This document shows positions 1 through 64,000 of a stretch of DNA of 64,000 bases, piece by piece. The stretch comes from Patescibacteria group bacterium (GTDB lineage: Bacteria > Patescibacteriota > Patescibacteriia > 2-01-FULL-39-33), in the NCBI GenBank assembly GCA_041649575.1, contig JBAZMW010000003.1, positions 122,102-186,101 on the forward strand, read 5' to 3'. The position numbers and the translations under genes were made by a program. The notes under the pieces were generated by a model that made no database searches, was not told where the DNA came from, and was given only the letters and a program-made list of their open reading frames with translations. Positions within the stretch are counted from its first letter, which is position 1. The number at the start of each line of letters is the position of its first letter.

Positions 1-29
1 GAACAAAATTTGTGTTCAATTCTATTTTC

Positions 30-503
30 TTATTTTTTAATCACTCTTTTAAAAATCTTCTCTTCAAAAACAGACATCTTTTGAGCCGTGTGGGCACTCA
101 CCCCCTCGTGTTCAAAGCTAAACAAGTGAGCTACTCCATGAATAATCAACCGAATTAACTCTTGGTTTAATGTTGTTTTAAATTCCCGAGCCTGCTTCTT
201 GGCTTGCGAGACACAAACGACAACTTCTCCTAAATATCCTTGGTCATCGGGTGTGGTTATAAAATTCTGGCTTTGATCGGAAAAACTTAAAACGTCGGTT
301 GTTTTATTTTGTCCACGGTAATTTCCATTCAACTGTCTTATAGTGCGTGGCCCGACAAAAGCCAAGGAAAAATATTTTTTTTTATTTAATCGTAACTCTT
401 TAGCGAAGGCCAAGACAATCAACCTGATCTGCCTGTCTGGCAAAGAGAGCTTGACTTGTTTGTTTACTTCCGCAAATAGCATCATACAAAAACCGATTAA
501 CAT
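30..503 (-). CDS. ybeY: endoribonuclease YbeY (rRNA maturation factor)
   Basis: 157 aa with metal-binding motif HGVAHLFSFEHEG (HxxxHxxxxxH), typical of YbeY; last gene of the long minus-strand operon. Confidence 0.8.
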   Translation of the reverse strand: MLIGFCMMLFAEVNKQVKLSLPDRQIRLIVLAFAKELRLNKKKYFSLAFVGPRTIRQLNGNYRGQNKTTDVLSFSDQSQNFITTPDDQGYLGEVVVCVSQAKKQAREFKTTLNQELIRLIIHGVAHLFSFEHEGVSAHTAQKMSVFEEKIFKRVIKK

Positions 504-509
504 GGAAGT

Positions 510-1604
510 CTAGCTATTAATATTCTCGGGGGTCGAAGAGGAGGTTTCGTTAGTGGTTGGTGTGGTGGCTAACGGTTTAAAACTTTTCACAATCATCTGA
601 AAAAGCGTGGGGTAGCGGAATTCGGCGTCATCAGACATAATGTATTCAAAAGAATATATTTTGGTTCTTTCATCATCGGCTAAATAAACCTTTAATTCAT
701 CGGGAGAAACTATCCCTTCCAAATCACCAACCTTGAGAAGCGACAGCTGGCTCAAATTGACCTGCGGATTTGCCTGGGCATACCAGTTAACGGCGGACAA
801 ACGATCTGGGTTTTCCCTGACTGACACCCTGATTATTTCTCCGGTTTTGGTGGTGATTAAAATTTGACGCGAGGCCTCTATAACATTACCTGACCAGTTT
901 TTGGGCGCTAAAATCTGAAAATTATCCTGGGGAAAGCTGCTAGCCACCACCTGAATGAAGCTGGCGAGTGACAATTTGGCGGCACCGCCGGACTTGAGGG
1001 GATCGTAGCCGTTAACGAGCTCCGAACCATCGAGATAGCTATCCTTATCGGTATCCGGCAGACTGGGACTAGTGCCAATGGCATTTTCTTCCAAATCAGT
1101 CAAACCATCGCGATCTGAATCGCTGCTAACGGGTGGCGGGTTAAGCGAAATAGTTTCGTTGGTATTGTTATTTTTGTTGTTGGTATTTATATTATTATCA
1201 ACATTGGCATTAATTTCACCATTAAGATTGGTTTCTATGTTTTCATTAGCTGCCTCATTAAGATTGCTAGTATTATTATTTTCATTACCATTGCCAAGGC
1301 CGGAGTTAAGGCTGTTGGTATTGATAATAATGTTGCTGTTGGTATTAGTATTAGTATTAACTACGGCCAGAGGCTTGGCTTGATTGCGCTGCCACAAATC
1401 ATAGAAAAAATAAGTGGCCGAAACAGCAACAACGATAATTAAAACAATAAAAACTATTACTAATTTTTTGCCGGACGATCTGTTTTGCAGCGGATGGAAT
1501 TTCTGCGGCATAACGTAGATATCCTGGCTGGGCGGTGTTGCTGACGGTGCTGGATTAGTATTAATTGACTGACTGACTGCTTTTTGTTTTTTAGAACCAA
1601 ACAT
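510..1604 (-). CDS. bitopic membrane protein with Asn-rich linker and thrombospondin type-3-like Ca-binding repeats (DSDRDGLTDLEE.., DTDKDS..NGYDPLK)
   Basis: N-terminal approx 45 aa, a single TM helix (LVIVFIVLIIVVAVSATYFFY), an N/S-rich low-complexity stretch, DxDxDG-type acidic repeats ending in NGYDPLKSGG, then a C-terminal approx 180 aa domain. It lies 7 nt upstream of ybeY. Confidence 0.6.
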   Translation of the reverse strand: MFGSKKQKAVSQSINTNPAPSATPPSQDIYVMPQKFHPLQNRSSGKKLVIVFIVLIIVVAVSATYFFYDLWQRNQAKPLAVVNTNTNTNSNIIINTNSLNSGLGNGNENNNTSNLNEAANENIETNLNGEINANVDNNINTNNKNNNTNETISLNPPPVSSDSDRDGLTDLEENAIGTSPSLPDTDKDSYLDGSELVNGYDPLKSGGAAKLSLASFIQVVASSFPQDNFQILAPKNWSGNVIEASRQILITTKTGEIIRVSVRENPDRLSAVNWYAQANPQVNLSQLSLLKVGDLEGIVSPDELKVYLADDERTKIYSFEYIMSDDAEFRYPTLFQMIVKSFKPLATTPTTNETSSSTPENINS

Positions 1605-1633
1605 AGAAAAGTTAATAATAATTAATCATTTAA

Positions 1634-2380
1634 CTATTGGGGAACCTGAAAGAGGCGGGCGCCGCCGGTCTTTAGAGGGTCGTAACCGTTAATCACTTCC
1701 GAACCATCACTAAAGCCGTCTCCATCGGTGTCTTTATTTAAGGGGTCGGTTTTATAAATACTGACTTCGGCCCGATCAATCAGACCATCGCTGTCGGTAT
1801 CAATTTTATTGGGGTCGGTGCCTAATTGTTTTTCCTCATCATCGGACAAACCGTCACCATCACTGTCTTGAGGCGGAAGTGGGGCGTTAGTGTTAACAGC
1901 CGAACCATTGACGTTGGAGTTGGCATTGGTGTTGGAGGGGGCTGAAGCACTATTGGTATTAACGGTTGCGTTGACGCTGGAACTGGGGTTAGCATTCTGA
2001 TTACTGACAGGCAAGTTGTTTTTCAGAAAGCCTAAACTTGGCTTGAAAAAAACTAAAGATAAAAAAACGCCGATACCAATTACAACTAGTATTAAAATCA
2101 CCAACAAAAAAATAAATAATTTGTTACTCCAGATCGAGCGGCCGCCATAAATGTCTCCCAGCTGGCTTTCTTTTATGGGCAACCGGCTCACCTGCCCTGG
2201 CTGAATCGGCCTGGTGACAATCGGCCTGGTAACTGGCTCACTTTTACTGAAAATGTCATCGACCAAAGAGTCGCCGGGCGGGACTGGCCGATTGGCCGCA
2301 GCTGGCCGCGGCGGCAAAGTCGGCGACAGATTTTCGGAAGCACCAGAGCTTCTGGGCGTTTGCGGTGGCTGATCAAACAT
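1634..2380 (-). CDS. bitopic membrane protein, Pro-rich N-terminus, thrombospondin type-3-like Ca-binding repeats (paralogous architecture to 510..1604)
   Basis: Pro-rich cytoplasmic N-terminus, TM helix LFIFLLVILILVVIGIGVFLSLVFF, Asn-rich linker, repeats DSDGDGLSDDEE / DTDSDGLIDRAE / DTDGDGFSDGSE, and it ends NGYDPLKTGG. Confidence 0.6.
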   Translation of the reverse strand: MFDQPPQTPRSSGASENLSPTLPPRPAAANRPVPPGDSLVDDIFSKSEPVTRPIVTRPIQPGQVSRLPIKESQLGDIYGGRSIWSNKLFIFLLVILILVVIGIGVFLSLVFFKPSLGFLKNNLPVSNQNANPSSSVNATVNTNSASAPSNTNANSNVNGSAVNTNAPLPPQDSDGDGLSDDEEKQLGTDPNKIDTDSDGLIDRAEVSIYKTDPLNKDTDGDGFSDGSEVINGYDPLKTGGARLFQVPQ

Positions 2381-2390
2381 AAATTAAAAT

Positions 2391-5300
2391 TTAATGACAA
2401 AAATCGGCTGTATTTAATCCGCCAAAAATATTGGCGTTATCGGTATTTTTATTTATTAACTCTACACTAGACCAAGCGGGAAGCCATTTTGTGCCATCTT
2501 TATTATATTCTCCGTTGGCAAAGATATTTTTCTTCTTGCCGATTAATCCATCGATCGGATCTTTCAGGACATAATAACTATAAACATAGGCGTCGGTTGG
2601 GCACTGCATTTTTTTGTTTATTTTGTCCCAACAAGTGGCTGGATCATAATCACCGGCACAGCCCTCTAGTTTGTTAAGCGGATCGGCCGGCAGAGCTTTG
2701 CCTAGAGCATTGGCCAGAGTGGCCTGCCAAGAAGGCCAAACGCTATAAGTACGATTAACCACATAAGTACCGGAAAGTAAAGGCGGGTAGTAATTGCCGC
2801 AACTAGCTCCGCCATAGCAACTAAAACTATTATAACATAATTTTTGATGATCGTTGGCGCAACGTTTCTGATTATAATAATTATCGAGTAATAAATTAAA
2901 TTCTTGGATATCGCTAATCCGTTTGGCGTCACGAGTTAGTTTGGCCTTATCCGACGAGCAATAACCAAAACCGCCCTTGGAACACTGGTTATCGACTAAG
3001 CATTTTTTACTATTATCCTTACTGCAGGAACCAAACCTATCCTGCAAACCACCATTAATATCGGCTGTCACGCCAGCGTTGAGCTGAAAATTATTAACCA
3101 GCTGTTTATAAATCTCTTTGGTATCGCCACTGGCGTCTTGGCTATAAGAAACTAAGTAAATACTGGTGTAAATATTATTGGCATTATTGTCTAAATCAGC
3201 GCCAGCGACATAAGTGGTTCTGCCCTCACTAACAGCCTGATAACCGTCAACCGTTAAGCTCTTGGGCTGCCCTTGTTTTTTGGGATCAAAGGTCTGTTGA
3301 TACCAGACTAAGGGAGAATAATGATTGGGGTTCTTGATTACTCTTAAACCGATGGCGTCGCTGGCATCTTCAAAAGAATAATAAGAAATTAATCCGTCGT
3401 CGTCGGTTTGTGGCTCGGCTTTGTTATAAATTTTTACCTCGTCGATATAGCCTTGCCACATACCCTGATCGGCAGTGTCAGCCCGATGACCAATCCTAAA
3501 AGGAACACCGGCCTGGTAAGCGACGCCAGAGATGATGTTGTTTTCTTCTTTGGCTACCTGAATGCCGTTAATAAAAATTTTTAGATATTTTCCGGGCTTA
3601 AAAGCAGCCGTGATTTTCACCCATTTATTGCCGTAATCCCTAAAAAAATTATCGTATTTAACCAACGAGGTATTGCCGCTAGCGTCGAAAACAATGAAAT
3701 CAAGACTGTCTTCTTGGCCAATGGCCTTACCCAGCAGCCAGCCGCGCTCAAGCCTGGGATTTGAATTCCAATAATAGTTGCCAGCTATAACCCTGCCGGC
3801 ACCCAATGAGGCTTCACTTAAATTAACTAAAGCGCTAACCGTTAATTCGCCAGTGATGGCGTTAAAAGGGTTGGTCGGATTGCCGCTCGCATCTATGGCT
3901 GTCAAATAATCGGCAGTGCGACCCAAAAATTTAGCCGCCCGGCCTTGTTCGCCGGTAACCAATTCGACACTGCCCAGTATTGCCAAATTATTAAAACCGA
4001 CCCGATCCTTGACTTGCAGAGGATTGTCCTTGTTGGTCAATAAAAATTCTTTGATGATGTCTTCCCGTCCAGAAATCGCTACTCGATTAAGAGAGGGTAA
4101 ATCATCAACCAGTGCGGCTTCGCCTCGGTCACGGCAATAGTAGGTTTCGAAATTAGTAATGGGAGTGGCGGCGGGAATGCTGGCACTGCCTATAAAATCA
4201 CGAAAAGGGAAATCGCCGATTTGGGGCCAGGGGTTGTCGCAAATAAAGACACGTTCGAAAACACTGGTCGCCGCCGAGCCGGCGCCGGAAACAACTCCGC
4301 TGGCCGTCACTCTAACAGCAGTGCTGCCATTAACGGTATTATTACCATAAGCAGTGACAAAAACGCTTTGAAAACCCTCTACCGTTTGATTCCAATCAGC
4401 TATTTGGGGAGAAGAACTATTATCAACAGCCAAAAGTCTCGGACCGACTATTTCCCACTTATAATTAGCGTTTAAAATGTGATTGCCGGTAACATCGGCT
4501 GCCTTGGCCCAATAAAAATGTTGGTTACCAACCAAGTTAGCGGCTTGATACTGGGCTGGATAATTCGTGTTCCAGTTGGCAGAAACATCGTCGTCTAGTA
4601 GATCTTCCGATGTATTTTTGCCACAATCATCGCCTTTACAGAAAAAAGTGTCATCGGTAACAGGGCCCTTAAATTCTACGGGCGGCTGGGCATAAACAAA
4701 AACTTTTTCAACTCGGCAATATTCCTGATTCAAAGTATGAAAAGTAAACAACTTGTCACCACTCATAGACACGCCCCACTGGCTTAAGACGCCCCGACGG
4801 CTTCCGTCTCCAGTATCACCATCGCCATTAACCCAAACCACGTAATCTTTATTTTTATCAAGCAGTCTTTGTGGGGTAATCAAAAGATGGGTGGCGCCAC
4901 CAAGATTAACAGCGCTGGCTTTTATGGGAATGAGATCGGTGGGATTGGCTTGCGCCGGAAGTCCCTGGCCGAACAGTTTGGCTAAAACATTTCCCGCCTT
5001 GAGAAGAAAACGAGCCAAAAAATTATTTTTACCAAGACCAAAAATGTTCAAGCCGCTAGGCACAGGGCTTTCATATAAACGGACATTGAGATTGTTCCAC
5101 TCCCCGGAAAGCGTTGACATGGTGGTGGTGGTTAGACTTTCCATGTCCATATTAATATTACTACCATCGGCAGCGGTAAATTTAATGTCTATAACCTCGT
5201 TGGGGCAAATATTGGTTGGGCTAATGGGGGTTGCTATAGGTCGCCAGTGACAGCAACAATCCTTGCCAACGCCCTTATTATTTATATCGGAACAAACATT

Positions 5301-8300
5301 GTCTAAATCGCGCTCGCCGCCGGTATTACAAAAAGAGCACTGCACTTCAAGTTCACCACAATCACCCGTATCACCACAAGATTTTCCCCCGCTAATTTTG
5401 GCCGTGATATATTGAATTAAACCATCGGTAATGCTGTCTAGGGCTTTATAATTGGCTCCCCAAGCCAAGGGATGACCGCCGGCGGCGCAGGTTAAATTGT
5501 TACGAACAGCATCTGGCGGCAAATATTTATCAATACTATAATAAGTTCCTAGCGGCCGATTCCAGGTTCCCCAGCTCCAATTGTAGCAGATGGGGCTCAA
5601 GAGCTGACCCTCTTTGTTACAGGCGCTGGAGGCGGAGTAAGGATTAGCCCAATGAGCTTGCGGTAAAACGCCAACACTATTGATGATTAACTTTTGGGGG
5701 AGCACCTGGACTCTGCCAACCTCGCAAGGCTTGTCTAGGGTTTTAAATCGCCAAGAGTAGCTATCGGGTTGGCCGGTTTCAACTTTACCATTACCACAGA
5801 CAGCGCCGGAAGCAGAGCCGGTGCGCAAACAAGTTGGACCACAGCCATCGCCACCGGTTGTATTGCCATCATCGCAGCTCTCGCCGCTTTCTATTTTGCC
5901 GTTACCACAAATTGGGGCGTTGGGTCTAGAGCCGGCCGGCCGGCCGCTTTCTGGCAAACACTTGGAGTCACATCCGTCTCCAGAACTGGTATTGCCGTCG
6001 TCACAACCCTCGCCGGTTTCTATTTTTTTATTGCCACAAAGTGAGCCATATTTTTGATTAGCGCCTTCTAGTTTACAGTCAACGCCACAGCCATCGTCAC
6101 CGGTTGTATTGCCATCATCGCATTCTTCTATTCCTGCTTTAACCAAGCCATCGCCGCAGGAAGCGGTATTATTATTGCCAAGATTATGGCAAGTGGTATC
6201 ACAATAATCAACGGCGTTATTACTGTCGGTATCGGAACATTGTTTAAATCTGCCGCCGGAGATGTTGCATAAATCACTGGCTGGGTTCAAAAGACAATTA
6301 TCAGTACAAACTCCTGAAACCGTATTCCAGGGGTAAGCATTTTTATCACAGTCTTCGCCTCTACCGCCAGTGACGTAATTTAGAGAAGCTAGTTGCTTGC
6401 CGTTCCAAGCTATGACGCCGTCTGCACCGCCCTTCACCACCACCCGATAAGTACTGGTCGAATCAAGAAGGTCTCCGCCCGATCTGGTTAATCTGATGTT
6501 TTTAGTATAACGTTGACTGCCGGCGGTCGGTTCGGTGATTGTTAAACTTTGTTCTCCCCCGACCGCTCCCTCCTTAAATAGAATGATATCGTCATTAGCC
6601 AAGAAAGTGTTCATGTCCACATCAAGACTAAAATCCAAACCAACAACACTATTAGTACAAATGCCTTCAGAAATATAATTAGGATTAACTCCACTATTAT
6701 CGCAAGAAGGGTATCTACTGGTGATTCTTAAATTTTCAAAACCGATGAACAACTGCCCGAAACCCCACCTATCGCCGCAATTACTATCATTCCAAGAGCA
6801 GTCCTGATCGCGAGTATTTTTGGCTCTAGCCTTAATGTTGGTGTCTCCTTCGGTTTTGGCGAAAACCTTAGTCGTATTAACGGCGGGGTCGGCATAGCCA
6901 TCACAACTGGTGGCGTCTTTATTGCAAATACCGGCTACCGCAATACCGGTGCCGCCAGTGCTGTTGGTTTCTTGAGAATCGTCAGCCAGCTTGATAAGCG
7001 AACGCCAATTCCAAACGTAAGAAGCCGGATTTAAAATGTTACAATTGGCTGCTTGGGGCCAAGCCTTGTAAATTTGCGTGTCGTCGGTAAGGGGCATAAA
7101 CTTTAGATGCGGATTAACGCTGACACTATTTATTTTGCCTAATTGATTGCCGGTTTTAAAAATCCAATAATAATCATCTTGACCGTCGCCAGCCGTTTGA
7201 CCCGAAGGGATATAATCCCAACCGGTCCTTACCTCTTCATTGAAACTGTTGTCAGTCATTAATATCCCTTCACTAAGGCCACTAGCCGCTTCTCCTCGAA
7301 CACCATTTTCGCCACCTAAAATAATTATCCGATACCAAGTAAACGCGTCAAAATTACTACTGGGCGTTATTACCACGCCTTCTGGCAAACCGTGCTCGTT
7401 TAACAGGTTTAGGCGATTAATTATTTCTTCACGAGTCAGACCGCTGGCATCTATTTCCGGGCTGTAAGAAAAAATATCTATGCTTGATAAATTAACTTCT
7501 TCATCGCAACCAGAAACGTTGAATTCTGTTTCCGAACCGCATTTTTGCAAAATAAAACTACCGGCAACAAGCGAACCATTAAACATGTTTTTACTAAAAC
7601 GAACGCCTAGCATCGCATTTATATAAGCGTCGCGAGAATTAGGCCAAGGCGTGGGGCTTTGGATGTTGCCGCTACTGCAATTATCATCCTCCACAATATA
7701 AGGATTGGTAAAATCGATGTGGGCTTCACAATAATCATTCTTGCCCGCGCTATTTAAAGAGGCGATCACTTTGGTAAACTTGGGATTATCGTGCATGGTT
7801 TCATTAAGAGCGAGGCCTTTTTCTTCAGCCCCGACCCTATCGTCTAACTGGACCCGGTTGCTGGTGTCTGTACTCCAGGACCAGGAATAACTATTAGGAT
7901 TTAGAATCAGGCAGGCGTTGTCAGCGCTGTCCAAATTAGCGCTGTAATTTGTCTCGGCCGCTGGCCAATACATCCAAGAAGGATCGGGCGAGCATTCCAC
8001 ACAACCTTCCGGGCAAATTTTATCAGAATCGTCATCGGCCCTGGTTTCAAAATTCCAACAATAAGCCGCATTATTGGTATTGCCACCGCCATAATTAACT
8101 TTGCAAAAACGGTCTTCTGCCCTGGCCGAAGCTGCCGTCTCATCCTTTATAACCTTTCCCGCTTCGCTGGAAATACCTTGTAACAAAACAACCTTATACC
8201 AGGAACCGGGATCGAGATTGGTAGTCGGAGTAAAAACAAAATAATCTTTATTGCGGTCATTGTTGTCAGTCTTTACCTTTAAAGCGCCGCTGGTAACCCG

Positions 8301-11300
8301 AACGCAAGAACTCCCCTCACGATTATTGCACTTTAAAACCACTAACCTGCTCTGAGCCGGATTAGTGCAGGTATAAATTCCAGCTTCTTCGGTAAAGTTA
8401 TTATCACCGCAGAAAGACGCAACCCTAACCCCCACATCGAAACGAGCGGAAATAACAGCATTCAAACAGGCTTGAGGGTTTTTGACGCCAGGATGCTCAA
8501 GTGTCCAGCCATCGCTCCAAGGAGTTGGGCTTCCCAAGCGAGAACCGAGAGAGCAACTAAGGCCACGCTGACACTCTTCAACAACATACAGATCGTCATA
8601 AATAATATTTCCACCGAATAGAAAGGACCAAGCATAAATGCCTTGAGTGGCCGAATAAGAAGGCCATTTGCCGCCGCAAGCCGAACAATCAGCTTTACAG
8701 CTACTGCTACAGGCGGCTTGGCAACCGACTTGATTACATTGTTTGTTGACTCTAAACAAATCGCCGTCGCATTCTTCTGGCCAGTCTATTCGGCCATTAC
8801 CACAAAGATTCTCTACTGGAGGAACAAAATTAGTAGTGCTGAAAGCCCAGCCAAACAGAGCCTGGGTGGCCGAACCCCACCCTTCGCTACGAGAACAATT
8901 TTTGATTAAACGACAACTGCTGTCACAACTAACGGTGCCAGCGGTAAATCCCAACGACTTACAGGTGGTATTGTTTAAATTAGCACCGTCGCATTCCTCT
9001 CCGGAATCAATAATTCCGTCATGATCGCAGGCAGTTATAACTTCACAGGTGCAACTGGTGGTATTACAAGTCAATCCCGATCGGCAGATAGAGACATTGG
9101 GGTTACAGGTGTCGCCAAGAACCCAACCACAGGGCTGACCAACGGCTCCAGAACTTAAAAGAAACAGATAATGATTGCTGAATTCTGCGCCATTATAGAC
9201 GCTGACGTCGGCCCAACCAATTTTATTGGCTGGGACGGTTTCGGTTATTTTCAGGCTGGCCCAATTGGGCTGGGTGACGCCAGAAGGAGAGGTGGTGACA
9301 TTGGCAAAAGACCAAGCGTTAGTGTTTTGATTCCATTCTTTAAGATACCAAATTAAATTTTGAGCGACAGCCGTTGCCAGAGGAAAATTAACACCATAAA
9401 TATCGGTATTGTCAGCGGCACCGGTGGCGTTAGGGTTAGCGCCATAACCAGGCTGCATTAAACAGATACTGGGCCGGACTCGACTATTAACGTTAAAATC
9501 ATTAATAAGCGGTCCTAGATAATTATTGGTTACATCGGTATAGCCAAATTCATTTTTGACCCTGATCGGGCCACTAACGGCCTCTGGAGGCACGGCAATA
9601 ATAATCTGATTGTCAACCCAGGTGCTTTCACATTTGTTGTTTAATTCTGAAGGAAATTTACCAAGCTTATCGTCGGCATCATCACAGGGATCGCCGTTAC
9701 CGTCGGTATCAGCACCACAGAAACGAACTTCCCCTTGAGTGGGCATTCTGGCAAAAATAAAATCGTCTAAATACAGATTGGTGCCGTTGGCTCCGGTTTG
9801 GCTATCGGCAATATTAAAGATTAATAAGCGATGAGGGTTGCCATTACGATCCTTTAAACGATCTATTTCTGAAGTATAAGTAAAAATAGCTTCGTATTCC
9901 TGCCAGTTGGTATAATTGCCAGCCACCAGCGCGGTAAGAGTCTGTTGGTTGAACGGTTTGGTCTGTATGGGACTGTTCACGCAACAATTAGAAGTGCTTT
10001 CTGTACATCCGCAACGGCCAGGATTGCTCGCACAGTAAACACCCCCCTGAAGAACGCAATTATTATCGGTGTAAACTCCAGCCATTGCCTTGGGCCAAGA
10101 CTGGGAAGCCCAATCATCGGCGCTATAAGCGATTTTGACACTTGCATTTCTGTCTAAAATGCCTTTGTATTTAAATCTTAAAATATACTTATCGCCCAGA
10201 TTAAAATCTAAACTGGAAATATCATAATAAAAAGAGACGTAATTATTGGTGTAGTGATAAGGCCAGTCGATTAAACTGCCATTATTAAACTTACAGGCGT
10301 GATTGGCGGCCGAGCAACCCATGGGTTGATCAGGAAAATCACATATATTGTTTACACTGTCCCACTCACAGCCACGATTAACACCACCGATGACATTTCT
10401 TTTATAAGGATAGGATAAATAAACTCCTACGCCGTTACACAGATCCTCACTACATCTCACCTGATTGACCTGCCAGTTGTTGGGCGGTTCATTGGCAGAA
10501 CGCCAAATTTTAACACTTTTAGAACCGGAAAAATATTCTTCATCCGAGATGCCAACGGTTGAACGAGATTTGGTCAATTTATACCAGTCGGGCGGCAATC
10601 CTCCAAGAGAACCTGCCTCAAAATCAACGTAGGTTAGGGTATTTACTAAGAGTGAACCGATCTGGGAAAAATTTTTTCCCAAGATAGAAATAAAATTATT
10701 AGGAGCGCCATTGGGGAGATCATCAGACCAGGTAGCGGGATCGTATCTACTGCTATCACCTTGGGGGTCATCGGCGGGAGAAAGATAGTTGATAATCGGA
10801 GGTTCGACACACTTACAGCTCCCGTCCCAGCAATCATAATGACAAATATCATCGTCGGGCTGACAAGCGGCCAGATTTCTATCGGCATCGCAATCAACTC
10901 CGGCACAAGCACCGCAATAATTGGTTCCCAGGATTTTTGGATCACCCCCGCAATCAATTCCCTCTTCACCTTGGCCGGCATCGCGAGTCCCATTACAACA
11001 ATGACCGGGCCTAACGGTAAAAGACTTGGTATTTTCAGCACTGTTGCTGTCATGATCATAGGCCTTGGCTTTTATTTGCACCCGCTCGCCAACATCGACA
11101 CCACTGGCGTTCCAATTGACTTGAGCGACTATTGGCGCGCTGCTGTTGGTATCGACCGGATCAGTGCCTATGGCCTGACTGTTGGCAAAAAAATCTACAT
11201 AAGCCACGCCAGCATCGTCGCTAGCTATGGCTCTAATATTATTAGTCCCCGCCCAATAGCTGTCAGGCTTGCAAATGGAACCGGGCTGAACTCTAACCGT

Positions 11301-12284
11301 CGGAGCGGCGGCATCGATTAAAGTCCCGGTGGAGAAGCTGCCGACGCATTGGCTGGGACTTAAGGAACAATCCAGGAGATAGCCACCGCAATTAATGGCT
11401 GTTCCGCTAATAGCAAGATTATAGGTGGCAGCGGCAGAAAAACATTTTAAATTGCCAAAAGGCCCGGGACAGCTGGTACTAGGGGTAAAAGCGGCCACCG
11501 ATCCAGTAACGACCAGGCTTCCGCCAACAGTATCGCCATTACAAGTATGATTGTTGGTATCACATGATTCCGAAAGACACTCATTATTATTAGTACAGGC
11601 TTGGCCATTGGTTAGGGTGGCTCCAGCCCGAGTAACCTTCAGATTCGAAATATCAATAGTGTTTTGATCCAAAGGATGATTAAAGAAAAACCTCACTACC
11701 ACATTTCTTAAAGCAATGTCATCCTTGGGTGTGATTTTGGTAGCCACACAGGCGCTGAGAAGGCCGCATTGGGGCGTAGTAGTGTCGCAGACGCTCCAAT
11801 AGCCACTCGCCTGACAGACTTTAGTACCGCAATTATTGGGTCCACAGGCAGCAGTCTCTCCGGGGGTGGTGCAAATCTCTAAATTACCCGAACCGGTGCC
11901 AGTAGCATTTTTCAAAAGATTGATGACAAAAGAGGCGATGGAGAAAGCCGAGAGAACAATAATCAATCCTATAACTGCTGAAATAATAATTTTTTTGGCC
12001 TTTTCGATTTTGCTTTCTTCACCCGAGGCCGTCATCCAGAGGAAGCCGGCATACAAAATTAAAATCAGAAGTACTATGCCAATAATGCCCAAAAAGATTC
12101 GAATAAAATTGACAATGACATCGATTAAATTGGAGTGAGCCAAGCCGCTACCACCAATAGTATCCAAACCAAAGTTGGTCTCTGCTTGGGCCAAAGCCAA
12201 ATTAACAAAAGTAAAGACACCGGCGATCACCAACAAGAGAATAATCGCTGTAAAAAATAATTTTTTTTGACTTCCAAAAGTCAT
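2391..12284 (-). CDS. giant (3297 aa) secreted/surface protein: N-terminal pilin-like two-helix hairpin, Myxococcus-type Cys-rich repeats, C-terminal LamG-like domain
   Basis: Single uninterrupted ORF. Signal-like N-terminus, then LILYAGFLWMTASGEESKIEKAKKIIISAVIGLIIVLSAF (two hydrophobic helices around a charged loop). Repeats CGDGLVKAGIEECDDGNTTGDDGCGVDC, CGNKKIETGEGCDDGNTSSGDGCDSKC and CGNGKIESGESCDDGNTTGGDGCGPTC. LamG-like segment near the C-terminus (..WVKITAAFKPGKYLKIFINGIQVAKE..). Many Cys pairs and Asn-rich beta-like segments. Confidence 0.8.
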   Translation of the reverse strand: MTFGSQKKLFFTAIILLLVIAGVFTFVNLALAQAETNFGLDTIGGSGLAHSNLIDVIVNFIRIFLGIIGIVLLILILYAGFLWMTASGEESKIEKAKKIIISAVIGLIIVLSAFSIASFVINLLKNATGTGSGNLEICTTPGETAACGPNNCGTKVCQASGYWSVCDTTTPQCGLLSACVATKITPKDDIALRNVVVRFFFNHPLDQNTIDISNLKVTRAGATLTNGQACTNNNECLSESCDTNNHTCNGDTVGGSLVVTGSVAAFTPSTSCPGPFGNLKCFSAAATYNLAISGTAINCGGYLLDCSLSPSQCVGSFSTGTLIDAAAPTVRVQPGSICKPDSYWAGTNNIRAIASDDAGVAYVDFFANSQAIGTDPVDTNSSAPIVAQVNWNASGVDVGERVQIKAKAYDHDSNSAENTKSFTVRPGHCCNGTRDAGQGEEGIDCGGDPKILGTNYCGACAGVDCDADRNLAACQPDDDICHYDCWDGSCKCVEPPIINYLSPADDPQGDSSRYDPATWSDDLPNGAPNNFISILGKNFSQIGSLLVNTLTYVDFEAGSLGGLPPDWYKLTKSRSTVGISDEEYFSGSKSVKIWRSANEPPNNWQVNQVRCSEDLCNGVGVYLSYPYKRNVIGGVNRGCEWDSVNNICDFPDQPMGCSAANHACKFNNGSLIDWPYHYTNNYVSFYYDISSLDFNLGDKYILRFKYKGILDRNASVKIAYSADDWASQSWPKAMAGVYTDNNCVLQGGVYCASNPGRCGCTESTSNCCVNSPIQTKPFNQQTLTALVAGNYTNWQEYEAIFTYTSEIDRLKDRNGNPHRLLIFNIADSQTGANGTNLYLDDFIFARMPTQGEVRFCGADTDGNGDPCDDADDKLGKFPSELNNKCESTWVDNQIIIAVPPEAVSGPIRVKNEFGYTDVTNNYLGPLINDFNVNSRVRPSICLMQPGYGANPNATGAADNTDIYGVNFPLATAVAQNLIWYLKEWNQNTNAWSFANVTTSPSGVTQPNWASLKITETVPANKIGWADVSVYNGAEFSNHYLFLLSSGAVGQPCGWVLGDTCNPNVSICRSGLTCNTTSCTCEVITACDHDGIIDSGEECDGANLNNTTCKSLGFTAGTVSCDSSCRLIKNCSRSEGWGSATQALFGWAFSTTNFVPPVENLCGNGRIDWPEECDGDLFRVNKQCNQVGCQAACSSSCKADCSACGGKWPSYSATQGIYAWSFLFGGNIIYDDLYVVEECQRGLSCSLGSRLGSPTPWSDGWTLEHPGVKNPQACLNAVISARFDVGVRVASFCGDNNFTEEAGIYTCTNPAQSRLVVLKCNNREGSSCVRVTSGALKVKTDNNDRNKDYFVFTPTTNLDPGSWYKVVLLQGISSEAGKVIKDETAASARAEDRFCKVNYGGGNTNNAAYCWNFETRADDDSDKICPEGCVECSPDPSWMYWPAAETNYSANLDSADNACLILNPNSYSWSWSTDTSNRVQLDDRVGAEEKGLALNETMHDNPKFTKVIASLNSAGKNDYCEAHIDFTNPYIVEDDNCSSGNIQSPTPWPNSRDAYINAMLGVRFSKNMFNGSLVAGSFILQKCGSETEFNVSGCDEEVNLSSIDIFSYSPEIDASGLTREEIINRLNLLNEHGLPEGVVITPSSNFDAFTWYRIIILGGENGVRGEAASGLSEGILMTDNSFNEEVRTGWDYIPSGQTAGDGQDDYYWIFKTGNQLGKINSVSVNPHLKFMPLTDDTQIYKAWPQAANCNILNPASYVWNWRSLIKLADDSQETNSTGGTGIAVAGICNKDATSCDGYADPAVNTTKVFAKTEGDTNIKARAKNTRDQDCSWNDSNCGDRWGFGQLFIGFENLRITSRYPSCDNSGVNPNYISEGICTNSVVGLDFSLDVDMNTFLANDDIILFKEGAVGGEQSLTITEPTAGSQRYTKNIRLTRSGGDLLDSTSTYRVVVKGGADGVIAWNGKQLASLNYVTGGRGEDCDKNAYPWNTVSGVCTDNCLLNPASDLCNISGGRFKQCSDTDSNNAVDYCDTTCHNLGNNNTASCGDGLVKAGIEECDDGNTTGDDGCGVDCKLEGANQKYGSLCGNKKIETGEGCDDGNTSSGDGCDSKCLPESGRPAGSRPNAPICGNGKIESGESCDDGNTTGGDGCGPTCLRTGSASGAVCGNGKVETGQPDSYSWRFKTLDKPCEVGRVQVLPQKLIINSVGVLPQAHWANPYSASSACNKEGQLLSPICYNWSWGTWNRPLGTYYSIDKYLPPDAVRNNLTCAAGGHPLAWGANYKALDSITDGLIQYITAKISGGKSCGDTGDCGELEVQCSFCNTGGERDLDNVCSDINNKGVGKDCCCHWRPIATPISPTNICPNEVIDIKFTAADGSNINMDMESLTTTTMSTLSGEWNNLNVRLYESPVPSGLNIFGLGKNNFLARFLLKAGNVLAKLFGQGLPAQANPTDLIPIKASAVNLGGATHLLITPQRLLDKNKDYVVWVNGDGDTGDGSRRGVLSQWGVSMSGDKLFTFHTLNQEYCRVEKVFVYAQPPVEFKGPVTDDTFFCKGDDCGKNTSEDLLDDDVSANWNTNYPAQYQAANLVGNQHFYWAKAADVTGNHILNANYKWEIVGPRLLAVDNSSSPQIADWNQTVEGFQSVFVTAYGNNTVNGSTAVRVTASGVVSGAGSAATSVFERVFICDNPWPQIGDFPFRDFIGSASIPAATPITNFETYYCRDRGEAALVDDLPSLNRVAISGREDIIKEFLLTNKDNPLQVKDRVGFNNLAILGSVELVTGEQGRAAKFLGRTADYLTAIDASGNPTNPFNAITGELTVSALVNLSEASLGAGRVIAGNYYWNSNPRLERGWLLGKAIGQEDSLDFIVFDASGNTSLVKYDNFFRDYGNKWVKITAAFKPGKYLKIFINGIQVAKEENNIISGVAYQAGVPFRIGHRADTADQGMWQGYIDEVKIYNKAEPQTDDDGLISYYSFEDASDAIGLRVIKNPNHYSPLVWYQQTFDPKKQGQPKSLTVDGYQAVSEGRTTYVAGADLDNNANNIYTSIYLVSYSQDASGDTKEIYKQLVNNFQLNAGVTADINGGLQDRFGSCSKDNSKKCLVDNQCSKGGFGYCSSDKAKLTRDAKRISDIQEFNLLLDNYYNQKRCANDHQKLCYNSFSCYGGASCGNYYPPLLSGTYVVNRTYSVWPSWQATLANALGKALPADPLNKLEGCAGDYDPATCWDKINKKMQCPTDAYVYSYYVLKDPIDGLIGKKKNIFANGEYNKDGTKWLPAWSSVELINKNTDNANIFGGLNTADFCH

Positions 12285-12319
12285 GATTAAAGACTAAGAT
12301 TATCTAAAAACAATTTTGA

Positions 12320-15300
12320 TTAACGCATAACTCCCAAACAACATTCATTGCCGCTGGCCAGTCCCTTGGTGATTATCCATAAACCGGGCTTGTCGTCCGG
12401 ATGAGCCGTATCCTTTTCACAAGCATTAGAATTACTATTGCCTTCCGAACCTCCGACCTCTGAACAAGTCTTCCAATTGGAATCGTTTGTCGGACGACAT
12501 TGACCAAAACAGCAACCGGTACGACCGCTGGCATCGGCCGTGGATTTATCCTTGGAGATTACCCAGCTGCCGGAGAGATAACTAAGAGGAGTGTTGGGAT
12601 TATAATAAGAAACAAAACAAATTTTATTGCTATTATAATCACAGACGCTAGCGCCATTAATACTACTGCAATTTAAACGACCATAAGAGGCCGGGTTGGG
12701 CAATTTGACTTGAGCATTGACCAAATCGGCGTCTCTGACGCAACCAACCGTATTATTACTGCCAACGGATTCATAGCCACAAGCATTGGTTGATCCGGTG
12801 ACCCCGGCTTCAGCAGCATTTTTGGGGCCACCAGCCGGCAAAAAGCAGTTTTGGGTAACCGACTGAACACCCGAACCAGACAAAGGGCCATACTCAACGT
12901 TTGGATCAAAGGGATTATGGCTAATCAAAGCCTCGGTGTACTCGGCCCAACCATCATTATTATTGTCTCGATCGGCCTGGCTAAGCCAATAACCCACCGC
13001 TATCTGATTTTGTGTCAGGGTCTCAAGAGCAATATAGCGCTGGGCCTTGTCTTTGTCAGTAGAACCATAATTCCAACCCGGTTTGATGGTATAACTGCGC
13101 ATCAAGCGATCAAAAGTCAAGTGAATCAATTCGTTACGGTCAGAAACTGACATTTGAGAAACCGGACTAATGGTTTTTAATAGTGGCGCTTTAATGTCAA
13201 TTTCGCTTGATAACTTAAAAGACCAAGTAAAATCATCGCCAAAACCAGAAACGGCAAAAATCGGAGTTGAAGAACTATAACTAATGACTCGATTACCAAG
13301 ACTGTAACAATTGCTAATGCCAATTCCTCCACTACAAATTATGCCTTCATTTAGATTGTAAGCAGTTCGACCCGATTGACCATTGCCATTTTGTGATTTG
13401 CCCTGAGCCAGCCCAACCCGCTGGCCATCATTATCCAAATAATAGTCAAAGCTACCATTAAAAGCGTTTTTGGACATATCCACCAAACCCGAGGCAGAGG
13501 TTCTGGCGAGCGGATAGAAAACGGTTTTAGAGCCAATGGTTTTTTGACAACGACCATGGCCATCACTAGCGCCTCCCCACTGAACGCATTTGGCGTCGGC
13601 ACTATCTATTAGATCAGAGGAGATTAAATTAATGGAATATGAGGTTGAAGTGGCAATCTCTCCGGCAGCCAAGCTGGCTATGGGCCAACAAGTCATCTCA
13701 TCGCCGCAGCTATTAGTCGCTCCACAAGAAGCGCTTGGCTTTAGACCAACGGTGTGATACTGATTGGAAAATTCCAAAACAAACTGGTCGTTATTAAGAT
13801 TTTGCCAAGTGTTATCGCTTTGTCTGAGACCAACTTTTATACTATCGTGCGTTATCGATAGAGGGTTGATGGCCTCGTTGAAGGTAACCTGAAAAATAGT
13901 ATTTCTAAAAGGGTCGGCTAACCCCTTAACCGCTCTTTGGCTAGAGGCGTCCTGCGCCGGAGTAATATTGGAAAAAACTACTGACGCTGGTGTATTTTTG
14001 CCAGTAAATCTTAAATTATATCTATTGGCTATAGAACCGGTGGTCTTGGTTTGCAAATCGCTACCAGCTCCAGCTTCAAAAATATTAGAAGCTATCAGCT
14101 TGTTTTTTATCGCCTGCCTATCGGTAGTGGCATTATTAGTGACTGCGATATCTTTACCAAGAATATAAGTATTGATCGCATTATTATTTTCCAAAATTTC
14201 AATTTTGTCGCCGGCCTGAGAAGCTGTGACATTAAAAGTCCAGTTAGTAACGCCGCTGGGCGAAGCAGCCAGAATAAACGTCAAACCATAGGGACCGATA
14301 TTAACCGTGCGACTAGAGGCGGAATATGGGCCATTATTAACATCGTTCATACCGCCAGGCCAATTGACATCAACTTTATTATTATTAGCGTCAATAGAGA
14401 CAACGACAGCGCCGCTAGCTGAACCACCATAGCTGCCAGTAAGACTGGCGGCTGGAGCATTAGGATTGGTGCTTGATGGTTGTGTGTAACCTTGATCAAC
14501 CTGGGGGGTGATAGTATTAAGAACCGTTAAGTTGAACTTGCTAACCGTGGGGGCGGAGGGAGAACTATAAACATCACCCTCGCCGTCGGGATAAGGATAA
14601 ACACCAGTAATATCGACTATCTCCGGCGGATCTAAGTCTAATTCTCCATTGGTAGTAAAATCCCAAAGATATTGTTTATTGATCAGGGAATTGAAAACCG
14701 AACGATCCGGTTCTTGAACCGATCTGACGCCTTCCTGCAAAGTCACCTGAAAGCGGCGATTAATTTTATCTTCCGCGCCCAGATAGGTCTCTGGCGTAAA
14801 AACAAAAGTCTTGTTGTCACTACTGGCAACCATCGTATTGTCGTAGCTGTCGAAACCAAAAGGATCGGTACTGGGAACGCAATTATTCTGATTGTCGAGT
14901 AAACAAATTTTAACATTTTTTATTCTTTCGTTGTCGCACCTACCATCACTATTAGAGTCATCACAAATGGTATCGGATTTAATTGGTACTTTAAAAGTAA
15001 CCGCTATAATTGTGTTGATTGGCACCTCTGTCTGGCCCGGGGTCGGATAAACGCTTTCGATTGGTCCGCGCCCAATACCCCAGCGACCGGGATCAATCGT
15101 CGGGCCACCGGGAGTGGTTCCCGGACCGCCGCCAAAGGTGGCGCCGGTTAGTATTCTTAAAACAAAAGTTACAATACTGAAAGCCGAAAGAATAATAATA
15201 AAGCCAATAATCGCTTGGGTCATTATCTTTTTGGCCTTTTCGATTTTGCTTTCTTCGCCCGCGGCCGTCATCCATAAGAAACCGGCGTAAAGAATCAGTA

Positions 15301-15553
15301 GCAACAAAATAATTCCTAAAACGCCTAAAATCGCCTGGATAATTCTGGCTATCACTACCCTCAAATCGGTCTGGGGCAAAGCCGAATTAAGGTTGCTTAG
15401 GCCAAAATTAGTATCGACGGGATTGGCCGGAGAAGCTGCTGCTAACTGCGGCACAGCTACTAGTAACAAAAAAACTACCAAAAAAATTGCCAAAAACAGC
15501 TTTCTGGTAGTTAGCGACGACCTTTGCATGGAAAAAAGTCGCGACTTAATCAT
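12320..15553 (-). CDS. large (1077 aa) secreted/surface protein, paralogous N-terminal pilin-like module
   Basis: The N-terminal approx 130 aa parallels the 3297-aa protein (DTNFGL.., LILYAGFLWMTAAGEESKIEKAKKIM..SAFSIVTFV). The remainder is a Cys-containing, Asn/Ser/Thr-rich ectodomain. It sits 35 nt upstream of the giant gene. Confidence 0.8.
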   Translation of the reverse strand: MIKSRLFSMQRSSLTTRKLFLAIFLVVFLLLVAVPQLAAASPANPVDTNFGLSNLNSALPQTDLRVVIARIIQAILGVLGIILLLLILYAGFLWMTAAGEESKIEKAKKIMTQAIIGFIIILSAFSIVTFVLRILTGATFGGGPGTTPGGPTIDPGRWGIGRGPIESVYPTPGQTEVPINTIIAVTFKVPIKSDTICDDSNSDGRCDNERIKNVKICLLDNQNNCVPSTDPFGFDSYDNTMVASSDNKTFVFTPETYLGAEDKINRRFQVTLQEGVRSVQEPDRSVFNSLINKQYLWDFTTNGELDLDPPEIVDITGVYPYPDGEGDVYSSPSAPTVSKFNLTVLNTITPQVDQGYTQPSSTNPNAPAASLTGSYGGSASGAVVVSIDANNNKVDVNWPGGMNDVNNGPYSASSRTVNIGPYGLTFILAASPSGVTNWTFNVTASQAGDKIEILENNNAINTYILGKDIAVTNNATTDRQAIKNKLIASNIFEAGAGSDLQTKTTGSIANRYNLRFTGKNTPASVVFSNITPAQDASSQRAVKGLADPFRNTIFQVTFNEAINPLSITHDSIKVGLRQSDNTWQNLNNDQFVLEFSNQYHTVGLKPSASCGATNSCGDEMTCWPIASLAAGEIATSTSYSINLISSDLIDSADAKCVQWGGASDGHGRCQKTIGSKTVFYPLARTSASGLVDMSKNAFNGSFDYYLDNDGQRVGLAQGKSQNGNGQSGRTAYNLNEGIICSGGIGISNCYSLGNRVISYSSSTPIFAVSGFGDDFTWSFKLSSEIDIKAPLLKTISPVSQMSVSDRNELIHLTFDRLMRSYTIKPGWNYGSTDKDKAQRYIALETLTQNQIAVGYWLSQADRDNNNDGWAEYTEALISHNPFDPNVEYGPLSGSGVQSVTQNCFLPAGGPKNAAEAGVTGSTNACGYESVGSNNTVGCVRDADLVNAQVKLPNPASYGRLNCSSINGASVCDYNSNKICFVSYYNPNTPLSYLSGSWVISKDKSTADASGRTGCCFGQCRPTNDSNWKTCSEVGGSEGNSNSNACEKDTAHPDDKPGLWIITKGLASGNECCLGVMR

Positions 15554-15607
15554 AAATTTTAATTATTTTTATTTAGGTTGTAAAAAATTATCAGCCAGAT
15601 CGCCGGC

Positions 15608-16138
15608 CTACTTATTTAGTTCTTCTTTAACCAGACGAGAAACCAGCTGGCCATCTGCTTGAACGCCTAATTGTTTCATTACTTGCCCCATAACTTTGCC
15701 AAAATCGGCTGGACCGACAGGGCCGGCAGCGGCAATTACCTCTTTAACTATTCCCAAAACCTGCTCCTGGGAGAGCTGCGGCGGCAAATATTTATTTAAA
15801 ATATCGATCTCCGCCTGTTCCTTACCCACCAAGTCATCACGCTTAGCGGCCTGATAGGACTCCACCGAATCCTTGCGTTTTTTTATTTCGCTTTTCAAAA
15901 CCGCTACCACCTCCTCGTCTGGAAGAAAATCTTCTTTGGGCAATGTTTTTTCAATTTTTTTATTTTGCAGAGCGGCCTTCAACATTCTTAAAGTAGAAAC
16001 CAGGGATTCTTCTCTGGCTTTTAAGGCGACGAGAAAATCTTCTTCTATTTTTTTTTGTAAAGACATGATTTTGTTAAAATAATTAACTCCTTTTGGGATG
16101 TCCCTCAAATGGCTGCAAACTTGCCTTGGATAAAACAA
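15608..16138 (-). CDS. GatB/YqeY domain protein
   Basis: 176 aa; the C-terminal half (..LSQEQVLGIVKEVIAAAGPVGPADFGKVMGQVMKQLGVQADGQLVSRLVKEEL) is typical of the YqeY family. Confidence 0.7.
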   Translation of the reverse strand: MFYPRQVCSHLRDIPKGVNYFNKIMSLQKKIEEDFLVALKAREESLVSTLRMLKAALQNKKIEKTLPKEDFLPDEEVVAVLKSEIKKRKDSVESYQAAKRDDLVGKEQAEIDILNKYLPPQLSQEQVLGIVKEVIAAAGPVGPADFGKVMGQVMKQLGVQADGQLVSRLVKEELNK

Positions 16139-16169
16139 ATTTGCAGATGATTTGTGGACTTCCGGAGCT

Positions 16170-16412
16170 TTAACGATCTCTGGAATCTTCTACTAATTTA
16201 CCAATTTTTTTCAGATACTCTCGCTTCTGATTGATCTTATCGCGTCTGGCGGCAGCAGCTCTAACGGCTGTTTTATTTTTTTTACGTTCGTGATAACGTA
16301 TTTTTCGCGACTGAATCAACCGACCGCTTTGCTGAATTTTTTTGTTAAATCTTCTAACCAACGCTTCAAAGGTTTCTCCCCTTTTTCTTCTAACCTCGGC
16401 CACAAAACTCAC
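16170..16412 (-). CDS. rpsU: 30S ribosomal protein S21
   Basis: 80 aa, basic; ..RRKRGETFEALVRRFNKK.. matches the S21 pattern. Confidence 0.85.
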   Translation of the reverse strand: MSFVAEVRRKRGETFEALVRRFNKKIQQSGRLIQSRKIRYHERKKNKTAVRAAAARRDKINQKREYLKKIGKLVEDSRDR

Positions 16413-16434
16413 CTCTCTTTCTAAAAATTTTATC

Positions 16435-17862
16435 TTAATTATTTATTAATTTATTTTGCTTTTCTGAACTTGAACCAGTTGCCGCATTAATTTCCATAAA
16501 ACTATTTTCCTTGTATTTTTCCAAACGTTTTTTTATTTCCAAGACAATTTTATTAAAATCAACCACTTCCTGCACACCGCCCTCCATGTCGCGAATCAAA
16601 ATAGTGCCGTCGCTGATCTCCTTTTGGCCCAAAATCAAGGTAAACTTTACTTTTAGTTTATTGGCTTGCTCCAATTGGTTTTTCAAGCTGTCCTTATAGA
16701 AAGCCTGGGCTAACCGAAAATCACTTTTTCTCAACTTTTCGTATAAAACCATGGCTTTTCTCTTGGCCGGCTCTCCCAGTTGAGCCAAAAAGATATCCGG
16801 CTGATAAATTTCTGGTATGGCAATTTCTTTTTCTCTTAATTTGGCGACCAGGCGATCCAGACCCATGGCCAGGCCCACTCCCGGCGTCTCCTCTCGGCCA
16901 CCCATAATTTTGACCAAACCGTCATAACGACCGCCGCCGCCAAAAGCATTCTTGCCTTCGTTATCATCAATCGACCAATATTCAAAAATAGTTTTGGTGT
17001 AATAATCCAGGCCCCGAACAATATAAGGATTTAAAACATAAGGCAAGTCTAATTCGTCCAGATACTCGACTACCTTCATAAAATGAGTTTTGCATTCTTC
17101 ATCAAGATAATCTAAAATTTGTGGCGCCTCTTCGCGTAAATTGCGACAACTCTCCTCTTTGCAATCCAGTAATCTTAAAGGGTTTTTTGTCAAACGCACC
17201 TTACAGCTTTCGCATAACAATTTGGCTTTGGGACGATAATATTTCACCAATTCTTTTTTGTACTCTTCGCGGCAAGCCGGACAACCAATACTATTAACCT
17301 GAATTATCGATTCTAAGCCCAATTCATTCAAACTATTCCAGCCCATCAGGATTAATTGAGCGTCAAGGGCCGGGCTAATTTCTCCAATGGCTTCCCAGCC
17401 AAATTGATAGAACTGCCGGAACCGGCCGGATTGAGGTTTTTCATGACGAAACATCGGACCAAGATAAAACAGCTTGACGGGTTGCGGCTGATTGATCATC
17501 CCGTGCTGAATATAGGCTCGCACCACCGAAGCGGTCATTTCTGGACGCAGCGCCAGCTGATCACCGCCCTGATCAACAAAGGCAAACATTTCTTTTTCTA
17601 TCACGTCTGTCTGTTTACCAATACCGCGAACAAAAACTTCCAAATTTTCGAGGATGGGAGTGTTGATTAGAGAGTAGCCATAATCTAAACTAATCTTGGT
17701 CGCAATTTTTTTGACCATTTCCCAATACTTTTGATCTTGTGGCAAAATGTCGCGCATACCAGTAACAGTCGAGAGCTCCCTCTTGCCCTTGCGTTGTTTT
17801 TTGCCAGTCTTAGCTTCACTATCTTTGTCTGCTTTTTTTTCTATTTTTTTTGGTCTAGCCAT
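16435..17862 (-). CDS. hisS: histidyl-tRNA synthetase
   Basis: Class II aaRS motifs: GMRDILP, LRPEMTASVVRAY, GGGGRYDGL; C-terminal anticodon-binding domain. Confidence 0.9.
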   Translation of the reverse strand: MARPKKIEKKADKDSEAKTGKKQRKGKRELSTVTGMRDILPQDQKYWEMVKKIATKISLDYGYSLINTPILENLEVFVRGIGKQTDVIEKEMFAFVDQGGDQLALRPEMTASVVRAYIQHGMINQPQPVKLFYLGPMFRHEKPQSGRFRQFYQFGWEAIGEISPALDAQLILMGWNSLNELGLESIIQVNSIGCPACREEYKKELVKYYRPKAKLLCESCKVRLTKNPLRLLDCKEESCRNLREEAPQILDYLDEECKTHFMKVVEYLDELDLPYVLNPYIVRGLDYYTKTIFEYWSIDDNEGKNAFGGGGRYDGLVKIMGGREETPGVGLAMGLDRLVAKLREKEIAIPEIYQPDIFLAQLGEPAKRKAMVLYEKLRKSDFRLAQAFYKDSLKNQLEQANKLKVKFTLILGQKEISDGTILIRDMEGGVQEVVDFNKIVLEIKKRLEKYKENSFMEINAATGSSSEKQNKLINN

Positions 17863-17870
17863 GTTTAGGA

Positions 17871-18497
17871 TTATTTATATTCTGGTGAATTAAAAACTGT
17901 CAGGCGAGTAAAGGGCCAACCTCTCAACCAAGTACGACCAATGATGAAATCGCGTTTAACCGGACCAAAAACTCGAGAATCAAGACTCTGGTCGCGGTTA
18001 TCTCCCAGTAAGAAATATTCATCATTATTTAAAGTGACATTGCTATAGCCTTCGAAGGGCAAATCGGTTTCCATGCCCGGCATGAGATACTCTTCGGTTA
18101 GGGGACCACTAAAACTACCACTGGTAATAAAAACTCGTCCCGACTTGATCTCCACCCTGTCTCCCGGCAAACCCACAACCCTCTTAATAAAATATTGACT
18201 AGGATCTTTGGGGTATTTAAAAACAACTATATCGCCACGTTTGGGTTCGGCGAACCGGTAACTAATCTCGTCGATTATGAGGTACTCATGATCATAAAAA
18301 TTCGGCTCCATGGAAGCACCTTTCACATAGAAAGGCTGAATCAGGAAATAACGAATCGGTAAAATAATAACCAGAGAAATGATCGAGACTTTGACCATTT
18401 CCCAAATAAACTCGACAACCGCCTTGGTTTTTGATCTTCTTACAACTGGCGGGTAGCCGGTCAAACCTAAATTATCATTCGGATCAAAATTATCCAT
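17871..18497 (-). CDS. lepB: signal peptidase I
   Basis: GASMEPNF (catalytic Ser box), RGDIVVF, KRVVGLPGD, YFLLGDNRDQSLDSR boxes. Confidence 0.85.
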   Translation of the reverse strand: MDNFDPNDNLGLTGYPPVVRRSKTKAVVEFIWEMVKVSIISLVIILPIRYFLIQPFYVKGASMEPNFYDHEYLIIDEISYRFAEPKRGDIVVFKYPKDPSQYFIKRVVGLPGDRVEIKSGRVFITSGSFSGPLTEEYLMPGMETDLPFEGYSNVTLNNDEYFLLGDNRDQSLDSRVFGPVKRDFIIGRTWLRGWPFTRLTVFNSPEYK

Positions 18498-18697
18498 GGT
18501 TTGGACTTTTCCCCTTTTTATTAGCGGAAAAATAATATTACTTGATATTTAATCTTATTATAACACAAAATCAATATTTTACAATAGCTAAAATAATTAA
18601 TTTCAAGCATTACTATAACATTTTTCCTTGGCAAATTTCAAGTTATGGTTTATAATGATAATATTGCTAAAATTTTTAATCTAACCAAAAAATAATA

Positions 18698-20281
18698 ATG
18701 CCTAAAATCGAAGTTGATTTGTTGCCACCCCAGGAACCAGGTAGCGACATGCTATTGCCACGGCGCCGCCTAAGCTGGAAAAAAATCATTGCCAGTTTAA
18801 TAATAATCGCTATTATTGTGCTGGCGGTGTTTTCTTCTTCCGTGGTTTTTTCCGACGAAAGTCTAATAAAAAATTTATCAAAATTAAACTTTATTCAGCA
18901 GTTTGGAAGGTTAATCACCTCTCGCGACCGCGAGCTGTATGGCGAAAGCCAGGACCGGATAAACATCTTGATTATCGGCATGGGTGGCAAAAATCACGAA
19001 GGCGGCACACTGGCCGATACGATTATTTTGGGATCTTTCAAACCCAGCACCAAACAGGTGGCCATGATGTCAATTCCCAGAGACCTGACGGTACCCTGGA
19101 AAAACTACGGCTGGATTAGAATTAATGCGGTCAATGCTTATGCCGAAAAAGAACAAGCGGGCAGCGGCGGACCGGCGATGATAGAGCTGTTAGACAAAAT
19201 GCTTAATATCGACATCCATTATTATGTCACCATTGATTTTGACGGTTTTGAAAAAGTAATCGATGAATTCGGGGGCGTTGACATTAATGTAGACAAAGAT
19301 TTAATTGACTATCAATACCCTGTCCGAGGCCGGGAAGATGCTTACCCCATAGAAAGCCGCTTCGAAATTTTGAAAATCAAAAAGGGCCAGCAGCACATGA
19401 ACGGGGAATTGGCCCTGAAATATGCTCGCAGCCGCCACGCTCTGGGGGCCGAGGGTTCTGATTTCGCCCGTTCACAACGACAACAAAAAGTGATTGTGGC
19501 CTTGAAAGAAAAAATTTTTTCGGCTGGCACTTTTTTTAGTCCTAAAAAAATTAATAGTTTACTTAGCGCTTACAACGAAAACATTAAGACTAATTTAGAA
19601 ATCTGGGAGCTGCTACGGCTATCGCAGCTTGGGCAAAATACCGACACCTCGCAAATTATCAGCAAGTCAATAACCGACGGCGCCGACAGCCTGCTCTACT
19701 CGAAAATGATAAACGGCGCTTACGTGCTGTTGCCCAAAAAAGGTAATTTCAGCGAACTAGCCAGCGCCTGGCAAAACATTTTTGGCGACTCTGGCGGCGC
19801 CCAAAACCAAACCAGTGGCTTAAATGTTCCCGCCGAACTGCTTAAAGCAGAAGAACAAAAGGCCAGCTCCAGCGAAACCAAAACTTCTAGCACTCCGGCA
19901 GAAACAAAACCCGAAACAGAGCAAACTGATCAGACAATTGGAGAGCAGGCGGCTAACGAAGAATTACCTTTCACCGAGGAAAAACCAAAAACCCTGCCAC
20001 AACCAGAGGGGGCCACTGTCGAAATCCAAAATGGCACCTTTATCACTGGTTGGGCGGCCAGAGAAAAAACCGCTTTAGAAAATGAGGATTTAAAGGTAGT
20101 CAAAACAGGCAATGCCTCTTTGCGTAATTATAATTCAATAATCATTTACGATTTTTCCGGAGATAAAAATCCGACCACTGCCGAAATTTTACGAAAAAAA
20201 TATGGCGTGGCCATAACTTCTAAAATTCCTAGCGGCCTAAATTCTGTGGCCGACTTTCTAATAATACTAGGCAAAAAATAA
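18698..20281 (+). CDS. LytR/CpsA/Psr (LCP) family cell-envelope protein with C-terminal extension
   Basis: N-terminal TM helix; LCP core (NILIIGMGGKNHEGGTLADTIILGS.., MMSIPRDLTV, GFEKVIDEFGGVDINV). Confidence 0.8.
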   Translation: MPKIEVDLLPPQEPGSDMLLPRRRLSWKKIIASLIIIAIIVLAVFSSSVVFSDESLIKNLSKLNFIQQFGRLITSRDRELYGESQDRINILIIGMGGKNHEGGTLADTIILGSFKPSTKQVAMMSIPRDLTVPWKNYGWIRINAVNAYAEKEQAGSGGPAMIELLDKMLNIDIHYYVTIDFDGFEKVIDEFGGVDINVDKDLIDYQYPVRGREDAYPIESRFEILKIKKGQQHMNGELALKYARSRHALGAEGSDFARSQRQQKVIVALKEKIFSAGTFFSPKKINSLLSAYNENIKTNLEIWELLRLSQLGQNTDTSQIISKSITDGADSLLYSKMINGAYVLLPKKGNFSELASAWQNIFGDSGGAQNQTSGLNVPAELLKAEEQKASSSETKTSSTPAETKPETEQTDQTIGEQAANEELPFTEEKPKTLPQPEGATVEIQNGTFITGWAAREKTALENEDLKVVKTGNASLRNYNSIIIYDFSGDKNPTTAEILRKKYGVAITSKIPSGLNSVADFLIILGKK

Positions 20282-20358
20282 TGCGCGACACCTACTAGCC
20301 TTCGTTTTATTAAACCAATAAAAAAACACCGACCAGTCGCTGTCTCGAGTTTATTTTT

Positions 20359-21699
20359 TTATTTGGAGATTAAATCTTTGGTGAGAAATTCTTCCAAAGC
20401 CGCAAAACTAGCCATAACGTTCGCTGAGTTATTTTTCTCTCTTATGGCCCGTGACAGCTCAATCGTCTCTTCCCTTCTGCCTCGCTGGGCCGCAGCTAGC
20501 AGTAGAGCTAACTTATATTTAGGAACCGGGTCTAAAGCTAACTGAAGCGGGTCCTGATCCATTGCTCTAATAAAATCATCACTGACTTCATTAAGGTCTT
20601 GGCCACCGGTCAAGGCGGCTTCAAATTTTCCCCACGCAGTCATCACCCTTTTACCCCTGCTATCACCAATGGTTTTGAGCAGGGACTGGGCTTCGGTGAT
20701 ATATCTATTGGTTTTTTTAACCATTGATTCTAAAAATTCTACTAGCTGTCCATCTCGCCGCTGATCACCATTTAGGCTTTCATAAACCTCCTTCTCAATC
20801 TCCAACACGCTTTGCCCAGACACCCCCAAAACATCAACTTGCCTGGCCTTATCAAAATCTATTAAAAACAAACGTCCTTCGGCCCGCATTAAATTGCCCT
20901 GGTGTAAATCCAGATGAAAAAAGCCGGCGCCATGTAAAATTCTCAAAACCTCACGTAGAGCATTAATTTCTTCCTGGCTAATAATTCCGCTATTTCTTAA
21001 TTTTTCTTTTATAAATTTATCCCATTGCGGGGCTTCGCGGTGGCCATAAACACTGGAAATTAAAGCCAACAAATCTTCCCTGCCAATTTGAGAGATATAA
21101 TCCTCAACATCACCATTGGGACATTTGCTTCTAAATTTATCGGCTTCTTTTCTGATTAATTCCCGATAAGTGATTACCTCAAAATCATCGCCCTCCACCC
21201 TGTCCATTATGATAACTTCTACCTGGCCTAAATTTTTTGCCCCTAAGCTGGCGAGAAGTTTTTGGGTCTGTTCGCTTTGAATTGAAAGGTTATGATAAAC
21301 GGCTCTGGGAACGGCTACTTTTTGAGCCAGAGGACTATTGGCAATAATTTCTCCGGCTCTTGACTGCATTTGGCATTCCTGTTGACCTCTGCCTTTGGCA
21401 TAAATTTTTATAATTTTTAAAGCCAGCCCCGTTTCCGAACAACCCTCGGCCGTTGTTTCAAATAATTGAGGAAAAAACTCTAGCAAGCTTTCTCTGATAT
21501 TTTGAGGCAAAACTCTTAAATCCATCTCTAAAACTATGCCCGTACCGCCTTCACCGATTTTTTTATCAGCCGCGCCGCTTTTCAAAATAAATTCCAAAAG
21601 GGAGTCAACCGGCTCTCGGTTGCTGTCTTTTTCTTCTGCGTCGACTTCACTGGCCGCCACGCCAGAGAAATCTGGCGATTTTGGAGAAATTTTAGCCAT
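20359..21699 (-). CDS. protein-kinase-like fold protein (putative Ser/Thr or small-molecule kinase)
   Basis: Gly-rich loop IGEGGTGIV, beta3 Lys LALKII, catalytic loop HLDLHQGNLM (HxDxxxxN), and LIDFDKA (DFG-equivalent). Confidence 0.55.
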   Translation of the reverse strand: MAKISPKSPDFSGVAASEVDAEEKDSNREPVDSLLEFILKSGAADKKIGEGGTGIVLEMDLRVLPQNIRESLLEFFPQLFETTAEGCSETGLALKIIKIYAKGRGQQECQMQSRAGEIIANSPLAQKVAVPRAVYHNLSIQSEQTQKLLASLGAKNLGQVEVIIMDRVEGDDFEVITYRELIRKEADKFRSKCPNGDVEDYISQIGREDLLALISSVYGHREAPQWDKFIKEKLRNSGIISQEEINALREVLRILHGAGFFHLDLHQGNLMRAEGRLFLIDFDKARQVDVLGVSGQSVLEIEKEVYESLNGDQRRDGQLVEFLESMVKKTNRYITEAQSLLKTIGDSRGKRVMTAWGKFEAALTGGQDLNEVSDDFIRAMDQDPLQLALDPVPKYKLALLLAAAQRGRREETIELSRAIREKNNSANVMASFAALEEFLTKDLISK

Positions 21700-21795
21700 A
21701 AAAATTTTACCTGTGTTCCCATCTTAACACAAAAAAATCATAACTGACAAGACAAAAAATTGCTAATTGCTGCTTTTTCCGTTATTATTTTATAT

Positions 21796-23160
21796 ATGAA
21801 AGAAAAACTGCCTCAAGTCGCCATTGTCGGCCGCGCCAACGTCGGCAAATCCACTCTCTTTAACCGCCTAATCGAAAGAAACAAGGCGCTGGTTTCGTCT
21901 ATAGGCGGCACTACCCGCGATAGAAATATCGACACGGTAAAATGGCGCGACCGGATTTTTACTTTAATCGACACTGGCGGTTTGGATATTGACAGGGGCA
22001 TCGAAGAGAAAATCGCCCAAGGCATCATCAGACAAGCAGAAAAAGGCATTGCTCAAGCCGATCTTATTCTTTTTTTGGTTGACGCCAGAAGCGGACTCTT
22101 GCCAACCGACAAAGAATTAGCGCAACAACTAATCAAAAACAAACTAAAAAATAAAATTCTACTAGTAGTCAATAAGGCCGATTCTTTGAAATGGCGTCAA
22201 AACACTTCCGAATTTTATAAATTGGGCTTGGGCGAGCCTCTTATGGTCTCGGCTTCCAACGGCTCTGGCAGCGGAGATTTATTGGATGTGATTTTGGAAA
22301 GATTGCCAGCTAAGAGCGCCCGGCCTTTAGCCACGGCCGAGAAGCTGCCAAGCATAAAAATTGCTATCGTCGGCAAGCCTAATGTCGGCAAATCGTCGAT
22401 TATGAATTCCATACTGGGCGAAGAGCGGGTAATTATTACCGACATTCCTCATACCACCAGAGAGGCTCACGACACCGAATTTATCTATCAAAATCACAAG
22501 TTTATTATCATTGACACGGCCGGCATCAGGAAACAAGGAAAAATCCAACCCCGAAGCCTGGAGAGAAAATCAGTGGACAAATCGCTGGCCGCCATTAAAG
22601 AAGCGGAAGTGGTGATTTTGGTAACCGAGGTGCAAAAAAAAATCGATACTCAAGACAAAAAAATATCGCAAGAAATTTTGGAGGCCAAAAAATCGCTGCT
22701 TATCGCCGCTAACAAGTGGGATTTGATTCCCGCCAAAGACGAAAAGACCATTAATAAATACATCAAATATTATCAGGCGGCTTTCCCCTACCTGTGGTGG
22801 GCGCCGCTGATTTTCGTTTCGGCCAAAGACAACCTGAGAACCAAAAAAATATTGGAGTTGATTTTGGAAATAAAAGCGTCGCGGGAAAAAGAAATCTCCG
22901 ACAGCCAGCTAGAAAGATTCTTGAAATCGAAAATCAAGCAACATCGGCCCAGCCGCGGCCAGGGATTAAAAAACCCCTACATCTTCAAAATAGAACAAGC
23001 GGGAATCAATCCGCCGCGCTTTATTGTTTCTGTCAACGACCCAAAGATTTTGCATTTTTCCTATATCAGATTTCTGCAAAACAGCTTGCGGGAACAATTT
23101 AAACTAATTGGCACGCCTATACAAGTAGAAGTAAAAAAGTGGCAAAGAAAAAATTTATGA
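21796..23160 (+). CDS. der: ribosome-biogenesis GTPase Der (EngA), two GTPase domains + KH-like domain
   Basis: Two P-loops, GRANVGKST and GKPNVGKSS; DTGG/DTAG; NKWD/NKAD. The start is set at the internal ATG (MKEKLPQVAIVG); the ORF track begins at 21760. Confidence 0.85.
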   Translation: MKEKLPQVAIVGRANVGKSTLFNRLIERNKALVSSIGGTTRDRNIDTVKWRDRIFTLIDTGGLDIDRGIEEKIAQGIIRQAEKGIAQADLILFLVDARSGLLPTDKELAQQLIKNKLKNKILLVVNKADSLKWRQNTSEFYKLGLGEPLMVSASNGSGSGDLLDVILERLPAKSARPLATAEKLPSIKIAIVGKPNVGKSSIMNSILGEERVIITDIPHTTREAHDTEFIYQNHKFIIIDTAGIRKQGKIQPRSLERKSVDKSLAAIKEAEVVILVTEVQKKIDTQDKKISQEILEAKKSLLIAANKWDLIPAKDEKTINKYIKYYQAAFPYLWWAPLIFVSAKDNLRTKKILELILEIKASREKEISDSQLERFLKSKIKQHRPSRGQGLKNPYIFKIEQAGINPPRFIVSVNDPKILHFSYIRFLQNSLREQFKLIGTPIQVEVKKWQRKNL

Positions 23161-23723
23161 AATTAATCATCGGGCTGGGCAATCCCGGCAAAAAATACCA
23201 AAAGACTTGGCATAATCTGGGTTTTCTAATACTGGGGGAGTGGCAAAAAATTTTGGCCTTTCCCGCTTTCAAAAAACAACTTAAATTTCAAGCGGAAACC
23301 AGCGAAGGAAAACTGGGCGAAGAAAAGATAATCCTGGCCAAACCATTGACCTACATGAATAATTCGGGAGAAGCCGTAGCTAAAATAAAAAACTACTACC
23401 AGCTAGACCTGGATCAGATAATTGCCATTCATGATGATATCGACTTACCGCTAGGCAAGATCCGATTGGCCAAAAATTCATCGGCCGGCGGCCATAACGG
23501 AGTCAAATCGCTGATAGAAACTTTGGGCTCGCAAAATTTCTGGCGCCTAAAAATCGGCGTCAAGACGCCACGACTGGAAAAGATTAAGGCGGAAGATTAT
23601 GTTTTGGAAAAATTTAATAAACAACAAGAACTAGAAATCGCCAAAATAAAAAAAACAGCCGTAGCCGCGCTGGAAACCGGCCTGGACAAAAACTGGGAGA
23701 CGGCCATGAATCTTTACAATTAG
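23157..23723 (+). CDS. pth: peptidyl-tRNA hydrolase
   Basis: MKLIIGLGNPG.., HDDIDLPLGKIRL, GGHNGVKS motifs. The probable start is the internal ATG at 23157; the ORF track starts at 23139, overlapping the der stop. Confidence 0.85.
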   Translation: MKLIIGLGNPGKKYQKTWHNLGFLILGEWQKILAFPAFKKQLKFQAETSEGKLGEEKIILAKPLTYMNNSGEAVAKIKNYYQLDLDQIIAIHDDIDLPLGKIRLAKNSSAGGHNGVKSLIETLGSQNFWRLKIGVKTPRLEKIKAEDYVLEKFNKQQELEIAKIKKTAVAALETGLDKNWETAMNLYN

Positions 23724-23886
23724 AAAAGGCCTCGTTTCACCTGGGCTTGGCCTCGGGCGGTTGCCTAAGGCTAATTAAAGTGAAATGAGACCTCGCGAAA
23801 GTGCTTGGAGATGGAGGCAGGTATTCCGATTGCCCGTCTCGCCGAAGACGAAGCCGAGGCGGAAGCTACCCCCTCACTGAAAACCT

Positions 23887-23962
23887 TGGTGGACGCCGAC
23901 GGGATCGAACCGCCATCTCTCCTGGTGCTAGCAGGCCGCTCTACCAATTAAGCTACACGTCC
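23887..23962 (-). tRNA. tRNA-like gene, possibly degenerate; anticodon loop CUAGCAC gives apparent anticodon AGC
   Basis: A 76-nt cloverleaf can be folded by hand: T-loop GGTTCGATCC, D-arm GCTT/GAGC, CCA encoded. There is a G.G mismatch at 7:66 and a G.A at 27:43. A34 and A3:U70 are both unusual for a bacterial tRNA-Ala, so the identity is uncertain and it may be a pseudogene. Confidence 0.5.
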
Positions 23963-23973
23963 ACCAAATAGCT

Positions 23974-24051
23974 TGGCTCCCCGGGGAAGGATTTGAACCT
24001 CCGACCTAGTAGTTAACAGCTACCCGCTCTACCGGGCTGAGCTACCGGGGA
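23974..24051 (-). tRNA. tRNA-Asn (GUU), copy 1 (one extra nucleotide at T-stem/acceptor junction)
   Basis: Anticodon arm GGTAG-CTGTTAA-CTACT; T-loop TTCAAAT; CCA encoded. A hand fold leaves one extra C between the T-stem and the acceptor 3' strand. This may be real or a folding ambiguity. Confidence 0.65.
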
Positions 24052-24098
24052 ACATGAGAACACGAGTACTAATTCAACTAGCTACCTAGAGAATAGTT

Positions 24099-24173
24099 TG
24101 GTTTCCCGGGGAGGGTTCGAACCTCCGACCTGGTGGTTAACAGCCACCCGCTCTACCACTGAGCTACCAGGAA
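24099..24173 (-). tRNA. tRNA-Asn (GUU), copy 2
   Basis: Clean 75-nt cloverleaf: acceptor TTCCTGG/CCGGGAA, D-arm GCTC-AGTGGTA-GAGC, anticodon loop CTGTTAA, T-arm GGAGG-TTCGAAC-CCTCC, discriminator A, CCA encoded. Confidence 0.8.
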
Positions 24174-24414
24174 ACACGAGAACGAGTGTAGAAGGAGGAT
24201 GCTCGCCGAAGCGAGAGTCAGCCACCAGCTGGGGTCGACTATTGGTGGGTGTTCCATCCTCCAACCAGTAACGGATCCCGGCAGTTTTCCCGGAAATCCT
24301 GCCCCAAACAAAGATGCGGCAAGGGAGGAGCGTCGTGGGGTTGCCCGTGGGTGGCTTCACGGGGACCGCCAGGAGCACACCTCCCTTGCCCGACCCGACC
24401 GATGATGTCCTCAG

Positions 24415-24805
24415 CGAGAGTGAGATCCTGCTACCCGACAGGGGGAGGGCGGCAGAAACAATCATCCGATCGGTGGAACTGGCCAGGGCAAACAGTATTT
24501 CCGTTCGTGGAGAGCGCGCTGGGTGCTCTACTGATACGGAGAATGTTGCCCTGTTAATGGCTTTAAAGGAGGACGGAGCTGGGCTTGGGCGGCCCAGTAA
24601 GGCTACTACCGACATTGGGTGAAACCAGCTGGTCATTGGCGCCGGTAAACCTCTCCGTCCACAAGAACACTGATAACGGCCACAATTCTGTCCACTAGTA
24701 TATGGCTCCATCCATAAGGATAGAAACATAATTTGCGATGAACAACTGTTAGGAGGGAAACAGCTATCCACCAACTAGCAGACAGAATTATGGCCGTTAA
24801 TGATT
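24415..24805 (+). ncRNA. rnpB: probable RNase P RNA (rnpB), reduced bacterial type
   Basis: A GC-rich, ORF-poor block in an AT-rich genome, next to tRNAs. A P4-like pairing with a bulged U is present: 5' strand GGAAC-U-GGCCAGGGCAAACAG (24475-24495) pairs with the CR-V-like ACAGAAUUAUGGCCGUUA (24782-24799). There is a P2-like CUGCUA/UAGCAG pair. GGGUGAAAC (24618-24626) and GGUAAAC (24644-24650) match conserved regions III and IV. The ends are approximate. Confidence 0.45.
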
Positions 24806-24916
24806 ATCAAAGAACTTTACAGGATTCAGACAATATTTTATTTTATCATCTTAAATAAAAAAGTCAAGGGTATAAAATAAATGATTATTTTTTTAGCTAA
24901 ATTTAAATAAAAAATT

Positions 24917-26029
24917 GTGAGTGATAATAAACACGAAAAAGATCGAGAGTTAAAATACTGGCTGGCGCTAGCTCAAATCAAAAAAATCGGTCCGGTAAGC
25001 TTTAAAAAAATAATCGATTATTTTGCCTTAGGAGAAAACGCCTGGCGAGCCAATCTGGCAGACTTGTTGACGGCTGGTTTGGATAAAAAGCTGGCTGAAG
25101 AAGTTGTTGTTGAAAGGAGCCAAATCAATCCCGATGCCGTCTGGGAAAAAGTCAGCCAAAGCGGAGTCGGTTTTATTTTTATCCAAGACAAAAATTATCC
25201 GCAACTCTTAAAAGAAATATACAATCCGCCGGCACTGTTGTTTTTCCGCGGCTCGCCGGAAGCCATAAATAATTTTTGCTTGGCGGTGGTAGGCACGCGG
25301 AAATATTCGCCTTACGGCCAACAAGCTACCGAAGAAATCGCCGGCCAACTGGCCAGAGAACACCTGACAATAGTTTCCGGTTTGGCTTTGGGCATCGACG
25401 CCCTGGCCCATGAGGCGGCGCTAAAGAATAACGGCCTGACCGTGGCGGTTCTGGGAGCGGCGGTGGAAGAAAAAAGTATCTACCCGGCAGAAAACAGACG
25501 ACTAGCCGAAAGAATTGTCGCTAGTGGCGGCGCTCTGATCTCCGAGTACCCGCCCGGCACCCAACCGGCTAAATTCACTTTTCCTATGCGCAACCGGATA
25601 ATCTCCGGCTTGTCCAGAGGTGTGGTGGTGGTGGAAGCGCCGGAAAACTCCGGGGCGCTGATTACCGCCAAATACGCCTTGGAACAAAACCGTGAAGTTT
25701 TTGCCATACCGGGCAGTATTTATAGTAATAATTCTCAAGGCACCAATAATCTGATAAAGCTCGGCGCTAAAATGGTCACCCGGGCCGACGATGTTTTAGA
25801 AGAACTAAACTTGCAACAAGTGGCCAGATTTATGGAGAACAAAAAAATCTTGCCAGCCAATTCGGAGGAAGAATTGATTTTGAAAGCCTTGTCCAAAGAG
25901 CCGACCCATGTTGACAAAATCGCCAAAATCAGTAAACTAAAAATTAATGTGCTCTCGGGGCTGCTGACACTAATGGAAATGAAAGGATCGATCAAAGACC
26001 TGGGAGGAAAAAATTATATTTTAAGATAA
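24917..26029 (+). CDS. dprA: DNA-processing protein DprA (Smf)
   Basis: Rossmann-like DprA core ..AVVGTRKYSPYG.., SGLALGIDALAHEAAL, PMRNRIISGLS, EAPENSGALITA; GTG start in the ORF track. Confidence 0.85.
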   Translation: MSDNKHEKDRELKYWLALAQIKKIGPVSFKKIIDYFALGENAWRANLADLLTAGLDKKLAEEVVVERSQINPDAVWEKVSQSGVGFIFIQDKNYPQLLKEIYNPPALLFFRGSPEAINNFCLAVVGTRKYSPYGQQATEEIAGQLAREHLTIVSGLALGIDALAHEAALKNNGLTVAVLGAAVEEKSIYPAENRRLAERIVASGGALISEYPPGTQPAKFTFPMRNRIISGLSRGVVVVEAPENSGALITAKYALEQNREVFAIPGSIYSNNSQGTNNLIKLGAKMVTRADDVLEELNLQQVARFMENKKILPANSEEELILKALSKEPTHVDKIAKISKLKINVLSGLLTLMEMKGSIKDLGGKNYILR

Positions 26030-26042
26030 TCCCATCACCATA

Positions 26043-28244
26043 ATGAAAAGCCTGGTAATCGTCGAATCGCCGACTAAAGCCAAAACCATTTCCAAATTTT
26101 TGACCAAAGACTTCCAAATAGAATCGTCTTTTGGCCATGTTCGTGATTTGCCGGAAAAAGAATTGGGGGTGGAAGTAAAAAATAATTTTGAACCTAAATA
26201 CGTGATTTCCCCGCGCGCCAAAAAAAGAGTGACCGAATTAAAAAATTTGGCGGAAAAAGCCGATTTGATTTATTTTGCTACTGACGAAGATCGCGAAGGC
26301 GAGGCCATTTCTTGGCATTTGGCGCAGATCTTTAAAACACCGACCGATCAGGTAAAACGCATCACCTTTCACGAAATTACCGAGGAAGCAGTCAAAGAAA
26401 GCCTGAAACATCCCCGAACCATCGACCTTAATCTGGTCGACGCTCAACAAGCCCGACGCGTCCTTGACCGCTTGGTAGGTTATGAGCTTTCGCCTTTCTT
26501 ATGGAAAAAAGTGGCCAAAGGGCTATCGGCCGGCCGCGTTCAGTCGGTAGCCGTCCGTCTGGTGGTAGAAAGAGAAAGAGAAATTAAAAACTTTAAAATT
26601 CAGGAATACTGGGAAATTTTTGGAGAATTTAAAACCCTTAAAGCGCCGGACAAACTAAAGGCTAAATTGCAAAAAATTGACGGCCGGGTGCTGGAAAAGA
26701 TGGCCATAACATCGGAAAAACAAGCCGCTGATTTGACCGCCGCCTTAAAGCCGCTCCAATACTACGTGGCCGATAATCAAAAAAAACAAACCAAAAAAAA
26801 TCCCCTGCCACCCTTTACCACCTCCACTTTGCAACAAGAGGCCAATCGTCGACTGGGCTACAGCGCCAAACAAACCATGATGCTGGCCCAACAGCTTTAC
26901 GAGGGAGTGGAAATAACTGGCGAAGCCACCGGACTAATAACCTACATGCGCACCGACTCACTTAACCTGTCGGAAAAATTTCTGCAGGAAGCGGCGCAAT
27001 ATCTTGATAAAAATTTAGGAAAAAATTACTTAGAAACCAAAACTTTCAAAACCAAAAGCAAAGGCGCTCAGGAAGCGCACGAGGCAATCCGGCCGACTTC
27101 CGCTTCTAGGTCGCCGGAAGAGATAAAAGCTTCTTTGGATCCAAAACAATTCAAGCTCTACCAGCTTATCTGGCAGAGAGCGCTGGCCAGCCAGATGCCG
27201 CCGGCGATTCTGGAGGCCACGGTCATCGACATCAACAGCCAGAATAATAAATATACTTTCAGGGCGACCGGCCAAACTATAAAATTTGATGGTTTTCTAA
27301 AAATTTATCCCTCGCCGACCAAAGACGAGCTGCTGCCAACCGTCTCTTTAAAGGAAGAGATGTCTTGCTTAAAAATAGAACCGGAACAAAAGTTCACCCA
27401 ACCGCCCGCCCGCTATAACGATGCTACGCTGGTTAAAGCGCTGGAAGAAAAAGGCATCGGCCGACCTTCTACCTATGCTCCAACCATCGCCACTATTATC
27501 GAAAGGGGCTACGTTGAAAGAAACCAAGACAAAAGATTACAACCTAAAGAAATCGCTTTTTTGGTTAATGATATTTTGGTAGAACACTTCAAAGACATCG
27601 TCGACTATGATTTCACGGCCAAAATGGAAACGGATCTGGACGAAATCGCTGAAGGCCAAAAAGAGTGGCAGCCGGTCATTAAAGAATTTTACGAACCCTT
27701 TAAGGAAAATCTGGTTTTAAAAAATCAAGAATTAACCAAAAAAGAATTAACCGAGGAAAGCAGCGACGAGATCTGCGAAAAATGCGGTTCGCCGATGGTG
27801 ATAAAATTGGGGCGTTATGGAAAATTTCTGGCCTGCTCCAATTACCCGAAATGCAAAAATACCAAAAAATTAAAGAGTGATGACAAGGCAGCCAAGTCCG
27901 AGCCACAAATCCTGGAAGAAACTTGCCTGGATTGCGGCGCTAAACTAGTCTTGCGCCAAGGACGCTATGGCAGCTTCAAAGGCTGCTCACAATATCCAAA
28001 ATGCAAATACATCAAAAAGGAGCAAGCCGAGGATTTAAATCTAACTTGCCCGGCTTGTCATGAAGGGAAAATCGTCGCCAAACGCAGCCGTAAGGGAGTT
28101 TTTTATGCCTGCGACCGCTATCCTGATTGCCAGACCGCCTTCTGGGGCAAACCTAAGGACGAGAAGTGCTCCAGCTGCGGTTGGCCGCTAGTGGACAGTA
28201 AGAATGGAGTTAAGTGTTCCAACAAAGAATGCCAGAACTCTTAA
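26043..28244 (+). CDS. topA: DNA topoisomerase I with C-terminal Zn-ribbon repeats
   Basis: Toprim start MKSLVIVESPTKAKTI, FGHVRDLP, catalytic region ITYMRTDS; three to four CxxC..CxxC zinc ribbons at the C-terminus. Confidence 0.9.
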   Translation: MKSLVIVESPTKAKTISKFLTKDFQIESSFGHVRDLPEKELGVEVKNNFEPKYVISPRAKKRVTELKNLAEKADLIYFATDEDREGEAISWHLAQIFKTPTDQVKRITFHEITEEAVKESLKHPRTIDLNLVDAQQARRVLDRLVGYELSPFLWKKVAKGLSAGRVQSVAVRLVVEREREIKNFKIQEYWEIFGEFKTLKAPDKLKAKLQKIDGRVLEKMAITSEKQAADLTAALKPLQYYVADNQKKQTKKNPLPPFTTSTLQQEANRRLGYSAKQTMMLAQQLYEGVEITGEATGLITYMRTDSLNLSEKFLQEAAQYLDKNLGKNYLETKTFKTKSKGAQEAHEAIRPTSASRSPEEIKASLDPKQFKLYQLIWQRALASQMPPAILEATVIDINSQNNKYTFRATGQTIKFDGFLKIYPSPTKDELLPTVSLKEEMSCLKIEPEQKFTQPPARYNDATLVKALEEKGIGRPSTYAPTIATIIERGYVERNQDKRLQPKEIAFLVNDILVEHFKDIVDYDFTAKMETDLDEIAEGQKEWQPVIKEFYEPFKENLVLKNQELTKKELTEESSDEICEKCGSPMVIKLGRYGKFLACSNYPKCKNTKKLKSDDKAAKSEPQILEETCLDCGAKLVLRQGRYGSFKGCSQYPKCKYIKKEQAEDLNLTCPACHEGKIVAKRSRKGVFYACDRYPDCQTAFWGKPKDEKCSSCGWPLVDSKNGVKCSNKECQNS

Positions 28245-28253
28245 GAAGCTTCT

Positions 28254-28281
28254 CCCCCTGCCGATTGGCAGGGGGTTTTTG
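28254..28281 (+). terminator. rho-independent terminator after topA
   Basis: CCCCCTGCC-GATT-GGCAGGGGG followed by TTTTT. Confidence 0.7.
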
Positions 28282-28295
28282 CTTAAAAAGAAGGT

Positions 28296-29789
28296 TTGAA
28301 TTATAATACAAAAACAGAAATTGTATTATTTATGAACCGGGCGGAAAACGAATTTAATCAGTGGCTAGAGACTTTACAAAAGAGCTATTCGCCAAGCGAA
28401 TTAGAATTATTAAGTTTGGCGTATGATTTTGCCCAAGAAGCTCACCGGGGGCAAAAACGCGCTTCCGGAGAAGATTATATTATTCATTGTCTAGCCACAG
28501 CGCAAAAATTAGCTGAAATGAATCTGGATTTGTCTACCATTATCGCCGGTCTGCTTCATGACATACCGGAGGATACCAAGCTGACTCTTCAAGATATCGA
28601 AAAAAATTTCGGAGCCGAGATTGCCAGACTGGTTGAAGGTATTACCAAGCTTGGCAAAATAAAATACCGCGGCCTGGAACGCTACGCGGAAAACCTGCGC
28701 AAAATGTTTGTAGCCATGAGCGATGATATTAGAGTAATCCTGATCAAATTCGCCGACAGATTGCATAATCTGAAAACTCTAGAAGCGCTGGCTCCAGAAA
28801 AACAGCTACGCATTGCCAAGGAAACCCTGGAAATCTACGCGCCGATTGCCGATCGATTGAGCATGGGAAAAATAAAAGGAGAACTGGAGGACTTGGCCTT
28901 TAAGTATGTGTACCCCGATGATTATAATTGGATCAGCCAGACTATCCCCAAAGAATACAAAACCAAAGAAACGCGTCTGCAAGAAGTCAAGGAACGGACG
29001 AGAAAGAAACTGGCGGAACACGAAATTATTTCTGCAGAAATATCAATACAAGGCCGCACCAAACACCTTTACAGCCTTTATCGCAAACTGCTTAAACCGC
29101 ATATCAACAAAGACCTGTCCAAAGTTTACGATTTACTGGCCTTGCGCATTATCGTGCCGACCATTTCCGATTGTTATTCGGCTCTAGGAATAGTCCATAG
29201 TCTTTACAGGCCGCTAGTTGGCAGGATAAAAGATTATATTGCCCAACCCAAGCCCAACGGCTACCGCTCACTACATACCACTGTCTTTACCGCCGATGGA
29301 GAAATTGTTGAGTTTCAAATTCGCACCAAGGAAATGCATGAAGAAGCGGAGTTTGGCGTGGCTGCCCATTGGCGCTATAAAGAAAATGGCGGTAAAATTA
29401 ATGTTCAAAACATCAAATGGCTGGAAGAGTTGATTAAGTGGCAAAAACAAATCAAAGACGACGAGCAATTTTTACAAACCGTTAAATTTGACATCTTTCA
29501 AAATCGCATTTTCGTCTTCACGCCCAAAGGCGATGTTATTGATTTACCCGAAGGGGCCACGCCAATTGATTTTGCCTATCACCTGCATTCTTGGCTAGGT
29601 AACAAATGCGTTGGCGCCAGAATTAACGATCAAATGGTCAACCTGGGAGCCACTTTAAAAAGCGGGGACATTGTAGAGATAATTACCGACAAAAATCGTA
29701 AAGGCCCCAGCCCGGATTGGCTGGAAACAGTGAAAACCTCCATGGCCAGAAATAAAATACGCTCAGCTTTGAATAAAATTAAAAACTAA
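28296..29789 (+). CDS. short RelA/SpoT homologue: HD hydrolase + (p)ppGpp synthetase + TGS domains (no ACT/RRM)
   Basis: HD motif LLHDIPED; synthetase region RIIVPT..GYRSLHTTV; TGS region FVFTPKGDVIDLPEGATPIDFAY. The protein ends about 40 aa after TGS. Confidence 0.8.
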   Translation: MNYNTKTEIVLFMNRAENEFNQWLETLQKSYSPSELELLSLAYDFAQEAHRGQKRASGEDYIIHCLATAQKLAEMNLDLSTIIAGLLHDIPEDTKLTLQDIEKNFGAEIARLVEGITKLGKIKYRGLERYAENLRKMFVAMSDDIRVILIKFADRLHNLKTLEALAPEKQLRIAKETLEIYAPIADRLSMGKIKGELEDLAFKYVYPDDYNWISQTIPKEYKTKETRLQEVKERTRKKLAEHEIISAEISIQGRTKHLYSLYRKLLKPHINKDLSKVYDLLALRIIVPTISDCYSALGIVHSLYRPLVGRIKDYIAQPKPNGYRSLHTTVFTADGEIVEFQIRTKEMHEEAEFGVAAHWRYKENGGKINVQNIKWLEELIKWQKQIKDDEQFLQTVKFDIFQNRIFVFTPKGDVIDLPEGATPIDFAYHLHSWLGNKCVGARINDQMVNLGATLKSGDIVEIITDKNRKGPSPDWLETVKTSMARNKIRSALNKIKN

Positions 29790-29790
29790 A

Positions 29791-29816
29791 AAGCCCGCTG
29801 TCGAGGCGGGCTTTTA
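29791..29816. terminator. bidirectional terminator between convergent rel-like and parB genes
   Basis: AAGCCCGC-TGTCGAG-GCGGGCTTTT hairpin with flanking A/T runs on both sides. Confidence 0.6.
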
Positions 29817-29825
29817 AAAAAGGAG

Positions 29826-30707
29826 TTAAATAATTTTTCCTAAAATATCGCTTAGTTCTTCCTCGGAAAAAAACCGAACTATAATCTGTCCCTGCCCGCC
29901 ATGTTTTTTTATTTCCACCTTAGTGCCCAGATACTGCTCCAGCGCTTCTTCCTGGGCCTTAAGCTCGGGATCAAAACTCACTCGGCGCAAATGCTTTTTT
30001 ATCACCACTTCTTTGGTGGCCTTTTCCGACTCGCGGACATTCCATTTATTGTTAAGAATCTGGTCCAAAATCCCCATCTGGTCTTCCGAGGGCAAGGCCA
30101 CCAAAGCACGAGCATGGCCGGCAGTGATTTTGCCACTGATAATCGCTTCCTTGACCTCGGTTCTGGCGCCTAAAATCCTCAAGGTGTTGGACACGGCTGG
30201 CCGGCTCTTGCCGACTCTTCTGGCCAATTGATGTTGGCTAAGATTAAATTGGTCGATTAATTTTTGGTAAGCTTTAGCCACCTCCAGAGCATTGAGATCC
30301 TCGCGCTGTAGGTTTTCGATTAATGCTAATTCCAATCTTTTTTGCTCACTTAAGTCGCGCACTATGGCTGGCACGGTTTCTAATCCCAATTTTTTGGCTG
30401 CCCGCCATCTTCTTTCGCCGGCTATTAATTGCCAGTGATCTTCACCGATTTTAGTGACAATTAGTGGCTGAATAATGCCATGCTCTTTTATTGACTGGCT
30501 TAATTCTTCCAGCGACTCTTCATTAAAACTATCACGCGGCTGATGTGGATTGGGCGAAATTTTGACAACCGGCAAAGCCAATACCTTTTCCGTTTCTTCC
30601 AAAACAGCGGCCACTCCCTGATAGCCAGCGGCTTCGTCTGAAATTTTATTTTTCTTGCTGGGGATCAGTGAACTTAGACCTCTGCCCAGCCCGGACGGCT
30701 TTTGCAT
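29826..30707 (-). CDS. parB: chromosome partitioning protein ParB (Spo0J)
   Basis: ParB box ..IAGERRWRAAKKLGLETVPAIVRD.. and an HTH region. Confidence 0.85.
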   Translation of the reverse strand: MQKPSGLGRGLSSLIPSKKNKISDEAAGYQGVAAVLEETEKVLALPVVKISPNPHQPRDSFNEESLEELSQSIKEHGIIQPLIVTKIGEDHWQLIAGERRWRAAKKLGLETVPAIVRDLSEQKRLELALIENLQREDLNALEVAKAYQKLIDQFNLSQHQLARRVGKSRPAVSNTLRILGARTEVKEAIISGKITAGHARALVALPSEDQMGILDQILNNKWNVRESEKATKEVVIKKHLRRVSFDPELKAQEEALEQYLGTKVEIKKHGGQGQIIVRFFSEEELSDILGKII

Positions 30708-30725
30708 AAATGATTTAAAAAATAA

Positions 30726-31493
30726 TTAATAAGAACTGGTGTAATCCAAAAACTCCCTGGCCAGACGTTCATAGGATTTACCGCCCTTAGACTTGGGATC
30801 ATAGCCCAAAATAGTTTGGCCGTAACTCGGCGCTTCAGACAGACGAATACTCCTGGGAATAACCGAGCGAAAAATCTTGCCGGGAAAATGGCGATATAAT
30901 TCGGTCAGGATATCGTTGGACAATTTAAAGCGTTTGTCATACATGGTCAAAACTGCGCCCAGAATTCCCAACTCCGGCTTGATGTTCTCTCTAATTAAAT
31001 CGATGGTTGACATTAGTTGCCCCAGGCCTTCCAAAGAGAAATATTCTGCCTGGACCGGAATTAGAACCTGGTCACAAGCCACCAAACCGTTAATAGTTAA
31101 CAGCCCTAAAGACGGCGGGCAATCGATAAGAATATAATCAAAATCATTTCTGACTTCTAGTAAATTGTCATGCAGACGAAACTCCCGCCTTTCCAAATTT
31201 ACTAATTCCACATTAGCCCCAGCCAAGGAGATGGTTGAAGGGGCAAGTTTATAAAACTCATGCTGGGTATCGACTAAAATATCACGAAAAGAATAGGGGC
31301 CAGTCAAGACTTCGTAAACACCCTTATCCAAGTTACGCGAGACACCCAAATTGGAAGTGGCATTGCTCTGCGGATCCAAATCCACCACTAAAACAAATTT
31401 TCCTAATCTGCTTAAATAGGCGGCGAGATTAACGGAGGTGGTGGTCTTGCCTACCCCACCTTTTTGATTGACGACCGAAATAATTTGTCCCAT
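30726..31493 (-). CDS. parA: chromosome partitioning ATPase ParA (Soj)
   Basis: Deviant Walker A VVNQKGGVGKTTTSVNLA; typical ParA length of 255 aa. Confidence 0.9.
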   Translation of the reverse strand: MGQIISVVNQKGGVGKTTTSVNLAAYLSRLGKFVLVVDLDPQSNATSNLGVSRNLDKGVYEVLTGPYSFRDILVDTQHEFYKLAPSTISLAGANVELVNLERREFRLHDNLLEVRNDFDYILIDCPPSLGLLTINGLVACDQVLIPVQAEYFSLEGLGQLMSTIDLIRENIKPELGILGAVLTMYDKRFKLSNDILTELYRHFPGKIFRSVIPRSIRLSEAPSYGQTILGYDPKSKGGKSYERLAREFLDYTSSY

Positions 31494-31606
31494 ATTAAAT
31501 ATATTATACTAAAAATCCCGCTACTAAACAAATAAATTGAGTAAAAAATCCAACAAATATTGCTAAAAAAATAATTATGTGTTAAAATGAGATGGTTAAT
31601 AAATGA

Positions 31607-31680
31607 CGCGGGGTAGAGCAGTCTGGCAGCTCGTCGGGCCCATAACCCGAAGGTCGCTGGTTCAAATCCAGCCCCCGCAA
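31607..31680 (+). tRNA. initiator tRNA-fMet (CAU)
   Basis: Nearly identical to the E. coli tRNA-fMet core. C1xA72 is unpaired; three G-C pairs close the anticodon stem (TCGGG/CCCGA); anticodon loop CCCAUAA, with C at position 33; T-loop TTCAAAT. The 3' CCA is not encoded. Confidence 0.85.
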
Positions 31681-31774
31681 CAAGAAATAGCATATAGCTT
31701 ATAATTTATAGCATATAACTTACGGCGCTCCTGATTTAATATATGCCTTAAGTTAAAAAGCTATATGCCATCTT

Positions 31775-31846
<72 letters not shown>

Positions 31847-31859
31847 CTACTTGCTACCT

Positions 31860-31943
31860 GCCGAAGTGGCGGAATTGGTAGACGCGCACGACTCAAAATC
31901 GTGTGGTCGTAAGACCATGAGGGTTCGATTCCCTCCTTCGGCA
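31860..31943 (+). tRNA. tRNA-Leu (CAA), type II long variable arm
   Basis: Acceptor GCCGAAG/CTTCGGC, anticodon loop CTCAAAA, long variable arm GGTCGTAAGACC, T-loop TTCGATT, discriminator A; CCA not encoded. Confidence 0.85.
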
Positions 31944-31981
31944 AAATCGGTTAAACTTTTCATCTTAAATTATTTTTACAC

Positions 31982-32473
31982 ATGTTTATTACCGTTCATG
32001 CGGCAGCAGCTGCCATCTTGGGCCGTCAAGCGGCAAATCCGGTTATCGCCTTTATTTTGGGACTAATTTCCCATTTTGTTTTGGATGCGATTCCTCACGG
32101 CGATGAGCATTTGGGTAAAAAATTCCTGGGTTTTGGCATTAAAGAAAAAGAGGATTTCCGCATCATGGCCCTTTATGGTAGTATTGATAGTTTTTTCTTG
32201 GCGGTGTTTTTGATTTTTTTATTCAAAAATTTTGAATTTAACAATAACGGCGACAATATCGCCTGGGCCATAGTCGGTGGCATTCTGCCAGATATTCTAG
32301 TGGCGATTTATAAGTTAAAAAACTTTAAACTGCTTAGATGGTTCTCTAACCTACACATGAGAAATCATCGGTTGATAATTAAAGAAACTGCCGCCGACAT
32401 TCCTTTGAAATATGGAGTTTTAATGCAAGTGTGTTTTTTAATCGCCCTGATCTGGTTAATTTACTTCATCTAA
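31982..32473 (+). CDS. small integral membrane protein with His-rich motif (possible membrane-bound metal-dependent hydrolase family)
   Basis: 163 aa with several hydrophobic helices; HFVLDAIPHGDEH motif. Family assignment is by weak resemblance only. Confidence 0.45.
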   Translation: MFITVHAAAAAILGRQAANPVIAFILGLISHFVLDAIPHGDEHLGKKFLGFGIKEKEDFRIMALYGSIDSFFLAVFLIFLFKNFEFNNNGDNIAWAIVGGILPDILVAIYKLKNFKLLRWFSNLHMRNHRLIIKETAADIPLKYGVLMQVCFLIALIWLIYFI

Positions 32474-32485
32474 ATATCTTAAATA

Positions 32486-32516
32486 AAACCCTCCCGACAC
32501 GTCGGGAGGGTTTTAT
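32486..32516 (+). terminator. rho-independent terminator (CCCTCCCG..CGGGAGGG family)
   Basis: AAAACCCTCCCGAC-AC-GTCGGGAGGGTTTTATTT. Confidence 0.7.
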
Positions 32517-32544
32517 TTCTTTTATACCACCAGGCTGACCACCG

Positions 32545-33858
32545 CTAAGAGACGGAGTTGGACTTATTGGCTTTGGCGGCCACCGCCTCATAAACAGCCA
32601 GAGTTTCCTCTGCACACTTCTTCCAGTTGAATTCTTTGGCTCGCTCTTGGCCGTTAACGGCCAAGGATTCTCTAAGACCACTGTCGGTAAAAATTTGCTG
32701 CAGAGCATCGGCGATTTCTGATTCTTTATTCGGATTGACCAATAATGCATTATCTTCGCCGGCCACTTCAGGCAAGGAACTAACATTAGAAGTGATTACC
32801 GGCACGCCCAGCGACATCGCCTCCAGGATCGGCAGGCCAAAGCCCTCATAAAGACTGGGGAAAACAAAACAGGTTGCGTGTTTTAAAATTAAAATCTTTT
32901 CGCAATAAGAAATATAACCTAAGTGTTTGATTGGCTGGCCAAAACGACGGTCGAAATCATGACGCCGTTCGCCTTGTTTGCCTTTCTTGGCCTCACTTCT
33001 AATGTCAAAACCGCTTCGTCTTTCTTTGCCGCTCCGACGTTTTTTTTGTCCTATAATACTGGCATTGGCATCAGCTATCGCTTCAAAAATTCCCTCATTG
33101 CTCCAACCGGAAGCGCCAGCGATAATCAACTGACAATCTTTGATCGGTGAATCATAAACCAGTTTTAAGTTACGGAAAGCCTTCACCAGGTTAATCAGAT
33201 TTTTGCGCGGCTCAATGGTGCCAACAAACAAAACGTAATTATCGGTTAGCCCGTATTTTTTCTTGAGATTTTTAAACTCACCGTCACCAGGGCAATCCTT
33301 ACTGTCAATTGTCACTCCATTATAAACCACCTCTATCTTATTTTCTTCGATACCGAATTCCTCTATAATATCTCTTTTGGTATTCTTGGAAATAGCGATA
33401 ATCTTTTCGGCCCTGGTTAATGAGCTGGGCACTAAAACTTTTGTGGCAAAAGTCTGCCGATTGAGAAAAGTGGAAGGGAAAAATCTGGGATATTTATAAA
33501 TAGCCAAATCATGAACCGTGACCACTGAAGGACGCTTGTAAAGTAGTGGGGTGGTATTGGCCGGCGAATGGAAAACATCCAGTCTTTCACGACTCAAAAA
33601 GGCGCTGATGAGCATTTGAGAATAGGCCAGCGGTAAATATTTTTTGTATTGATAGAAAGGGAAAAATCTTATTTCGACGTTTTTGTAATTTTTAAACTCA
33701 TTAACACCCCTGAAGCGCTTGTCAAAAAATAAAACAAAAACATGATCCTGACCGAGATCAATCAGATTTTTTACCAGGAAGTGAGTGTAGTGGCCGACAC
33801 CGGCCGCTTCTCCCGCTCCAGGACTTAGGATTGTCCGACAATCGATGCCGATGCGCAT
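32545..33858 (-). CDS. GT4-family (group 1) glycosyltransferase
   Basis: C-terminal GT-B signature ..FVFPSLYEGFGLPILEAMSLGVPVITSNVSSLPEV..; carries an unusual basic insertion (RRSGKERRSGFDIRSEAKKGKQGERRHDFDRR). Confidence 0.8.
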   Translation of the reverse strand: MRIGIDCRTILSPGAGEAAGVGHYTHFLVKNLIDLGQDHVFVLFFDKRFRGVNEFKNYKNVEIRFFPFYQYKKYLPLAYSQMLISAFLSRERLDVFHSPANTTPLLYKRPSVVTVHDLAIYKYPRFFPSTFLNRQTFATKVLVPSSLTRAEKIIAISKNTKRDIIEEFGIEENKIEVVYNGVTIDSKDCPGDGEFKNLKKKYGLTDNYVLFVGTIEPRKNLINLVKAFRNLKLVYDSPIKDCQLIIAGASGWSNEGIFEAIADANASIIGQKKRRSGKERRSGFDIRSEAKKGKQGERRHDFDRRFGQPIKHLGYISYCEKILILKHATCFVFPSLYEGFGLPILEAMSLGVPVITSNVSSLPEVAGEDNALLVNPNKESEIADALQQIFTDSGLRESLAVNGQERAKEFNWKKCAEETLAVYEAVAAKANKSNSVS

Positions 33859-33863
33859 AAAGC

Positions 33864-35126
33864 TTAGAAAGAATTGATAATACTCTTAAAATTTTTGTCT
33901 TGTTTGAAGGGTCCGATGACAGCCAAATTAATTTTTTTAAAATCAATTATCTCCTTGGCGGTTTTCTTTATTTGTTCCAAAGAAACCTGACGAAATTTGG
34001 CGATTTTTTCTTCCGGCGCAAGTAGTTTGCCGGTCATCAGTTCCTGTTGGCCAAACCATTGGGCTAAAGGCAACGGATCTTCCAGCTCCAATAGAATTTT
34101 ACCGGCTAAATATTCTTTGGCCCGATTCAACTCTTCTGCTTTGATGTCTTTTTTTATTTTTTTTAGCTCTGTTAAAATCAATCTTAAAGCCTGCTCTATT
34201 CTTATTTTATCCAAGCCGGCTTGAATGATCAGAGAGCCGGTATCCTGATAAAAATTAGGCCAAGCACGAACAAAATAGGCCAACCCCTGTCGCTCCCGAA
34301 CTTGCAAAAACAAACGAGAGCTCATATTGCCGCCCAAAATTACCGACAACAGCTGCAAGGCATAGATTGAACGATGGAAATAAGAATAAGCGGGAAAAGC
34401 CAAGGCCAGTTGAACTTGCTCGGTTTCTTTGAAATAAACCTTCAATCGTGACTGTTTTTGCCCTGAGTTGAAGGGTAAAAACTTTTTTGCCACCTTAGCG
34501 GCAGAAAAATTAATTTTTTTCTCTATTTCTTTAAGGTGCCGTTGGGAAAAACAACCAGCCAAAGCTATGACCATGTTTTGACCGCAATAGAGCTGATGAT
34601 AATAATCAGTGATTCTGGAGGGGGTAATTTTTTTGATAATTTCCTTGGTGCCAGCTACTGAATAACCCAGAGGGTTACCAGAAAACACCAAACCTTCTAC
34701 CAACTCTTCGACATACAACAGGGGGTTGTCTTGATACATGTTGATTTCTTCCATGATCACCTGTTTTTCCCGCTCGATTTCTGAATGGTCAAAGAGTGAG
34801 TTAAGCAACATGTCGGAGAGAATCTCGATCGCCAAGGACAAATGCCGACCATCGGCTTTGATATAATAGCCTGTATAATCCTTACCGGTAAAAGCGTTAT
34901 ATTCAGCGCCCACGCCGTCTAATTCTTTGGCTAATAATAGCGTTTGCGGTCTTTTTTTGGTGCCTTTAAACATCAGGTGCTCGACAAAATGAGAAACGCC
35001 GTTATTGGCTTTGTTTTCATAACGAGAGCCAGCACCAATCATCACCAATAGAGCGGCAGTCTTGGCCTGAGGCAGAGGCAAAGCAATCAAGCGGGCTTTA
35101 TTTTTTAAAACCGTCTTCAAAAACAT
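33864..35126 (-). CDS. M16-family (insulinase/pitrilysin-like) zinc peptidase
   Basis: Inverted zinc motif HFVEHLMFKGT (HxxEH) near the N-terminus; about 420 aa, two-domain size. Confidence 0.8.
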   Translation of the reverse strand: MFLKTVLKNKARLIALPLPQAKTAALLVMIGAGSRYENKANNGVSHFVEHLMFKGTKKRPQTLLLAKELDGVGAEYNAFTGKDYTGYYIKADGRHLSLAIEILSDMLLNSLFDHSEIEREKQVIMEEINMYQDNPLLYVEELVEGLVFSGNPLGYSVAGTKEIIKKITPSRITDYYHQLYCGQNMVIALAGCFSQRHLKEIEKKINFSAAKVAKKFLPFNSGQKQSRLKVYFKETEQVQLALAFPAYSYFHRSIYALQLLSVILGGNMSSRLFLQVRERQGLAYFVRAWPNFYQDTGSLIIQAGLDKIRIEQALRLILTELKKIKKDIKAEELNRAKEYLAGKILLELEDPLPLAQWFGQQELMTGKLLAPEEKIAKFRQVSLEQIKKTAKEIIDFKKINLAVIGPFKQDKNFKSIINSF

Positions 35127-35128
35127 AG

Positions 35129-36505
35129 CTACTTTTCTAAATTTTTTCTAAGGTAGTCAACCAAATCCTTTTCGGATACTCTAGTCTGCTCCATGCTATC
35201 GCGGTCGCGGACAGTGACTGTCCCCTTTTCCAACGTGTCAAAATCAACAGTGATGCAATAGGGTGTACCAATTTCATCTTGATAACGATAACGTTTACCG
35301 ATATTGCCGCGATCATCAAAAAAAACATAAAAATTATTTTTCAACTTTTCATAAATCTCCCGCGCTTTTTTAACTAAATCCGGTTTGTTTTTCAGTAGTG
35401 GGAAAACCGCTGCTTTGTAAGGCGCCAGGGCCGGCTTAAACTTCAAAACCACGCGAGTCTCGCCACCGGCCAATTTTTCTTCTTGGTAAGCTTCGCCTAA
35501 AACGGCCAGCACTGTACGATCGACCCCAAAAGTAGGTTCGATTACATGGGCCAAATATTTCCGGCCCTCCTCTTCGGAAAAATATTCCAAATTCTCGCCG
35601 GAATATCCCTGATGCCGAGACAGGTCATAATCGGTGCGGTAGGCAATCGCCCACAACTCGTCCTGACCAAAAGGAAAGTCGTACTCTAAATCTATGGTGC
35701 GCTTGGAATAGAAAGCCCTCTCCTCGGCGGGAATTTCATGATTAAACATTTTTTTCTTATCCAGACCTATTTCTGCCATAAAACCGTACATCGACTGCAA
35801 CCATTCCTCAAAAATATTATTCCAAGCGCTAAAAGGAGAAATAAAATATTCAATTTCCATCTGTTCAAACTCAAAAGTACGAAAGATGAAATTGCCAGTG
35901 GTAATTTCGTTTCTAAAAGCCTTGCCGATCTGACCGATACCGAAGGGAATTTTTTTGTTGGTTGAGTTTAAAACGTTTTTATAATCGGCAAAAATAGCTT
36001 GAGCCGTCTCGGGACGAAGATAGACCGTCAACCCCTCTTCTTCTACGGCGCCAATGGTGGTTTTAAACAAACCACTAAATCTCTTTTCCGCCGTAAATTG
36101 TCCGCCGCAATTAGGGCACTTGGTGGCGTTGTCTAACTTATCGGGACGAAAACGCTGATGACACTTTTTGCACTCTACCAGAGGATCGGTGAAGTTGGCC
36201 ACATGACCAGAGGCCTCCCAGACTTTTGGACTCAAGATGATACCGCCGTCGATTCCCGTCATATCTTCACGATCCTGAATAAAATACTTCCACCAGGACT
36301 TTTTGATGTTATTTTTCAATTCGACTCCCAAGGGGCCGTAATCGTAAGCACTGGCCAGACCGCCGTAAATTTCGGAGTTAGGAAAAACAAAACCACGCCT
36401 TTTGCATAAAGCGACAATCTTATCCATTAAATCATTTTTATTTTTGGCCATAGAATTTAAAATTAATTGAAGTTTTTTATTCAAACCACTTGGCCTGCCG
36501 CTCAT
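35129..36505 (-). CDS. glyQS: glycyl-tRNA synthetase (dimeric class II, GlyQS type)
   Basis: ..CKRRGFVFPNSEIYGGLASAYDYGPLGVELKNNIK.. and a C-terminal anticodon-binding domain. The true start is possibly the internal M (MAKNKND, around 36451). Confidence 0.85.
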   Translation of the reverse strand: MSGRPSGLNKKLQLILNSMAKNKNDLMDKIVALCKRRGFVFPNSEIYGGLASAYDYGPLGVELKNNIKKSWWKYFIQDREDMTGIDGGIILSPKVWEASGHVANFTDPLVECKKCHQRFRPDKLDNATKCPNCGGQFTAEKRFSGLFKTTIGAVEEEGLTVYLRPETAQAIFADYKNVLNSTNKKIPFGIGQIGKAFRNEITTGNFIFRTFEFEQMEIEYFISPFSAWNNIFEEWLQSMYGFMAEIGLDKKKMFNHEIPAEERAFYSKRTIDLEYDFPFGQDELWAIAYRTDYDLSRHQGYSGENLEYFSEEEGRKYLAHVIEPTFGVDRTVLAVLGEAYQEEKLAGGETRVVLKFKPALAPYKAAVFPLLKNKPDLVKKAREIYEKLKNNFYVFFDDRGNIGKRYRYQDEIGTPYCITVDFDTLEKGTVTVRDRDSMEQTRVSEKDLVDYLRKNLEK

Positions 36506-36570
36506 TGGCAGAATAAAGGAAATTGTTGTTTGATTTTAACTTAAAAAACAATTTCTGGCAACTCCGGCCT

Positions 36571-37224
36571 TTATTTAGAAAAAAGCTTCTCAATCGCTCC
36601 GGCCACATCGCCAGGAACCGCGGTATCAGCTGCGGCGGGATAACTTTTGGACCTTACAAAACTCTGCCAAAGAGTGGTTATTTTTTCATCAGAAATACTC
36701 AAGCCAGGACTATTTTTTACGGCCAAGCCAAAGCTGATAGGCAGGCTGTAAACCTGGCTGATAAGGGTTAGGGTTTTGTGTCCGGCTAGCAGTTTCTTTT
36801 GTTGGAGATCAAAGGCCAGGCCACTAGTTGAACCTTGCCTATAATAAGGAATGAGTGAAACGGCCAATAGATAAAAAATCGCCCAGCAAGAGATGAAGAC
36901 GGCCAAGACTAAACCGATTATAAAATCAAAAACTTCGCCGCCATTTCGCTTTTGATAATGCGGTAATCTCCGAATCCACTTGGCGTCTTGATGGTGAGGC
37001 TCAACCTCTTGTTCTAACTGTTTTTTGATTTTGTTTTTGAAATCTTCCCACCAGGAAACCGTGGTCAGCCAATCATCGCCGAATTTGAAAGCTTTTAATT
37101 TACCGCCGCGAGCGGCTGCGGTTAAGTAGTCCAGACTGTAAATGCCATCTTCGGCAATAACCGAAAGCGGCCAATATTTTTGGCCGGCCAAGCTAACGGC
37201 TCGATTATCGTTTTTAAAACCCAT
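36571..37224 (-). CDS. hypothetical membrane protein
   Basis: 217 aa, one central TM helix (FDFIIGLVLAVFISCWAIFYLLAVSLI); no recognised motif. Confidence 0.5.
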   Translation of the reverse strand: MGFKNDNRAVSLAGQKYWPLSVIAEDGIYSLDYLTAAARGGKLKAFKFGDDWLTTVSWWEDFKNKIKKQLEQEVEPHHQDAKWIRRLPHYQKRNGGEVFDFIIGLVLAVFISCWAIFYLLAVSLIPYYRQGSTSGLAFDLQQKKLLAGHKTLTLISQVYSLPISFGLAVKNSPGLSISDEKITTLWQSFVRSKSYPAAADTAVPGDVAGAIEKLFSK

Positions 37225-37312
37225 TGATTAATTTTATCGTTTTAATTATACCATAAAATCCAAACAAAAACAGAGGTTGAACTAACCCCTGTTTTTGTTT
37301 TTTATCCTCCAA

Positions 37313-37876
37313 CTATTTGGTTTTTTTCTTGCTCAGATAATCGTTAATCGCCTGAACCACCTTGGAGTCACTTTTTAATTTTTCCGTCAGCAGAACATAA
37401 TCCCGATTTATCACCATTTCATCGGTCGGGCCATGCAGCTCATTGCCCAATTTAAACAAAGAGAGTTCTTGTTGGGTTTGTTGCTGATTGGCTGCGGTTT
37501 CCCCTTGTTGAGTGCTTTGCAGTGGCTTGGTGATCACCTGAAGATAATAGATATTAGCTAGAGTCAGGGTCTCTCTACTGGTATCCTTGACCTTACCAAA
37601 ATAGACCTGCCCGTTAGACAGAAAAACGGCATACCAGCTGTTTGATGAATAACTGGTTTCGCTGAAGCTGGGCAAATTCAAGCTGGTAAAACGGTCCAGG
37701 ACAAACCAACCCAAAAAGACCACCACAATTATTACCACTATGGTAATTATAATTTTAAACCAACCCGACCTGCCTCCTCTTTCATAGGCCAACTCGTCGG
37801 CCATTTCTACTCCGCCGATTTCTGAATTATCCAGATCGACGTCTGACTTTCTTTTGATATTTTTTCTGTATTCCAT
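37313..37876 (-). CDS. hypothetical bitopic membrane protein
   Basis: 187 aa, N-terminal TM (WFKIIITIVVIIVVVFLGWFVL), Gln-rich stretch. Confidence 0.5.
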   Translation of the reverse strand: MEYRKNIKRKSDVDLDNSEIGGVEMADELAYERGGRSGWFKIIITIVVIIVVVFLGWFVLDRFTSLNLPSFSETSYSSNSWYAVFLSNGQVYFGKVKDTSRETLTLANIYYLQVITKPLQSTQQGETAANQQQTQQELSLFKLGNELHGPTDEMVINRDYVLLTEKLKSDSKVVQAINDYLSKKKTK

Positions 37877-37965
37877 TTTACCCTCATTTTTTAAACAGAG
37901 TGAACCCTGTTTAAAATTATTTATTAAATATGTTAATTTTATTAATGTCTCGCTTTTCTATTTTA

Positions 37966-39012
37966 TTATATTTCTTTCTTTGTTTCAAGCAAGTCTTCCA
38001 CTGCCACGCTAAGTGCCGTAGCCACCGGCACCGAGAGTAAAACACCCAAAACGCCGGCCAGCCTGGCGCCGATTAAAACCACGATAATCACGATAACCGG
38101 ATTTAAACCAACCGCTTTCTGCATTACCTTTGGCACTAGAACAGTGTTTTCTAATTGCTGGATGACAATATACAGAATAAATACCCACAGAGCCAAAATC
38201 GGCGATTGGGTAAAAGCCACAAAGACAGCGGGTATTGCCCCCAAAAAAGGCCCCAGATAAGGAATAATCTCCGTCACGCCGGCAAAAAGGGCCAAAACTA
38301 AAGCATACTTGACCTGCAAGGCACTCAAGCCAATTAAACAAGCCAGAAAAATAATTAGCGATAAGGCCAGTTGCCCCCGAAACCACAACCCGATTTTTTC
38401 CTGCATGCGATTAATCAACTGGGAGACGTAAGGCTGGTATTTCACCGGCACCAAAAAACGTAGAGATCTTTTCAGGGCCTGCTCCTCTACTGTCATGTAA
38501 AAAGTGAGCATGATAATGATAAAAAAGGAAACAACGCCGCCGAAAAAAGAAAAAATCGTACCTAAAACGCTATTGGCGGCCAGACCGATATTAGATTGTA
38601 GAGCAGCCAGCGAATCGGAGACGCTTTTACCCCAGCCCTGCTGGTCGGAAAAATTTTGAATAGTACTAAATCCATTGTTAATTTTTTCCCAATAAAAGGG
38701 AAAATCTTTGGAAAGCTCGTTCACTTCGATGACAATCGGTGGTATGATTAAATAAATCGCTCCAGCAAGAACAGAAAAAAGAACCAGATAAATCAATAAG
38801 ATGCCCACTACCCGAGGAATCCGATGCCTATGCAGCCACCCCACCCAAGGATCAAAAGCCGAAGTTAGAATTACAGCCACAAAAACTATCAAAATAATGT
38901 TTCTGATATAAAACAAAAAAACCAGAGAAATAACAATTACCAAAATTTTAATCAAGGTGACGGAAGAAATATTGATCGTTGTTTTTTTGTTTTCCTCTGA
39001 CATTTTTGGCAA
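37966..39012 (-). CDS. AI-2E family (PerM/UPF0118-like) transporter
   Basis: 348 aa with about 8 TM helices; length and topology are typical of the AI-2E family. Family call is by overall resemblance. Confidence 0.65.
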   Translation of the reverse strand: MPKMSEENKKTTINISSVTLIKILVIVISLVFLFYIRNIILIVFVAVILTSAFDPWVGWLHRHRIPRVVGILLIYLVLFSVLAGAIYLIIPPIVIEVNELSKDFPFYWEKINNGFSTIQNFSDQQGWGKSVSDSLAALQSNIGLAANSVLGTIFSFFGGVVSFFIIIMLTFYMTVEEQALKRSLRFLVPVKYQPYVSQLINRMQEKIGLWFRGQLALSLIIFLACLIGLSALQVKYALVLALFAGVTEIIPYLGPFLGAIPAVFVAFTQSPILALWVFILYIVIQQLENTVLVPKVMQKAVGLNPVIVIIVVLIGARLAGVLGVLLSVPVATALSVAVEDLLETKKEI

Positions 39013-39085
39013 AATTTGATTAAACCTTGATTAAATTATAAGCTAGAGTAAAAATAATGTCAATCGGTCGGCTGGGTGAAATTCT

Positions 39086-39535
39086 ATGAAAATAATCAAT
39101 AAAAACAAAGAGGGTCTGTTCAATTACCAGGTACTGGAAAACTTCGAGGCCGGCGTTGTTCTGACCGGCCCGGAAGTCAAATCGGTCAAGAGCGGACAGG
39201 TCAGTCTCAAGGGCAGTTATATTCGACTGGACAAAAATAATGAAGCCTGGCTGATAAATTGCCATATTTCTCCCTACCAACCGGCGGCCGGCAGTGTCAA
39301 AAATTATGAGCCAACCCAGCCGAGAAAACTGCTACTAAAAAAGAGGGAGCTGCTTTCGCTGGTGGGCAAAAGCAAGCAAAGCGGCTTGACAATTATACCA
39401 ACCAGTGTATATACTAGAAAAAGATTAATTAAGGTGGGTCTGGCTCTGGCCAAAGGCAAACGAGAAATCGACAAACGCGAAACCATCAGAAAACGAGAAG
39501 CCGAGCGCCAGATCCAAAGAACCTTAAAAAGATAA
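39086..39535 (+). CDS. smpB: SsrA-binding protein SmpB
   Basis: ..GVVLTGPEVKSVK.., ..WLINCHISPYQ.., and a basic C-terminal tail; 149 aa. Confidence 0.9.
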   Translation: MKIINKNKEGLFNYQVLENFEAGVVLTGPEVKSVKSGQVSLKGSYIRLDKNNEAWLINCHISPYQPAAGSVKNYEPTQPRKLLLKKRELLSLVGKSKQSGLTIIPTSVYTRKRLIKVGLALAKGKREIDKRETIRKREAERQIQRTLKR

Positions 39536-39566
39536 AAGTGCTTAACGGTTATTTGATAATAATTCT

Positions 39567-39958
39567 GGGGATGTTTTGATTCGATAGCTTGAAATAGCCA
39601 AGAGGCAGGCCGAGATTGGCAATTGCTCGTTAACTAACAGCCAAACATATAAGTGCCAAAAACTTATTAGCTAAAGTCAAAACTGCTTTTAGCGGTTTAG
39701 CTTTGGCGCCAGCTGTTGCCTAAACAGGCTTAACAGCCATCGCCTTGCCGACGCCTAATAGGCAAATAAGCGGTGTTATATTTTTAGGCTCGACCGGAAC
39801 CATAGTCTGGAGTTCTGGTTAAAATTTTGACCAGACCGTAGGCCGCCAGTGTTTTGCTTCTTTCCAATTGGCGGCTGAAACCCAAAGAAGCAAAAGCCTG
39901 TAAACCGCTGGGCCAATTTTACAGCTAGACAGGAGCTCATTACTCCTCATCTCCACCA
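39567..39958 (+). ncRNA. ssrA: tmRNA (ssrA)
   Basis: The 5' GGGGAUGUUUUGAUUCGAUAGC pairs with the 3' ..CAUCUCC-A-CCA acceptor, including the G3:U70 Ala identity pair, and CCA is encoded. An internal tag-like frame ends ..GLALAPAVA* before TAA (about 39660-39745). The T-arm is AGGAG-CUCAUUA-CUCCU, which is an atypical T-loop. It lies immediately downstream of smpB. Confidence 0.8.
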
Positions 39959-39992
39959 AAAAAATAATCAACAGTCATAAAAAAACTACTTA

Positions 39993-40550
39993 ATGAGAAA
40001 AATTTTTCGGGGCAGAAACTTTCAAGCCGATAAAACTAAATTTTTTCGCGTTAACGAAAAAATCTTTGCCAAGGAAGTAATGGTGATTGACGAGCAGGGC
40101 CAAAAACTGGGTGTCTTGGACAAATGGCAGGCCTTGCAAGAAGCCAAAAACCGCGGCTTCGACCTAGTGGAAGTCTCACCCAAAGAAAACCCGCCGATTT
40201 GCAAAATCATGGATTATGGCAGTTTTAAGTATCAACAAAAAAAGAGTGAAAAAAAACAGCGGGCCAAAAATAAAACAACGGAAATAAAAACCATCAAACT
40301 ATCCAGCCGAATTAGCCAGCACGATACTGATTTCCGCGTCAATCAGGCGTTGAAATTCTTGGAAGAAAAAAATAAAGTTAAGATTGAGTTGCAATTGCGA
40401 GGCCGAGAAAACCAACATGCCGACCTGGCTCGAGAAATGCTGGGAAACTTCGTTAAGGAAGTCCGGCTGCGCCTGCCAGAAAACAGCTTGAAAGTGGAAC
40501 AAGAAGTCAAAAAACAAGGCGGCAATCTTTCCGCCATTATCTCTTCGTAA
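39993..40550 (+). CDS. infC: translation initiation factor IF-3
   Basis: ..INEKIFAKEVMVIDEQGQKLGVL..NRGFDLVEVSP..PPICKIMDYGSFKYQQ..; start of the infC-rpmI-rplT operon. Confidence 0.85.
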   Translation: MRKIFRGRNFQADKTKFFRVNEKIFAKEVMVIDEQGQKLGVLDKWQALQEAKNRGFDLVEVSPKENPPICKIMDYGSFKYQQKKSEKKQRAKNKTTEIKTIKLSSRISQHDTDFRVNQALKFLEEKNKVKIELQLRGRENQHADLAREMLGNFVKEVRLRLPENSLKVEQEVKKQGGNLSAIISS

Positions 40551-40571
40551 AAATAAAATTTAAAAGTTATT

Positions 40572-40775
40572 ATGCCTAAAAAAATAAAAACCAGACAAGC
40601 GGTCGCCAAAAGATTCAGAGTAACCAAAAAGAAGAAACTGATGAAAAGAACCGGCGGCCAGGATCATTTCAATGCCCGCGAGAGCGGCAAGACCAAGCGC
40701 GGTAAACGGCGTGACACTCAAATTGCCAAAGCCGACCGCAAAAATGTCCGGCAGTTTATGCCTTATAATTATTAA
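40572..40775 (+). CDS. rpmI: 50S ribosomal protein L35
   Basis: MPKKIKTRQAVAKRFRVTKKKKLMKR..; 67 aa. Confidence 0.9.
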   Translation: MPKKIKTRQAVAKRFRVTKKKKLMKRTGGQDHFNARESGKTKRGKRRDTQIAKADRKNVRQFMPYNY

Positions 40776-40792
40776 TCTAATTTTAATTAACT

Positions 40793-41137
40793 ATGCCCCG
40801 GGTCAAACGAGGAGTAATTCATACTAAGAATCGCAACAATATTTTGCGCCGCACCAAAGGCTTTCAGGCCGGCCGCAAAAAACTTATCAAACTAGCCAAA
40901 ACCGCAGCCACCAAGGCCGGCGCTTACGCTTACCGCGACAGAAAAACCAAAAAAAGAAACTTTCGTCGGCTTTGGCAAATTCAGCTTAATGCGGCCGCCC
41001 GAGAACACGGCTATTCTTACAGCCGGTTTATGGCCGGACTGAAGAAAAACAAGATCGAGCTCGATCGTAAAATCCTGGCTCAACTGGCTCAAAAAGAGCC
41101 CAAAATTTTTGCTCAAATAATAGAAAAGATAAAATAA
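40793..41137 (+). CDS. rplT: 50S ribosomal protein L20
   Basis: MPRVKRGVIHTKNR..AYAYRDRKTKKRNFRRLWQIQLNAAAREHG; 114 aa. Confidence 0.9.
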   Translation: MPRVKRGVIHTKNRNNILRRTKGFQAGRKKLIKLAKTAATKAGAYAYRDRKTKKRNFRRLWQIQLNAAAREHGYSYSRFMAGLKKNKIELDRKILAQLAQKEPKIFAQIIEKIK

Positions 41138-41146
41138 TTCTTCACT

Positions 41147-41181
41147 AAAACCGCGCCCTTTCTAAAGGGCGCGGTTTTTTT
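41147..41181. terminator. bidirectional rho-independent terminator
   Basis: AAAACCGCGCCCTT-TCTA-AAGGGCGCGGTTTTTTTG between convergent rplT (+) and the 1948-aa gene (-). Confidence 0.8.
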
Positions 41182-41195
41182 GTAAATCAGAAAAT

Positions 41196-44100
41196 TTAAG
41201 CTGTCACTACCTTATCTTGTAAAGGCCGAACCGCCTCTATTACTTTTTTCAAGACAGCGGCGGGATTTTTACCGGCATAAGGAGCCGAGCGGCTGACCGC
41301 CTCGCCAGTGCCCCCCTGATGGCTGGCTTCCATCACCAGTTCGGCGGGGTTGATTCGGACATCGATATTACTCTCTGCCAAAGTAAACTGCAGGACACCT
41401 TTGGTCACCTTGGCCGCCGAGGCCTGGCCAGTTATACCGGCCTCAGAAAGAATCTTGGCAACTTCTTTGCTGGGAGCGGTGCCGGCTTCAACCAGTCTAG
41501 TTAACTTAACCCAGCTTTCAAGGTTTGGAGAGTTTAAGACTTCAGTACCGCTAATTAGCTTGCCAACCGCCGAGTCGGGAGCGACTTCTCCGCCAGCAAA
41601 AGTCAGAACCTTTTTGGCCAAATCGGCGCCATGACTTTCTACCAAACCGTTAAGCGTCTCGCCAGGAACAACTTTGGGGTTCCCGCTATAGAAACTAACC
41701 ACTTCTTTGGCCACACCCTTGACTCCCGATGATAAAATTTCGGCCGCTCGGCCTGGTTCAAGTCCGGCCTCATGCGCCTGACCCATCAGGTCGTAGGCGG
41801 ACTGATCTAAACTGACACCAGAACCTTTGACCAAGCCGACTACCTGACGCAAATAAGCATTATTAGACTCTATTTGCGATAGAGTTTTCTCGCTTAGCTT
41901 GCCGGCGGCCTGTAAAACCTTTCCTGTATCACCGGTTTTCGGATCAAAAAAGGTGCTGGCCACTAATTCATTAAACTTATCATTACCGGCTAGTTTGGCC
42001 AGATCTTCAGGAGTGACATGATCGATATTAGCCGGTAAACCAAACTCGGTTGGACTTTTGGCAACCGCGTCTTTGATGGAATCAACCAAATAGGTAATCT
42101 TGCCTTCACGAAAGACAGGTAGCTTTTTGAGAGCTTCCGAAGTCATTTTACTAATATCTACATCCTTCGGCAGTCCAAGTTCGGCGGGATAGGTCTGGCC
42201 GCTTTCTATGGCCTTTTTGACTGTTGATCCGAGCGCTGCTTCGCATTTCTTTTCGATAACTCCCCAGACAGTATGCGAACCTTTAGCCTCAACTCCTTCG
42301 ACGACTTCCAGCGCTTGCTCAAATTCAGTCAATTTTTCCGGCGCTTCCGGCCCAGGCGCGGTTTCCGTCGTGGCAGATTCTGCTGGCGCGGCACCTGGGG
42401 TATGTTCTGTTGGCGCACCGCCCGAAGCGGCTTCTGGCGCACCGGCGTCCGGCACTCGCGGAGCTCCTTCTGCTGGTGGGTTGCTCCCTTCAACTGTTGG
42501 TTGCTCTGCCGGCGCGGCGCCAGGAGTATGTTCTGCTGACGCTCCACCAGGAGCGGCTTCTGGCGCACCGGCGTCTAGAACTCGCTGAGCTCCTTCTGCT
42601 GGTGGCTGGCCTTCCGGCGAAACGCCGGCATGAGGGGCTTCCGCACCGCTTCCGCCGCTTCCGGCTTCAGCGGCGCCAGTGGCCGCGCCATGACCACGGA
42701 GCCATTGCCAAGGCTGAATACCGACAACCAGGCCAGCGGCGGCGGCTATCACGCCGCGTTGTATTTCTTTTCTTCTTTCAGCTCGGCCGGTTTGCTCTTC
42801 AGCTTGATGGGAAGTGCTAATATAAAAATCCAATTGATTAGACAAGGCATCGGCCAAAGAATAGCCGCTGGTATCAATGGCAGTCAATCTCTCCTCCATT
42901 CTAGCCAAACTGGCTTGATACATTTGATCAATAACCGGCTTCATTCTATCGCCAAAAACATCTACTTGACGCTTGCCTTTTCTTTCGGCCAAGGCCGTTA
43001 TTCTGGCCAACTCTTCCTTTAAATCCTTATCGCTTAAACTTCCAAACTTTTTTTCTAACCAAGCTTTGGCAGCTTTAGGATCTTTCCTTTTCTCTTTAGC
43101 GTATTCTTTATAAATCTTCTGGGCTAATCCTTTATCTCCAAAACGTTTAGTAAATCTTTCCAGAGCGGCGTCAACACCCATGGCGGTACCGGTACCGCCA
43201 AGTATTCTTCTGGCAAAAAAGACAGCGGTCAGCAACGGCGCCGAAGCGGCGAAAGAAGTGGCAACGGCCGGAGTGGCCAAAGCCACAGCGGCTCCCAACA
43301 AAGCGCCGGAAACAATCAGTCTGCCAGTGGCATGACGTTGCCACCATCCTTTAAGTCTTTCTCCTCTGCTTTTTTCCTTACCTTCAAACTCGGCCCAGAC
43401 TAGTTGGTTTTCCTTATCATACAAATCAACCAGTCCCTGAGCTAGACGATCTGGAAACATGGCCAGAGGACTAAGTTCACCGGTCTGTACTTTGGATCGG
43501 ATCGACTCTTGCAAAGTCGCTTCATAAGAACGCCTTAACTGCTCTAACTTCTGCTCGCCCTTCTTGCCGCGGAATTCGGATTTGCCAATAAGTTTCATCC
43601 TCTCTCGCCTGGCTTGATAATAGGCCTTGCGGGCTTGATCTAGGGTTGGTTTGTCTTCTTCAGTCTCAATTATTATAGGTCCTTCACCAGTTTTATCTGA
43701 TGGAGGAAAAGGAGCGGCATCATCTTCCTCTTCATGAGACTTTAGTGTCGATTCTTCCGATTCATCTTCTAATTCATCTTCCGGCTTCTTTCCTGATTCC
43801 TCAAGCTCACGCACAAGACGTTCAGCCTCAGCTAGATCAAGAGGTGCTGACTCTGACTCTAATGGAGGCGCTATTAATTCCACATCAAGAACCGACTCAA
43901 TCCAAGTCGCGTATGCCTTATTATCGACAAAATTAAAGGTACGTATATAGGGTTTTTCTCCCTCTTCCACTAAACCAAGAAATTTTTCTTCATAGGTCGC
44001 TGATAAATAAGTGACTCTTATCATGCTCCCTGGCTTAATACCCCTAAATTTTTCCAAAAGTCTTTCTGTTCTTTCGGCCGGACTTTCCTCTGGCAACGGT

Positions 44101-47042
44101 GAAGGTCTTTCTGCTTCTTCGTCTGGATTTTCACCCGACTCCGGAGCTGGCGGCGGTGGAGGAGGGAGAACTTCCCCAGATAAATCCCCAAGCGGTGCTT
44201 CTGAATCATCTGGCCGCATCACTTCAACGCTCTCTATTCTATTGGTATTTTCTTGCCTGCCATCTTCAAAAAGCAACAGCATCCCGGCTGTGGTATCCAC
44301 CAATCCCCTGAAGTCTCCGATAAAACTCGATCCGTCCGTACAGACCCCTGCTAGTTTATCGCCAGGCTTACAACCGCGAAGTACTGCAAGTACTCTTTCT
44401 ATTCTTTCTTTATCTTTTTTATCTTTATCTTCGGCGTCAGACTCTACCGGCGCAGGCCTAGGCGTTTCAACCGCCTCACTGGTCGCCGTCACCCTAGCTC
44501 TAACAATCTCGCCACCCGGCTTAGTAAAACCCATAGTAACAACCGCAGCAACTTTTAGATTACGGCCCTTGGGACCTTCAGTAAATGTAACCTCATGATA
44601 CTTCTCATTAATATTATCGCCCAGCTGAACTAGCCAAAGTCTAAAACCAAAACTTTGCATTAACCCTGATAAATATCCGACTTTTGCGGTTTCAAAAACG
44701 GGACCATTAACCGCATCACAATATTCTCTGCCAATTTCATCTACCAAAACTTGCACCGCGTGCTCTCTGCTTTCTGTTTCTATTTTGTCTTGTAATCCTC
44801 TAGCGCCAGCAGCTAGCTGTCTCATCCCCAAGGCTTCTGCTCTGCTAAGAATTGCTGAGAGCATGGCTTGCAGCTCTTGCTGTTCCGCGCTAAGCTCTGC
44901 TTCTGCTTTTTCGTCTCCTTTTGGTGTTTCTGGCGCCGGCTGTTCGATGGCCGGTGCTAACACCTCAATCTTTGTTATTAAAGAAAGAAGGATCTTTTTT
45001 GGCTTTAAGTCACTTGGTTTGCCTTTGATCTTTACGCGGTCACCTTCCACTCCATCAAAAAAGCCCTCTTCTTTCATTCCGCCCAAATCTACCAAAATCC
45101 TAGTGCCAAGCGGCAAATCTTTTAATTGATCGGCTGTTACTTCCCGTCCTGACTGCTTAGCGCCTAACCGCTCGGCTACCTCATTCATTATTTGCAAAGC
45201 ACATTCCCGAACCAAACCTCTGGCGGTTTCTTCTTCGGCGCTTTCTTTTTTGGGCCGATAACGAGCCTCTTGGCCGGCTGCGTTTGCAGCTGTTCTAAAA
45301 AGAGTATTTTCTAAAGCAACCAAATCTTTAGGAAGAACTTTTTCTTCCTGCTCTGTCATGTTCTGGATGATTCTTTGTTTTGTTTCCTCTAAAGCCTTTT
45401 TGAAAGCAGGCAAAAATTTAGTCTCAGATTCACCACTTCCTTCTCCTTTTAATTCTTGATCTTTCGAGCCATTCACTTCGGCCATAATTTGCTCCGCGCA
45501 CGCGCTAACCAGATTTAGAACAGCCGGCTCCTCGGCATGCTTCCAGCCTTTTGTCGCCCTGATAGTTTTGTCGAGAATCGACTTTTCTAATTTATCTTTT
45601 TCTTCCGGCTTAATCCTTCTTCTCTCACTCTTCATTCTTTTGACTATCTCCTCTCGCGTCTGGTCTAATGCCTCTTTAAAAGCTTCCAAGAATGCCTCAA
45701 ACTCATTTTTTTCCTCCCCCTTTCTGATAATTTCAGTGTCAATGCTTTCGCCAACCTCGCACTGGGCATTACCCTGTAATAGAATACGACAATTTTTGGC
45801 TTTTCTAATAGCCAGCTTAGCGCCATCCTCAACGACAAATCTGCTATCTGTCGCACTCTCGACTTCCATGGATATCCCGGCTCCGATCTTTTCTCTGCGC
45901 CTGTCGTTCATCTCTCTTCTTCTTACTGTTTTGAGCCCCGATCCTGGCTTTTCTTCTATAGATCCGCCATTCTTCCCGGTGGTATCAAGCTCGGCTTCAA
46001 TTTGTTCAGCGAAATTTTGGGATGCTTGGCGCACCAGGTCTTTTTCGGCTGCCGACTGCGCCTCCAAGCCGGTTTCTTTTTGGACGTCACGCTCAACTGT
46101 CCCAAAAAATATAGTTTTTTGCATATCATTGGCTTCTTGCGCATCATCAGCGCCAGCTCTAATTATGGTTATAAATTCTTGCCTTCTTCCATTTAAAACC
46201 CTCTCAAAAACAGGCAAAAACCTGTCTCTAAATTCCGGTCTGATTTCTGGCGACTCGGCCGCTGGAGCCCCTCCTTTTATTTCTCCTTTAAACGCGGCAT
46301 GGGTTTCACGCAGCCCCTCTAATTCAGCTACAACTGCTTCTAACTCTTTATATAAAGGATTAAATTCATCTCTTAAAGCTTCTATATCTTCACCTATACT
46401 CTCTAAAGCCTGCACACTAAAAACCTTATTTATTAAAAAACCCAAAAAACGTTCAATTATTTCAATCTCCTGATTAATGATTTTTTGAGCCCACTCCGGC
46501 TTGGCCTCTACCTTGGCCCTGACACTCGATAAAATAGTTTTGCCTTCAACTATGCCTGATCTCTCTTTGGCCGCGTTAACTTCTGCTCTAATTTGATCAA
46601 GAGCAATTTCGGCTTCTGCCGTCTCGGCCGGTGGCGGCGGGATTTCAACGCCAACTACGGGGAGATGTAATCCTAAAACTGATCTGGCATTATCAATAAC
46701 CCACCGAGCATTTGCCTTGTTGATTACTCCACCACGCCCTTCTTTCTTGAAAGTGTCAGACATATCCAAAATGTGCTCCAGTCCGGCTAAGAGCTCATCT
46801 AATTCCGGCGCCTGCAGGTCGGACAAATCGGACAAAGCATTAAAAGAATCTACAGCAGCCCTGAATTCTTCTACTTCTGGTTCCTTTCTTCCTGAAAGAT
46901 TAGTCTTTATTCTCAAAAGAGCCCTATTTATTCTTTTTCTTTTTTCCTTGTTCTCTTTTCTCTCGGCCTCTGTTGCCTCTCCTTCGGCTCCGGGCTCAAG
47001 CTCGTCTTCTTTGTCTGGAGTTTTTGGTTTATAATCTCCCAT
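41196..47042 (-). CDS. giant (1948 aa) acidic, coiled-coil/low-complexity protein with central TM segment, tandem Pro/Ala-rich repeats and repeated small beta-domains
   Basis: Single ORF; E/K-rich, predicted coiled-coil N-terminal half; three copies of a small module (..LRGCKPGDKLAGVCTDGSSFIGDFRGLVD.. / ..FRGIKPGSMIRVTYLSATYEEKFLGLVEEG.. / ..LPLGTRILVDLGGMKEEGFFDGVEGDRVKIKG..); a hydrophobic stretch LIVSGALLGAAVALATPAVATSFAASAPLLTAVFFA; a tandem approx 36-aa repeat (GAQRVLDAGAPEAAPGGASAEHTPGAAPAE x2), which is a 108-bp DNA repeat at about 42366-42590; and a C-terminal approx 400-aa globular region. Confidence 0.75.
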   Translation of the reverse strand: MGDYKPKTPDKEDELEPGAEGEATEAERKENKEKRKRINRALLRIKTNLSGRKEPEVEEFRAAVDSFNALSDLSDLQAPELDELLAGLEHILDMSDTFKKEGRGGVINKANARWVIDNARSVLGLHLPVVGVEIPPPPAETAEAEIALDQIRAEVNAAKERSGIVEGKTILSSVRAKVEAKPEWAQKIINQEIEIIERFLGFLINKVFSVQALESIGEDIEALRDEFNPLYKELEAVVAELEGLRETHAAFKGEIKGGAPAAESPEIRPEFRDRFLPVFERVLNGRRQEFITIIRAGADDAQEANDMQKTIFFGTVERDVQKETGLEAQSAAEKDLVRQASQNFAEQIEAELDTTGKNGGSIEEKPGSGLKTVRRREMNDRRREKIGAGISMEVESATDSRFVVEDGAKLAIRKAKNCRILLQGNAQCEVGESIDTEIIRKGEEKNEFEAFLEAFKEALDQTREEIVKRMKSERRRIKPEEKDKLEKSILDKTIRATKGWKHAEEPAVLNLVSACAEQIMAEVNGSKDQELKGEGSGESETKFLPAFKKALEETKQRIIQNMTEQEEKVLPKDLVALENTLFRTAANAAGQEARYRPKKESAEEETARGLVRECALQIMNEVAERLGAKQSGREVTADQLKDLPLGTRILVDLGGMKEEGFFDGVEGDRVKIKGKPSDLKPKKILLSLITKIEVLAPAIEQPAPETPKGDEKAEAELSAEQQELQAMLSAILSRAEALGMRQLAAGARGLQDKIETESREHAVQVLVDEIGREYCDAVNGPVFETAKVGYLSGLMQSFGFRLWLVQLGDNINEKYHEVTFTEGPKGRNLKVAAVVTMGFTKPGGEIVRARVTATSEAVETPRPAPVESDAEDKDKKDKERIERVLAVLRGCKPGDKLAGVCTDGSSFIGDFRGLVDTTAGMLLLFEDGRQENTNRIESVEVMRPDDSEAPLGDLSGEVLPPPPPPAPESGENPDEEAERPSPLPEESPAERTERLLEKFRGIKPGSMIRVTYLSATYEEKFLGLVEEGEKPYIRTFNFVDNKAYATWIESVLDVELIAPPLESESAPLDLAEAERLVRELEESGKKPEDELEDESEESTLKSHEEEDDAAPFPPSDKTGEGPIIIETEEDKPTLDQARKAYYQARRERMKLIGKSEFRGKKGEQKLEQLRRSYEATLQESIRSKVQTGELSPLAMFPDRLAQGLVDLYDKENQLVWAEFEGKEKSRGERLKGWWQRHATGRLIVSGALLGAAVALATPAVATSFAASAPLLTAVFFARRILGGTGTAMGVDAALERFTKRFGDKGLAQKIYKEYAKEKRKDPKAAKAWLEKKFGSLSDKDLKEELARITALAERKGKRQVDVFGDRMKPVIDQMYQASLARMEERLTAIDTSGYSLADALSNQLDFYISTSHQAEEQTGRAERRKEIQRGVIAAAAGLVVGIQPWQWLRGHGAATGAAEAGSGGSGAEAPHAGVSPEGQPPAEGAQRVLDAGAPEAAPGGASAEHTPGAAPAEQPTVEGSNPPAEGAPRVPDAGAPEAASGGAPTEHTPGAAPAESATTETAPGPEAPEKLTEFEQALEVVEGVEAKGSHTVWGVIEKKCEAALGSTVKKAIESGQTYPAELGLPKDVDISKMTSEALKKLPVFREGKITYLVDSIKDAVAKSPTEFGLPANIDHVTPEDLAKLAGNDKFNELVASTFFDPKTGDTGKVLQAAGKLSEKTLSQIESNNAYLRQVVGLVKGSGVSLDQSAYDLMGQAHEAGLEPGRAAEILSSGVKGVAKEVVSFYSGNPKVVPGETLNGLVESHGADLAKKVLTFAGGEVAPDSAVGKLISGTEVLNSPNLESWVKLTRLVEAGTAPSKEVAKILSEAGITGQASAAKVTKGVLQFTLAESNIDVRINPAELVMEASHQGGTGEAVSRSAPYAGKNPAAVLKKVIEAVRPLQDKVVTA

Positions 47043-47067
47043 ATAAATTAATTATTTTTATAATCAA

Positions 47068-47385
47068 TTATTTTAAATTCTCGCGCCAAGCCGCGACATC
47101 GCCGGCCAGCTGTTCTTTGAAATTGGTGACCTCTTCCAAAATTATCGCCTGCAGATCAACCTTGCCGTTCAAAAACTGTCCGATTTCTTCGTCGGAGACG
47201 CCTTTGGCGGTGAGTTTGTCAAACTCCAACTGATCCGGCTCGGAGAACTCATCCATCAGACGGAAAGAAACGCGGTCGCTAACCACCTCGTTTAGTTTGG
47301 TGAGTAAAACTTGTTTTTTGGCTTCATCCAGGTTTTCCAGGCCCAAAATGTTGAAAACATTCTGATCCAAAAAGAGTAAATTCAT
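47068..47385 (-). CDS. small acidic hypothetical protein, co-operonic upstream partner of the 1948-aa gene
   Basis: 105 aa, pI clearly acidic (many D/E); 25 nt upstream of the giant gene on the same strand. Confidence 0.5.
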   Translation of the reverse strand: MNLLFLDQNVFNILGLENLDEAKKQVLLTKLNEVVSDRVSFRLMDEFSEPDQLEFDKLTAKGVSDEEIGQFLNGKVDLQAIILEEVTNFKEQLAGDVAAWRENLK

Positions 47386-47602
47386 AAATTTTATTTATTT
47401 TTTATTGTTAATTATTGAATTTTGTTTAAAATAACAGTATTCCAGCTAGAGCTTAATCTGGCTGTCTGAATATATTATACCAAACAAAGAGAATTGGTGA
47501 AAGGGTGGCAAAATAAATAATTATTAACTAATTTTATTTATACTTTTTGGCTAAAATTAGATAATATTCTTGATAAAAAAGAAGCTTTTTTCTCAACTAC
47601 TA

Positions 47603-47631
47603 TTGACAAATTATTTATGGTATGCTATAAT
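47603..47631 (+). promoter_or_regulatory. perfect sigma70-type promoter TTGACA-17-TATAAT (cassette copy 1)
   Basis: TTGACA at 47603-47608, a 17-nt spacer, TATAAT at 47626-47631; embedded in the conserved context TACTATTGACAAA...GTATGCTATAAT. Confidence 0.75.
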
Positions 47632-47716
47632 GAGTAGTTCGGTAAGTAACCGAAAGCACATCACAAAGGCAGCCCTGGTAATGACACCGGGGTTCGCAAG
47701 AGAAAAGGAGAAGACG

Positions 47717-48697
47717 ATGGGTACGGACACAGGAATAGAGGACGATGTGGTGATTATTGGTGAGGACACCGGCATCGCTGACACCGGCATCGCTGACACA
47801 AAGACGAGTCGGCCGAAGCGTAAAGTCGGAATCTGGCGGATCGTGCTGGGCCTGATCGGCCTGGCGCTCATCGCCTTCGCGGCATTGACCGCGTACGGCC
47901 TGATCGTCAAGACCGACGCGATTGACCGGCGTGTCGTCGTGCTGGAAAATCGCGTCGACGGTTTCGACGAACGCATCAAGGCCGGTGACGAGGCGGTCGA
48001 GGACATCTCCAAAGCCACCGACGATCTGTGGAGGCGAATGGCGAATGTCGAGAAACGCTTCGACAAGGATGGAGAATTCGCGAAGACCGTGGCCGCGGTT
48101 GCCAAGACCGCCGAAGACGTGACGGCGCTGCAAGCCGCGGTCGATGAAATCCCCGATGCCATGGCCGAGGCCACAGCTGGAATCGAAGGCCGGGTCAAAG
48201 CCCTCGAAGACGGCGCCGCGCAGGCACAGGAGAGGGCCAGCCGCGAGCTCCTGATGCTCAAGGTTGCCGAGATCCGCCGCGCGAATCCGGCGAGCGATGT
48301 CAGCGCCATGAGCGACGCGGACATTGGCAAGACGCTGGCTGGCAAGGGCGGCAACGATTTTCGCAAGAAGATTGAGGCCGCATACGTCAGCCTCGGAGCC
48401 AAGCCTGTCGTCACGGCACCAGCTCCGGCTCCAGCACCGGCACCAGCGCCAGCGGTAAATCTGGCTGAGGTAGAACGCCGGCTGGACGCGGCCGAGAAAG
48501 AAGTAAAACTTGTCGGGCAAGCCGCCAAAACCTTGGCGACGAATCCTGACAAGCCGAAGCACCTGGTGCGTGGCGCCAAGGCGAGGGCGCTCAAGCTGTT
48601 GGTGGATGTCCCCGACGACTTGCCACCCGCCTCCGCAAGACCGGCATCCCCGAAGAAGGACAACGTCATCCGGCCGGAGTTCGGGGACCGGCCGTAA
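47717..48697 (+). CDS. GC-rich island gene: coiled-coil protein with N-terminal TM helix and (PA)n repeat
   Basis: Start chosen at the ATG with strong RBS (AAAAGGAGAAGACG-ATG) downstream of the promoter; the track ORF starts upstream of the promoter at 47570. TM WRIVLGLIGLALIAFAALTAYGLIV; long Ala/Glu-rich helical region; PAPAPAPAPAPA run. Confidence 0.6.
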   Translation: MGTDTGIEDDVVIIGEDTGIADTGIADTKTSRPKRKVGIWRIVLGLIGLALIAFAALTAYGLIVKTDAIDRRVVVLENRVDGFDERIKAGDEAVEDISKATDDLWRRMANVEKRFDKDGEFAKTVAAVAKTAEDVTALQAAVDEIPDAMAEATAGIEGRVKALEDGAAQAQERASRELLMLKVAEIRRANPASDVSAMSDADIGKTLAGKGGNDFRKKIEAAYVSLGAKPVVTAPAPAPAPAPAPAVNLAEVERRLDAAEKEVKLVGQAAKTLATNPDKPKHLVRGAKARALKLLVDVPDDLPPASARPASPKKDNVIRPEFGDRP

Positions 48698-48730
48698 CAC
48701 GTACCTTTGATCGCGCACCTCGTGCGTTAG

Positions 48731-48780
48731 CCCCCCCAGACTCTGGCAGTTTCATAGAGTCTGGGGGGTGAATTATTTTA
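48731..48780 (+). terminator. stem-loop terminator after island coiled-coil gene
   Basis: CCCCCCAGACTCT-(loop)-AGAGTCTGGGGGG, an 11-13 bp stem, followed by a U-poor tail TGAATTATTTT. Confidence 0.55.
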
Positions 48781-49160
48781 GAGAGATTTTGCTTTTATAT
48801 ATTGACTAAACAAGACAAAACTGATAAAATTATTTTTGATATTTATGGATTACTGCCCCCGCCAGAATGACTCTGTCGGGCTGGCGCCCGACTGAACGGC
48901 GTTCAGCCGTTCGGGCGGGGCTCAGTCTTGCCCCGTAGAATACTGCTAAAGCAGTAGCGCCAGAGGCGCTATTCTACGGGGTGAAGTTAGAGCGCTCCCC
49001 CTGTCACGGAAGAGGGTCGCCGTAGGCGACGGGCAGAAGCGAGCCATGAGCAAAGCGAATGAAACGAGCGTAGATGAATGCGACCATGGGAGCATTCGGC
49101 TCTGCCAGGAAACATCGGGTGCAACCCGCGACCGTCAAACTTTTTACAAGTTAATATTTA

Positions 49161-49234
49161 TGGATTGGTAGCTCAGTTGGTTAGAGCGCTCCCCTGTCAC
49201 GGGAGAGGTCGCGGGTTCGAGTCCCGTCCAGTCC
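49161..49234 (+). tRNA. tRNA-Asp (GUC)
   Basis: Acceptor GGATTGG/CCAGTCC, D-arm GCTC-AGTTGGTTA-GAGC, anticodon arm CTCCC-CTGTCAC-GGGAG, T-arm GCGGG-TTCGAGT-CCCGT, discriminator G; CCA not encoded. It is followed by the hairpin ATCACCC-TTGC-GGTGATTTTTGTTTT. Confidence 0.85.
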
Positions 49235-49413
49235 GCTGGATAAAACAAAAATCACCCTTGCGGTGATTTTTGTTTTACTACACGAAGTGGAGAGGGGCTC
49301 GAACGGGTTGGCAGCGAGGCAAATCCGAAGGATGCAGCCGAGCGTCAAAAATTGCGAGCTGGCGCAGCAATTTTTGCCAACCCAGGACAGAGTGAGCAAA
49401 GCGAACGCCGAGA

Positions 49414-49430
49414 AGTCCCGTCCAGTCCGC
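49414..49430 (+). repeat. 17-nt direct repeat of the tRNA-Asp 3' end (AGTCCCGTCCAGTCCGC), att-like scar
   Basis: Exact copy of tRNA positions 49219-49235, about 180 bp downstream. Confidence 0.7.
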
Positions 49431-49539
49431 ATTTTTCTAGTCAGCCCCAAGTGGGCTGATTTTTGAGAATAAAAAAGAGCGGCGATCCACACGACGGTGA
49501 ATCTCCCGCTCTACAATGTCCTGATAGCCTTTCAGCGGT

Positions 49540-50268
49540 TTATCCTCTGCCACCGCCGACCAGTGCGCGTAACGCGTTGAACATGCCATCAGCCACTTGT
49601 GTCCTTCGCGTATCCATGGACTCAAGCATGGCATCGATCCTGTCGAAGCCGTCTCGACCGTACTCAAGAAGTGTTGGGCCATAGAATAGCCGCGTGAACA
49701 GTTCATTACCGACAAAACTCCATTCGGTGTAAGGCGTCTCTGAGTAACCGTCAGAGTTGTCGTGGATGTCGAAAACCCTGTTGGTGTGCGTACCGGCGAT
49801 GAGAATATCGCCACCCTCGACTTGTCCGGTTACAGTCACCAACGCCTGTTGAAGCCTCTCCATAAAATACTCCTGGTACCACTCCCTGACTTTCGTCAGG
49901 ACAATGTTTCTCGATTCCTCCGGAAGATTGGTGACAATGTGCCCGGTCTGCCTCGGACTGAGCCTGACCATCGAGTTGCTGCTCAACTTGTCCAAGAACA
50001 CGCCCAGACCGATGTTCAACCAGAGGCCATCCGTGAGGTTGAGAATGGGAGAGTTGATGATAAAGATGTGTGTCCTAGCTTGATCTGGGTCCTGGGCAAT
50101 TCGACGAATGACCTCCAGTCCGTCTTGTTGGTTGAGACAAAGGTGGGGACGAAAACAGCTTTCTTTCGCTTGCACTAGGGCAGCAATTCCCCTGTTAAGA
50201 TCCTGGTGCAACTGTGACCGGTCGTCAAAGTCAACCAGTAGGGTGTGGCTTTTCTTCTGATCCGACAT
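49540..50268 (-). CDS. GC-rich island gene: hypothetical alpha/beta protein (242 aa from ATG with GAGGAG RBS)
   Basis: Alternating beta-alpha pattern (HTLLVDFDD.., THIFIINSP.., DILIAGTHTNRVFDIHDNSDGY); no motif recognised. The track ORF uses an upstream TTG (to 50292). Confidence 0.55.
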   Translation of the reverse strand: MSDQKKSHTLLVDFDDRSQLHQDLNRGIAALVQAKESCFRPHLCLNQQDGLEVIRRIAQDPDQARTHIFIINSPILNLTDGLWLNIGLGVFLDKLSSNSMVRLSPRQTGHIVTNLPEESRNIVLTKVREWYQEYFMERLQQALVTVTGQVEGGDILIAGTHTNRVFDIHDNSDGYSETPYTEWSFVGNELFTRLFYGPTLLEYGRDGFDRIDAMLESMDTRRTQVADGMFNALRALVGGGRG

Positions 50269-50478
50269 ATTCTTCTCCTCGATGTTGACCAAAGAATGTA
50301 CGATTGTTAAAAAGGTATACTAAATTAAGTATTTTGTCAAATACTAAAACATAATAACTCATTATTACTATTGACAAGCCTAATATCTTGTGCTAAACTT
50401 ACCAGTTATCGATTTTGAGTCAGTACTTTGTGTAGAGCACGACAAACCGGTTCCGTGACATGAACAGGAGGACGACCA

Positions 50479-50856
50479 GTGAAAAACCACAATAGTTATG
50501 CCACTTACCAACCGAGCGACCAGCGGCTTCGCGAAGCCGACCACTGGGAGGTCTGGGATAAGCTACCGCCCGAGCTCAAGTTTGAGGCAGTGGCGGCTCG
50601 CGACCCCTCTCTGACCGCTCTGTGTGCCCGAGACAAGGGCGTGTACGTCTGGGTATTCCCGCACGCTGTACCTTCGGTCCAAAGTGGCATTGGACCATTC
50701 ATGGCTCTAGGGTCGCGACGCGGCAAGGATCGCATGGACTTCATCGTGACAACTCCTTCGGCGGATGACCCCATCGCGTTCGCCAAAGCCGAGAATGCGA
50801 GAAAGCTGAGGGAGCTGTCAAAGGGCGCCAAGGGTCCGAAGAACCATCAGAAATGA
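50479..50856 (+). CDS. GC-rich island gene: hypothetical 125-aa protein, GTG start with AGGAGG RBS
   Basis: Divergent from 49540..50268; preceded by TTGACA-17-TAAACT (50373-50401) in the ACTATTGACAA context. Confidence 0.5.
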   Translation: MKNHNSYATYQPSDQRLREADHWEVWDKLPPELKFEAVAARDPSLTALCARDKGVYVWVFPHAVPSVQSGIGPFMALGSRRGKDRMDFIVTTPSADDPIAFAKAENARKLRELSKGAKGPKNHQK

Positions 50857-51203
50857 GATGGGCGGTCGTCAAAGCCGCTACCGTCTCAACAACGCCGCAT
50901 CAGCTACCTGGTGCGGCCGTTTTAAATAATAATTTTGTTATACAGATACCAAAAGAGTTAATTTCCATCCACTCCAGAGTCCTCCGCCTAAGCTAAAGTT
51001 TTGGCGGACAAGTAAAACCTGCCTTGACTCGCGTCAGGCCTGGCGTCGCCGAAGGCTATGCCAAAGGCGCGTGAGGCAGGTCGTCCCGCAAGTCTCGGCA
51101 AAATAAACTCAGGACTCAATCACTTCCAAATCAATAAAATTTGCAAAAAGCGCTTTATATTTGATATAATAAAAACACGACTTAAAAAATAATTTATCTA
51201 ACT

Positions 51204-51407
51204 ATGCAAAAAATAGCTACAAGCATCTTTATCTTCGCGTCAATTGTTTTCGGCGTTATAGGAATTTTAGTAGTTTTAACAATGCCAGGACCCGGCAGAA
51301 CGAATTCGGATCTGAATGAATTATTTATTAGGCTTCTGTTCGCGACTGCCTTTATTATACTGCCTTCATTTGCATTAAGCATCGCCGGTAAGTATCTAAA
51401 AAAATAG
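51204..51407 (+). CDS. small (67 aa) two-TM membrane protein in AT-rich insert
   Basis: Two hydrophobic helices; AT-rich codon usage, unlike the surrounding island. Confidence 0.4.
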   Translation: MQKIATSIFIFASIVFGVIGILVVLTMPGPGRTNSDLNELFIRLLFATAFIILPSFALSIAGKYLKK

Positions 51408-51644
51408 ATTCCGATTTTAAACTTCCTTAGTCCAGTCTTTATATCAGATGTTCTTCTTTTTTTAATTCCATTGGAATATCAACAATACCCCCGTGCTCTT
51501 AAAAAATTTACAATCTCAAAATTAATAAAAAAATCCCCATCAATGGGGGTATTTTTATTTTCTGTCTTCTCTGGCGCCTATAATTACTGCCGCTATTACC
51601 AAAATTGTTAAAACCATAACTCCAAACAACATCATACCAAAATT

Positions 51645-52016
51645 TTACTTAATCTGTTTTTTCTTTTTAAACCAGCCGACGAGAAACAAGATGCCGATCA
51701 AAAACGCGACGCCGGAAAATTGTGCCGCCCATAATAATAAATACCACTCGAATTGATTTCTCGCTAGCGCGGCCAGATACAACGCGCCAGCTAAAATAAA
51801 AATAGTTCCCCCAACAATTTCATATTTCCAAGAGATTATCAGAATAACCAGCAGCACCAAGGCGGGAATATTGTGCATGAACAAACCGACAACCGTTCCC
51901 CAGAAACCCAGCTTCATATCGAAAATGTCCAGCGAAAACAACATCAAAAACAAAATAAACAAAATCGACAATATCCTTGGAATCCAATATATAAATCTAT
52001 TAACATTATTCCTCAT
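51645..52016 (-). CDS. hypothetical 4-TM membrane protein (123 aa) in AT-rich insert
   Basis: Four hydrophobic segments; no motif. Confidence 0.5.
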   Translation of the reverse strand: MRNNVNRFIYWIPRILSILFILFLMLFSLDIFDMKLGFWGTVVGLFMHNIPALVLLVILIISWKYEIVGGTIFILAGALYLAALARNQFEWYLLLWAAQFSGVAFLIGILFLVGWFKKKKQIK

Positions 52017-52318
52017 ATTTATTGTTTTATTTATATAATCAGTCTTTGAGTTTATTATACCACTTCCTGCCCGTCTCGCCCAATCCGGAATTTTAAAACC
52101 CGCCCCGACTCAACGAGGCTGGTGCGAGGCAGGTTGTCCCGCGGTCAGAACAGCTGCCGGTCGGCGCCAAGGCGGCTGCTTTAAAAATTTTAATTTTTTG
52201 CAAGCTGCACCAATGAATGTTAAAAATATTTCTTAAAAATAAATCAACCTTAAAATTTCTGGTAAATGAAAAAGGCCACCGCGACGTGCGATGGGCCTGT
52301 AGTCACTTCGCCACCTGT

Positions 52319-53098
52319 TTAGGCGGCTTCGTAAAGGTTCTGGTTGTAGTACTCCAACCGCAGACGGCCACGGCTGCCCTCGCCCGGTACGCCGACATAC
52401 TTGGTGACGCCGCAGTTGCGAGGCTTTTGTTCTTCGTCCAGTACGATGAACTCCTCGGCCGAGAGACGTTCGTAGTTGGCGCGCAGAGCCAGAATGTTCA
52501 AGTGATGGGTGACGGCCAAAACCCTCTTGCCGGAAAATTCCCGGACCAGGGTGTTGGCCCAATCGCGGTTACGCTGGCGCACATCAGGAACATTCTCACC
52601 CTGAGGGTAGCGATACCAGTAGCGACCCTCCAATTGATACAACGCGCGCTGTTCCGGATGAAGAGCAAAAAACACTCTCAAATCGTTGTAGACGTTGACC
52701 AGGCCGTGTTCCTGTTCCCGAATCCTTTCCTCTTCGTAGTACTTCACTCCTGCCAACTCCGGCCAACCGGCAATTAGCCCCCGCCAGGTCGCCTGCGTGC
52801 GAGCGTAGGGAGAAACGAAGACTACATCAGGCAGGTCTTCTATCTTACTAAGCGCCAGCCCCGTCTTCGTTGCCCGCGTGGCTTCGGCATCAGCTAGAGG
52901 TGCATTGGCATCGCTTACACCGAGACGATACTTCTGCCACACCGCTATAGCCAATGCCCTACACCTATCAGTTTCTGGGTTTTCGTCATACTTTCTGACG
53001 AACTGCCGATAAAGATCGTCCGCCTCCTTCATCCACTTGAGCTGGTTGTAGGCAGAAACATCGTGCCTTATGGCAATGATACAGGCTGGCCATTTCAT
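52319..53098 (-). CDS. histidine phosphatase (phosphoglycerate-mutase-like) family protein, GC-rich
   Basis: RH(G)-type motif IIAIRHDVSAYN near the N-terminus and a second His region VLAVTHHLNILAL. Start set at the internal ATG with GAAGGAGG RBS; the track begins at 53125. Confidence 0.6.
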   Translation of the reverse strand: MKWPACIIAIRHDVSAYNQLKWMKEADDLYRQFVRKYDENPETDRCRALAIAVWQKYRLGVSDANAPLADAEATRATKTGLALSKIEDLPDVVFVSPYARTQATWRGLIAGWPELAGVKYYEEERIREQEHGLVNVYNDLRVFFALHPEQRALYQLEGRYWYRYPQGENVPDVRQRNRDWANTLVREFSGKRVLAVTHHLNILALRANYERLSAEEFIVLDEEQKPRNCGVTKYVGVPGEGSRGRLRLEYYNQNLYEAA

Positions 53099-53321
53099 GG
53101 GCGTCAAGCCTCCTTCAAAAGTCACTCTCGCTGCTCTGGCAATCTGTCGTTACCGCCAGAAACCCAGAAATCCCTCTCGTCTATAAACCACATAAAGAAC
53201 GGTTCCAGTTCATCGATCGCGTCGCTCCAAACGTCCTAATATTAAACGTTCAATCTCCCTTGTGTTGGAGAATAAATTATTTTATTATATAAATTCCTTT
53301 TTGTCAACTGTCAAATTTTCT

Positions 53322-53350
53322 AAAACCCTCCCGATTAATCGGGAGGGTTT
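53322..53350. terminator. bidirectional terminator (CCCTCCCG..CGGGAGGG family)
   Basis: AAAACCCTCCCG-ATTAAT-CGGGAGGGTTT; a T-run on the minus side follows the pilin-like gene. Confidence 0.7.
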
Positions 53351-53374
53351 CAATTTTCAAACTCCGAGTTGCTT

Positions 53375-53890
53375 TTATTTTATTCCCAAAATTTCAAAAA
53401 TCATTTTCAGAATAACATAGGAGAGAAAAATAATCACCAGGCCGGCAATCGCCCAGATCATGGTGTTTTTGCCTTTAGTCACCCGGCCGGAATCGCCGCC
53501 GGAAACCATCCAGAGCAAGCCGCCGTAAATGAAAGCGATCAAAGCCAAGACTCCGGTGAACCCCAAGGCGGCGGTGATAATGTTTTTGGTGATGACTTGC
53601 ACCGCCTCAATGCCTTTTTTGCCGCCGGTAATGCCCTCCAGGGGATCTTTCAGACTCTGGGCCGAACCAGCGCTGCCGCCAGAAACACCTGTACCTTCTG
53701 GAGCGGAAACACCTGTACCTTCGGCGACACATTCCCCAACCTCAGAAAAAGGGTCGGCAAAACTACAGATTTGACCAGGGCCGCAATCGGCTTTAGTAGT
53801 ACAAGCTAAAACGATATTAGTGAGAGATAAAAATAAAAAAACAGAAAAACCAAAGAATGTTAATATCAACCAACCGCTTTTTCTTTTCAT
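53375..53890 (-). CDS. small secreted TrbC/VirB2-like (T4SS-pilin-like) protein
   Basis: Signal peptide, Cys-containing approx 60-aa segment, then a C-terminal two-helix hairpin LIAFIYGGLLWMVSGGDSGRVTKGKNTMIWAIAGLVIIFLSYVI. This shares the (Y)xG(F/L)LWM(T/V)xxG..K..SAF/LSY pattern with the N-termini of the two giant proteins. Confidence 0.65.
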   Translation of the reverse strand: MKRKSGWLILTFFGFSVFLFLSLTNIVLACTTKADCGPGQICSFADPFSEVGECVAEGTGVSAPEGTGVSGGSAGSAQSLKDPLEGITGGKKGIEAVQVITKNIITAALGFTGVLALIAFIYGGLLWMVSGGDSGRVTKGKNTMIWAIAGLVIIFLSYVILKMIFEILGIK

Positions 53891-54051
53891 AATATGTTAT
53901 TAAATGGTATATATTAATTCAATTATAGCTAATGGCAAAAATAAAGTAAATAACAATTTTAACAAAAAGAAAAACGGCCCGAGTTGCGCGATGCAACCCT
54001 GGCCGTTGTAGAACCGGTTGGAATTGGAATAGGTGGGTGATACAAGGCCGA

Positions 54052-54639
54052 CTATGAGAAGCGTATTCTCCTGATATGGACCTCTCCAATGGAGAGGCCG
54101 TGGAGAACCAGCTGACCCTCACCGTCGATCTTGATCACCTCGTCGCTGGCGATCGTCTGATAACCGCCCGCCTTCTGCTTGATCTTGAAAGGAGCGGTTA
54201 CGCGACTAAACTCCACGACGTCACCCGGGAAGATGGCCAGGCCGGAGCTGATCGGCTTACCAGGGCAGAACTTGATGTCCCTTTCCTCCACCGATCTGAT
54301 CGTCTTGGCCTTGGGCAACGAGGGCAAGCGAATGGCGCTGACTTTCGCCGCCACCTTCGCCTTGGCGTCGACCAGGTACGCGGGACGATAGATCGTCACC
54401 AGGACCAAGGCCAGGCCTAGTCCAGCAGTGACGTAGAAAGCCTTTTTCTTGCCCATGGCCTCCCAGACGATCCCGCCGATACCCAGAAAAATCATCAGGG
54501 CAATAGTCGCCTGAATCGGAATCCTCGCATGCTGGTCGTCTTCCTGTGACCAGAAGAAGACGCCCAGGATAATCCCGATAACTACGGCGAAGGCAATCAC
54601 CTTGCCAACCTTCTTAAGAAAACCCCAGGCTTCCTTCAT
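54052..54639 (-). CDS. GC-rich island operon gene 3: membrane protein (3 TM) with C-terminal beta-rich domain
   Basis: The start ATG overlaps the upstream stop (ATGA) and carries a GGAGG RBS. The track ORF extends to 54729. A compound hairpin plus T-run terminator lies downstream (about 53955-54000, minus). Confidence 0.55.
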   Translation of the reverse strand: MKEAWGFLKKVGKVIAFAVVIGIILGVFFWSQEDDQHARIPIQATIALMIFLGIGGIVWEAMGKKKAFYVTAGLGLALVLVTIYRPAYLVDAKAKVAAKVSAIRLPSLPKAKTIRSVEERDIKFCPGKPISSGLAIFPGDVVEFSRVTAPFKIKQKAGGYQTIASDEVIKIDGEGQLVLHGLSIGEVHIRRIRFS

Positions 54640-55208
54640 GGCAGCATCCTCCTTCCTAGTAGCTTCCGCAAGATTTCGACTATGCCTTGGCCAGCCAGTT
54701 CGGACTTCAGATCCTTCCAGAATGTCCAACTCCCGGCACCCGTGGCACTTCCGGCACCACCAGCACTTCCGCTGACCGTACCACGTTTGGTAGCACCGGC
54801 CAGGGTATTGTGTATAGCGTCAGCCAGCTCTTCGCGAAAGCTGAGTATCAGATACACAATGGCTACTGGCCAAGTGAAGAAGGCCGCCTTCCACCACCAC
54901 CATGACGGACAGTTATTGGCCGGTGACGGTGGCGTCTCATAGCCAAACACTTTGTCGAGCTGATGGAATATGTCTCGGCTGGCCGAGAAGAATAGCCCTT
55001 CGCCAAAGCCAACGAAGAATGCTTCCGCCGTGAAGACGATGGCGACGATAACCAGTCCGCAGGCACGGTAGTTATTGTTATACACCAGCCGCGCCGCCAG
55101 GTAGCCACAGTCGTAACTGATTCTCTCTGTCGTCATGCATGCCAGAAAGAGAAACAGCCCGACCGCTCCCGCCAAGAAGGCGAGATTGAGTATTATCCAG
55201 TTGATCAT
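54636..55208 (-). CDS. GC-rich island operon gene 2: 4-TM membrane protein with WWWW motif and Gly/Ser-rich tail
   Basis: Start ATG overlaps the stop of the upstream gene (ATGA); 190 aa. Confidence 0.55.
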   Translation of the reverse strand: MINWIILNLAFLAGAVGLFLFLACMTTERISYDCGYLAARLVYNNNYRACGLVIVAIVFTAEAFFVGFGEGLFFSASRDIFHQLDKVFGYETPPSPANNCPSWWWWKAAFFTWPVAIVYLILSFREELADAIHNTLAGATKRGTVSGSAGGAGSATGAGSWTFWKDLKSELAGQGIVEILRKLLGRRMLP

Positions 55209-55708
55209 GACCGCGTCTCCTTTCTGTTCTTCTCTGCCTTGGGCCGTATTACCCCACGACGAACCAGTTCGTATTCGCGAACTTCCCTAAATGCGCCCCA
55301 AAAACCACCCATGTAGGACTTCTTGAATCTCGGTCCCAATATCGTGACGGTCTTGGTGTTCGCCTGGCTGCCCTTGTCCCTGAAGGTGAACATTTCACGT
55401 TTACCTCTGACTTGGTGCTCGTGGTGCCCACTTCCCTTTTCATCGGTAATGATGATCTTCTTCTTCCCGTCGTGGAGCATCACGATTTCGGTGCGTGGAA
55501 TGGGTCGACCATCCTCGGTGAACTGAACGACGAATGCGGTTTGGCCGTCATCGTCCGTGTCAAAGGTCACCTCAATATCGTACTCCGCAGCCGCCGGCTT
55601 CTTCTCTTCTTTCTTGGAATCGCCTCTCGACTGGCCGCACTTCACGCACCTACCGGCCTTGAAGAAATTCACATTTCCACAGCCGCACGTCCAACTCTCG
55701 TTTGCCAT
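55205..55708 (-). CDS. GC-rich island operon gene 1: zinc-ribbon protein (CxC..CxxC) with unknown C-terminal domain
   Basis: Start at the ATG with AAAGGAGAG RBS (MANESWTCGCGNVNFFKAGRCVKCGQ..). The track ORF extends to 55807 but has poor RBS spacing. Confidence 0.55.
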   Translation of the reverse strand: MANESWTCGCGNVNFFKAGRCVKCGQSRGDSKKEEKKPAAAEYDIEVTFDTDDDGQTAFVVQFTEDGRPIPRTEIVMLHDGKKKIIITDEKGSGHHEHQVRGKREMFTFRDKGSQANTKTVTILGPRFKKSYMGGFWGAFREVREYELVRRGVIRPKAEKNRKETRS

Positions 55709-55832
55709 GGCCTTACTCTCCTTTCCTAATCCAACCGTTCTGTTAAAGAACTGGGCTGGAAACCGTTTTCCCTTGTTATACCCCTCTTCGCCTTGAAAAG
55801 GAGTCATTTCAGGGGAAAGCCGTTCCTCCAGC

Positions 55833-55861
55833 CTAACATATAATTATAGCATACTATCAAT
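55833..55861 (-). promoter_or_regulatory. perfect sigma70-type promoter TTGACA-17-TATAAT (cassette copy 3, minus strand)
   Basis: On the minus strand the sequence reads TACTATTGACAAAATATTGATAGTATGCTATAAT. It shares the TACTATTGACAA and GTATGCTATAAT blocks with the 47603 promoter. Confidence 0.75.
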
Positions 55862-55944
55862 ATTTTGTCAATAGTAAATTAAATAAATAAAAATAGCTAA
55901 ATTTAGCTAAAAACTTAAAACGCAAAGGTTAAAAAAATATAGAG

Positions 55945-56781
55945 TTAATCTTCTGCTTTAGGTTTTGAATTTTTACGCCTCGACTCGCCGAAGGCGAGAC
56001 AAGTAGCTTTGACTTTCAATATCCCTACGCCAGCTATGATTAATAGAACACTGATTATTTGCGGCAGCCTGATTCCCCACCACAGAGCCGTCTCGTCGAT
56101 ACGGATAAACTCCATAAAAAATCTGATCAGCCCATAGCCGATAAAATAAATGGCCAAGAGCGACCCTGGCCGGCAGTTGTTTTTTCTGGCCAAAAGAAAC
56201 AAGATCAAAAACAAAACAAAATCCAAAACAGATTCATACAAAAAAGCGGGCTGGAAATATCGGTTTGACAAAAAAATTTCCGGACGATTTTTCGGTTCGA
56301 TGGGAATGCCCCAGGGCAAGTTGGTGGGCCGACCAAACAACTCTTGATTGAAATAATTGCCCCAGCGGCCAATGGCCTGGCCCAGGGCCAGAGCGGGAGC
56401 AGCCAAGTCGACTACTTGCCAAAAGGAAATTTTCTTTTTTCGGCTCCAAAAAATTACCACGATGATGCCGCCAATAATGGCGCCATGAATCGCCAGGCCG
56501 CCTTGCCAAATTTTAAAAATCTCCGGCAAGTTGTGACTGTAATAGGACCAATCCAAAACAAAAACCTGATAAAGACGGGCGCCCAAAATACCGCCGACAG
56601 CCAGCCAAAGGCCCAGGTCTAAAGCCAGCTCAAATTTTAGGCCTCTTCTTTTGGCCAGAGAGCCGGCGACCAGAATGCCCAGAAGCAAGCCCAAGACGAT
56701 TATCAGACCATACCAGCGAAACGAGAGCGGCCCAAACTGGAAGATAATCGGCTGCGGATAAAAATAATGAAAAAAATTCAT
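55945..56781 (-). CDS. lgt: prolipoprotein diacylglyceryl transferase
   Basis: WYGLIIVLGLLLG.., QGGLAIHGAIIGG, GRWGNYFNQE signature. Confidence 0.85.
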   Translation of the reverse strand: MNFFHYFYPQPIIFQFGPLSFRWYGLIIVLGLLLGILVAGSLAKRRGLKFELALDLGLWLAVGGILGARLYQVFVLDWSYYSHNLPEIFKIWQGGLAIHGAIIGGIIVVIFWSRKKKISFWQVVDLAAPALALGQAIGRWGNYFNQELFGRPTNLPWGIPIEPKNRPEIFLSNRYFQPAFLYESVLDFVLFLILFLLARKNNCRPGSLLAIYFIGYGLIRFFMEFIRIDETALWWGIRLPQIISVLLIIAGVGILKVKATCLAFGESRRKNSKPKAED

Positions 56782-56811
56782 ATCTTAAAGTATAACAGAA
56801 AAATAAAAAAA

Positions 56812-56840
56812 ATCGACCCCCGAACCGGAGTTCGGGGGAA
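56812..56840 (-). terminator. terminator hairpin for the small GC-rich cassette gene
   Basis: CCCCCGAAC-TCCG-GTTCGGGGG, followed on the minus strand by TTTTTTTT. Confidence 0.65.
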
Positions 56841-56882
56841 TTAAAGCTTTGACCAAAGAAGTTCGCTTGGAGCAGTACAGGA

Positions 56883-57200
56883 TTACGTGGTGCCGCAATA
56901 GGCTGGCCGGTGGGAGCTGCGTCGCACAGTTCCTCTTGGCGGCCTTTCGGCTCTCCTGATCCGAGGGCGCTGAAGCGTGTTGGAGACTATCTGGTAGCCT
57001 CTCGCGACCAAGTCGCGGATGAATGCCTTCACCCTTCCACGTCCTTTCACCAGTGCCATATGCAGCTGATCCTTCAAATCCCGATACCTGACAAGATACC
57101 TTCTCATGCGCCATCGCTCCTTATGTTTTCCTCTGCCAGAATGCCCTATACTCATTTTCGACCAATCGGTTATGACCCTCCTTTCCAATGTCCACAGCAT
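56883..57200 (-). CDS. small (105 aa) basic protein in a self-contained GC-rich cassette, possible toxin-like/leaderless gene
   Basis: The ORF is flanked by its own TTGACA-17-TATGAT promoter (57209-57237, minus), with the ATG only 8 nt downstream of the -10 (leaderless-like), and by its own terminator. The protein is Arg-rich (..RRYLVRYRDLKDQLHMALVKGRGRVKAF..). The alternative plus-strand ORF 56910..57215 cannot be excluded. Confidence 0.4.
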   Translation of the reverse strand: MLWTLERRVITDWSKMSIGHSGRGKHKERWRMRRYLVRYRDLKDQLHMALVKGRGRVKAFIRDLVARGYQIVSNTLQRPRIRRAERPPRGTVRRSSHRPAYCGTT

Positions 57201-57259
57201 GATTGTTTATCATAGCACCAGGCAGGAGGTTTGTCAAACTTATCTTAAAGAAACTACGT

Positions 57260-58720
57260 TTAAACGGTTTCCACCTTGACCAAATTGGTCTTGCCCTGGC
57301 GGCCAAACGGATGGCCGGTGACAATAATTATGGTCTCGCTTTTTTTGGCCAGCTTGGCTGTTTGCACCAATGTCTTGATTTTGGCAATCAGGGCTTCGAA
57401 AGAATTAACCAGCGGCAAAACAAAAGCGCTCACCCCCCAGCTTAGGGACAGCTGATTGGCGGTAAAAACTGAGGGAGTCAGGGCAATGATAATGGCTTTG
57501 GGTCGAAAGCTGGAAATGTTTCTGGCGGTGGCGCCGGAAACCGTGGCGCAGGCAATCAACTTGACCTTAGTCAAATCCTCGGCCAAATCCTGGGCCACAA
57601 AACTCATTATTTTATTAAGCGATTGATTTTTGTATTTGTTTTCTTTGGCTTCTTGCTCCTCTATCTCCCTGGCCTCGATTTCTTTGGCAATGCGCGACAT
57701 CGCCGCCACGGCTCTAAGCGGATACTGACCGGTGGCGGTCTCTCCCGAAAGCATGATGGCGTCGGTGCCGTCTAAAACGGCGTTGGCCACATCGGAAACT
57801 TCGGCGCGCGTCGGCAAAGGATTTCTGATCATCGAATCGAGCATTTGGGTGGCGACAATCACCGGCTTGCCGGCTTGCCGGCATTCGTCGATAATCTTTT
57901 TTTGAATCAGAGGCAAGTCCTCAAAGGGCAGCTCGATGCCCAAGTCGCCGCGGGCGATCATAATGGCGTCGGCCGCCGCCAAAATTTGCGAAAAATTCTT
58001 CACCGCTTCGCGGCGTTCGATTTTGGCAATAAGCTTGGTGTGCGCGCCACTAGTCTTGCTGCTGCCAGCCGGATAATATTTTTTTTCCAGAGCAAAAATC
58101 TTTTTTCTTAAATTGACAATGTCTTTGGCGTCTTTGACAAAAGAGAGGGCGATAAAATCAACTTTGTTTTTGACGCCAAAATCGACATCGGCTAAATCCT
58201 TTTTGGTCAGTGGCGGACACTTGATAAGCGATTTAGGAAAATTCATGCCTTTGTGGGATTTGATGATGCCGCCGGTGATCACTTTGCAGACAATAGTGTC
58301 ATTTTTGATTTTGGTGACGCTTAACTCAATGGTGGCGTCGTCGATTAAAACCGGCTGACCCGCCTTGAGGTCGCGGTATAGCTCTTTATATTGAATGGGA
58401 ACGACGACAGCGGATTGGGACGACACTTGGCGCTTTGGGGGCACTAAAAAAACTTCCTGGCCGCGGCTGACTTTCAGGCCGGCTTGGCCCACTTCGCCGA
58501 TACGAATACGCGGCCCCTGCAAATCCTGAATAATGGCCAGCTGGCTTTTCAGGCTTTTGGCCACGGAACGCAAATTACCGATAAGCAACCGGTGGTGCTT
58601 GTAGCTGCCATGGGAAAAATTAAGACGCGCCACATTCAGGCCGGCTTTGATCATTTTTTCCATAATGATTTTGGTCTGAGAAGCCGGGCCAATGGTGGCT
58701 ACGATTTTGGTGCGTTTCAT
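57260..58720 (-). CDS. pyk: pyruvate kinase
   Basis: MKRTKIVATIGPAS.., NFSHG, MIARGDLGIE, MLSGETA motifs. Confidence 0.9.
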   Translation of the reverse strand: MKRTKIVATIGPASQTKIIMEKMIKAGLNVARLNFSHGSYKHHRLLIGNLRSVAKSLKSQLAIIQDLQGPRIRIGEVGQAGLKVSRGQEVFLVPPKRQVSSQSAVVVPIQYKELYRDLKAGQPVLIDDATIELSVTKIKNDTIVCKVITGGIIKSHKGMNFPKSLIKCPPLTKKDLADVDFGVKNKVDFIALSFVKDAKDIVNLRKKIFALEKKYYPAGSSKTSGAHTKLIAKIERREAVKNFSQILAAADAIMIARGDLGIELPFEDLPLIQKKIIDECRQAGKPVIVATQMLDSMIRNPLPTRAEVSDVANAVLDGTDAIMLSGETATGQYPLRAVAAMSRIAKEIEAREIEEQEAKENKYKNQSLNKIMSFVAQDLAEDLTKVKLIACATVSGATARNISSFRPKAIIIALTPSVFTANQLSLSWGVSAFVLPLVNSFEALIAKIKTLVQTAKLAKKSETIIIVTGHPFGRQGKTNLVKVETV

Positions 58721-58732
58721 AAAAATTAATTT

Positions 58733-59056
58733 TTACAACTTGATGGTTTTGACAATCCAATCGCCCAGGCTTTTGGCTGGCTGGGCTAAAAGGGGCAGGC
58801 CCCATTTCTCTCCCTGCAATGCCTTGATGATGCCAATGATAGCCAAAATGCCAATCAAAATATTGATCATCCAGCCAAAGACCGGGATCAGCATCAAGAC
58901 CACGGAAACCACAAACAACAAAACTCCCTGACTGGCGTGGAAGCGGACGAAGTCGCTTTTTTTCCTGACGGCCAGAGCCACCAGGCTTAGGATCCAAAGA
59001 TAGCTAATGGCACCCCAGATTTTTTCTTCTTGAGAGACGGATTTTTGTTCCGGCAT
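58733..59056 (-). CDS. small 3-TM membrane protein (DUF4870-like, hedged)
   Basis: 107 aa; ..WGAISYLWILSLVALAV..FHASQGVLLFVVSVVLM.. Confidence 0.5.
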   Translation of the reverse strand: MPEQKSVSQEEKIWGAISYLWILSLVALAVRKKSDFVRFHASQGVLLFVVSVVLMLIPVFGWMINILIGILAIIGIIKALQGEKWGLPLLAQPAKSLGDWIVKTIKL

Positions 59057-59073
59057 AGTTTTGAAATTATTTT

Positions 59074-59502
59074 TTAATTTTTGTTTTTGGAATGAAAAAT
59101 AAAAACTACCAGTAGCGGCACCAGCGCTCCCACTACAGCCACCAAAACGGTTTCGGTAATCAGATTAAAAAGTTTCCACAACTGGAAACCGTCGAAAAGC
59201 CTGAAAATCGCGACTACCAAGCCGATGACCAGGCCGGCGCAACCGCCAGCGATGGCGGCAATAGGCAAGCTGCGGCCAAAAACCTTAATCACCCGCCAGC
59301 CGATAAGCAAAAAAATGATTAGTCTGATAATCCAGGCCAGCAGCTCGTTTTGGCTAAAAATGATTCCCGCCTCGAAATTTCTGGACCAGCTGCGGAAAGC
59401 CAATTCCAGAATCAGAGCCAAAAGCAGCCACCATTTGATAAAAGAAAAATAAACGGTGAAATCTATCGGCTCCCAGGTTTTTTTTGCTTTGATTTCTGAC
59501 AT
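59074..59502 (-). CDS. hypothetical 4-TM membrane protein
   Basis: 142 aa, hydrophobic throughout. Confidence 0.5.
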   Translation of the reverse strand: MSEIKAKKTWEPIDFTVYFSFIKWWLLLALILELAFRSWSRNFEAGIIFSQNELLAWIIRLIIFLLIGWRVIKVFGRSLPIAAIAGGCAGLVIGLVVAIFRLFDGFQLWKLFNLITETVLVAVVGALVPLLVVFIFHSKNKN

Positions 59503-59532
59503 CCACTATTATTATAGCTTATCGGCGGGAAT

Positions 59533-59567
59533 AAAAAAACCCTCCCGCTTAAGCGGGAGAATTTTTT
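59533..59567 (-). terminator. terminator after groEL (CCTCCCGC..GCGGGAG family)
   Basis: CCTCCCGC-TTAA-GCGGGAGA with an A7 run (a T-run on the minus strand). Confidence 0.65.
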
Positions 59568-59583
59568 ATTCTTAAAAAATTTT

Positions 59584-61284
<1,701 letters not shown>

Positions 61285-61288
61285 TTAA

Positions 61289-61564
61289 TTATTCAATCAC
61301 CGCGAGCACATCCTCGTGGCTAAGAATCTTGTATTCTTGCTCGTCGACCTTAACCTCTTCGCCGGCGTATTTGCCGAACAAAACGCGCTGACCCGCTTTT
61401 AATTCCAGTTTATCGATTTTTTCTCCCTTGCCGAGGGCGACAATTTCACCCTCCGCCTTTTTTTCCTTGTCAATCGTCTCGGGCAGCACGATGCCGGATT
61501 TGGTGACTTCCTCTTCTTTTAACGGCTTGACCAAAACACGATCGCCAATTGGTTTGATAGTCAT
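61289..61564 (-). CDS. groS: co-chaperonin GroES
   Basis: MTIKPIGDRVLVKPLKEEEVTKSGIVLPE..; 91 aa. Confidence 0.9.
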   Translation of the reverse strand: MTIKPIGDRVLVKPLKEEEVTKSGIVLPETIDKEKKAEGEIVALGKGEKIDKLELKAGQRVLFGKYAGEEVKVDEQEYKILSHEDVLAVIE

Positions 61565-61598
61565 ATTTTCTGTTTAAATTATTAATTATTTTAGAAAG

Positions 61599-61625
61599 TT
61601 TAGCACTCTATTATTTAGAGTGCTA
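61599..61625 (-). promoter_or_regulatory. CIRCE operator (HrcA box) TTAGCACTC-N9-GAGTGCTAA upstream of groES
   Basis: Perfect inverted repeat with a 9-nt spacer (TATTATTTA). It is preceded on the minus strand by TTGACA-17-TAAAAT (61640-61668). Confidence 0.9.
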
Positions 61626-61701
61626 ACACTTGACTTTGGTATTTTAAACCATAAAAAAACACCTGTCAAGAGGCGGTTTTTGGGCTTAATTTCAAAAATT
61701 T

Positions 61702-62730
61702 TCAGACCAACCGATTTTTGACAACTTCTCTTATTCCCCTCGAGAAATTGCAACCGATGATTCGGCAATACTTCCGGCAAGAAACAATTTGCTTTCTTTC
61801 GGCTTTAGCTGGATGGCTGTTTAAAATATTTTTTAAAGAATTATTTTTCAAATTGCCAATGGTCGCCCCCTTGAAACATAAAGCCACCGCGCCAGCAGGA
61901 TAAACCACCACGCTGCGCTGGCCGGCAAAACAACGAAAAGCCAAAACGCTTGGCGGATTCAAATAATAATTTTCTATCGCCTTAATGTTGGCCGGAGAAT
62001 TTTTGATTTTGGGGCGATGAGCGTAGAGCCAGGAAAAAAATTTTTTGACTTCTGCGGCAGACGGCCAGAGATCGTTTAATAAAAAAATATGTTTTCTGTC
62101 CTTGGCGGCCAGCGATTCCACGCTTTCATCCAGCGGCTGCAAAATGACAGCCGTATTGGTCAGGGAATTCAAATGCTCAATCAGTTCCGGCAAACCGTCA
62201 ATATTTTGTTTGGCGATCAAAATACCAACCTCCAGTTTTATCCGGCTTTTTTCTAACAAACCGATTGCCCGCCTGGCCGCTTCATAACTGGTGCCGGTGC
62301 CGCGCAAAAAATTGTGAGCTTCCTGCTCCAAGCTGTAGAAAGAAATTTTAATGGCGTCCAGGCCGGCGTCCTCCAACTCTTTGACCAGCTCAGCGCCCAG
62401 CAGCAACCCGTTAGAATTTAGAGTGACCAAAAAAAAGTGTTTTTTGAGTTCTTTAATTAAAGCCAAGGCCAATTCCGGCCTGGTCAGCGGCTCTCCCCCG
62501 TTTAATTCGACAAAAGTCCGCGGCGGCAGAGTGGCCGCTAAATCTTTGACGATTTTTAGCCAGTCGGCGACAGTCAGCTCGTCGGAATTTTCTTGCTGCC
62601 AAATAGAGCAAGTCCGGCAACGGAGATTACACCTGAAAGTAAGCAGCAAACTCAAAGATTCCGGCGGAACAAAACTCCTGTTAGTGGCATAGCCGGCTGC
62701 TAAAAAAATTTTTTTTAAAGCTTTATTCAT
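61702..62730 (-). CDS. radical SAM domain protein (possibly SPASM-type maturase)
   Basis: CNLRCRTCSIW (CxxxCxxC) near the N-terminus; C-terminal Cys-rich region. Confidence 0.7.
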   Translation of the reverse strand: MNKALKKIFLAAGYATNRSFVPPESLSLLLTFRCNLRCRTCSIWQQENSDELTVADWLKIVKDLAATLPPRTFVELNGGEPLTRPELALALIKELKKHFFLVTLNSNGLLLGAELVKELEDAGLDAIKISFYSLEQEAHNFLRGTGTSYEAARRAIGLLEKSRIKLEVGILIAKQNIDGLPELIEHLNSLTNTAVILQPLDESVESLAAKDRKHIFLLNDLWPSAAEVKKFFSWLYAHRPKIKNSPANIKAIENYYLNPPSVLAFRCFAGQRSVVVYPAGAVALCFKGATIGNLKNNSLKNILNSHPAKAERKQIVSCRKYCRIIGCNFSRGIREVVKNRLV

Positions 62731-63994
62731 TTAGTTTTTGATTGCTAAGAGACAGGGCGCCGGCCAGAAAAAAAGCGGCCAGACCGGCCAACTGGGTTAT
62801 CAGATAATGATCGAACAAACCGACAAGAAGCAACGCCAAGAAAGCCGGCAGAAAAAAATAATTTTTTTGGCGCCAAGCCAGCATAACGGCAGTGACAACA
62901 AAAATTAAAAAAGCCGTCAAGCCAAAAATTCCCGTCTCGGAAAAAATCAACAGGTAAATATTATGTACCGGCTGAAAATCATAAGCCGGCAATTTTGGAT
63001 TGTTTTGATAAAGCTGATAGGTGTAGTTGCCGCCACCGACACCCAGGAGCCAATGACCGGCTATAAACTTTTTGGCCTGGGATAAAGAAACCGTCCTCTC
63101 GGCGATTGACTTTTGTTCCAAGCGGCCTTGGGCTTCGAGCCTGGCAGACGCCAAGGGCCAATAAATCAAAACTAGAATCAAAGACAAGGCAGCCAGATAA
63201 ACAGTGAGTTTCGCTAAGTTCGCTCTGGCTGTTTTGACTCGGAAAAAATAAATCAGCAAAAAAATTAGAAAACCAAACAACAATCCCAGCCAAGCGCTGC
63301 GGGAAAAACTAAAAAATAAGCCGGCTAGATCCAAAATCAGAAACAGCAAAGCCAGTAATCGCGCCTGGCTCTTGGCGCTGTTGAAATATAAAAATAAAGT
63401 GGCGAAGATGGCCAGGAGCAAAAAACCGCCCAAGATATTGGGGTGGGCAAAGGCGCCGTAAGCTCTTAGCCAGCGGCCGTCGGCAGTCTCCACCACCATC
63501 GCGCCCAGCTCGCGCGCCAAGTGCTGGGAAATTCCCAGCCACTTGTTGGCAACGATGGTTTGAGTCAAAAATTGCCAAATTGCCAAGACAGCCTGTAGCG
63601 CTCCGCCAGCCGCCAGGGCCCAACAAATTTTTTGTTTTTTGACTCCGGAGGTTAAAATGATAAAAAACAACAAAACCGCTTCTACCAGATGAAACCAACT
63701 GTAAAAAGCGGCGGCCGTATCTGATGACCAAAAAATAGACAACAAATTCCAAATTACAAAAAATAAAAGACTCAAGACAACGGCAGAACTTAAAGTTAAA
63801 AACTTAAAATTTAAAGCTTTTTGTTTTAAGCTTTGAATTTTTAATTTTACGTTTAACCCGGCCCATAAAAAAATTATCAGCCACAATAAAATCTCCGTGG
63901 CAAAAATCAGCCCCGTGCCATACTGCCACTTGGCGCCGTTTAAGACTCTTTCCTGAAAAATCCAAACAGTTTGCCAAGGCAACAGGAAAACCAA
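62723..63994 (-). CDS. polytopic membrane protein, O-antigen ligase/polymerase (Wzy_C)-like
   Basis: At least 10 hydrophobic helices with a large loop; overlaps the radical SAM gene by 8 nt. The N-terminus may extend beyond the window end. Confidence 0.5.
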   Translation of the reverse strand: MVFLLPWQTVWIFQERVLNGAKWQYGTGLIFATEILLWLIIFLWAGLNVKLKIQSLKQKALNFKFLTLSSAVVLSLLFFVIWNLLSIFWSSDTAAAFYSWFHLVEAVLLFFIILTSGVKKQKICWALAAGGALQAVLAIWQFLTQTIVANKWLGISQHLARELGAMVVETADGRWLRAYGAFAHPNILGGFLLLAIFATLFLYFNSAKSQARLLALLFLILDLAGLFFSFSRSAWLGLLFGFLIFLLIYFFRVKTARANLAKLTVYLAALSLILVLIYWPLASARLEAQGRLEQKSIAERTVSLSQAKKFIAGHWLLGVGGGNYTYQLYQNNPKLPAYDFQPVHNIYLLIFSETGIFGLTAFLIFVVTAVMLAWRQKNYFFLPAFLALLLVGLFDHYLITQLAGLAAFFLAGALSLSNQKLNE

Positions 63995-64000
63995 GGCCAG

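Follow-up and report, generated by a model that had tools for sequence, protein, structure and literature searches.

Our analysis indicates that the 3,297-aa open reading frame at 2391..12284 (-) of the window, the whole 64,000-nucleotide stretch of DNA under study, probably encodes a membrane-anchored modular surface protein of a Parcubacteria-group bacterium, most likely a host- or surface-contact fibre (adhesin). NCBI lists this giant as MFA5029696.1, a 'LamG-like jellyroll fold domain-containing protein' from a Patescibacteria group bacterium MAG, and the initial annotation had its coordinates and length exactly right. That annotation proposed a host-interaction adhesin in a small, AT-rich genome. 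The AT-richness was mistaken, as GC content is 41-50% in the window and ~44% in the gene. The rest fits a Patescibacteria MAG (related genomes are ~0.9-1.2 Mb) and a protein with an anchor, Ig-like units and a LamG domain, with adhesion itself a candidate function suggested by sequence. As far as an incomplete literature search reaches, the giant is a member of a conserved, hitherto undescribed family; that search found no description of pilin-fused giant proteins in Patescibacteria.

The giant begins with a predicted Sec signal peptide (aa 1-32; 12189..12284 (-)), recognized by hydropathy and by alignment with that of free-standing pilins, with a putative cleavage site between NLALA and QAE. 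A T4SS_pilin (VirB2/TrbC-like) domain follows (aa 57-120; 11925..12116 (-)), which was identified by Pfam PF18895 (36.2 bits against a gathering cut-off of 26.6; profile positions 9-71 of 71), alignment and hydropathy, and PF18895 matched all 15 orthologous giants. The domain comprises two hydrophobic helices (~aa 62-84 and 98-123) with the Lys-rich loop SGEESKIEKAKK between them. Hydropathy peaks are restricted to aa 5-35, 51-89 and 93-127, no hydrophobic segment occurs in the ~3,170 aa after the anchor, and all Cys residues lie beyond aa 137. A search with the isolated pilin domain returned 107 matches, all of them free-standing pilins of 78-237 aa with 40-55% identity. The N-terminus aligns without gaps to free-standing Patescibacteria pilins of 116-142 aa, which stop ~10 aa past helix 2, exactly where the ectodomain of the giant starts. 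PF18895 pilins are typically small and free-standing (~80-240 aa), and the giant departs from this by running on for ~3,170 aa. Mean identity among orthologs is 35% over aa 1-100 versus ~20% for the whole protein, and the pilin domain is 54-61% identical to that of the closest ortholog (L034) and of a 1,077-aa paralog. The TrbC/VirB2 model PF04956 (cut-off 27.9 bits) did not match the giant at E<=1, while the 1,077-aa neighbour scored 20.9 bits and two of 15 orthologs matched at E<=6e-5. With NCBIfam NF045849 (Mbov_0395 pilin-like conjugal transfer protein), the giant scored 33.7 bits, under the 40-bit cut-off. Motif and hydropathy scans found neither an LP.TG motif anywhere in the giant nor a C-terminal hydrophobic segment, and no RTX/HemolysinCabind family in Pfam matched at E<=1.

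The membrane-proximal part of the ectodomain (aa 125-500; 10785..11912 (-)) is conserved, with occupancy of 0.7-0.9 in 14 orthologs. It contains a Big_5-type Ig unit, a Big_7 Ig unit (23.8 bits, E=7.4e-5) and a Cys knot (C-x-NG-x-D-x-GE-x-G-x-DCGG..CGAC), and it aligned with orthologs carrying PF13205, PF17957 or PF01833. Further out lies the stalk (aa 871-1943; 6456..9674 (-)), which consists of weakly recognizable TIG and Big_5 Ig-like units together with two variant Cys-rich repeats (aa 1086-1124 and 1161-1200) and is collinear with orthologs at 20-32% identity. PF13205 (Big_5; cut-off 23.6 bits) gave 29.4 bits for the whole giant, with a Pfam stretch at aa 1334-1379 in the stalk, and 18.3 and 14.3 bits for units scanned singly; the majority of the Ig-like units fall under Pfam significance when scanned in this way. 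The same family was found in 14 of the 15 orthologs, with a best E of 2.5e-30. BLAST detected no internal repeats in the giant, and the stalk units are highly diverged.

Beyond the stalk lies a Cys-rich acidic block (aa 1974-2172; 5769..6365 (-)), formed by a degenerate lead-in, three full DUF4215/myxo_disulf_rpt repeats (aa 2043-2070, 2083-2109 and 2126-2152) and a truncated fourth (CGNGKVETGQ, aa 2163-2172); the full and truncated copies occupy window positions 5769-6158. Four repeats had originally been quoted, and three of them are complete. Both repeat families scored above their curated cut-offs: DUF4215 (PF13948) reached 42.9 bits against 27 (E=5.9e-11, five stretches) and TIGR02232 (myxo_disulf_rpt) 63.9 bits against 20.8 (E=8.3e-18, three stretches). 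The repeats are well beyond chance, and the Cys-richness noticed at the outset is real, with 138 Cys (4.2%), the first at aa 138. Their presence in 10 of the 15 orthologous giants does away with the idea that they are exotic in this setting, and the repeat also occurs in four other, mostly unlabelled metagenome proteins that carry the C-terminal module described below. At the DNA level, a tandem repeat of about 90 bp had been proposed. Diverged copies do exist (61-71% identity, with one 38-nt core at 97%), but they are spaced 111-129 nt apart and Tandem Repeats Finder called no tandem repeat in the gene. Slippage of repeat copies is unlikely because the DNA copies are too diverged. Variation in copy number between relatives was not seen either, as the collinear ortholog L034 (52% identity) has the identical three full copies and one truncated copy; this, with the lack of a Tandem Repeats Finder call, ruled out tandem-repeat instability. 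We also suspected that the block had been inserted into a Big_5 unit; however, the unit spliced together after removal of the block had no Big_5 match. A diversity-generating retroelement or long template/variable repeats at the gene were likewise rejected, since no long repeat involving the gene was seen and no reverse-transcriptase family occurred among the window ORFs scanned.

Several candidate binding modules interrupt or end this framework. The first is a beta-rich, Cys-containing, lineage-specific insertion of ~330 aa (aa 540-870; 9675..10667 (-)), which was delimited by the ortholog alignment and is absent in all 14 aligned orthologs. It shares 26% identity with internal stretches of two proteins of the module family (P0184 and P0161). 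It had no Pfam match, and a PDB search gave only marginal and implausible matches (nitrophorin, E=0.007). A CBM_4_9-like jelly-roll was suspected here; Pfam gave no support and the AF2 model, built from a 3-sequence alignment, was unusable (pLDDT 41). Nearer the C-terminus, a conserved pre-module region (aa 2300-2765; 3990..5387 (-)), which includes ..CDNPWP..FP..D..NFE.YYCRDRG..DDLP..EFLL, is homologous to P0001, P0264, L002 and L034. Between it and the C-terminal module sits the LamG-like jelly-roll (aa 2766-2975; 3360..3989 (-)), whose Pfam core at aa 2807-2956 (PF13385, Laminin_G_3; 45.8 bits against 27.6; profile 14-144 of 151) bears out the LamG assignment of the initial annotation, and the LamG-like domain of pappalysin-1 was a weak PDB match (E=0.004). 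At this site LamG is absent from P0001, L002 and L034, with an ortholog occupancy of 0.02-0.05; its position differs between the window protein and L034, and most family members have none. Within the giant family this domain is a mobile insertion, and a rare one (3/15).

The conserved C-terminal module itself (aa 2976-3261; 2502..3359 (-)) was defined by profile search and an AF2 model and has two sub-domains. The profile search recovered 1,605 representative clusters at E<=1e-3, of which 1,196 remained at E<=1e-30, and the model is confident (pLDDT 82.6, pTM 0.82). The module has no Pfam family, a PDB sequence profile search was empty, and Foldseek against the PDB found no relative (best E=0.03, TM<0.2). 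A type IV pilin or pseudopilin fold, suspected for its second half, was discarded as the model is unlike solved pilins. It is the best conserved part of the ectodomain; several of its polar residues (D, S, K, D, N) are invariant, and it contains Trp-rich motifs. Across the ~1,600 clusters, which represent secreted multidomain proteins, it is mostly placed right behind the signal peptide and followed by adhesion-type domains. It thus constitutes a confidently modelled domain family of 260-285 aa that lacks both a Pfam entry and a solved relative.

Pilin-fronted giants (~2,100-3,800+ aa) form a family in ~30 Parcubacteria-group genomes. The N-terminal architecture was found in 27 complete ORFs of 2,096-3,656 aa and in a further four of >3,650 aa that are ended by the edge of the locus. 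Among 15 members, a domain census counted T4SS_pilin in 15, Big_5 in 14, TIG, DUF4215 and Big_7 in 10 each, VWA in six and LamG in three, which is a typical adhesin repertoire. Gene order in the ~30 genomes is conserved as Der-LytR-SPaseI-HisRS-YqeY-[pilin+Big_5]-[giant]-[TSP3]-[p364]-YbeY, and the four-gene surface cluster extends across Uhr-, Magasanik-, Falkow-, Kerfeld-, Buchanan- and Komeili-bacteria. Housekeeping genes surround the block, which seems to have been passed on vertically in several candidate phyla. In the window, the upstream paralog (1,077 aa; 12320..15553 (-)) has a signal peptide and T4SS_pilin N-terminus like those of the giant (61% identity over 90 aa) with Big_5 behind them, and its position is kept in orthologous loci. 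Downstream, and likewise syntenic, are two proteins that each cross the membrane once. One (248 aa; 1634..2380 (-)) bears bacterial TSP3 repeats of the Ca-binding type (TSP3_bac, 80 bits); the other (364 aa; 510..1604 (-)), for which Pfam gave no match, has a TSP3-like motif, an Asn-rich linker and a globular domain at its C-terminus. Intergenic gaps downstream of the 1,077-aa gene are 35, 10, 29 and 6 nt, and a promoter-like site just upstream of that gene (TTTACA-17-TAAAAT; 15556..15584 (-)) is a consensus match only. A third pilin gene, encoding 171 aa (53375..53890), is present in the window besides the two tandem pilin-fronted genes. The initial annotation had passed over what is most informative, namely the T4SS_pilin N-terminus and the conserved C-terminal module of the giant, its pilin-fronted paralog and the conservation of the gene block.

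Based upon these observations, we predict that the giant is exported by Sec and that signal peptidase removes aa 1-32. The VirB2-like hairpin, with its two hydrophobic helices, would then hold the protein in the cell membrane, a predicted topology that puts the Lys-rich loop in the cytoplasm and the C-terminus outside. Judging from the domain matches and the distribution of Cys, the ~3,170 residues beyond it may build up an Ig-like stalk (Big_5, Big_7 and TIG units) of the order of 100 nm, stiffened by disulfides in the acidic repeats. The aa 540-870 insert, the LamG jelly-roll and the C-terminal module would serve as binding modules along the stalk and at its end. The giant possibly acts with three co-located surface proteins, namely the pilin+Big_5 paralog and the two TSP3-repeat membrane proteins; they are syntenic, and we suggest that they form a physical complex. 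The adhesin reading is supported by the Patescibacteria source, since cultivated members are obligate epibionts for which surface adhesins are essential (PMC11665869). Further, a conserved frame with shuffled accessory domains (LamG and the aa 540-870 insert) would be expected of a surface protein that adapts to various partners. Nevertheless, it is weakened by the occurrence of LamG, Ig and VWA domains in non-adhesive envelope proteins, by the low single-unit scores of most Ig-like units, by a housekeeping-gene setting and vertical inheritance that fit a core envelope function equally well, and by a conservation of the pilin domain that exceeds the need of a passive anchor.

This last point bears on the possibility that the VirB2-like domain is a working pilin, recruited by the Patescibacteria T4SS, which would display the 3,170-aa ectodomain as its adhesin. 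The giant would then enter the pilus, most plausibly at the tip or else sparsely along it, or dock at its base. In F- and T-pilus structures the pilin C-terminus faces the pilus exterior, and the F pilus displays short peptides that are attached to the C-terminus of F-pilin, both of which are in keeping with such a fusion. So are the gapless alignment, the start of the ectodomain where free pilins end, the 40-55% identity, and the rank of the pilin domain among the most conserved parts of the family. The two tandem pilin-fronted genes and the third pilin gene resemble CPR pilin arrays, which hold 2-11 genes; a PrgB-like adhesin was not found in CPR (10.1101/2025.01.22.634366). In another Patescibacteria locus (L086) a 156-aa pilin adjoins a 537-aa pilin-PKD fusion, and in L084 a DUF87/TrwB_AAD_bind ATPase gene is found at a distance of 8 kb from a tandem pair of fusions. 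However, no VirB4, VirB6 or VirD4 match was found among the ORFs scanned in the 64-kb window, and in ~30 syntenic loci, surveyed by blast of nine window proteins and through the called genes of L002, housekeeping genes and pilM adjoin the cluster. The TrbC model did not match the giant, a 350-kDa extension per subunit cannot fit a helical pilus, which leaves at best a rare or tip subunit, and whether Patescibacteria form T4SS pili is an open question (PMC12857230). We regard a pilin-adhesin fusion as doubtful, and as less likely than a membrane-anchored adhesin.

The fixed place of the cluster within a housekeeping block across several candidate phyla could instead point to a structural envelope component, an S-layer-associated or matrix fibre of wall-poor ultrasmall cells rather than a host-specific adhesin. 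According to its Pfam description, Big_5 comprises Ig-like domains of the SbsA S-layer type, TSP3 repeats of the Ca-binding type are encoded by two partner genes, and LytR-CpsA-Psr and signal peptidase genes adjoin the cluster. We think this unlikely, since lectin-type and VWA domains are gained, lost and moved between orthologs, which suggests changing ligands and not a fixed scaffold, and since a single giant gene per locus, and its size, differ from abundant lattice-forming S-layer proteins. It is very improbable that the giant is a secreted or surface-bound enzyme or a toxin-delivery protein with a catalytic or toxic C-terminal module. The conservation of the module, its invariant polar residues and Trp-rich motifs, its lack of a known fold relative and its place at the head of secreted multidomain proteins in ~1,600 clusters would suit such a role. 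Yet no enzyme or toxin family was matched in Pfam, NCBIfam or the PDB, and the module usually sits behind a signal peptide and before adhesion-type domains, while polymorphic toxins carry the toxic domain at the C-terminal tip. Further, conserved membrane-protein genes, and not an immunity-like small gene, come after the giant.

Patescibacteria make up a large share of bacterial diversity, and their attachment molecules are scarcely known beyond a few Saccharibacteria. Their T4SS and VirB2-like pilin arrays were essential in the one species tested, with a role that is unexplained (10.1101/2025.01.22.634366; PMC12857230; PMC11665869). The candidates offered by the locus are a conserved four-gene surface cluster, the giant within it, in which lectin-type modules are combined with a pilin domain, and the domain family of the C-terminal module. 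Should that pilin domain serve solely to anchor the protein, the giants would remain a new and well-defined candidate adhesin family of an uncultivated lineage. Should it function as a pilin, our understanding of the Patescibacteria T4SS would change: the giants and the shorter pilin-Big_5 and pilin-PKD fusions would constitute a new class of T4SS pilin-adhesins, which would supply the missing adhesin of this essential system and mark the point of host contact.

With the Patescibacteria VirB2/TrbC pilins (PF18895; for example, the essential six-gene array of Southlakia epibionticum), the giant shares a signal peptide, two hydrophobic helices, the motif LY.GF.WMT..G....AKK..A.IGL, tandem paralogs and one phylum. 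However, these pilins have 78-237 aa and end just past helix 2, where the giant adds ~3,170 aa, and no T4SS machinery genes adjoin its locus among the window ORFs scanned. Myxococcus-type TIGR02232/DUF4215 proteins share the signature CG(D/N)G..E.GE.CDDGN...GDGC...C, with scores well over the cut-offs; in contrast, the giant, from another phylum, has only three to five copies inside a far larger protein, and its repeat block keeps its copy number between orthologs. Giant genes are reportedly also present in Omnitrophota and in further ultrasmall bacteria that are putative symbionts or predators. The Omnitrophota giants, likened here by description alone, are likewise very large surface-type proteins of small-celled, host-dependent, uncultivated bacteria, but of another phylum and with other domain content. 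CofB/TcpB-type minor pilins of type IV pili combine a pilin with a C-terminal adhesive domain and are located at the pilus tip. The giant resembles them in concept, as a pilin joined to a large binding domain and encoded next to ordinary pilins; however, their pilin superfamily is a different and unrelated one (that of type IV pili and not of T4SS VirB2), their extensions are far smaller, and a tip location has been shown only for them. As a class, the known giant adhesins (RTX proteins of T1SS such as LapA, SiiE and MpIBP, the LPXTG giants, including the 7,651-aa protein of Mobiluncus mulieris (PMC10619420), and Giant1-5 of Apilactobacillus (PMC12863079)) have in common with the giant a length of >3,000 aa, by far the largest size in the neighbourhood, an Ig-like stalk, lectin-type or VWA ligand-binding modules and Ca-binding-type partners. 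Where RTX and LPXTG adhesins have an RTX/T1SS signal or LPxTG, the giant has an N-terminal Sec signal and a pilin-like hairpin anchor; it is very Cys-rich, and its stalk is built of highly diverged units rather than near-identical tandem repeats.

The giant surface protein is encoded on the minus strand of the window by an ORF of 3,297 codons, at exactly the position that the initial annotation had given (2391..12284). It corresponds to NCBI MFA5029696.1, a 'LamG-like jellyroll fold domain-containing protein' of a Patescibacteria group bacterium MAG, and its neighbours lie in the same 191,558-bp contig record. Its reported Cys richness was borne out (138 Cys, 4.2%, beginning at aa 138), but the description of the genome as AT-rich was overstated, with a gene GC of ~44-48%. 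The window is ordinary chromosome, containing genes for YbeY, YqeY, HisRS, signal peptidase I, LytR, Der, Pth, DprA, TopA, RelA/SpoT, ParAB, IF3, tmRNA, tRNAs, GroEL, pyruvate kinase and Lgt. Another very long ORF (41196-47042, minus strand; 1,948 aa) is Glu/Lys/Ala-rich, lacks a Pfam match, has hydrophobic stretches at ~aa 1290-1340 and is unrelated to the giant; it includes a 126-nt tandem duplication (42379-42484 / 42505-42610, 85% identical). A GC-rich patch at 47570-50300 (56% vs. ~44% elsewhere), with a tRNA gene alongside (49162-49235), has overlapping long ORFs on both strands (375, 352 and 367 aa) and adjoining genes without family matches, and may represent foreign or integrated DNA. 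Two arms of a 56-nt inverted repeat (47587-47642 and 55832-55887) are 77% complementary and 8.2 kb apart. Since one arm reads TTGACA-17-TATAAT, they look like two strong divergent promoter copies, not element ends.

The first reading had missed the N-terminal domain of the giant. Residues 57-120 match Pfam T4SS_pilin (PF18895; 36.2 bits, cut-off 26.6), the family of VirB2/TrbC-like pilins found in Patescibacteria and in Mycoplasma ICEs. With the NCBIfam model NF045849 (Mbov_0395 pilin-like) the score was 33.7 bits, under the cut-off of 40, and in the Pfam scan the TrbC cut-off was not reached. Hydropathy analysis of the whole protein revealed just three hydrophobic segments, all within aa 1-127, namely a signal peptide and the two helices of the pilin domain, which are linked by the loop SGEESKIEKAKK. 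When aa 1-140 were searched alone, 107 proteins were recovered, all of 78-237 aa and 35-66% identical; nearly all carry PF18895, often plus PF04956 (TrbC). The giant itself is not a small free-standing pilin, yet in a joint alignment its pilin domain aligns without gaps to free-standing pilins, which stop ~10 residues past helix 2, exactly at the start of the giant's ectodomain. The N-terminus encoded by the gene directly upstream (12320..15553; 1,077 aa) is 61% identical to the giant's over 90 aa and is followed by Big_5. A third pilin-domain gene (53375..53890, minus strand; 171 aa) has T4SS_pilin at its C-terminal end (37.5 bits); a lipobox-like signal (..IVLAC) and a short Cys-rich N-terminal extension are present, the extra sequence preceding the pilin domain, not following it. 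Mixed pilin arrays occur in other Patescibacteria. At one locus (L086, 9494-16829) a free pilin (156 aa), a pilin-PKD fusion (537 aa) and two PKD proteins are encoded in succession, and a further two small pilins lie 5 kb upstream. Another locus (L084, 8628-11659) has two pilin fusions in tandem (456 and 552 aa), at a distance of 8 kb from a gene for a DUF87/TrwB_AAD_bind ATPase.

The Cys-rich repeats noted initially are present at aa 2043-2070, 2083-2109 and 2126-2152, with a truncated fourth (CGNGKVETGQ) at aa 2163-2172 (window 5769-6158, minus strand). They are recognized by Pfam DUF4215 (42.9 bits vs. a cut-off of 27, E=5.9e-11, five stretches) and NCBIfam TIGR02232 myxo_disulf_rpt (63.9 bits vs. 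20.8, E=8.3e-18), matches beyond what chance would be expected to give. A 90-bp tandem DNA repeat had also been proposed; periodic copies do exist, but their spacing is 111-129 nt and TRF calls none in the gene. These copies are 61-71% identical except for one 38-nt core at 97%, shared by repeats 3 and 1 (5839-5876 and 6085-6122; 37/38 identical over CDDGNTTG(G/D)DGCG), which may be a local gene-conversion patch. In the closest ortholog, L034 (3,271 aa; collinear blocks at 32-54% identity), aa 1539-1830 are collinear with window aa 1931-2215 at 52% identity. Because both blocks hold three full repeats and a truncated fourth, the suggested comparison of copy number gave no variation at this distance; orthologs at greater distances have between 0 and 7 repeat-like motifs.

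The LamG assignment was upheld by Laminin_G_3 (45.8 bits vs. a cut-off of 27.6, aa 2807-2956), and the segment has a weak match among solved structures, to the LamG-like domain in pappalysin-1 (E=0.004). A Pfam census of 15 full-length giants found T4SS_pilin in all 15, Big_5 in 14, TIG, DUF4215 and Big_7 in 10 each, VWA in 6, VWA_2 in 5 and Laminin_G_3 in 3. When column occupancy and identity are scored against the window protein, a conserved frame emerges (aa 1-500, ~900-1800, 2000-2200, 2300-2760 and 3000-3297). Two segments are lacking in virtually every ortholog. One is aa 540-870 (occupancy 0 across aligned orthologs), which shares 26% identity with internal stretches of the secreted proteins P0184 and P0161; the other is the LamG region, aa 2770-2975 (column occupancy 0.02-0.05). 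LamG lies elsewhere in L034 (aa 1309-1516, before the DUF4215 block; 35% identical), where the regions flanking the window protein's LamG are contiguous, and it is also missing at that site from the homolog P0001 and the ortholog at locus L002, so it is a mobile accessory domain of the family.

A search with the C-terminal 648 aa recovered four proteins in which aa 2976-3261, immediately after LamG, are conserved as a module at 37-52% identity. In most orthologs another ~800-1,400 aa follow the module, containing more DUF4215 repeats and frequently VWA; the window protein stops 36 aa past it. A profile of the five module sequences (these four plus the window protein), searched against 1.84 billion representative proteins, matched 1,605 at E<=1e-3, of which 1,196 reached E<=1e-30. 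Among 135 single-hit members, 126 have a module that begins before aa 80, behind a hydrophobic leader; the median start is ~aa 37 and the proteins have a median length of 1,021 aa. Source names are 'hypothetical', 'cysteine-rich repeat protein' and 'right-handed parallel beta-helix repeat-containing protein' (Patescibacteria, Falkowbacteria). No Pfam model covers the module and the PDB gave no sequence match; a confident AlphaFold2 model (41-sequence alignment; pLDDT 82.6, pTM 0.82) has two sub-domains, and its best Foldseek match in the PDB had E=0.03 and TM<0.2. Some members of the module family have a LamG-like or CBM-like (..YDFEASAAGW..) insert separating the module halves, as seen in P0239 (aa 172-350) and in P0248 (aa 190-284). 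This matches the placement of the window protein's LamG just ahead of the module, so jelly-roll insertion beside or inside the module is a recurring theme.

A search with the first 900 aa found 20 proteins of 527-1,290 aa with T4SS_pilin and Big_5 (± TIG, Big_7, PKD). One of them, P0269, comes from a Patescibacteria genome with the gene order of the window, in which the orthologous giant is interrupted by 100-N scaffold gaps. At L002 (GCA_038064815.1), such gaps (9591-9690, 13870-13969, 17818-17917, 20778-20877) split the ortholog into four called 'genes', and entries like 'IPT/TIG domain-containing protein, partial' are pieces of one ~3,600-aa gene. Searching the aligned N-terminal 503 aa against one genome per species gave 80 loci; ORFs were read at 45, yielding 27 complete ORFs of 2,096-3,656 aa and four of >3,650 aa that run off the end of the locus. 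Named records are Uhrbacteria (in the Parcubacteria group per NCBI), Magasanikbacteria, Buchananbacteria, Falkowbacteria, Kerfeldbacteria, Komeilibacteria and Parcubacteria, lineages that GTDB assigns to class ABY1. Many TPA MAG records labelled 'uncultured Gammaproteobacteria bacterium' (L006, L007, L012, L014, L016, L018, L019, L021 and others) also hold the gene; their order SPaseI-HisRS-YqeY-pilin genes-YbeY is of Patescibacteria type, so these labels are probably wrong.

The order Der-LytR-SPaseI-HisRS-YqeY-[pilin+Big_5 gene]-[giant]-[TSP3-repeat protein]-[364-aa protein homolog]-YbeY is found in ~30 loci, with pilM next where the sequence runs on. This gene (type IV pilus assembly ATPase-like) lies just beyond window position 1 (L001 22368-23612; L083 10566-11810) and comes after ybeY both on the source contig and at L002; the surface-protein cluster thus adjoins type IV pilus genes. 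Both proteins encoded downstream of the giant span the membrane once and contain Asn-rich linkers as well as TSP3-type acidic motifs. Gaps among the four surface-protein genes and ybeY are only 35, 10, 29 and 6 nt, and a promoter-like site lies immediately upstream of the 1,077-aa gene, from which we infer that the surface-protein genes are probably co-transcribed.

Overall, we lean slightly towards a Sec-exported, hairpin-anchored protein with stalk-borne binding modules. The Sec system would export the giant, and the VirB2-like hairpin would retain it in the membrane with its C-terminus presumably outside. A very long, putatively extended and disulfide-rich stalk of Ig-like units would bear lectin-type and other binding modules toward a partner surface, perhaps in cooperation with the three neighbouring surface proteins. 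Because cultivated Patescibacteria live as obligate epibionts for which T4P, the T4SS and predicted adhesins are indispensable (PMC11665869; PMC12857230), host attachment is the natural reading. The host-interaction adhesin proposed initially is reasonable but unproven; the combination of DUF4215 and LamG, which had first caught attention, is ordinary for this family. Of greater interest is the VirB2-like front end, together with the C-terminal domain family that lacks annotation and the four-gene surface cluster, whose conservation spans a large part of the Parcubacteria group.

It is also conceivable, though unlikely, that the domain is a working pilin that places the ectodomain on a T4SS pilus or alongside it. 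It is indistinguishable from free pilins and among the most conserved parts of the giant, pilin-fronted genes stand in tandem, the L086 and L084 arrays mix free pilins with fusions or place fusions 8 kb from a DUF87/TrwB-type ATPase gene, and a survey of CPR T4SS reported pilin arrays and no adhesin (10.1101/2025.01.22.634366). However, no T4SS machinery was found among the scanned ORFs of the window, mapping of nine window proteins puts housekeeping genes and pilM beside the cluster in syntenic loci, and such a subunit is sterically impossible as a major pilin. The housekeeping context would agree with a core envelope or S-layer-associated structural role, but domain shuffling does not, and we regard this role as quite improbable. 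An enzymatic or toxic module, which found no positive support, seems very improbable indeed.

In the literature, as far as our incomplete coverage extends, we found no description of pilin-fronted giant proteins or of the four-gene cluster. The giant would work much as giant modular adhesins do in other bacteria, but it departs from them in anchoring and secretion: a whole-sequence check found no LPxTG, and the Pfam scan gave no RTX/T1SS signal. By sequence, it belongs with T4SS_pilin, DUF4215/TIGR02232 and Laminin_G_3 proteins.

Follow-up and report, generated by a model that had tools for sequence, protein, structure and literature searches.

The window, here the whole 64,000-nucleotide stretch of patescibacterial DNA analysed, contains on its reverse strand a giant ORF encoding a protein of 1948 aa and, 25 nt upstream on the same strand, a small ORF encoding a protein of 105 aa; infC-rpmI-rplT are the neighbours of this pair. 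Both ORFs are real and intact. An identical 1948-aa ORF is present on an independently assembled Logan contig of 8,985 bp, making an assembly chimera or a frameshift unlikely. A sequence-only reading of the locus had proposed a very large protein and had named chimerism or frameshifting of the ORF as the finding that would speak against it; the second assembly makes the latter improbable. The giant protein is also acidic, as claimed, with glutamate, alanine and lysine accounting for 12.4%, 11.7% and 7.7% of its residues and with 335 D+E vs 264 K+R. The small acidic protein had been placed ahead of it in the same transcription unit, an arrangement that holds: the two genes probably form one unit, given the promoter-like site that precedes the small ORF by about 90 nt (10 of 12 consensus matches plus the TG), the 25-nt spacer and the lack of a convincing terminator within it. 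The GC content climbs to 0.55 over 42-43 kb, because a Pro/Ala tether is encoded there. The features of the locus, in window positions, are as follows.

41196..47042 (-), giant ORF, 1948 aa, 211 kDa, pI 5.07, ATG start, uninterrupted
41199..42287 (-), module B (aa 1586-1948), folded and mostly helical (AF2), predicted extracytoplasmic
42288..42674 (-), disordered Pro/Ala/Glu-rich tether (aa 1457-1585, pI 4.06), AF2 pLDDT <50, local GC peak
42379..42605 (-), tandem DNA repeat inside the tether, period 126 bp, 1.8 copies, 86% matches
42675..43661 (-), module A (aa 1128-1456, pI 9.76), conserved basic helical juxtamembrane domain with membrane segments
42693..42755 (-), last TM helix (aa ~1430-1450), predicted inside-to-outside orientation, motif 'ERxKxxxRKxxAxxAGxxxG'
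43212..43319 (-), Gly/Ala-rich, charge-free hydrophobic hairpin (aa 1242-1277), by hydropathy
43662..47042 (-), acidic, lineage-specific N-arm (aa 1-1127, pI 4.82), mostly helical in a low-confidence model, predicted cytoplasmic
43854..44057 (-), module 3 of the claimed beta-modules (aa ~996-1063; wider ~989-1066), 'RGIKPGS...', related to module 2
44193..44390 (-), module 2 (aa ~885-950; wider ~877-950), 'RGCKPGD...', related to module 3
44952..45134 (-), module 1 (aa ~637-697; wider ~629-700), marginal relation
45177..45761 (-), ~95-aa helical module, two tandem copies (aa 428-523 and 521-622), 34% identity over 89 aa, E 5e-9
45978..46250 (-), probable diverged third copy of the helical module (aa ~265-355), observed score reached in 4-7 of 1000 shuffles
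47068..47385 (-), small acidic partner ORF, 105 aa, pI 4.34, assigned indirectly to the DUF5663 family
47474..47501 (-), promoter-like site (TTCACC, 16 nt, TG-extended TATAAT), consensus match only

Module A was matched in most of 46 family representatives, and aa 1128-1456 align with 37 relatives. Its motifs 'EKxKxxWRxxxKxR', 'GTxxGxEAxLERxSKxxGxKGL' and 'ExARLRxLxxxKG' are all found in the window protein, and tblastn matches to loci L001-L013 had E values of 1e-10 to 8e-20. Outside its hydrophobic part it was modelled by AF2 with a pLDDT of 80-97, and it has no match in Pfam, NCBIfam or PDB. The hydrophobic, TM-like stretch noticed earlier was recovered by hydropathy (aa 1237-1277). The hairpin is modelled as helices (pLDDT 51-76) and, family-wide, is uncharged, with a mean length of 27 aa and 5.8 K/R per 17 aa just before it. 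The TM helix at aa ~1430-1450 was missing from the feature list of the sequence-only reading; its flanks, again family-wide, contain 4.9 K/R per 17 aa before the helix, and 2.5 K/R and 5.2 D/E per 38 aa after it. The lack of a signal peptide in the giant protein, the K/R-rich flanks preceding the hairpin and the last TM helix, and the acidic residues following the latter predict an N-in/C-out topology, with ~1240 aa in the cytoplasm and ~490 of the 1948 aa outside the cell. With a mean of only 27 uncharged residues, the hairpin may instead be a single pass, in which case the C-terminus would lie inside the cell.

The tether that follows module A had been described as containing a Pro/Ala tandem repeat of 108 bp, or 36 aa. 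The repeat exists, but its period was measured as 126 bp, corresponding to 2 x 42 aa (aa 1484-1518 vs 1526-1560, 77% identical). Tether repeats differ in copy number between samples of one relative, and one relative has a frameshift within its tether. The C-terminus had been called globular, and AF2 modelling (44-sequence alignment) agrees, with a pLDDT of ~89-97 over most of aa 1572-1948 and ~50-70 around aa 1770-1830; at its C-terminal end, module B is modelled as a sheet of five strands with one helix. Its first ~150 aa are conserved family-wide ('TYxIDAIKDxxxxxPxxFGL ... LSxExxxxIxxNN'), the window version of the 'TYxIDAIKDxxxxxPxxFGL' region being ITYLVDSIKDAVAKSPTEFGL. The C-terminal portion differs among subfamilies, and module B at full length is common only to P0003, P0004 and P0006. 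A LysM domain (PF01476) at the start of module B was considered and rejected: an hhalign comparison of the family motif with the LysM domains of neighbouring M23 peptidases gave only 17 columns at a probability of 61%, AF2 modelled helices only, and there was no Pfam match.

The N-arm has quite a different character. None of the 46 family representatives contains a homologue of its 1127 aa. Across the family, arm length ranges from 0 to ~1132 aa, with a median of 315, the window arm being the longest seen; the arm is net-acidic in 45 of 48 members, and that of the window protein has 227 D+E vs 162 K+R. Internal duplications are also present in six of ten other long members, independently of those in the window. 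Within this family, the N-arm is hypervariable in both sequence and length and expands through internal duplication. In the window protein, the two tandem copies of the ~95-aa helical module gave a Smith-Waterman score of 123, vs a shuffle mean of 33 (sd 6; z ~15); these repeats (aa 428-622) were absent from the earlier list, which featured three small beta-modules. Two of the latter, modules 2 and 3, are significantly related (BLAST E 1e-6; 0 of 1000 shuffles), but the relation of module 1 to module 3 is marginal (51 of 1000 shuffles) and that to module 2 is not significant. Their beta nature could not be established, because the single-sequence AF2 model of the arm, with a pLDDT of 39.6, is unusable. 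No copy of modules 1-3 was found in any other family member searched, and they are the least informative part of the protein because they are private to it. The protein had also been read as a coiled coil, possibly of a filament-forming kind. The arm is indeed predicted to be helical, but its longest helix in the same low-confidence model (pLDDT 39.6) is 29 aa, vs a heptad criterion of at least 100 residues, and no Pfam coiled-coil family matched the arm; a long coiled coil or a filament would be conjectural.

The small partner is most probably a DUF5663 protein, an assignment supported indirectly. The window ORF itself scores 18.6 bits against Pfam DUF5663 (PF18908), below the cutoff of 23.7, but its precomputed annotation is PF18908.7. 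In the two closest relatives, L020 and L052, the corresponding partner genes share 50% and 58% identity with it over 102-105 aa. It can also be aligned along its whole length with copies scoring above the cutoff, the orthologous neighbours in L004, L005, L006 and L010 (32-42 bits). The conservation of this partner, raised as a check by the sequence-only reading, was confirmed: a same-strand DUF5663 gene directly adjoins the family gene in 21 of the 24 loci for which both flanks could be inspected; it precedes the family gene in some subfamilies and follows it in others, at spacings of 11-50 nt. Compared with the window sequences, the partner of L020 and L052 is 50-58% identical, vs only 30-35% for the conserved modules of their big protein. 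The Pfam entry for DUF5663 records no function, the domain has no DNA-binding, sigma or enzyme signature, and a full-text literature search returned no paper mentioning it; no earlier description of its pairing with a membrane family is apparent.

An exhaustive HMMER search with aa 749-1948 as the query, with clustering at 50% identity, showed the family to comprise at least 46 clusters, 28 of them with E<=1e-10, with matches covering aa ~1128-1488 and/or 1638-1938. Loci were retrieved with a subfamily alignment and a hand-made degenerate DNA pattern, and all those from named genomes belong to Patescibacteria. The order module A - tether - module B is kept in homologues spanning the tether. 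The window protein, the largest family member sampled, has all the defining features: the module A motifs; the hairpin, TM helix, tether and module B core; and the adjacent DUF5663 gene. The giant gene and its DUF5663 neighbour are an undescribed two-gene module conserved across Patescibacteria, and the giant protein is not an isolated low-complexity oddity, given its partner and the conserved family formed by its C-terminal 820 aa. The neighbours elsewhere are uvrD-rsmA, uvrB-murE-like, rnc-smc-rpsP or mraZ-rsmH. Apart from the partner gene, the window neighbours had only isolated weak matches in related loci. These housekeeping neighbours, the absence of matches in the viral contigs searched and the lack of PADLOC or PHROG matches place the pair in a core cellular context and speak against a mobile element.

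The earlier statement that no function is recognisable holds for named functions, but the partner can be assigned to DUF5663 and the C-terminal 820 aa to a family of at least 46 clusters. Those 820 aa had no match in Pfam, NCBIfam, PHROG, PADLOC, PDB sequences or Foldseek, and Pfam, NCBIfam, PHROGs and PADLOC returned nothing for the whole protein, seven separate segments or relatives. Word-indexed protein searches with the giant and small proteins yielded self-matches only, a protein search with a 38-sequence alignment found nothing, its output being swamped by low-complexity candidates, and a PDB sequence search (full protein, aa 690-870, profiles A4 and A5) gave nothing credible. Further apparent identities were discarded. 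The E value of 1e-12 for TAL-effector repeats was the sum of ~8 weak repeat matches, every single stretch having E >=1.4, and a PDB match to protein A was an artefact of the same summing of weak repeat matches. A likeness of aa 700-860 to GrpE found no support in BLASTP against E. coli GrpE, with no alignment at E<=100, or in Pfam or PDB.

These features are consistent with an envelope-spanning, N-in/C-out anchor or scaffold, the basic core of which would bind the acidic DUF5663 protein; this function is tentatively proposed, with a probability of about 0.4. The N-arm and module A would face the cytoplasm, the hairpin dipping into the membrane or crossing it twice. The last TM helix would then cross the membrane and the Pro/Ala/Glu tether span the wall, placing module B within or beyond the wall, where it could fix the giant protein to an envelope structure, although no wall-binding domain was recognised in it. 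Module A, with its pI of 9.76, may dock the DUF5663 protein (pI 4.34), as suggested by their adjacency and charge, and the acidic arm, in which helical and small globular modules recur, could offer lineage-specific clients in the cytoplasm an extensible platform or act as a spacer for them. Of the earlier suggestion of a scaffold or cell-surface structure, a scaffold that connects a surface domain with an arm in the cytoplasm agrees with this anatomy; the cell-surface reading does not, given the missing signal peptide and the ~1240 aa predicted to be cytoplasmic.

It is possible, but somewhat unlikely, that the protein is instead an accessory or anchor of the patescibacterial T4SS-like DNA-translocation apparatus, its membrane core acting together with an ATPase of the VirD4/TraD type and with surface proteins that carry T4SS-pilin domains. 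An orphan VirD4/TraD-like ATPase (matching TraG-D_C, TrwB_AAD_bind and DUF87, and TraD/VirD4 in NCBIfam) adjoins the pair in five arrangements (L007, L008, L009, L018 and L030/L055/L057). In L052, the closest relative with context, a tandem array of five T4SS_pilin genes is found within 4 kb; the window has one T4SS_pilin gene 6 kb upstream of the pair and elsewhere encodes two giant proteins with T4SS_pilin domains. However, most loci have housekeeping neighbours only, no VirD4-like gene lies within the window, VirB4, VirB6 and VirB8 genes were not seen beside the pair, and neither the window protein nor 43 relatives matched any T4SS component (VirB/VirD4 or the Gram-positive equivalents) in Pfam or NCBIfam. 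Since genes with a T4SS_pilin domain abound in these loci (three in the window, five in L052), their proximity may be due to chance. A transmembrane signalling device of the anti-sigma or sensor type, with module B responding to a cue from the envelope or the host and DUF5663 being sequestered or released by the cytoplasmic core, is unlikely. The succession of cytoplasmic domain, TM helix, Pro-rich linker and extracellular domain is reminiscent of RsgI/SigI-type pairs, and the small cytoplasmic partner is tightly linked and better conserved than the big protein, but DUF5663 shows none of the signatures of DNA-binding, sigma or enzyme proteins, searches for domains of the anti-sigma, kinase or protease kind found none, and a hypervariable acidic arm of 0-1132 aa would be unexpected in a sensor.

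Patescibacteria are known for their small genomes and for symbiotic lifestyles, and the restriction of the family to this group, the divergence of the C-terminal part of module B among subfamilies and the tether repeats, variable even across samples of one relative, could all be accommodated by a surface adhesin or fibre for host-cell attachment, the cell-surface structure of the sequence-only reading. This seems very unlikely for a protein without a signal peptide, with only ~490 of 1948 aa predicted outside the cell and its giant repeat-rich part predicted on the cytoplasmic side; no adhesin, Ig or lectin domain was found in it, unlike the T4SS_pilin giants of the same window. The GC content of up to 0.55 over 42-43 kb, the 1127 N-terminal aa without a homologue and the frameshift inside the tether of one relative might be taken as signs of an artefact (a chimeric assembly, a pseudogene with a frameshift or a low-complexity stretch misread as an ORF), but this is extremely improbable: the second assembly carries the identical ORF, the GC rise is the Pro/Ala tether, which homologues span in the same A-tether-B order, long acidic N-arms are typical of the family, and a conserved partner gene ends 25 nt before the start codon.

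Patescibacteria account for a large fraction of bacterial diversity, and little is known of their cell organisation. An odd giant ORF can now be treated as a testable two-gene module with domain boundaries, two confidently modelled domains and a predicted topology. Its newness lies in the fact that no described family or solved fold matched, which does not imply a new mechanism, and many patescibacterial families are equally uncharacterised. If the protein is an envelope-spanning scaffold, it would provide a lineage-specific way of linking cell wall, membrane and cytoplasm.

The polar landmark proteins HubP/FimV follow a similar logic: they are membrane-anchored hubs in which a small domain lies on the wall side, while the cytoplasmic region is acidic, contains repeats, varies in length and is very long (PMC12918733). 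The likeness lies in the long acidic region, the window N-arm (pI 4.82) being predicted to occupy the same side of the membrane. HubP/FimV is, however, N-out with a signal peptide, whereas the giant protein is predicted to be N-in/C-out and has extra hydrophobic segments. According to Pfam, the N-terminal periplasmic LysM domain that follows the HubP/FimV signal peptide is absent from the window protein; the C-terminal TPR domain of FimV was not found in it with Pfam or NCBIfam, and no sequence relation was detected. To our knowledge, HubP/FimV proteins have no conserved DUF5663-like partner. A scaffold of this kind would be an independently evolved further example of a 'wall-tethered acidic hub'. 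More speculatively, and with considerable doubt, DUF5663 and the membrane family could constitute a Patescibacteria-specific envelope hub, independent of HubP/FimV and of inverted topology, positioning DNA-handling or division machinery (e.g. the orphan VirD4/FtsK-like ATPase, SMC or components of the dcw (division/cell-wall gene) cluster) in ultra-small cells, with the acidic arm setting the spacing or recruiting lineage-specific clients.

Other known proteins share parts of this design. HMW1 and HMW2 of the Mycoplasma terminal organelle are very large, acidic, proline-rich, repeat-bearing cytoskeletal proteins of a reduced-genome bacterium; the window protein resembles them in size, acidity, proline content and repeats, with no sequence similarity found, and we know of no counterpart in HMW1 or HMW2 of its TM core and extracellular domain. 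FtsN/DamX-type division proteins and RsgI-type anti-sigma factors begin in the cytoplasm and cross the membrane with a TM segment; a Pro-rich linker then spans the wall and leads to an extracytoplasmic domain at the C-terminus, a layout resembling that predicted here. No SPOR, RsgI_N or other domain defining these proteins was found in the window protein, which differs from them in having a much larger conserved juxtamembrane domain plus a hydrophobic hairpin.

The informative part of this gene pair is the conserved C-terminal core of the giant protein together with its DUF5663 partner, rather than the repeats. The giant ORF (41196-47042, minus strand, ATG start) runs for 1948 aa without interruption, and a 105-aa ORF (47068-47385, minus strand) lies 25 nt upstream of it. 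The giant protein is a 100% match to the NCBI MAG entry 'hypothetical protein WC518_03165 [Patescibacteria group bacterium]' (191,558-bp contig), and all 1948 residues are encoded again on an 8,985-bp Logan contig from a separate assembly (run SRR8542065). A chimera or frameshift in the giant ORF is therefore unlikely, both ORFs described in the sequence-only reading exist, and we give an artefact a negligible chance. That reading was also right to call the protein acidic (D+E 335 vs K+R 264, pI 5.07; E 12.4%, A 11.7%, K 7.7%); on the whole the observation holds, with some of its measurements in error. Inspection of the sequence between the two ORFs revealed no convincing terminator, and a promoter-like site precedes the small ORF by ~90 nt:

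47501-47474, minus strand: promoter-like site, TTCACC, 16 nt, TG-extended TATAAT

Word-indexed protein searches returned nothing beyond the giant protein itself. When 1.84 billion cluster representatives were scanned exhaustively with HMMER, aa 749-1948 matched 46 clusters, 28 of them with E<=1e-10, and these matches delimit two conserved modules, A and B. Thirteen genome loci were retrieved, every one of them in a Patescibacteria record (from Nomurabacteria, Parcubacteria and Campbellbacteria, plus some labelled Saccharibacteria), with 46 further metagenome loci from a DNA-pattern scan; the family gene is present in 53 of these 59 loci. No credible Pfam domain was found in the 43 relatives scanned, nor any NCBIfam match in the five tested, and the family is undescribed as far as these libraries show.

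Module A (aa ~1128-1456) begins with a helical N-part, followed by a very basic stretch (EKxKxxWRxxxKxR), a charge-free Gly/Ala-rich hydrophobic segment (aa 1242-1277 in the window protein; 27 residues on average family-wide), a polar conserved stretch (GTxxGxEAxLERxSKxxGxKGL), a soluble helical domain of ~130 aa (motif ExARLRxLxxxKG) and a final TM helix with ERxKxxxRK just before it. This extra TM helix, at aa ~1430-1450, is missing from the sequence-only reading. A Pro-rich linker of variable length leads to module B, whose first ~150 aa (TYxIDAIKDxxxxxPxxFGL ... LSxExxxxIxxNN) are kept family-wide, the entire 360 aa being common only to the closest subfamily (relatives P0003, P0004 and P0006). 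An AF2 model built with a 44-sequence alignment has a mean pLDDT of 77.7, with values of 80-97 in module A (dropping to 51-76 in the hydrophobic part), <50 in the linker and mostly ~89-97 in module B (~50-70 around aa 1770-1830), which is modelled as mostly helical with a C-terminal five-strand sheet and helix. Two L[ST]xExxxxIxxN[ND] helix motifs in module B (41823-42287, aa ~1660-1730) recall the TAL-effector LTPEQVVAIASNN motif and inflate whole-sequence E-values against TALE structures; every single match has E >1, and the TALE-repeat resemblance was rejected on testing, as were those to GrpE, LysM and polo-box. In one relative recovered from several metagenomes (L026 2900-2940, also L019, L030, L045 and L055), the family gene is frameshift-split within the Pro-rich tether, and the PPAEAV units after module B vary between samples (3 vs 4).

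The repeats proved different from their first description, which gave a 108-bp (36-aa) unit; the measured period corresponds to two 42-aa units that are 77% identical:

42379-42605: tandem DNA repeat, period 126 bp, 1.8 copies, 86% matches

Three related beta-modules had been claimed; modules 2 and 3 are indeed related (E 1e-6; 0/1000 shuffles reach the score), whereas module 1 is not significantly similar to module 2, and 51/1000 shuffles reach its score against module 3. Neither beta structure nor a long coiled coil is borne out by AF2 modelling of aa 1-1130 from the single sequence; the model is of low confidence (pLDDT 39.6) and has helices of <=29 residues. A helical module of ~95 aa, overlooked earlier, occurs twice in the N-terminal arm (aa 428-523 and 521-622; z ~15), probably with a third copy at aa ~265-355. 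No relatives of the N-terminal 1127 aa were detectable, family members included. Where the N-terminus is complete (51 members), the arm preceding module A measures 0-1132 aa (median 315); of the 48 arms long enough to score, 45 are net-acidic. The longest arm among sampled members is that of the window protein, and six of the ten other long members have internal duplications of their own. The 'giant' size is therefore a lineage-specific expansion of a variable arm on a conserved core.

The 105-aa protein is labelled DUF5663 in precomputed annotation and matches that Pfam family weakly (18.6 bits; cutoff 23.7); four of six partner copies tested pass the threshold, and each of the six can be aligned with the window partner over the full length. 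Among the 24 loci with sequence on both sides, 21 (L052 included) have a DUF5663 gene that directly adjoins the family gene on the same strand. Depending on the subfamily it lies upstream or downstream, at a distance of 11-50 nt; at locus L012, one ORF separates the two. The window partner shares 50% identity with its counterpart in L020 and 58% with that in L052, the two closest relatives, as against just 30-35% for the large protein in its conserved modules. The small acidic partner, a check on which had been proposed, is thus conserved, and the pairing is the strongest functional evidence available. Locus L008 has another DUF5663-like gene (18371-18688), ~7 kb away from the pair and with no family gene adjoining, so DUF5663 has paralogues. 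One subfamily has a conserved ORF of 145-198 aa, lacking Pfam and NCBIfam matches, after the DUF5663 gene (L024 9791-10228, L050, L053, L059, L030), which may be a third component of the module.

The giant protein has no signal peptide. Family-wide, there are 5.8 K/R per 17 residues in the flank before the hydrophobic hairpin and 4.9 in that before the last TM, and 2.5 K/R and 5.2 D/E per 38 residues after it; by the positive-inside rule, used to assign membrane topology, the layout is therefore predicted to be N-in/C-out. The N-arm and module A with its 130-aa domain would be cytoplasmic, the hairpin re-entrant or double-crossing, and the last TM helix would pass from inside to outside, placing the Pro/Ala/Glu tether and module B outside the cell. 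Acidic, Pro-rich tethers commonly serve as wall-spanning spacers in monoderm bacteria. The opposite charges of module A (pI 9.76) and the partner (pI 4.34) suggest that the partner docks on the basic core. From the topology, tether and charge pattern we therefore propose, with a probability of about 0.4, that the protein is an anchor or scaffold spanning the envelope, with an acidic platform in the cytoplasm that can expand; the scaffold suggested by the sequence-only reading is plausible, its function being one that we infer. The closest functional analogy is HubP/FimV, whose architecture comprises a TM region, an extensive acidic stretch in the cytoplasm and, on the wall side, a LysM-like domain (PMC12918733). 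The giant protein is not a member: no LysM or FimV domain was found in it, it has no sequence relation to these proteins and its predicted topology is the reverse of theirs.

Gene neighbourhood bears on the alternatives. In the window, the pair is convergent with infC-rpmI-rplT and divergent from a GC-rich gene whose product is a TM/coiled-coil protein. Neighbours at other loci are mostly housekeeping genes (uvrD with rsmA, uvrB with a Mur ligase gene, rnc with smc and rpsP, mraZ with rsmH, and a divergently transcribed LysM/M23 peptidase gene). Taken with the lack of PHROG, PADLOC and viral contig matches, such a setting favours a core cellular function over a mobile one. At L020 (8928-10721; closest relative P0003), a division/cell-wall cluster starts ~2 kb downstream of the pair, with mraZ, rsmH and a gene encoding a small TM protein. 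An accessory role in T4SS or DNA translocation would fit the orphan VirD4/TraD-like ATPase that adjoins the pair in five arrangements (L007, L008, L009, L018 and L030/L055/L057), three of them with these coordinates:

L007 1612-4350: VirD4/TraD-like ATPase, ~900 aa (DUF87, TrwB_AAD_bind, TraG-D_C)
L008 11597-14371: the same
L009 2129-4960: the same

Five small tandem T4SS_pilin genes also lie <4 kb from the pair in L052 (closest relative P0005; 35-2464, minus strand), and one T4SS_pilin gene 6 kb from it in the window. No other T4SS genes were noted beside the ATPase among the flanking ORFs, most of which have no annotation, and we consider this role unlikely. A transmembrane signalling pair is slightly less probable again, and a surface adhesin seems distinctly improbable. 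The anchor or scaffold is the reading that we prefer. Proteins of the FtsN/DamX and RsgI types have the same TM-linker-outside-domain layout, but none of their defining domains was found in the giant protein. The window encodes three T4SS_pilin proteins:

2391-12284, minus strand: T4SS_pilin (PF18895) protein
12320-15553, minus strand: T4SS_pilin (PF18895) protein
53375-53890, minus strand: T4SS_pilin (PF18895) protein

Two of them are giant, at 3297 aa (with Laminin_G_3, DUF4215 and Big_5 domains) and 1077 aa, and they look like pilin-anchored surface proteins.

Beyond the pair, GC content reaches 0.60 over 48-49 kb and forms a mosaic (0.38-0.60) from 48 to 55 kb:

47570-48697, plus strand: GC-rich gene for a TM and coiled-coil protein, 375-aa ORF with an (Ala-Pro)n run
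49162-49236: tRNA-Asp, with partial self-copies on both sides (48836-49430)

The GC-rich gene is overlapped by two antisense ORFs, each >350 aa, and contains a perfect sigma-70 consensus with TG at 47603-47631, within the 375-aa ORF; the Logan gene call begins at 47717 (326 aa), and the product has weak coiled-coil-type family matches only (EzrA, PspA, tape measure). An internal part of the tRNA-Asp is repeated at 48986-49015 and its 3' end is copied exactly over 17 nt at 49414-49430, 194 nt downstream; these copies may be scars of integration or excision at the tRNA. A tRNA-Ala called by ARAGORN at 23887-23962 (minus strand) has the anticodon AGC, unusual in bacteria, and scores lowest of the window's tRNAs against Rfam (44.1 bits). 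At 39086-39958, a full-length tmRNA (Rfam 111.6 bits) directly follows smpB.

What the first reader, a model, noticed from the sequence alone, without database searches (positions are those of the whole stretch)
47600..55900. Compositionally foreign GC-rich island of unknown-function genes
From the promoter at 47603 to the promoter at 55861 the DNA is visibly GC-richer (my estimate is about 55-60% versus about 40-45% in flanks). Genes use GTG starts and strong GGAGG RBSs. The island contains a tRNA-Asp with att-like repeats, a histidine-phosphatase-family enzyme, a small pilin-like protein and several novel proteins. An AT-rich approx 0.9-kb insert (51150-52050) interrupts it. Only the tRNA and the phosphatase have recognisable homologues. 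This looks like a horizontally acquired, possibly mobile or defence-related, accessory region.
Basis: partly seen in the sequence, partly recalled or inferred. Interest (0 to 1): 0.7.

Follow-up and report, generated by a model that had tools for sequence, protein, structure and literature searches.

The report
Patchy GC-rich genes; tRNA-Asp insertion elements
The "foreign GC-rich island" is mostly inherited chromosome of an ultra-small (Patescibacteria) bacterium whose genes are GC-rich by nature, but the repeats around its tRNA-Asp belong to a widespread, apparently undescribed ~100-base folded element that inserts into tRNA genes and rebuilds them.

Summary
The GC rise is real but patchy: 50.9% against 44.5% overall, with gene blocks at 52-60%. 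It is not one acquired island. Relatives show two inherited blocks meeting here: (IF3-L35-L20-)A-tRNA-Asp on the left, and GroEL-PK-Lgt-[K-J-I]-pilin-histidine phosphatase on the right. The phosphatase has hundreds of Patescibacteria homologues in the same synteny. The GC-rich genes share a second trait. All carry strong Shine-Dalgarno sites, while 29 of 30 other genes in the window have none. Their orthologues in relatives show the same GC excess and the same sites, so this is a conserved gene-class property and not a recent import. No integrase, phage family or defence family was found. Only about 49.4-52.3 kb (C, D, E, F) is variable. The att-like repeats are real and are the most interesting part. 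Two copies of a ~95-nt three-way-junction element bracket tRNA-Asp, each attached to a displaced fragment of the tRNA. Base-pair covariation strongly supports the fold. The element occurs next to many tRNA types in metagenomes, is bracketed by an antisense and a sense copy of that tRNA's own end, and a filled-versus-empty site comparison shows it is an insertion. It matches no Rfam family.

The parts
47603..47631 (+). Perfect sigma-70-type promoter with extended -10, driving gene A through an ~80-nt leader
   Evidence: 12/12 match, TG present
47717..48697 (+). Gene A: 326-aa membrane-anchored coiled-coil protein with a PAPAPA linker; GC 0.60, SD-led. A diverged homologue lies next to tRNA-Asp in L082
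   Evidence: coiled-coil matches only; 29% identity, E 1.4e-7 to the L082 240-aa protein, GC 0.58
48802..48830 (+). Promoter-like site (TTGACT-17-TAAAAT with TG) in front of the structured tRNA-Asp leader
48841..48985 (+). Leader: a repeat of the tRNA 5' context (ATTTATGGATT, also at 49156-49166) followed by a very stable 134-nt structured insert
   Evidence: (MFE -80.5 kcal/mol, z -6.8)
48986..49015 (+). Displaced partial copy of tRNA-Asp (positions 19-47: D-arm 3' side, anticodon arm, variable loop)
   Evidence: 93% over 30 nt; the same arrangement in L202
49028..49116 (+). tRNA-linked structured unit, class U (upstream of the tRNA): three-way junction with the conserved hairpin AATGC-GA-CC...GG-GA-GCATT
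   Evidence: covariation; 79.8 bits
49123..49133 (+). Antisense copy of tRNA-Asp positions 46-56 (AACCCGCGACC), which closes the class U unit. An independent assembly of the same organism breaks at its partner, 49207
49162..49236 (+). Intact tRNA-Asp (GTC)
   Evidence: 69.6 bits
49241..49277 (+). Perfect 16-bp hairpin terminator, apparently brought in with the downstream unit
   Evidence: I17, 100% complementary; a comparable terminator precedes the unit in L002
49294..49304 (+). Antisense of the tRNA-Asp T-loop and T-stem (GGGGCTCGAAC, one mismatch), at the 5' edge of the class D unit
   Evidence: a general feature
49302..49392 (+). tRNA-linked structured unit, class D (downstream of the tRNA), a diverged 'TTGG' variant
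   Evidence: 55 bits, E 9e-13; not in the training alignment
49414..49430 (+). Exact 17-nt direct repeat of the tRNA-Asp 3' end (from the T-loop to the 3' terminus): the displaced original 3' end, followed by a terminator-like hairpin at 49439-49465
   Evidence: filled-versus-empty site logic
49540..50268 (-). Gene C: 242-aa near-orphan, GC 0.52, SD-led. Its only relatives are an 82% homologue beside tRNA-Asp in L082 and a 46% homologue
50479..50856 (+). Gene D: 125 aa, GTG start, GC 0.585, SD-led. Belongs to a small rare family
   Evidence: 21 relatives among 1.84e9 representative proteins
50961..51095 (+). fam2 non-coding repeat, copy a (also found next to C in L082)
51204..52016 (.). AT-rich insert: E (51204-51407 +, 67-aa membrane peptide) and F (51645-52016 -, DUF7670). 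Neither has an SD, and their composition looks native
52085..52155 (+). fam2 non-coding repeat, copy b. Together with copy a it forms direct repeats bracketing E-F
52319..53098 (-). Gene G: histidine phosphatase (His_Phos_1), 259 aa, GC 0.55, SD-led. A native Patescibacteria family in conserved synteny
53375..53890 (-). Gene H: T4SS_pilin (PF18895) protein with native composition. A conserved neighbour of Lgt
54052..55708 (-). Operon K (55205-55708, Zn-ribbon protein), J (54636-55208, multi-pass membrane protein) and I (54052-54639, membrane protein). GC 0.52-0.56, SD-led. K/J homologues occupy the same slot in L002, and J also in L009
   Evidence: (J E 5e-15, K E 2.6e-4)
55843..55871 (-). Perfect promoter driving K-J-I through an ~130-nt leader

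Best explanation
The segment is a junction of two inherited chromosomal blocks of a Patescibacteria genome, not one imported island. The left block is (IF3-L35-L20-)A-tRNA-Asp. The right block is GroEL-PK-Lgt-[K-J-I]-pilin-histidine phosphatase. Between them lies a small variable patch (C, D, E, F and two fam2 repeats). The GC-rich genes form a distinct, conserved gene class. They have long leaders, strong promoters and strong Shine-Dalgarno sites, in a genome whose other genes lack such sites and often look leaderless. Their orthologues in related genomes show the same GC excess and the same sites. The compositional contrast therefore reflects how these genes are built and expressed (inference) and not a recent foreign origin. 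K-J-I and A occupy slots that are empty or differently filled in more distant relatives, so they are old accessory modules that evolve very fast. The att-like repeats around tRNA-Asp come from two insertions of a small protein-less element, one on each side of the tRNA. Each copy is a ~95-nt three-way-junction fold with a conserved tandem-G.A hairpin. A stem made of an antisense and a sense copy of part of the tRNA itself closes the fold. Each insertion hit the T-arm of the tRNA gene, displaced the old 5' or 3' part, and supplied a replacement, so an intact tRNA-Asp remains (shown by anatomy and by a filled-versus-empty site comparison). Most likely these are miniature, non-autonomous derivatives of tRNA-targeting integrative elements, with the folded unit as their att-proximal end module, moved in trans by a recombinase encoded elsewhere (inferred).
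For: Host identity: tmRNA, IF3, Lgt, PK, GroEL and DUF5663; NCBI name 'Patescibacteria group bacterium'. Right block: Lgt is followed directly by the pilin in L003, L008, L043 and L068, and o423-GroEL-PK-Lgt is conserved. PK-Lgt-...-pilin-pilin-MarR-HisPhos occurs on the contig of P0007. G has 467 homologues at 55-70% identity. K/J homologues lie in the same slot in L002, and J in L009. Left block: L082 has IF3-L35-L20-A-like-tRNA-Asp and L202 has L20-leader-tRNA-Asp. Gene class: GC and GC3 z-scores; SD in 8 of 8 GC-rich genes against 1 of 30 others; the same in orthologues. No integrase, no PHROG or PADLOC hits, no phage DNA match. Units: the covariance model finds exactly two copies in the window, flanking the tRNA. 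Structure: 98% of cells paired and 11 pairs with compensatory changes, against 4.8+-1.2 in shuffles (0/500) and at most 3 in slid controls. tRNA association: 42 of 124 seed-selected loci have a tRNA within 700 nt, almost always on the same strand, P about 1e-13. An exact 12-22-nt repeat of the tRNA 3' end follows the unit in 18 of 36 class D cases. The mirror-image class U is seen. Filled versus empty site: the flank after the DR in L002 is orthologous to the flank directly after the tRNA in L009. Presence or absence at the same tRNA-Asp: window U+D, L002 U+D, L202 U only, L082 D only, L009 none. Tandem arrays occur in L105, cargo in L133, and an integrase right before a unit in L145.
Against: No strain-level relative was available, so recent gain or loss of D, E and F cannot be dated. 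Window gene I has no detectable similarity to the I-like proteins of L002 and L009, and K has none to the L009 protein, so part of the operon may have been replaced. C is more conserved than L20 and ProRS between the window and L082, which fits a more recent exchange of that gene. Why a gene class should stay GC-richer over such divergence is unexplained. For the units: only 3 of about 124 loci have a tyrosine recombinase within 4 kb. No protein family recurs beside them. They have no match in 50,697 phage genomes. The compensatory changes and tandem G.A pairs suggest selection on a single-stranded fold, which a plain double-stranded att arm does not need. A ~200-bp element is very small for ordinary integrase chemistry.
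Confidence: 0.62

Rival explanations
1. One reading: the whole 47.6-55.9 kb segment is one horizontally acquired, mobile or defence-related island integrated at tRNA-Asp.
For: GC and GC3 outliers; strong SD sites unlike the rest of the genome; inward-facing near-identical promoters at both edges; tRNA with repeats; many genes without known function.
Against: The 17-nt repeat lies only 178 nt from the tRNA and encloses no gene. There is no integrase in the window. G, H, J/K and A are syntenic in relatives. The GC and SD traits are shared by orthologues. There are no PHROG or PADLOC hits. Native-looking genes (H, E, F) are interspersed.
Confidence: 0.07
2. Hot-spot replacement: the GC-rich, SD-led genes (especially K-J-I, A, C and D) are repeatedly replaced at fixed chromosomal slots by variants from a GC-richer, SD-using mobile gene pool (phage or plasmid of these bacteria). 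They keep their position but not their sequence or the host's composition.
For: Extreme divergence at a conserved position: J is 26% and A 29% identical where backbone proteins are 60-80%. Window I is unrelated to the I-like proteins of L002 and L009. The slots are empty or differently filled in other relatives. C is more conserved than the backbone and lies next to a transposase remnant in L082. The genes have their own strong promoters.
Against: G has the same GC and SD traits but ordinary backbone-like conservation and wide vertical distribution. No phage, plasmid-like or PHROG relatives were found for any of these proteins. No recombination sites bracket the slots.
Confidence: 0.2
3. The tRNA-linked units are functional non-coding RNAs and not mobile DNA. 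They would be co-transcribed with the tRNA, and their closing stem would reproduce the acceptor/T-arm 'top half' of that tRNA. They could act as processing signals, decoys, or sensors for enzymes or toxins that recognise tRNA ends.
For: Strong covariation and tandem G.A pairs typical of RNA motifs. Same-strand orientation with the tRNA in nearly all cases. The class U copy lies inside the promoter-to-tRNA leader, so it must be transcribed. The antisense-plus-sense stem equals the 12-20 bp acceptor/T stack.
Against: Filled versus empty site and presence/absence polymorphism at one locus. A strong terminator often separates the tRNA from class D units. Tandem arrays and truncated second copies occur. 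Different sub-types sit at the same position in the window and L002. Exact identity of the repeat to the tRNA suggests recent events.
Confidence: 0.22

Closest known systems
tRNA-gene-targeting integrative elements (prophages, genomic islands, ICEs with tyrosine integrases; att core in the T-loop-to-3'-end part of the tRNA)
   Same: An intact tRNA is followed by inserted DNA and then a 12-22-nt direct repeat of the tRNA 3' end that starts in the T-loop. The inserted DNA restores the gene and brings a terminator. A filled-versus-empty site is seen. One full-length-like case has an integrase next to the unit (L145) and one carries cargo (L133).
   Different: Most copies are about 150-250 nt with no protein. 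They contain a conserved three-way-junction fold with covarying helices. They carry an antisense copy of the target as well as the sense repeat. A mirror-image class displaces the 5' part of the tRNA. One scaffold is linked to at least 15 tRNA isotypes. There is no match in phage genomes.
Folded single-stranded att sites (integron attC; CTX-phi attP hairpin used by XerCD)
   Same: This is a hairpin whose stem reproduces the duplex target site. The order predicted after integration of such a hairpin (target, cargo, antisense arm, loop, sense arm) is exactly what is observed. Structure is conserved more than sequence in the helices.
   Different: There is no IntI or Xer context. The target is a tRNA gene. 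The loop is a conserved ~95-nt scaffold and not a short variable region. No single-stranded replicon is known for it. This is a resemblance in layout only and was not tested.
Guide-RNA-bearing mobile elements (IS110 bridge RNA; IS200/605 TnpB/IscB omega RNA)
   Same: A structured scaffold is joined to a target-derived segment, and the same scaffold is combined with many different targets.
   Different: No IS110, TnpB or IscB gene is adjacent. There is a long tRNA-derived direct repeat. The guide-like segment is paired with its own complement. No Rfam omega-RNA or HEARO-type family matches.
GOLLD and ROOL large ornate RNAs (often next to or around tRNAs in phage-like DNA)
   Same: These are GC-rich, highly structured non-coding sequences physically linked to tRNA genes. 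The window also has a 627-nt structured leader before tRNA-Asn/Asn/Ala.
   Different: No match to the Rfam GOLLD or ROOL models. The units are about 95 nt and are bracketed by fragments of the tRNA.
Patescibacteria T4SS_pilin (PF18895) loci next to Lgt
   Same: The pilin gene is adjacent to Lgt as in many Patescibacteria, and the HisPhos gene is downstream as in a relative.
   Different: The K-J-I membrane-protein operon is inserted between Lgt and the pilin only in the window, L002 and L009. No VirB4, VirD4 or relaxase genes were seen in the segment.

Membership tests
Classical tRNA-associated genomic island or prophage | Island bounded by the tRNA gene on one side and a direct repeat of its 3' end on the other | tested here: not met
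   The only 3'-end repeat (49414-49430) lies 178 nt after the tRNA and encloses no gene.
Classical tRNA-associated genomic island or prophage | Integrase or other recombinase gene inside or at the edge | tested here: not met
   No tyrosine-recombinase hit among all stop-to-stop segments of at least 60 aa in the 64-kb window. Pfam and NCBIfam find nothing in the island proteins.
Classical tRNA-associated genomic island or prophage | Deviant composition relative to the host | tested here: met
   A, C, D, G, I, J and K have GC z 2-4 and GC3 z 2.5-3.7. However, the same excess is found in orthologues of relatives.
Classical tRNA-associated genomic island or prophage | Absent from related genomes at the same site | tested here: not met
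   A, tRNA-Asp, C, G, H, J and K are found at corresponding positions in L082, L002, L009 or the P0007 contig. The status of D, E and F is unknown.
Anti-phage defence island | Proteins matching known or candidate defence systems | tested here: not met
   PADLOC gives only weak coiled-coil matches for A (E about 1e-3) and nothing else.
Prophage or phage remnant | Phage protein families or phage DNA similarity | tested here: not met
   PHROGs finds only the generic phosphatase family and coiled-coil noise. Megablast against phages hits only the tRNA.
Conjugative element (T4SS) | VirB4 or VirD4 ATPases and a relaxase accompanying the pilin | tested here: not met
   Only the PF18895 pilin is present among the ten proteins of the segment. 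The rest of the window was not fully scanned.
Any described RNA family (Rfam 15) | Covariance-model match to the unit | tested here: not met
   No match at E<=1 in the window region and none at E<=0.5 in 17 other unit-bearing loci.
att site of a tRNA-targeting integrative element (for the units) | Direct repeat of the tRNA end, a restored tRNA, and an empty site in a relative | tested here: met
   Repeats. L002 (filled) against L009 (empty), with orthologous downstream terminators.
att site of a tRNA-targeting integrative element (for the units) | A cognate integrase linked to the site | tested here: inconclusive
   3 of about 124 loci have a tyrosine recombinase within 4 kb. In L145 it ends about 130 nt before the unit. 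Many contigs are too short to tell.
MITE (miniature inverted-repeat transposable element) | Element-specific terminal inverted repeats and a short fixed-length target duplication | tested here: not met
   The inverted pair is made of target (tRNA) sequence and differs for each tRNA. The duplications are 12-22 nt or longer.
IS110 bridge RNA or TnpB/IscB omega RNA | Adjacent recombinase or nuclease gene of that family | tested here: not met
   No recurrent protein family occurs within 4 kb of the units.
Folded single-stranded att site (attC or CTX type) | Recombination of the folded strand by an integron or Xer recombinase | not testable with these tools
   Only the order of the arms (antisense, scaffold, sense) agrees with it. 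This is inference.

The most novel reading that the evidence does not exclude
The ~95-nt unit is a programmable targeting module. Its antisense and sense arms form, as RNA or as folded single-stranded DNA, a copy of the T-arm/acceptor part of a chosen tRNA gene, and this directs a trans-acting recombinase to that gene. One conserved scaffold could then be retargeted to any tRNA simply by changing the arms. That would be a tRNA-homing counterpart of bridge-RNA-guided or hairpin-att recombination.
Probability: 0.12. Interest if true: 0.9.

Novelty: new variant of a known kind. Interest (0 to 1): 0.58.

Why it matters
There are three points. First, it is a caution for island callers. In these ultra-small bacteria a conserved class of leadered, SD-dependent, GC-richer genes sits among SD-less and apparently leaderless genes, and it imitates horizontal transfer in both composition and translation signals. 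Second, that two-class organisation is itself worth testing genome-wide, because it hints at two modes of translation initiation in one cell. Third, the repeats at tRNA-Asp exposed a widespread structured element, absent from Rfam, that inserts into the T-arm of many different tRNA genes while rebuilding them. It carries both strands of its target in its own closing stem. If it is a mobile non-autonomous element, it is a new way of parasitising tRNA genes. If its arms specify the target, it could be a new programmable recombination system.

Tried and rejected
(1) Near-identity search of the segment against 50,697 phage genomes: only the tRNA matched. (2) Integron-like cassette array: the genes have their own promoters and mixed orientation, and there is no attC-type R/L boxes or IntI, so this was dropped after reading the sequence. 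(3) Known ribozymes, riboswitches, GOLLD, ROOL, RNase P, YrlA or omega RNAs for the GC-rich non-coding blocks: no Rfam match. (4) tRNA intron (group I or archaeal type) as an explanation of the split copies: rejected. The intact tRNA lies between the fragments, no intron family matches, and the same unit sits outside complete tRNAs elsewhere. (5) A recurrent partner protein near the units: all-against-all clustering of 1,257 neighbouring ORFs gave only translated units or tRNAs and local synteny, and the HMM search for integrases gave 3 loci. (6) Units in phage genomes: a concatenated query of 25 diverse cores gave no match. The 4 IMG/VR seed matches were not confirmed by the covariance model. 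(7) Structure prediction of C: pLDDT 52.7, unusable, so no fold search was run. (8) Homologue search for J: only the protein itself was returned, because its relatives are too diverged for the word index. (9) fam2 repeats as a structured RNA: the folds are no better than shuffles (z -0.2 to -2.1), so they are treated as plain repeats. (10) Literature searches by concept and by motif sequence found no description of the unit. (11) Many of the 120+ metagenome seed matches may be chance, since 17 fixed bases in a very large collection will match at random. Only those with extended similarity, a model hit or tRNA linkage were used.

Full report
WHAT THE WINDOW IS. The window carries a tmRNA, seven tRNAs, IF3, Lgt, pyruvate kinase, GroEL, an AI-2E transporter and a DUF5663 protein. 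Public records name its proteins 'Patescibacteria group bacterium'. An independent Logan assembly (L001) is 100% identical over 49207-57884 and breaks inside tRNA-Asp. The nearest species-representative genome has only 62% Lgt identity (L002), and Buchananbacteria are at about 52%. A closer relative was found through gene C: L082, with backbone proteins 61-80% identical.

CHECK OF THE OBSERVATION. The GC rise is real but patchy. The segment 47650-55830 is 50.9% GC against 44.5% elsewhere. A, C, D, G, I, J and K are outliers, with GC z of 2-4 and GC3 z of 2.5-3.7 against 39 other ORFs. The pilin H, E and F are not outliers. Both edge promoters are perfect consensus sites and face inward. All GC-rich genes, and a small GC-rich ORF right of Lgt, have 5-7-nt AGGAGG-type sites. 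29 of 30 other genes have essentially none and sit behind AT-rich, often TATAAT-proximal leaders (Fisher P about 1e-7). Only D starts with GTG. The tRNA-Asp, its partial copies, the phosphatase, the pilin-like protein and the AT-rich insert are all present.

IS IT A FOREIGN ISLAND? Comparison with relatives says mostly no.

On the right side, o423-GroEL-PK-Lgt is a conserved block, and in L003, L008, L043 and L068 the pilin gene directly follows Lgt. In the contig of P0007, whose phosphatase is 66% identical to G, the order is PK, a small ORF, Lgt, two genes, pilin, pilin, MarR, HisPhos, all on one strand. G has 467 homologues at 55-70% identity from Patescibacteria, which is the same divergence as Lgt. 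K-J-I lies between Lgt and the pilin. L002 and L009 carry a three-gene operon in the same slot, with a Zn-ribbon protein, a J homologue (E 5e-15 to L002; a conserved motif in L009) and a multi-pass membrane protein. More distant relatives have that slot empty or filled with other genes.

On the left side, L082 has IF3-L35-L20, then a GC-rich (0.58) coiled-coil protein 29% identical to A, then tRNA-Asp. L202 has L20, a structured leader and tRNA-Asp. The 1948-aa protein and DUF5663 that separate L20 from A in the window are missing in L082.

The segment is therefore the meeting point of two inherited blocks. The only part without a positional counterpart is about 49.4-52.3 kb (D, E, F and the fam2 repeats). 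C is shared with L082 at the same place.

THE GENE-CLASS TRAITS ARE INHERITED. The two 'foreign-looking' traits are shared by the orthologues in the relatives:
- K/J/I-like genes are 4-10 GC points above their locus average in L002 and L009.
- A-like is 0.58 against 0.44 in L082.
- HisPhos is 0.47 against 0.36-0.40 for its neighbours in L208.
- Those same orthologues have AGGAG-type sites, while Lgt, pilin, L20, L35, IF3, ProRS and MarR do not.

A trait that survives this much divergence is a property of the gene class, not a trace of recent import. No integrase is present in the window, and PHROGs, PADLOC and NCBIfam give nothing beyond the phosphatase, a weak pilin-like match and coiled-coil noise.

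Some signs of exchange do exist. C is 82% identical in protein and 84% in DNA between the window and L082, where L20 is 79%, ProRS 80% and backbone DNA 67-71%. In L082 it lies near the 3' end of an rve-type transposase (identified by eye from the ...YNTERPH... motif) and next to an AT-rich (26% GC) gene. L009 has a tyrosine integrase and L002 a Fic protein beside the same tRNA.

THE REPEATS AROUND tRNA-Asp. The layout in the window is as follows:
1. Promoter at 48802.
2. A repeat of the tRNA 5' context (48841-48851) and a very stable structured insert (z -6.8).
3. A copy of tRNA positions 19-47 (48986-49015).
4. A folded unit (49028-49116).
5. An antisense of tRNA positions 46-56 (49123-49133).
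6. The intact tRNA (49162-49236).
7. A perfect terminator (49241-49277).
8. An antisense of the T-arm (49294-49304).
9. A second folded unit (49302-49392).
10. An exact 17-nt copy of the tRNA 3' end (49414-49430).
11. A second terminator.

L002 has the same architecture with the two unit sub-types swapped. L202 has only the upstream unit, L082 only the downstream one, and L009 none. The sequence after the repeat in L002 is orthologous to the sequence directly after the tRNA in L009. So the unit plus its terminator is an insertion that duplicated the tRNA end.

THE UNIT IS A WIDESPREAD STRUCTURED ELEMENT. A 17-base seed from its conserved hairpin (AATGCGACC-N3-4-GGAGCATT) hit more than 120 metagenome contigs. 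Many of these may be chance, but three lines show that a large share are real:
- 42 of 124 loci have a tRNA within 700 nt, almost always on the same strand and of at least 15 isotypes. About 13 would be expected from the tRNA density of 1.2 Mb of Patescibacteria DNA, giving P about 1e-13.
- Many share similarity far beyond the seed.
- In 18 of 36 cases with an upstream tRNA, an exact 12-22-nt copy of that tRNA's own 3' end, starting in the T-loop, follows the unit.

The 5' edge of the unit carries the antisense of the same tRNA segment, so the unit is closed by a stem that reproduces the acceptor/T-arm part of the gene. A mirror-image class lies upstream of tRNAs, preceded by a copy of the tRNA 5' part and followed by a short antisense of the T-stem region.

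Twenty cores of the window's scaffold type align to a three-way junction. 98% of cells are paired and 11 of 19 pairs show compensatory changes, against 4.8+-1.2 in shuffles (0/500) and at most 3 in slid controls. The invariant hairpin columns were fixed by the seed, so the covariation evidence comes from the other helices. The covariance model built from this alignment finds exactly two copies in the window. The second was not in the training set (55 bits, E 9e-13). It finds only four copies in 1.25 Mb of Lgt-anchored loci, all next to tRNAs.

No Rfam family matches. There is no match in phage genomes. No protein recurs nearby. Literature searches found no description. Tandem arrays (L105), a copy with a cargo gene between tRNA and unit (L133), and one copy immediately after an integrase gene (L145) were seen.

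HOW IT MOST LIKELY WORKS. Three things are shown. The units are insertions into the T-arm region of tRNA genes that leave an intact tRNA and a displaced fragment. They are gained and lost at the same locus among relatives. They are under selection for a single-stranded fold.

It is inferred that they are miniature, non-autonomous derivatives of tRNA-targeting integrative elements, and that the fold is the att-proximal end module of those elements. A recombinase encoded elsewhere would move them. The order antisense arm, scaffold, sense arm is what integration of a folded hairpin att site would leave behind, as in CTX-phi or integron attC. It is also what a target-specifying guide would look like. 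These readings are not excluded and are given as the novel case.

The rival view, that the units are functional tRNA-linked RNAs, is kept at about 0.2. The upstream copy is certainly transcribed as part of the tRNA leader, and the fold has RNA-like features.

For the protein genes the functional statements are modest. G is a histidine-phosphatase-superfamily enzyme. H is a T4SS_pilin-family membrane protein. K, J, I and A are membrane or surface proteins that evolve very fast (inference from sequence features). C and D are of unknown function.

VERDICT. The single-island interpretation is largely wrong, although the notion of an accessory, plastic zone near a tRNA is partly right. The part worth further work is the tRNA-inserting structured element, together with the conserved GC-rich, SD-led gene class.

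Noticed in passing
window 24174-24800 (- strand): A 627-nt GC-rich stretch lies between a promoter-like site (about 24865-24838) and the tRNA-Asn/Asn/Ala cluster. Its GC is flat across codon positions, so it is probably non-coding. It is extraordinarily structured (MFE -275 kcal/mol against -215+-5 for shuffles, z -11.4) and has no Rfam match. It is a candidate large structured RNA co-transcribed with tRNAs.
   Followed up: partly
window, all genes (for example 55945-56781, 59074-59502, 30726-31493): 29 of 30 non-island genes lack any Shine-Dalgarno sequence. Many have a TATAAT-like box only 7-10 nt before the ATG, which suggests leaderless or SD-independent initiation as the default in this genome. 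The SD-led genes are the exception.
   Followed up: partly
window 56883-57107 (-) with promoter 57237-57209 (-): A 74-aa basic ORF, GC-rich and SD-led, sits between pyruvate kinase and Lgt behind an 11/12 promoter. A small ORF occupies the same slot in L002 (74 aa) and in the P0007 contig (138 aa).
   Followed up: partly
window 41196-47385 (-): The 1948-aa protein (no Pfam domain) and the DUF5663 protein lie between L20 and gene A. They are absent from the corresponding place in L082, so they form a second variable insertion just left of the reported segment. The window also encodes proteins of 3297 and 1077 aa.
   Followed up: partly
window 50961-51095 and 52085-52155; L082 167-250: Two direct copies of a GC-rich non-coding repeat (fam2...ATTTCCAYCCACTCCAGAG...TAAAACC.GCC..GACTC...GAGGCAGGTYGTCCCGC) bracket the AT-rich E-F insert. 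A shorter copy lies next to gene C and a transposase remnant in L082. Folding is no better than for shuffled sequence.
   Followed up: partly
window 49207 / L001: The independent Logan assembly of the same organism ends exactly at 49207, inside tRNA-Asp. That is the start of the 11-nt segment whose inverted copy lies at 49123-49133. The repeats evidently break short-read assembly, or the population is heterogeneous there.
   Followed up: no
window 53375-53890; loci L007, L014, L025, L029, L033, L034, L037 and others: The pilin-like protein has a lipobox-like VLAC motif at the end of its signal peptide and sits next to Lgt. In many Patescibacteria loci, arrays of 4-6 tandem PF18895 pilin paralogues lie 4-7 kb from Lgt. 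This suggests a functional link between these 'pilins' and lipoprotein processing.
   Followed up: no
L002 2-2428 compared with L009 7126-9522: The PEP-utilising enzyme upstream of Lgt in L002 appears to carry an intein-like insertion right after the GGRTC motif (...GGRTCFSGDTLVLTNKGF...). L009 has the uninterrupted ...GGRTCHASIV....
   Followed up: no
L009 18336-20226: A 223-aa ORF with LAGLIDADG-type motifs (LGFFTADG, YFDGDG, seen by eye) ends overlapping the 5' end of tRNA-Asp. A tyrosine integrase lies immediately downstream of the same tRNA.
   Followed up: no
L126, L167, L194 (after the direct repeat): In three independent loci the sequence after the tRNA-end repeat duplicates the spacer and the start of the unit up to the first bases of the conserved hairpin (AATG/AATGCG), and then diverges. 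This hints that the hairpin itself is a breakpoint or cleavage site.
   Followed up: no
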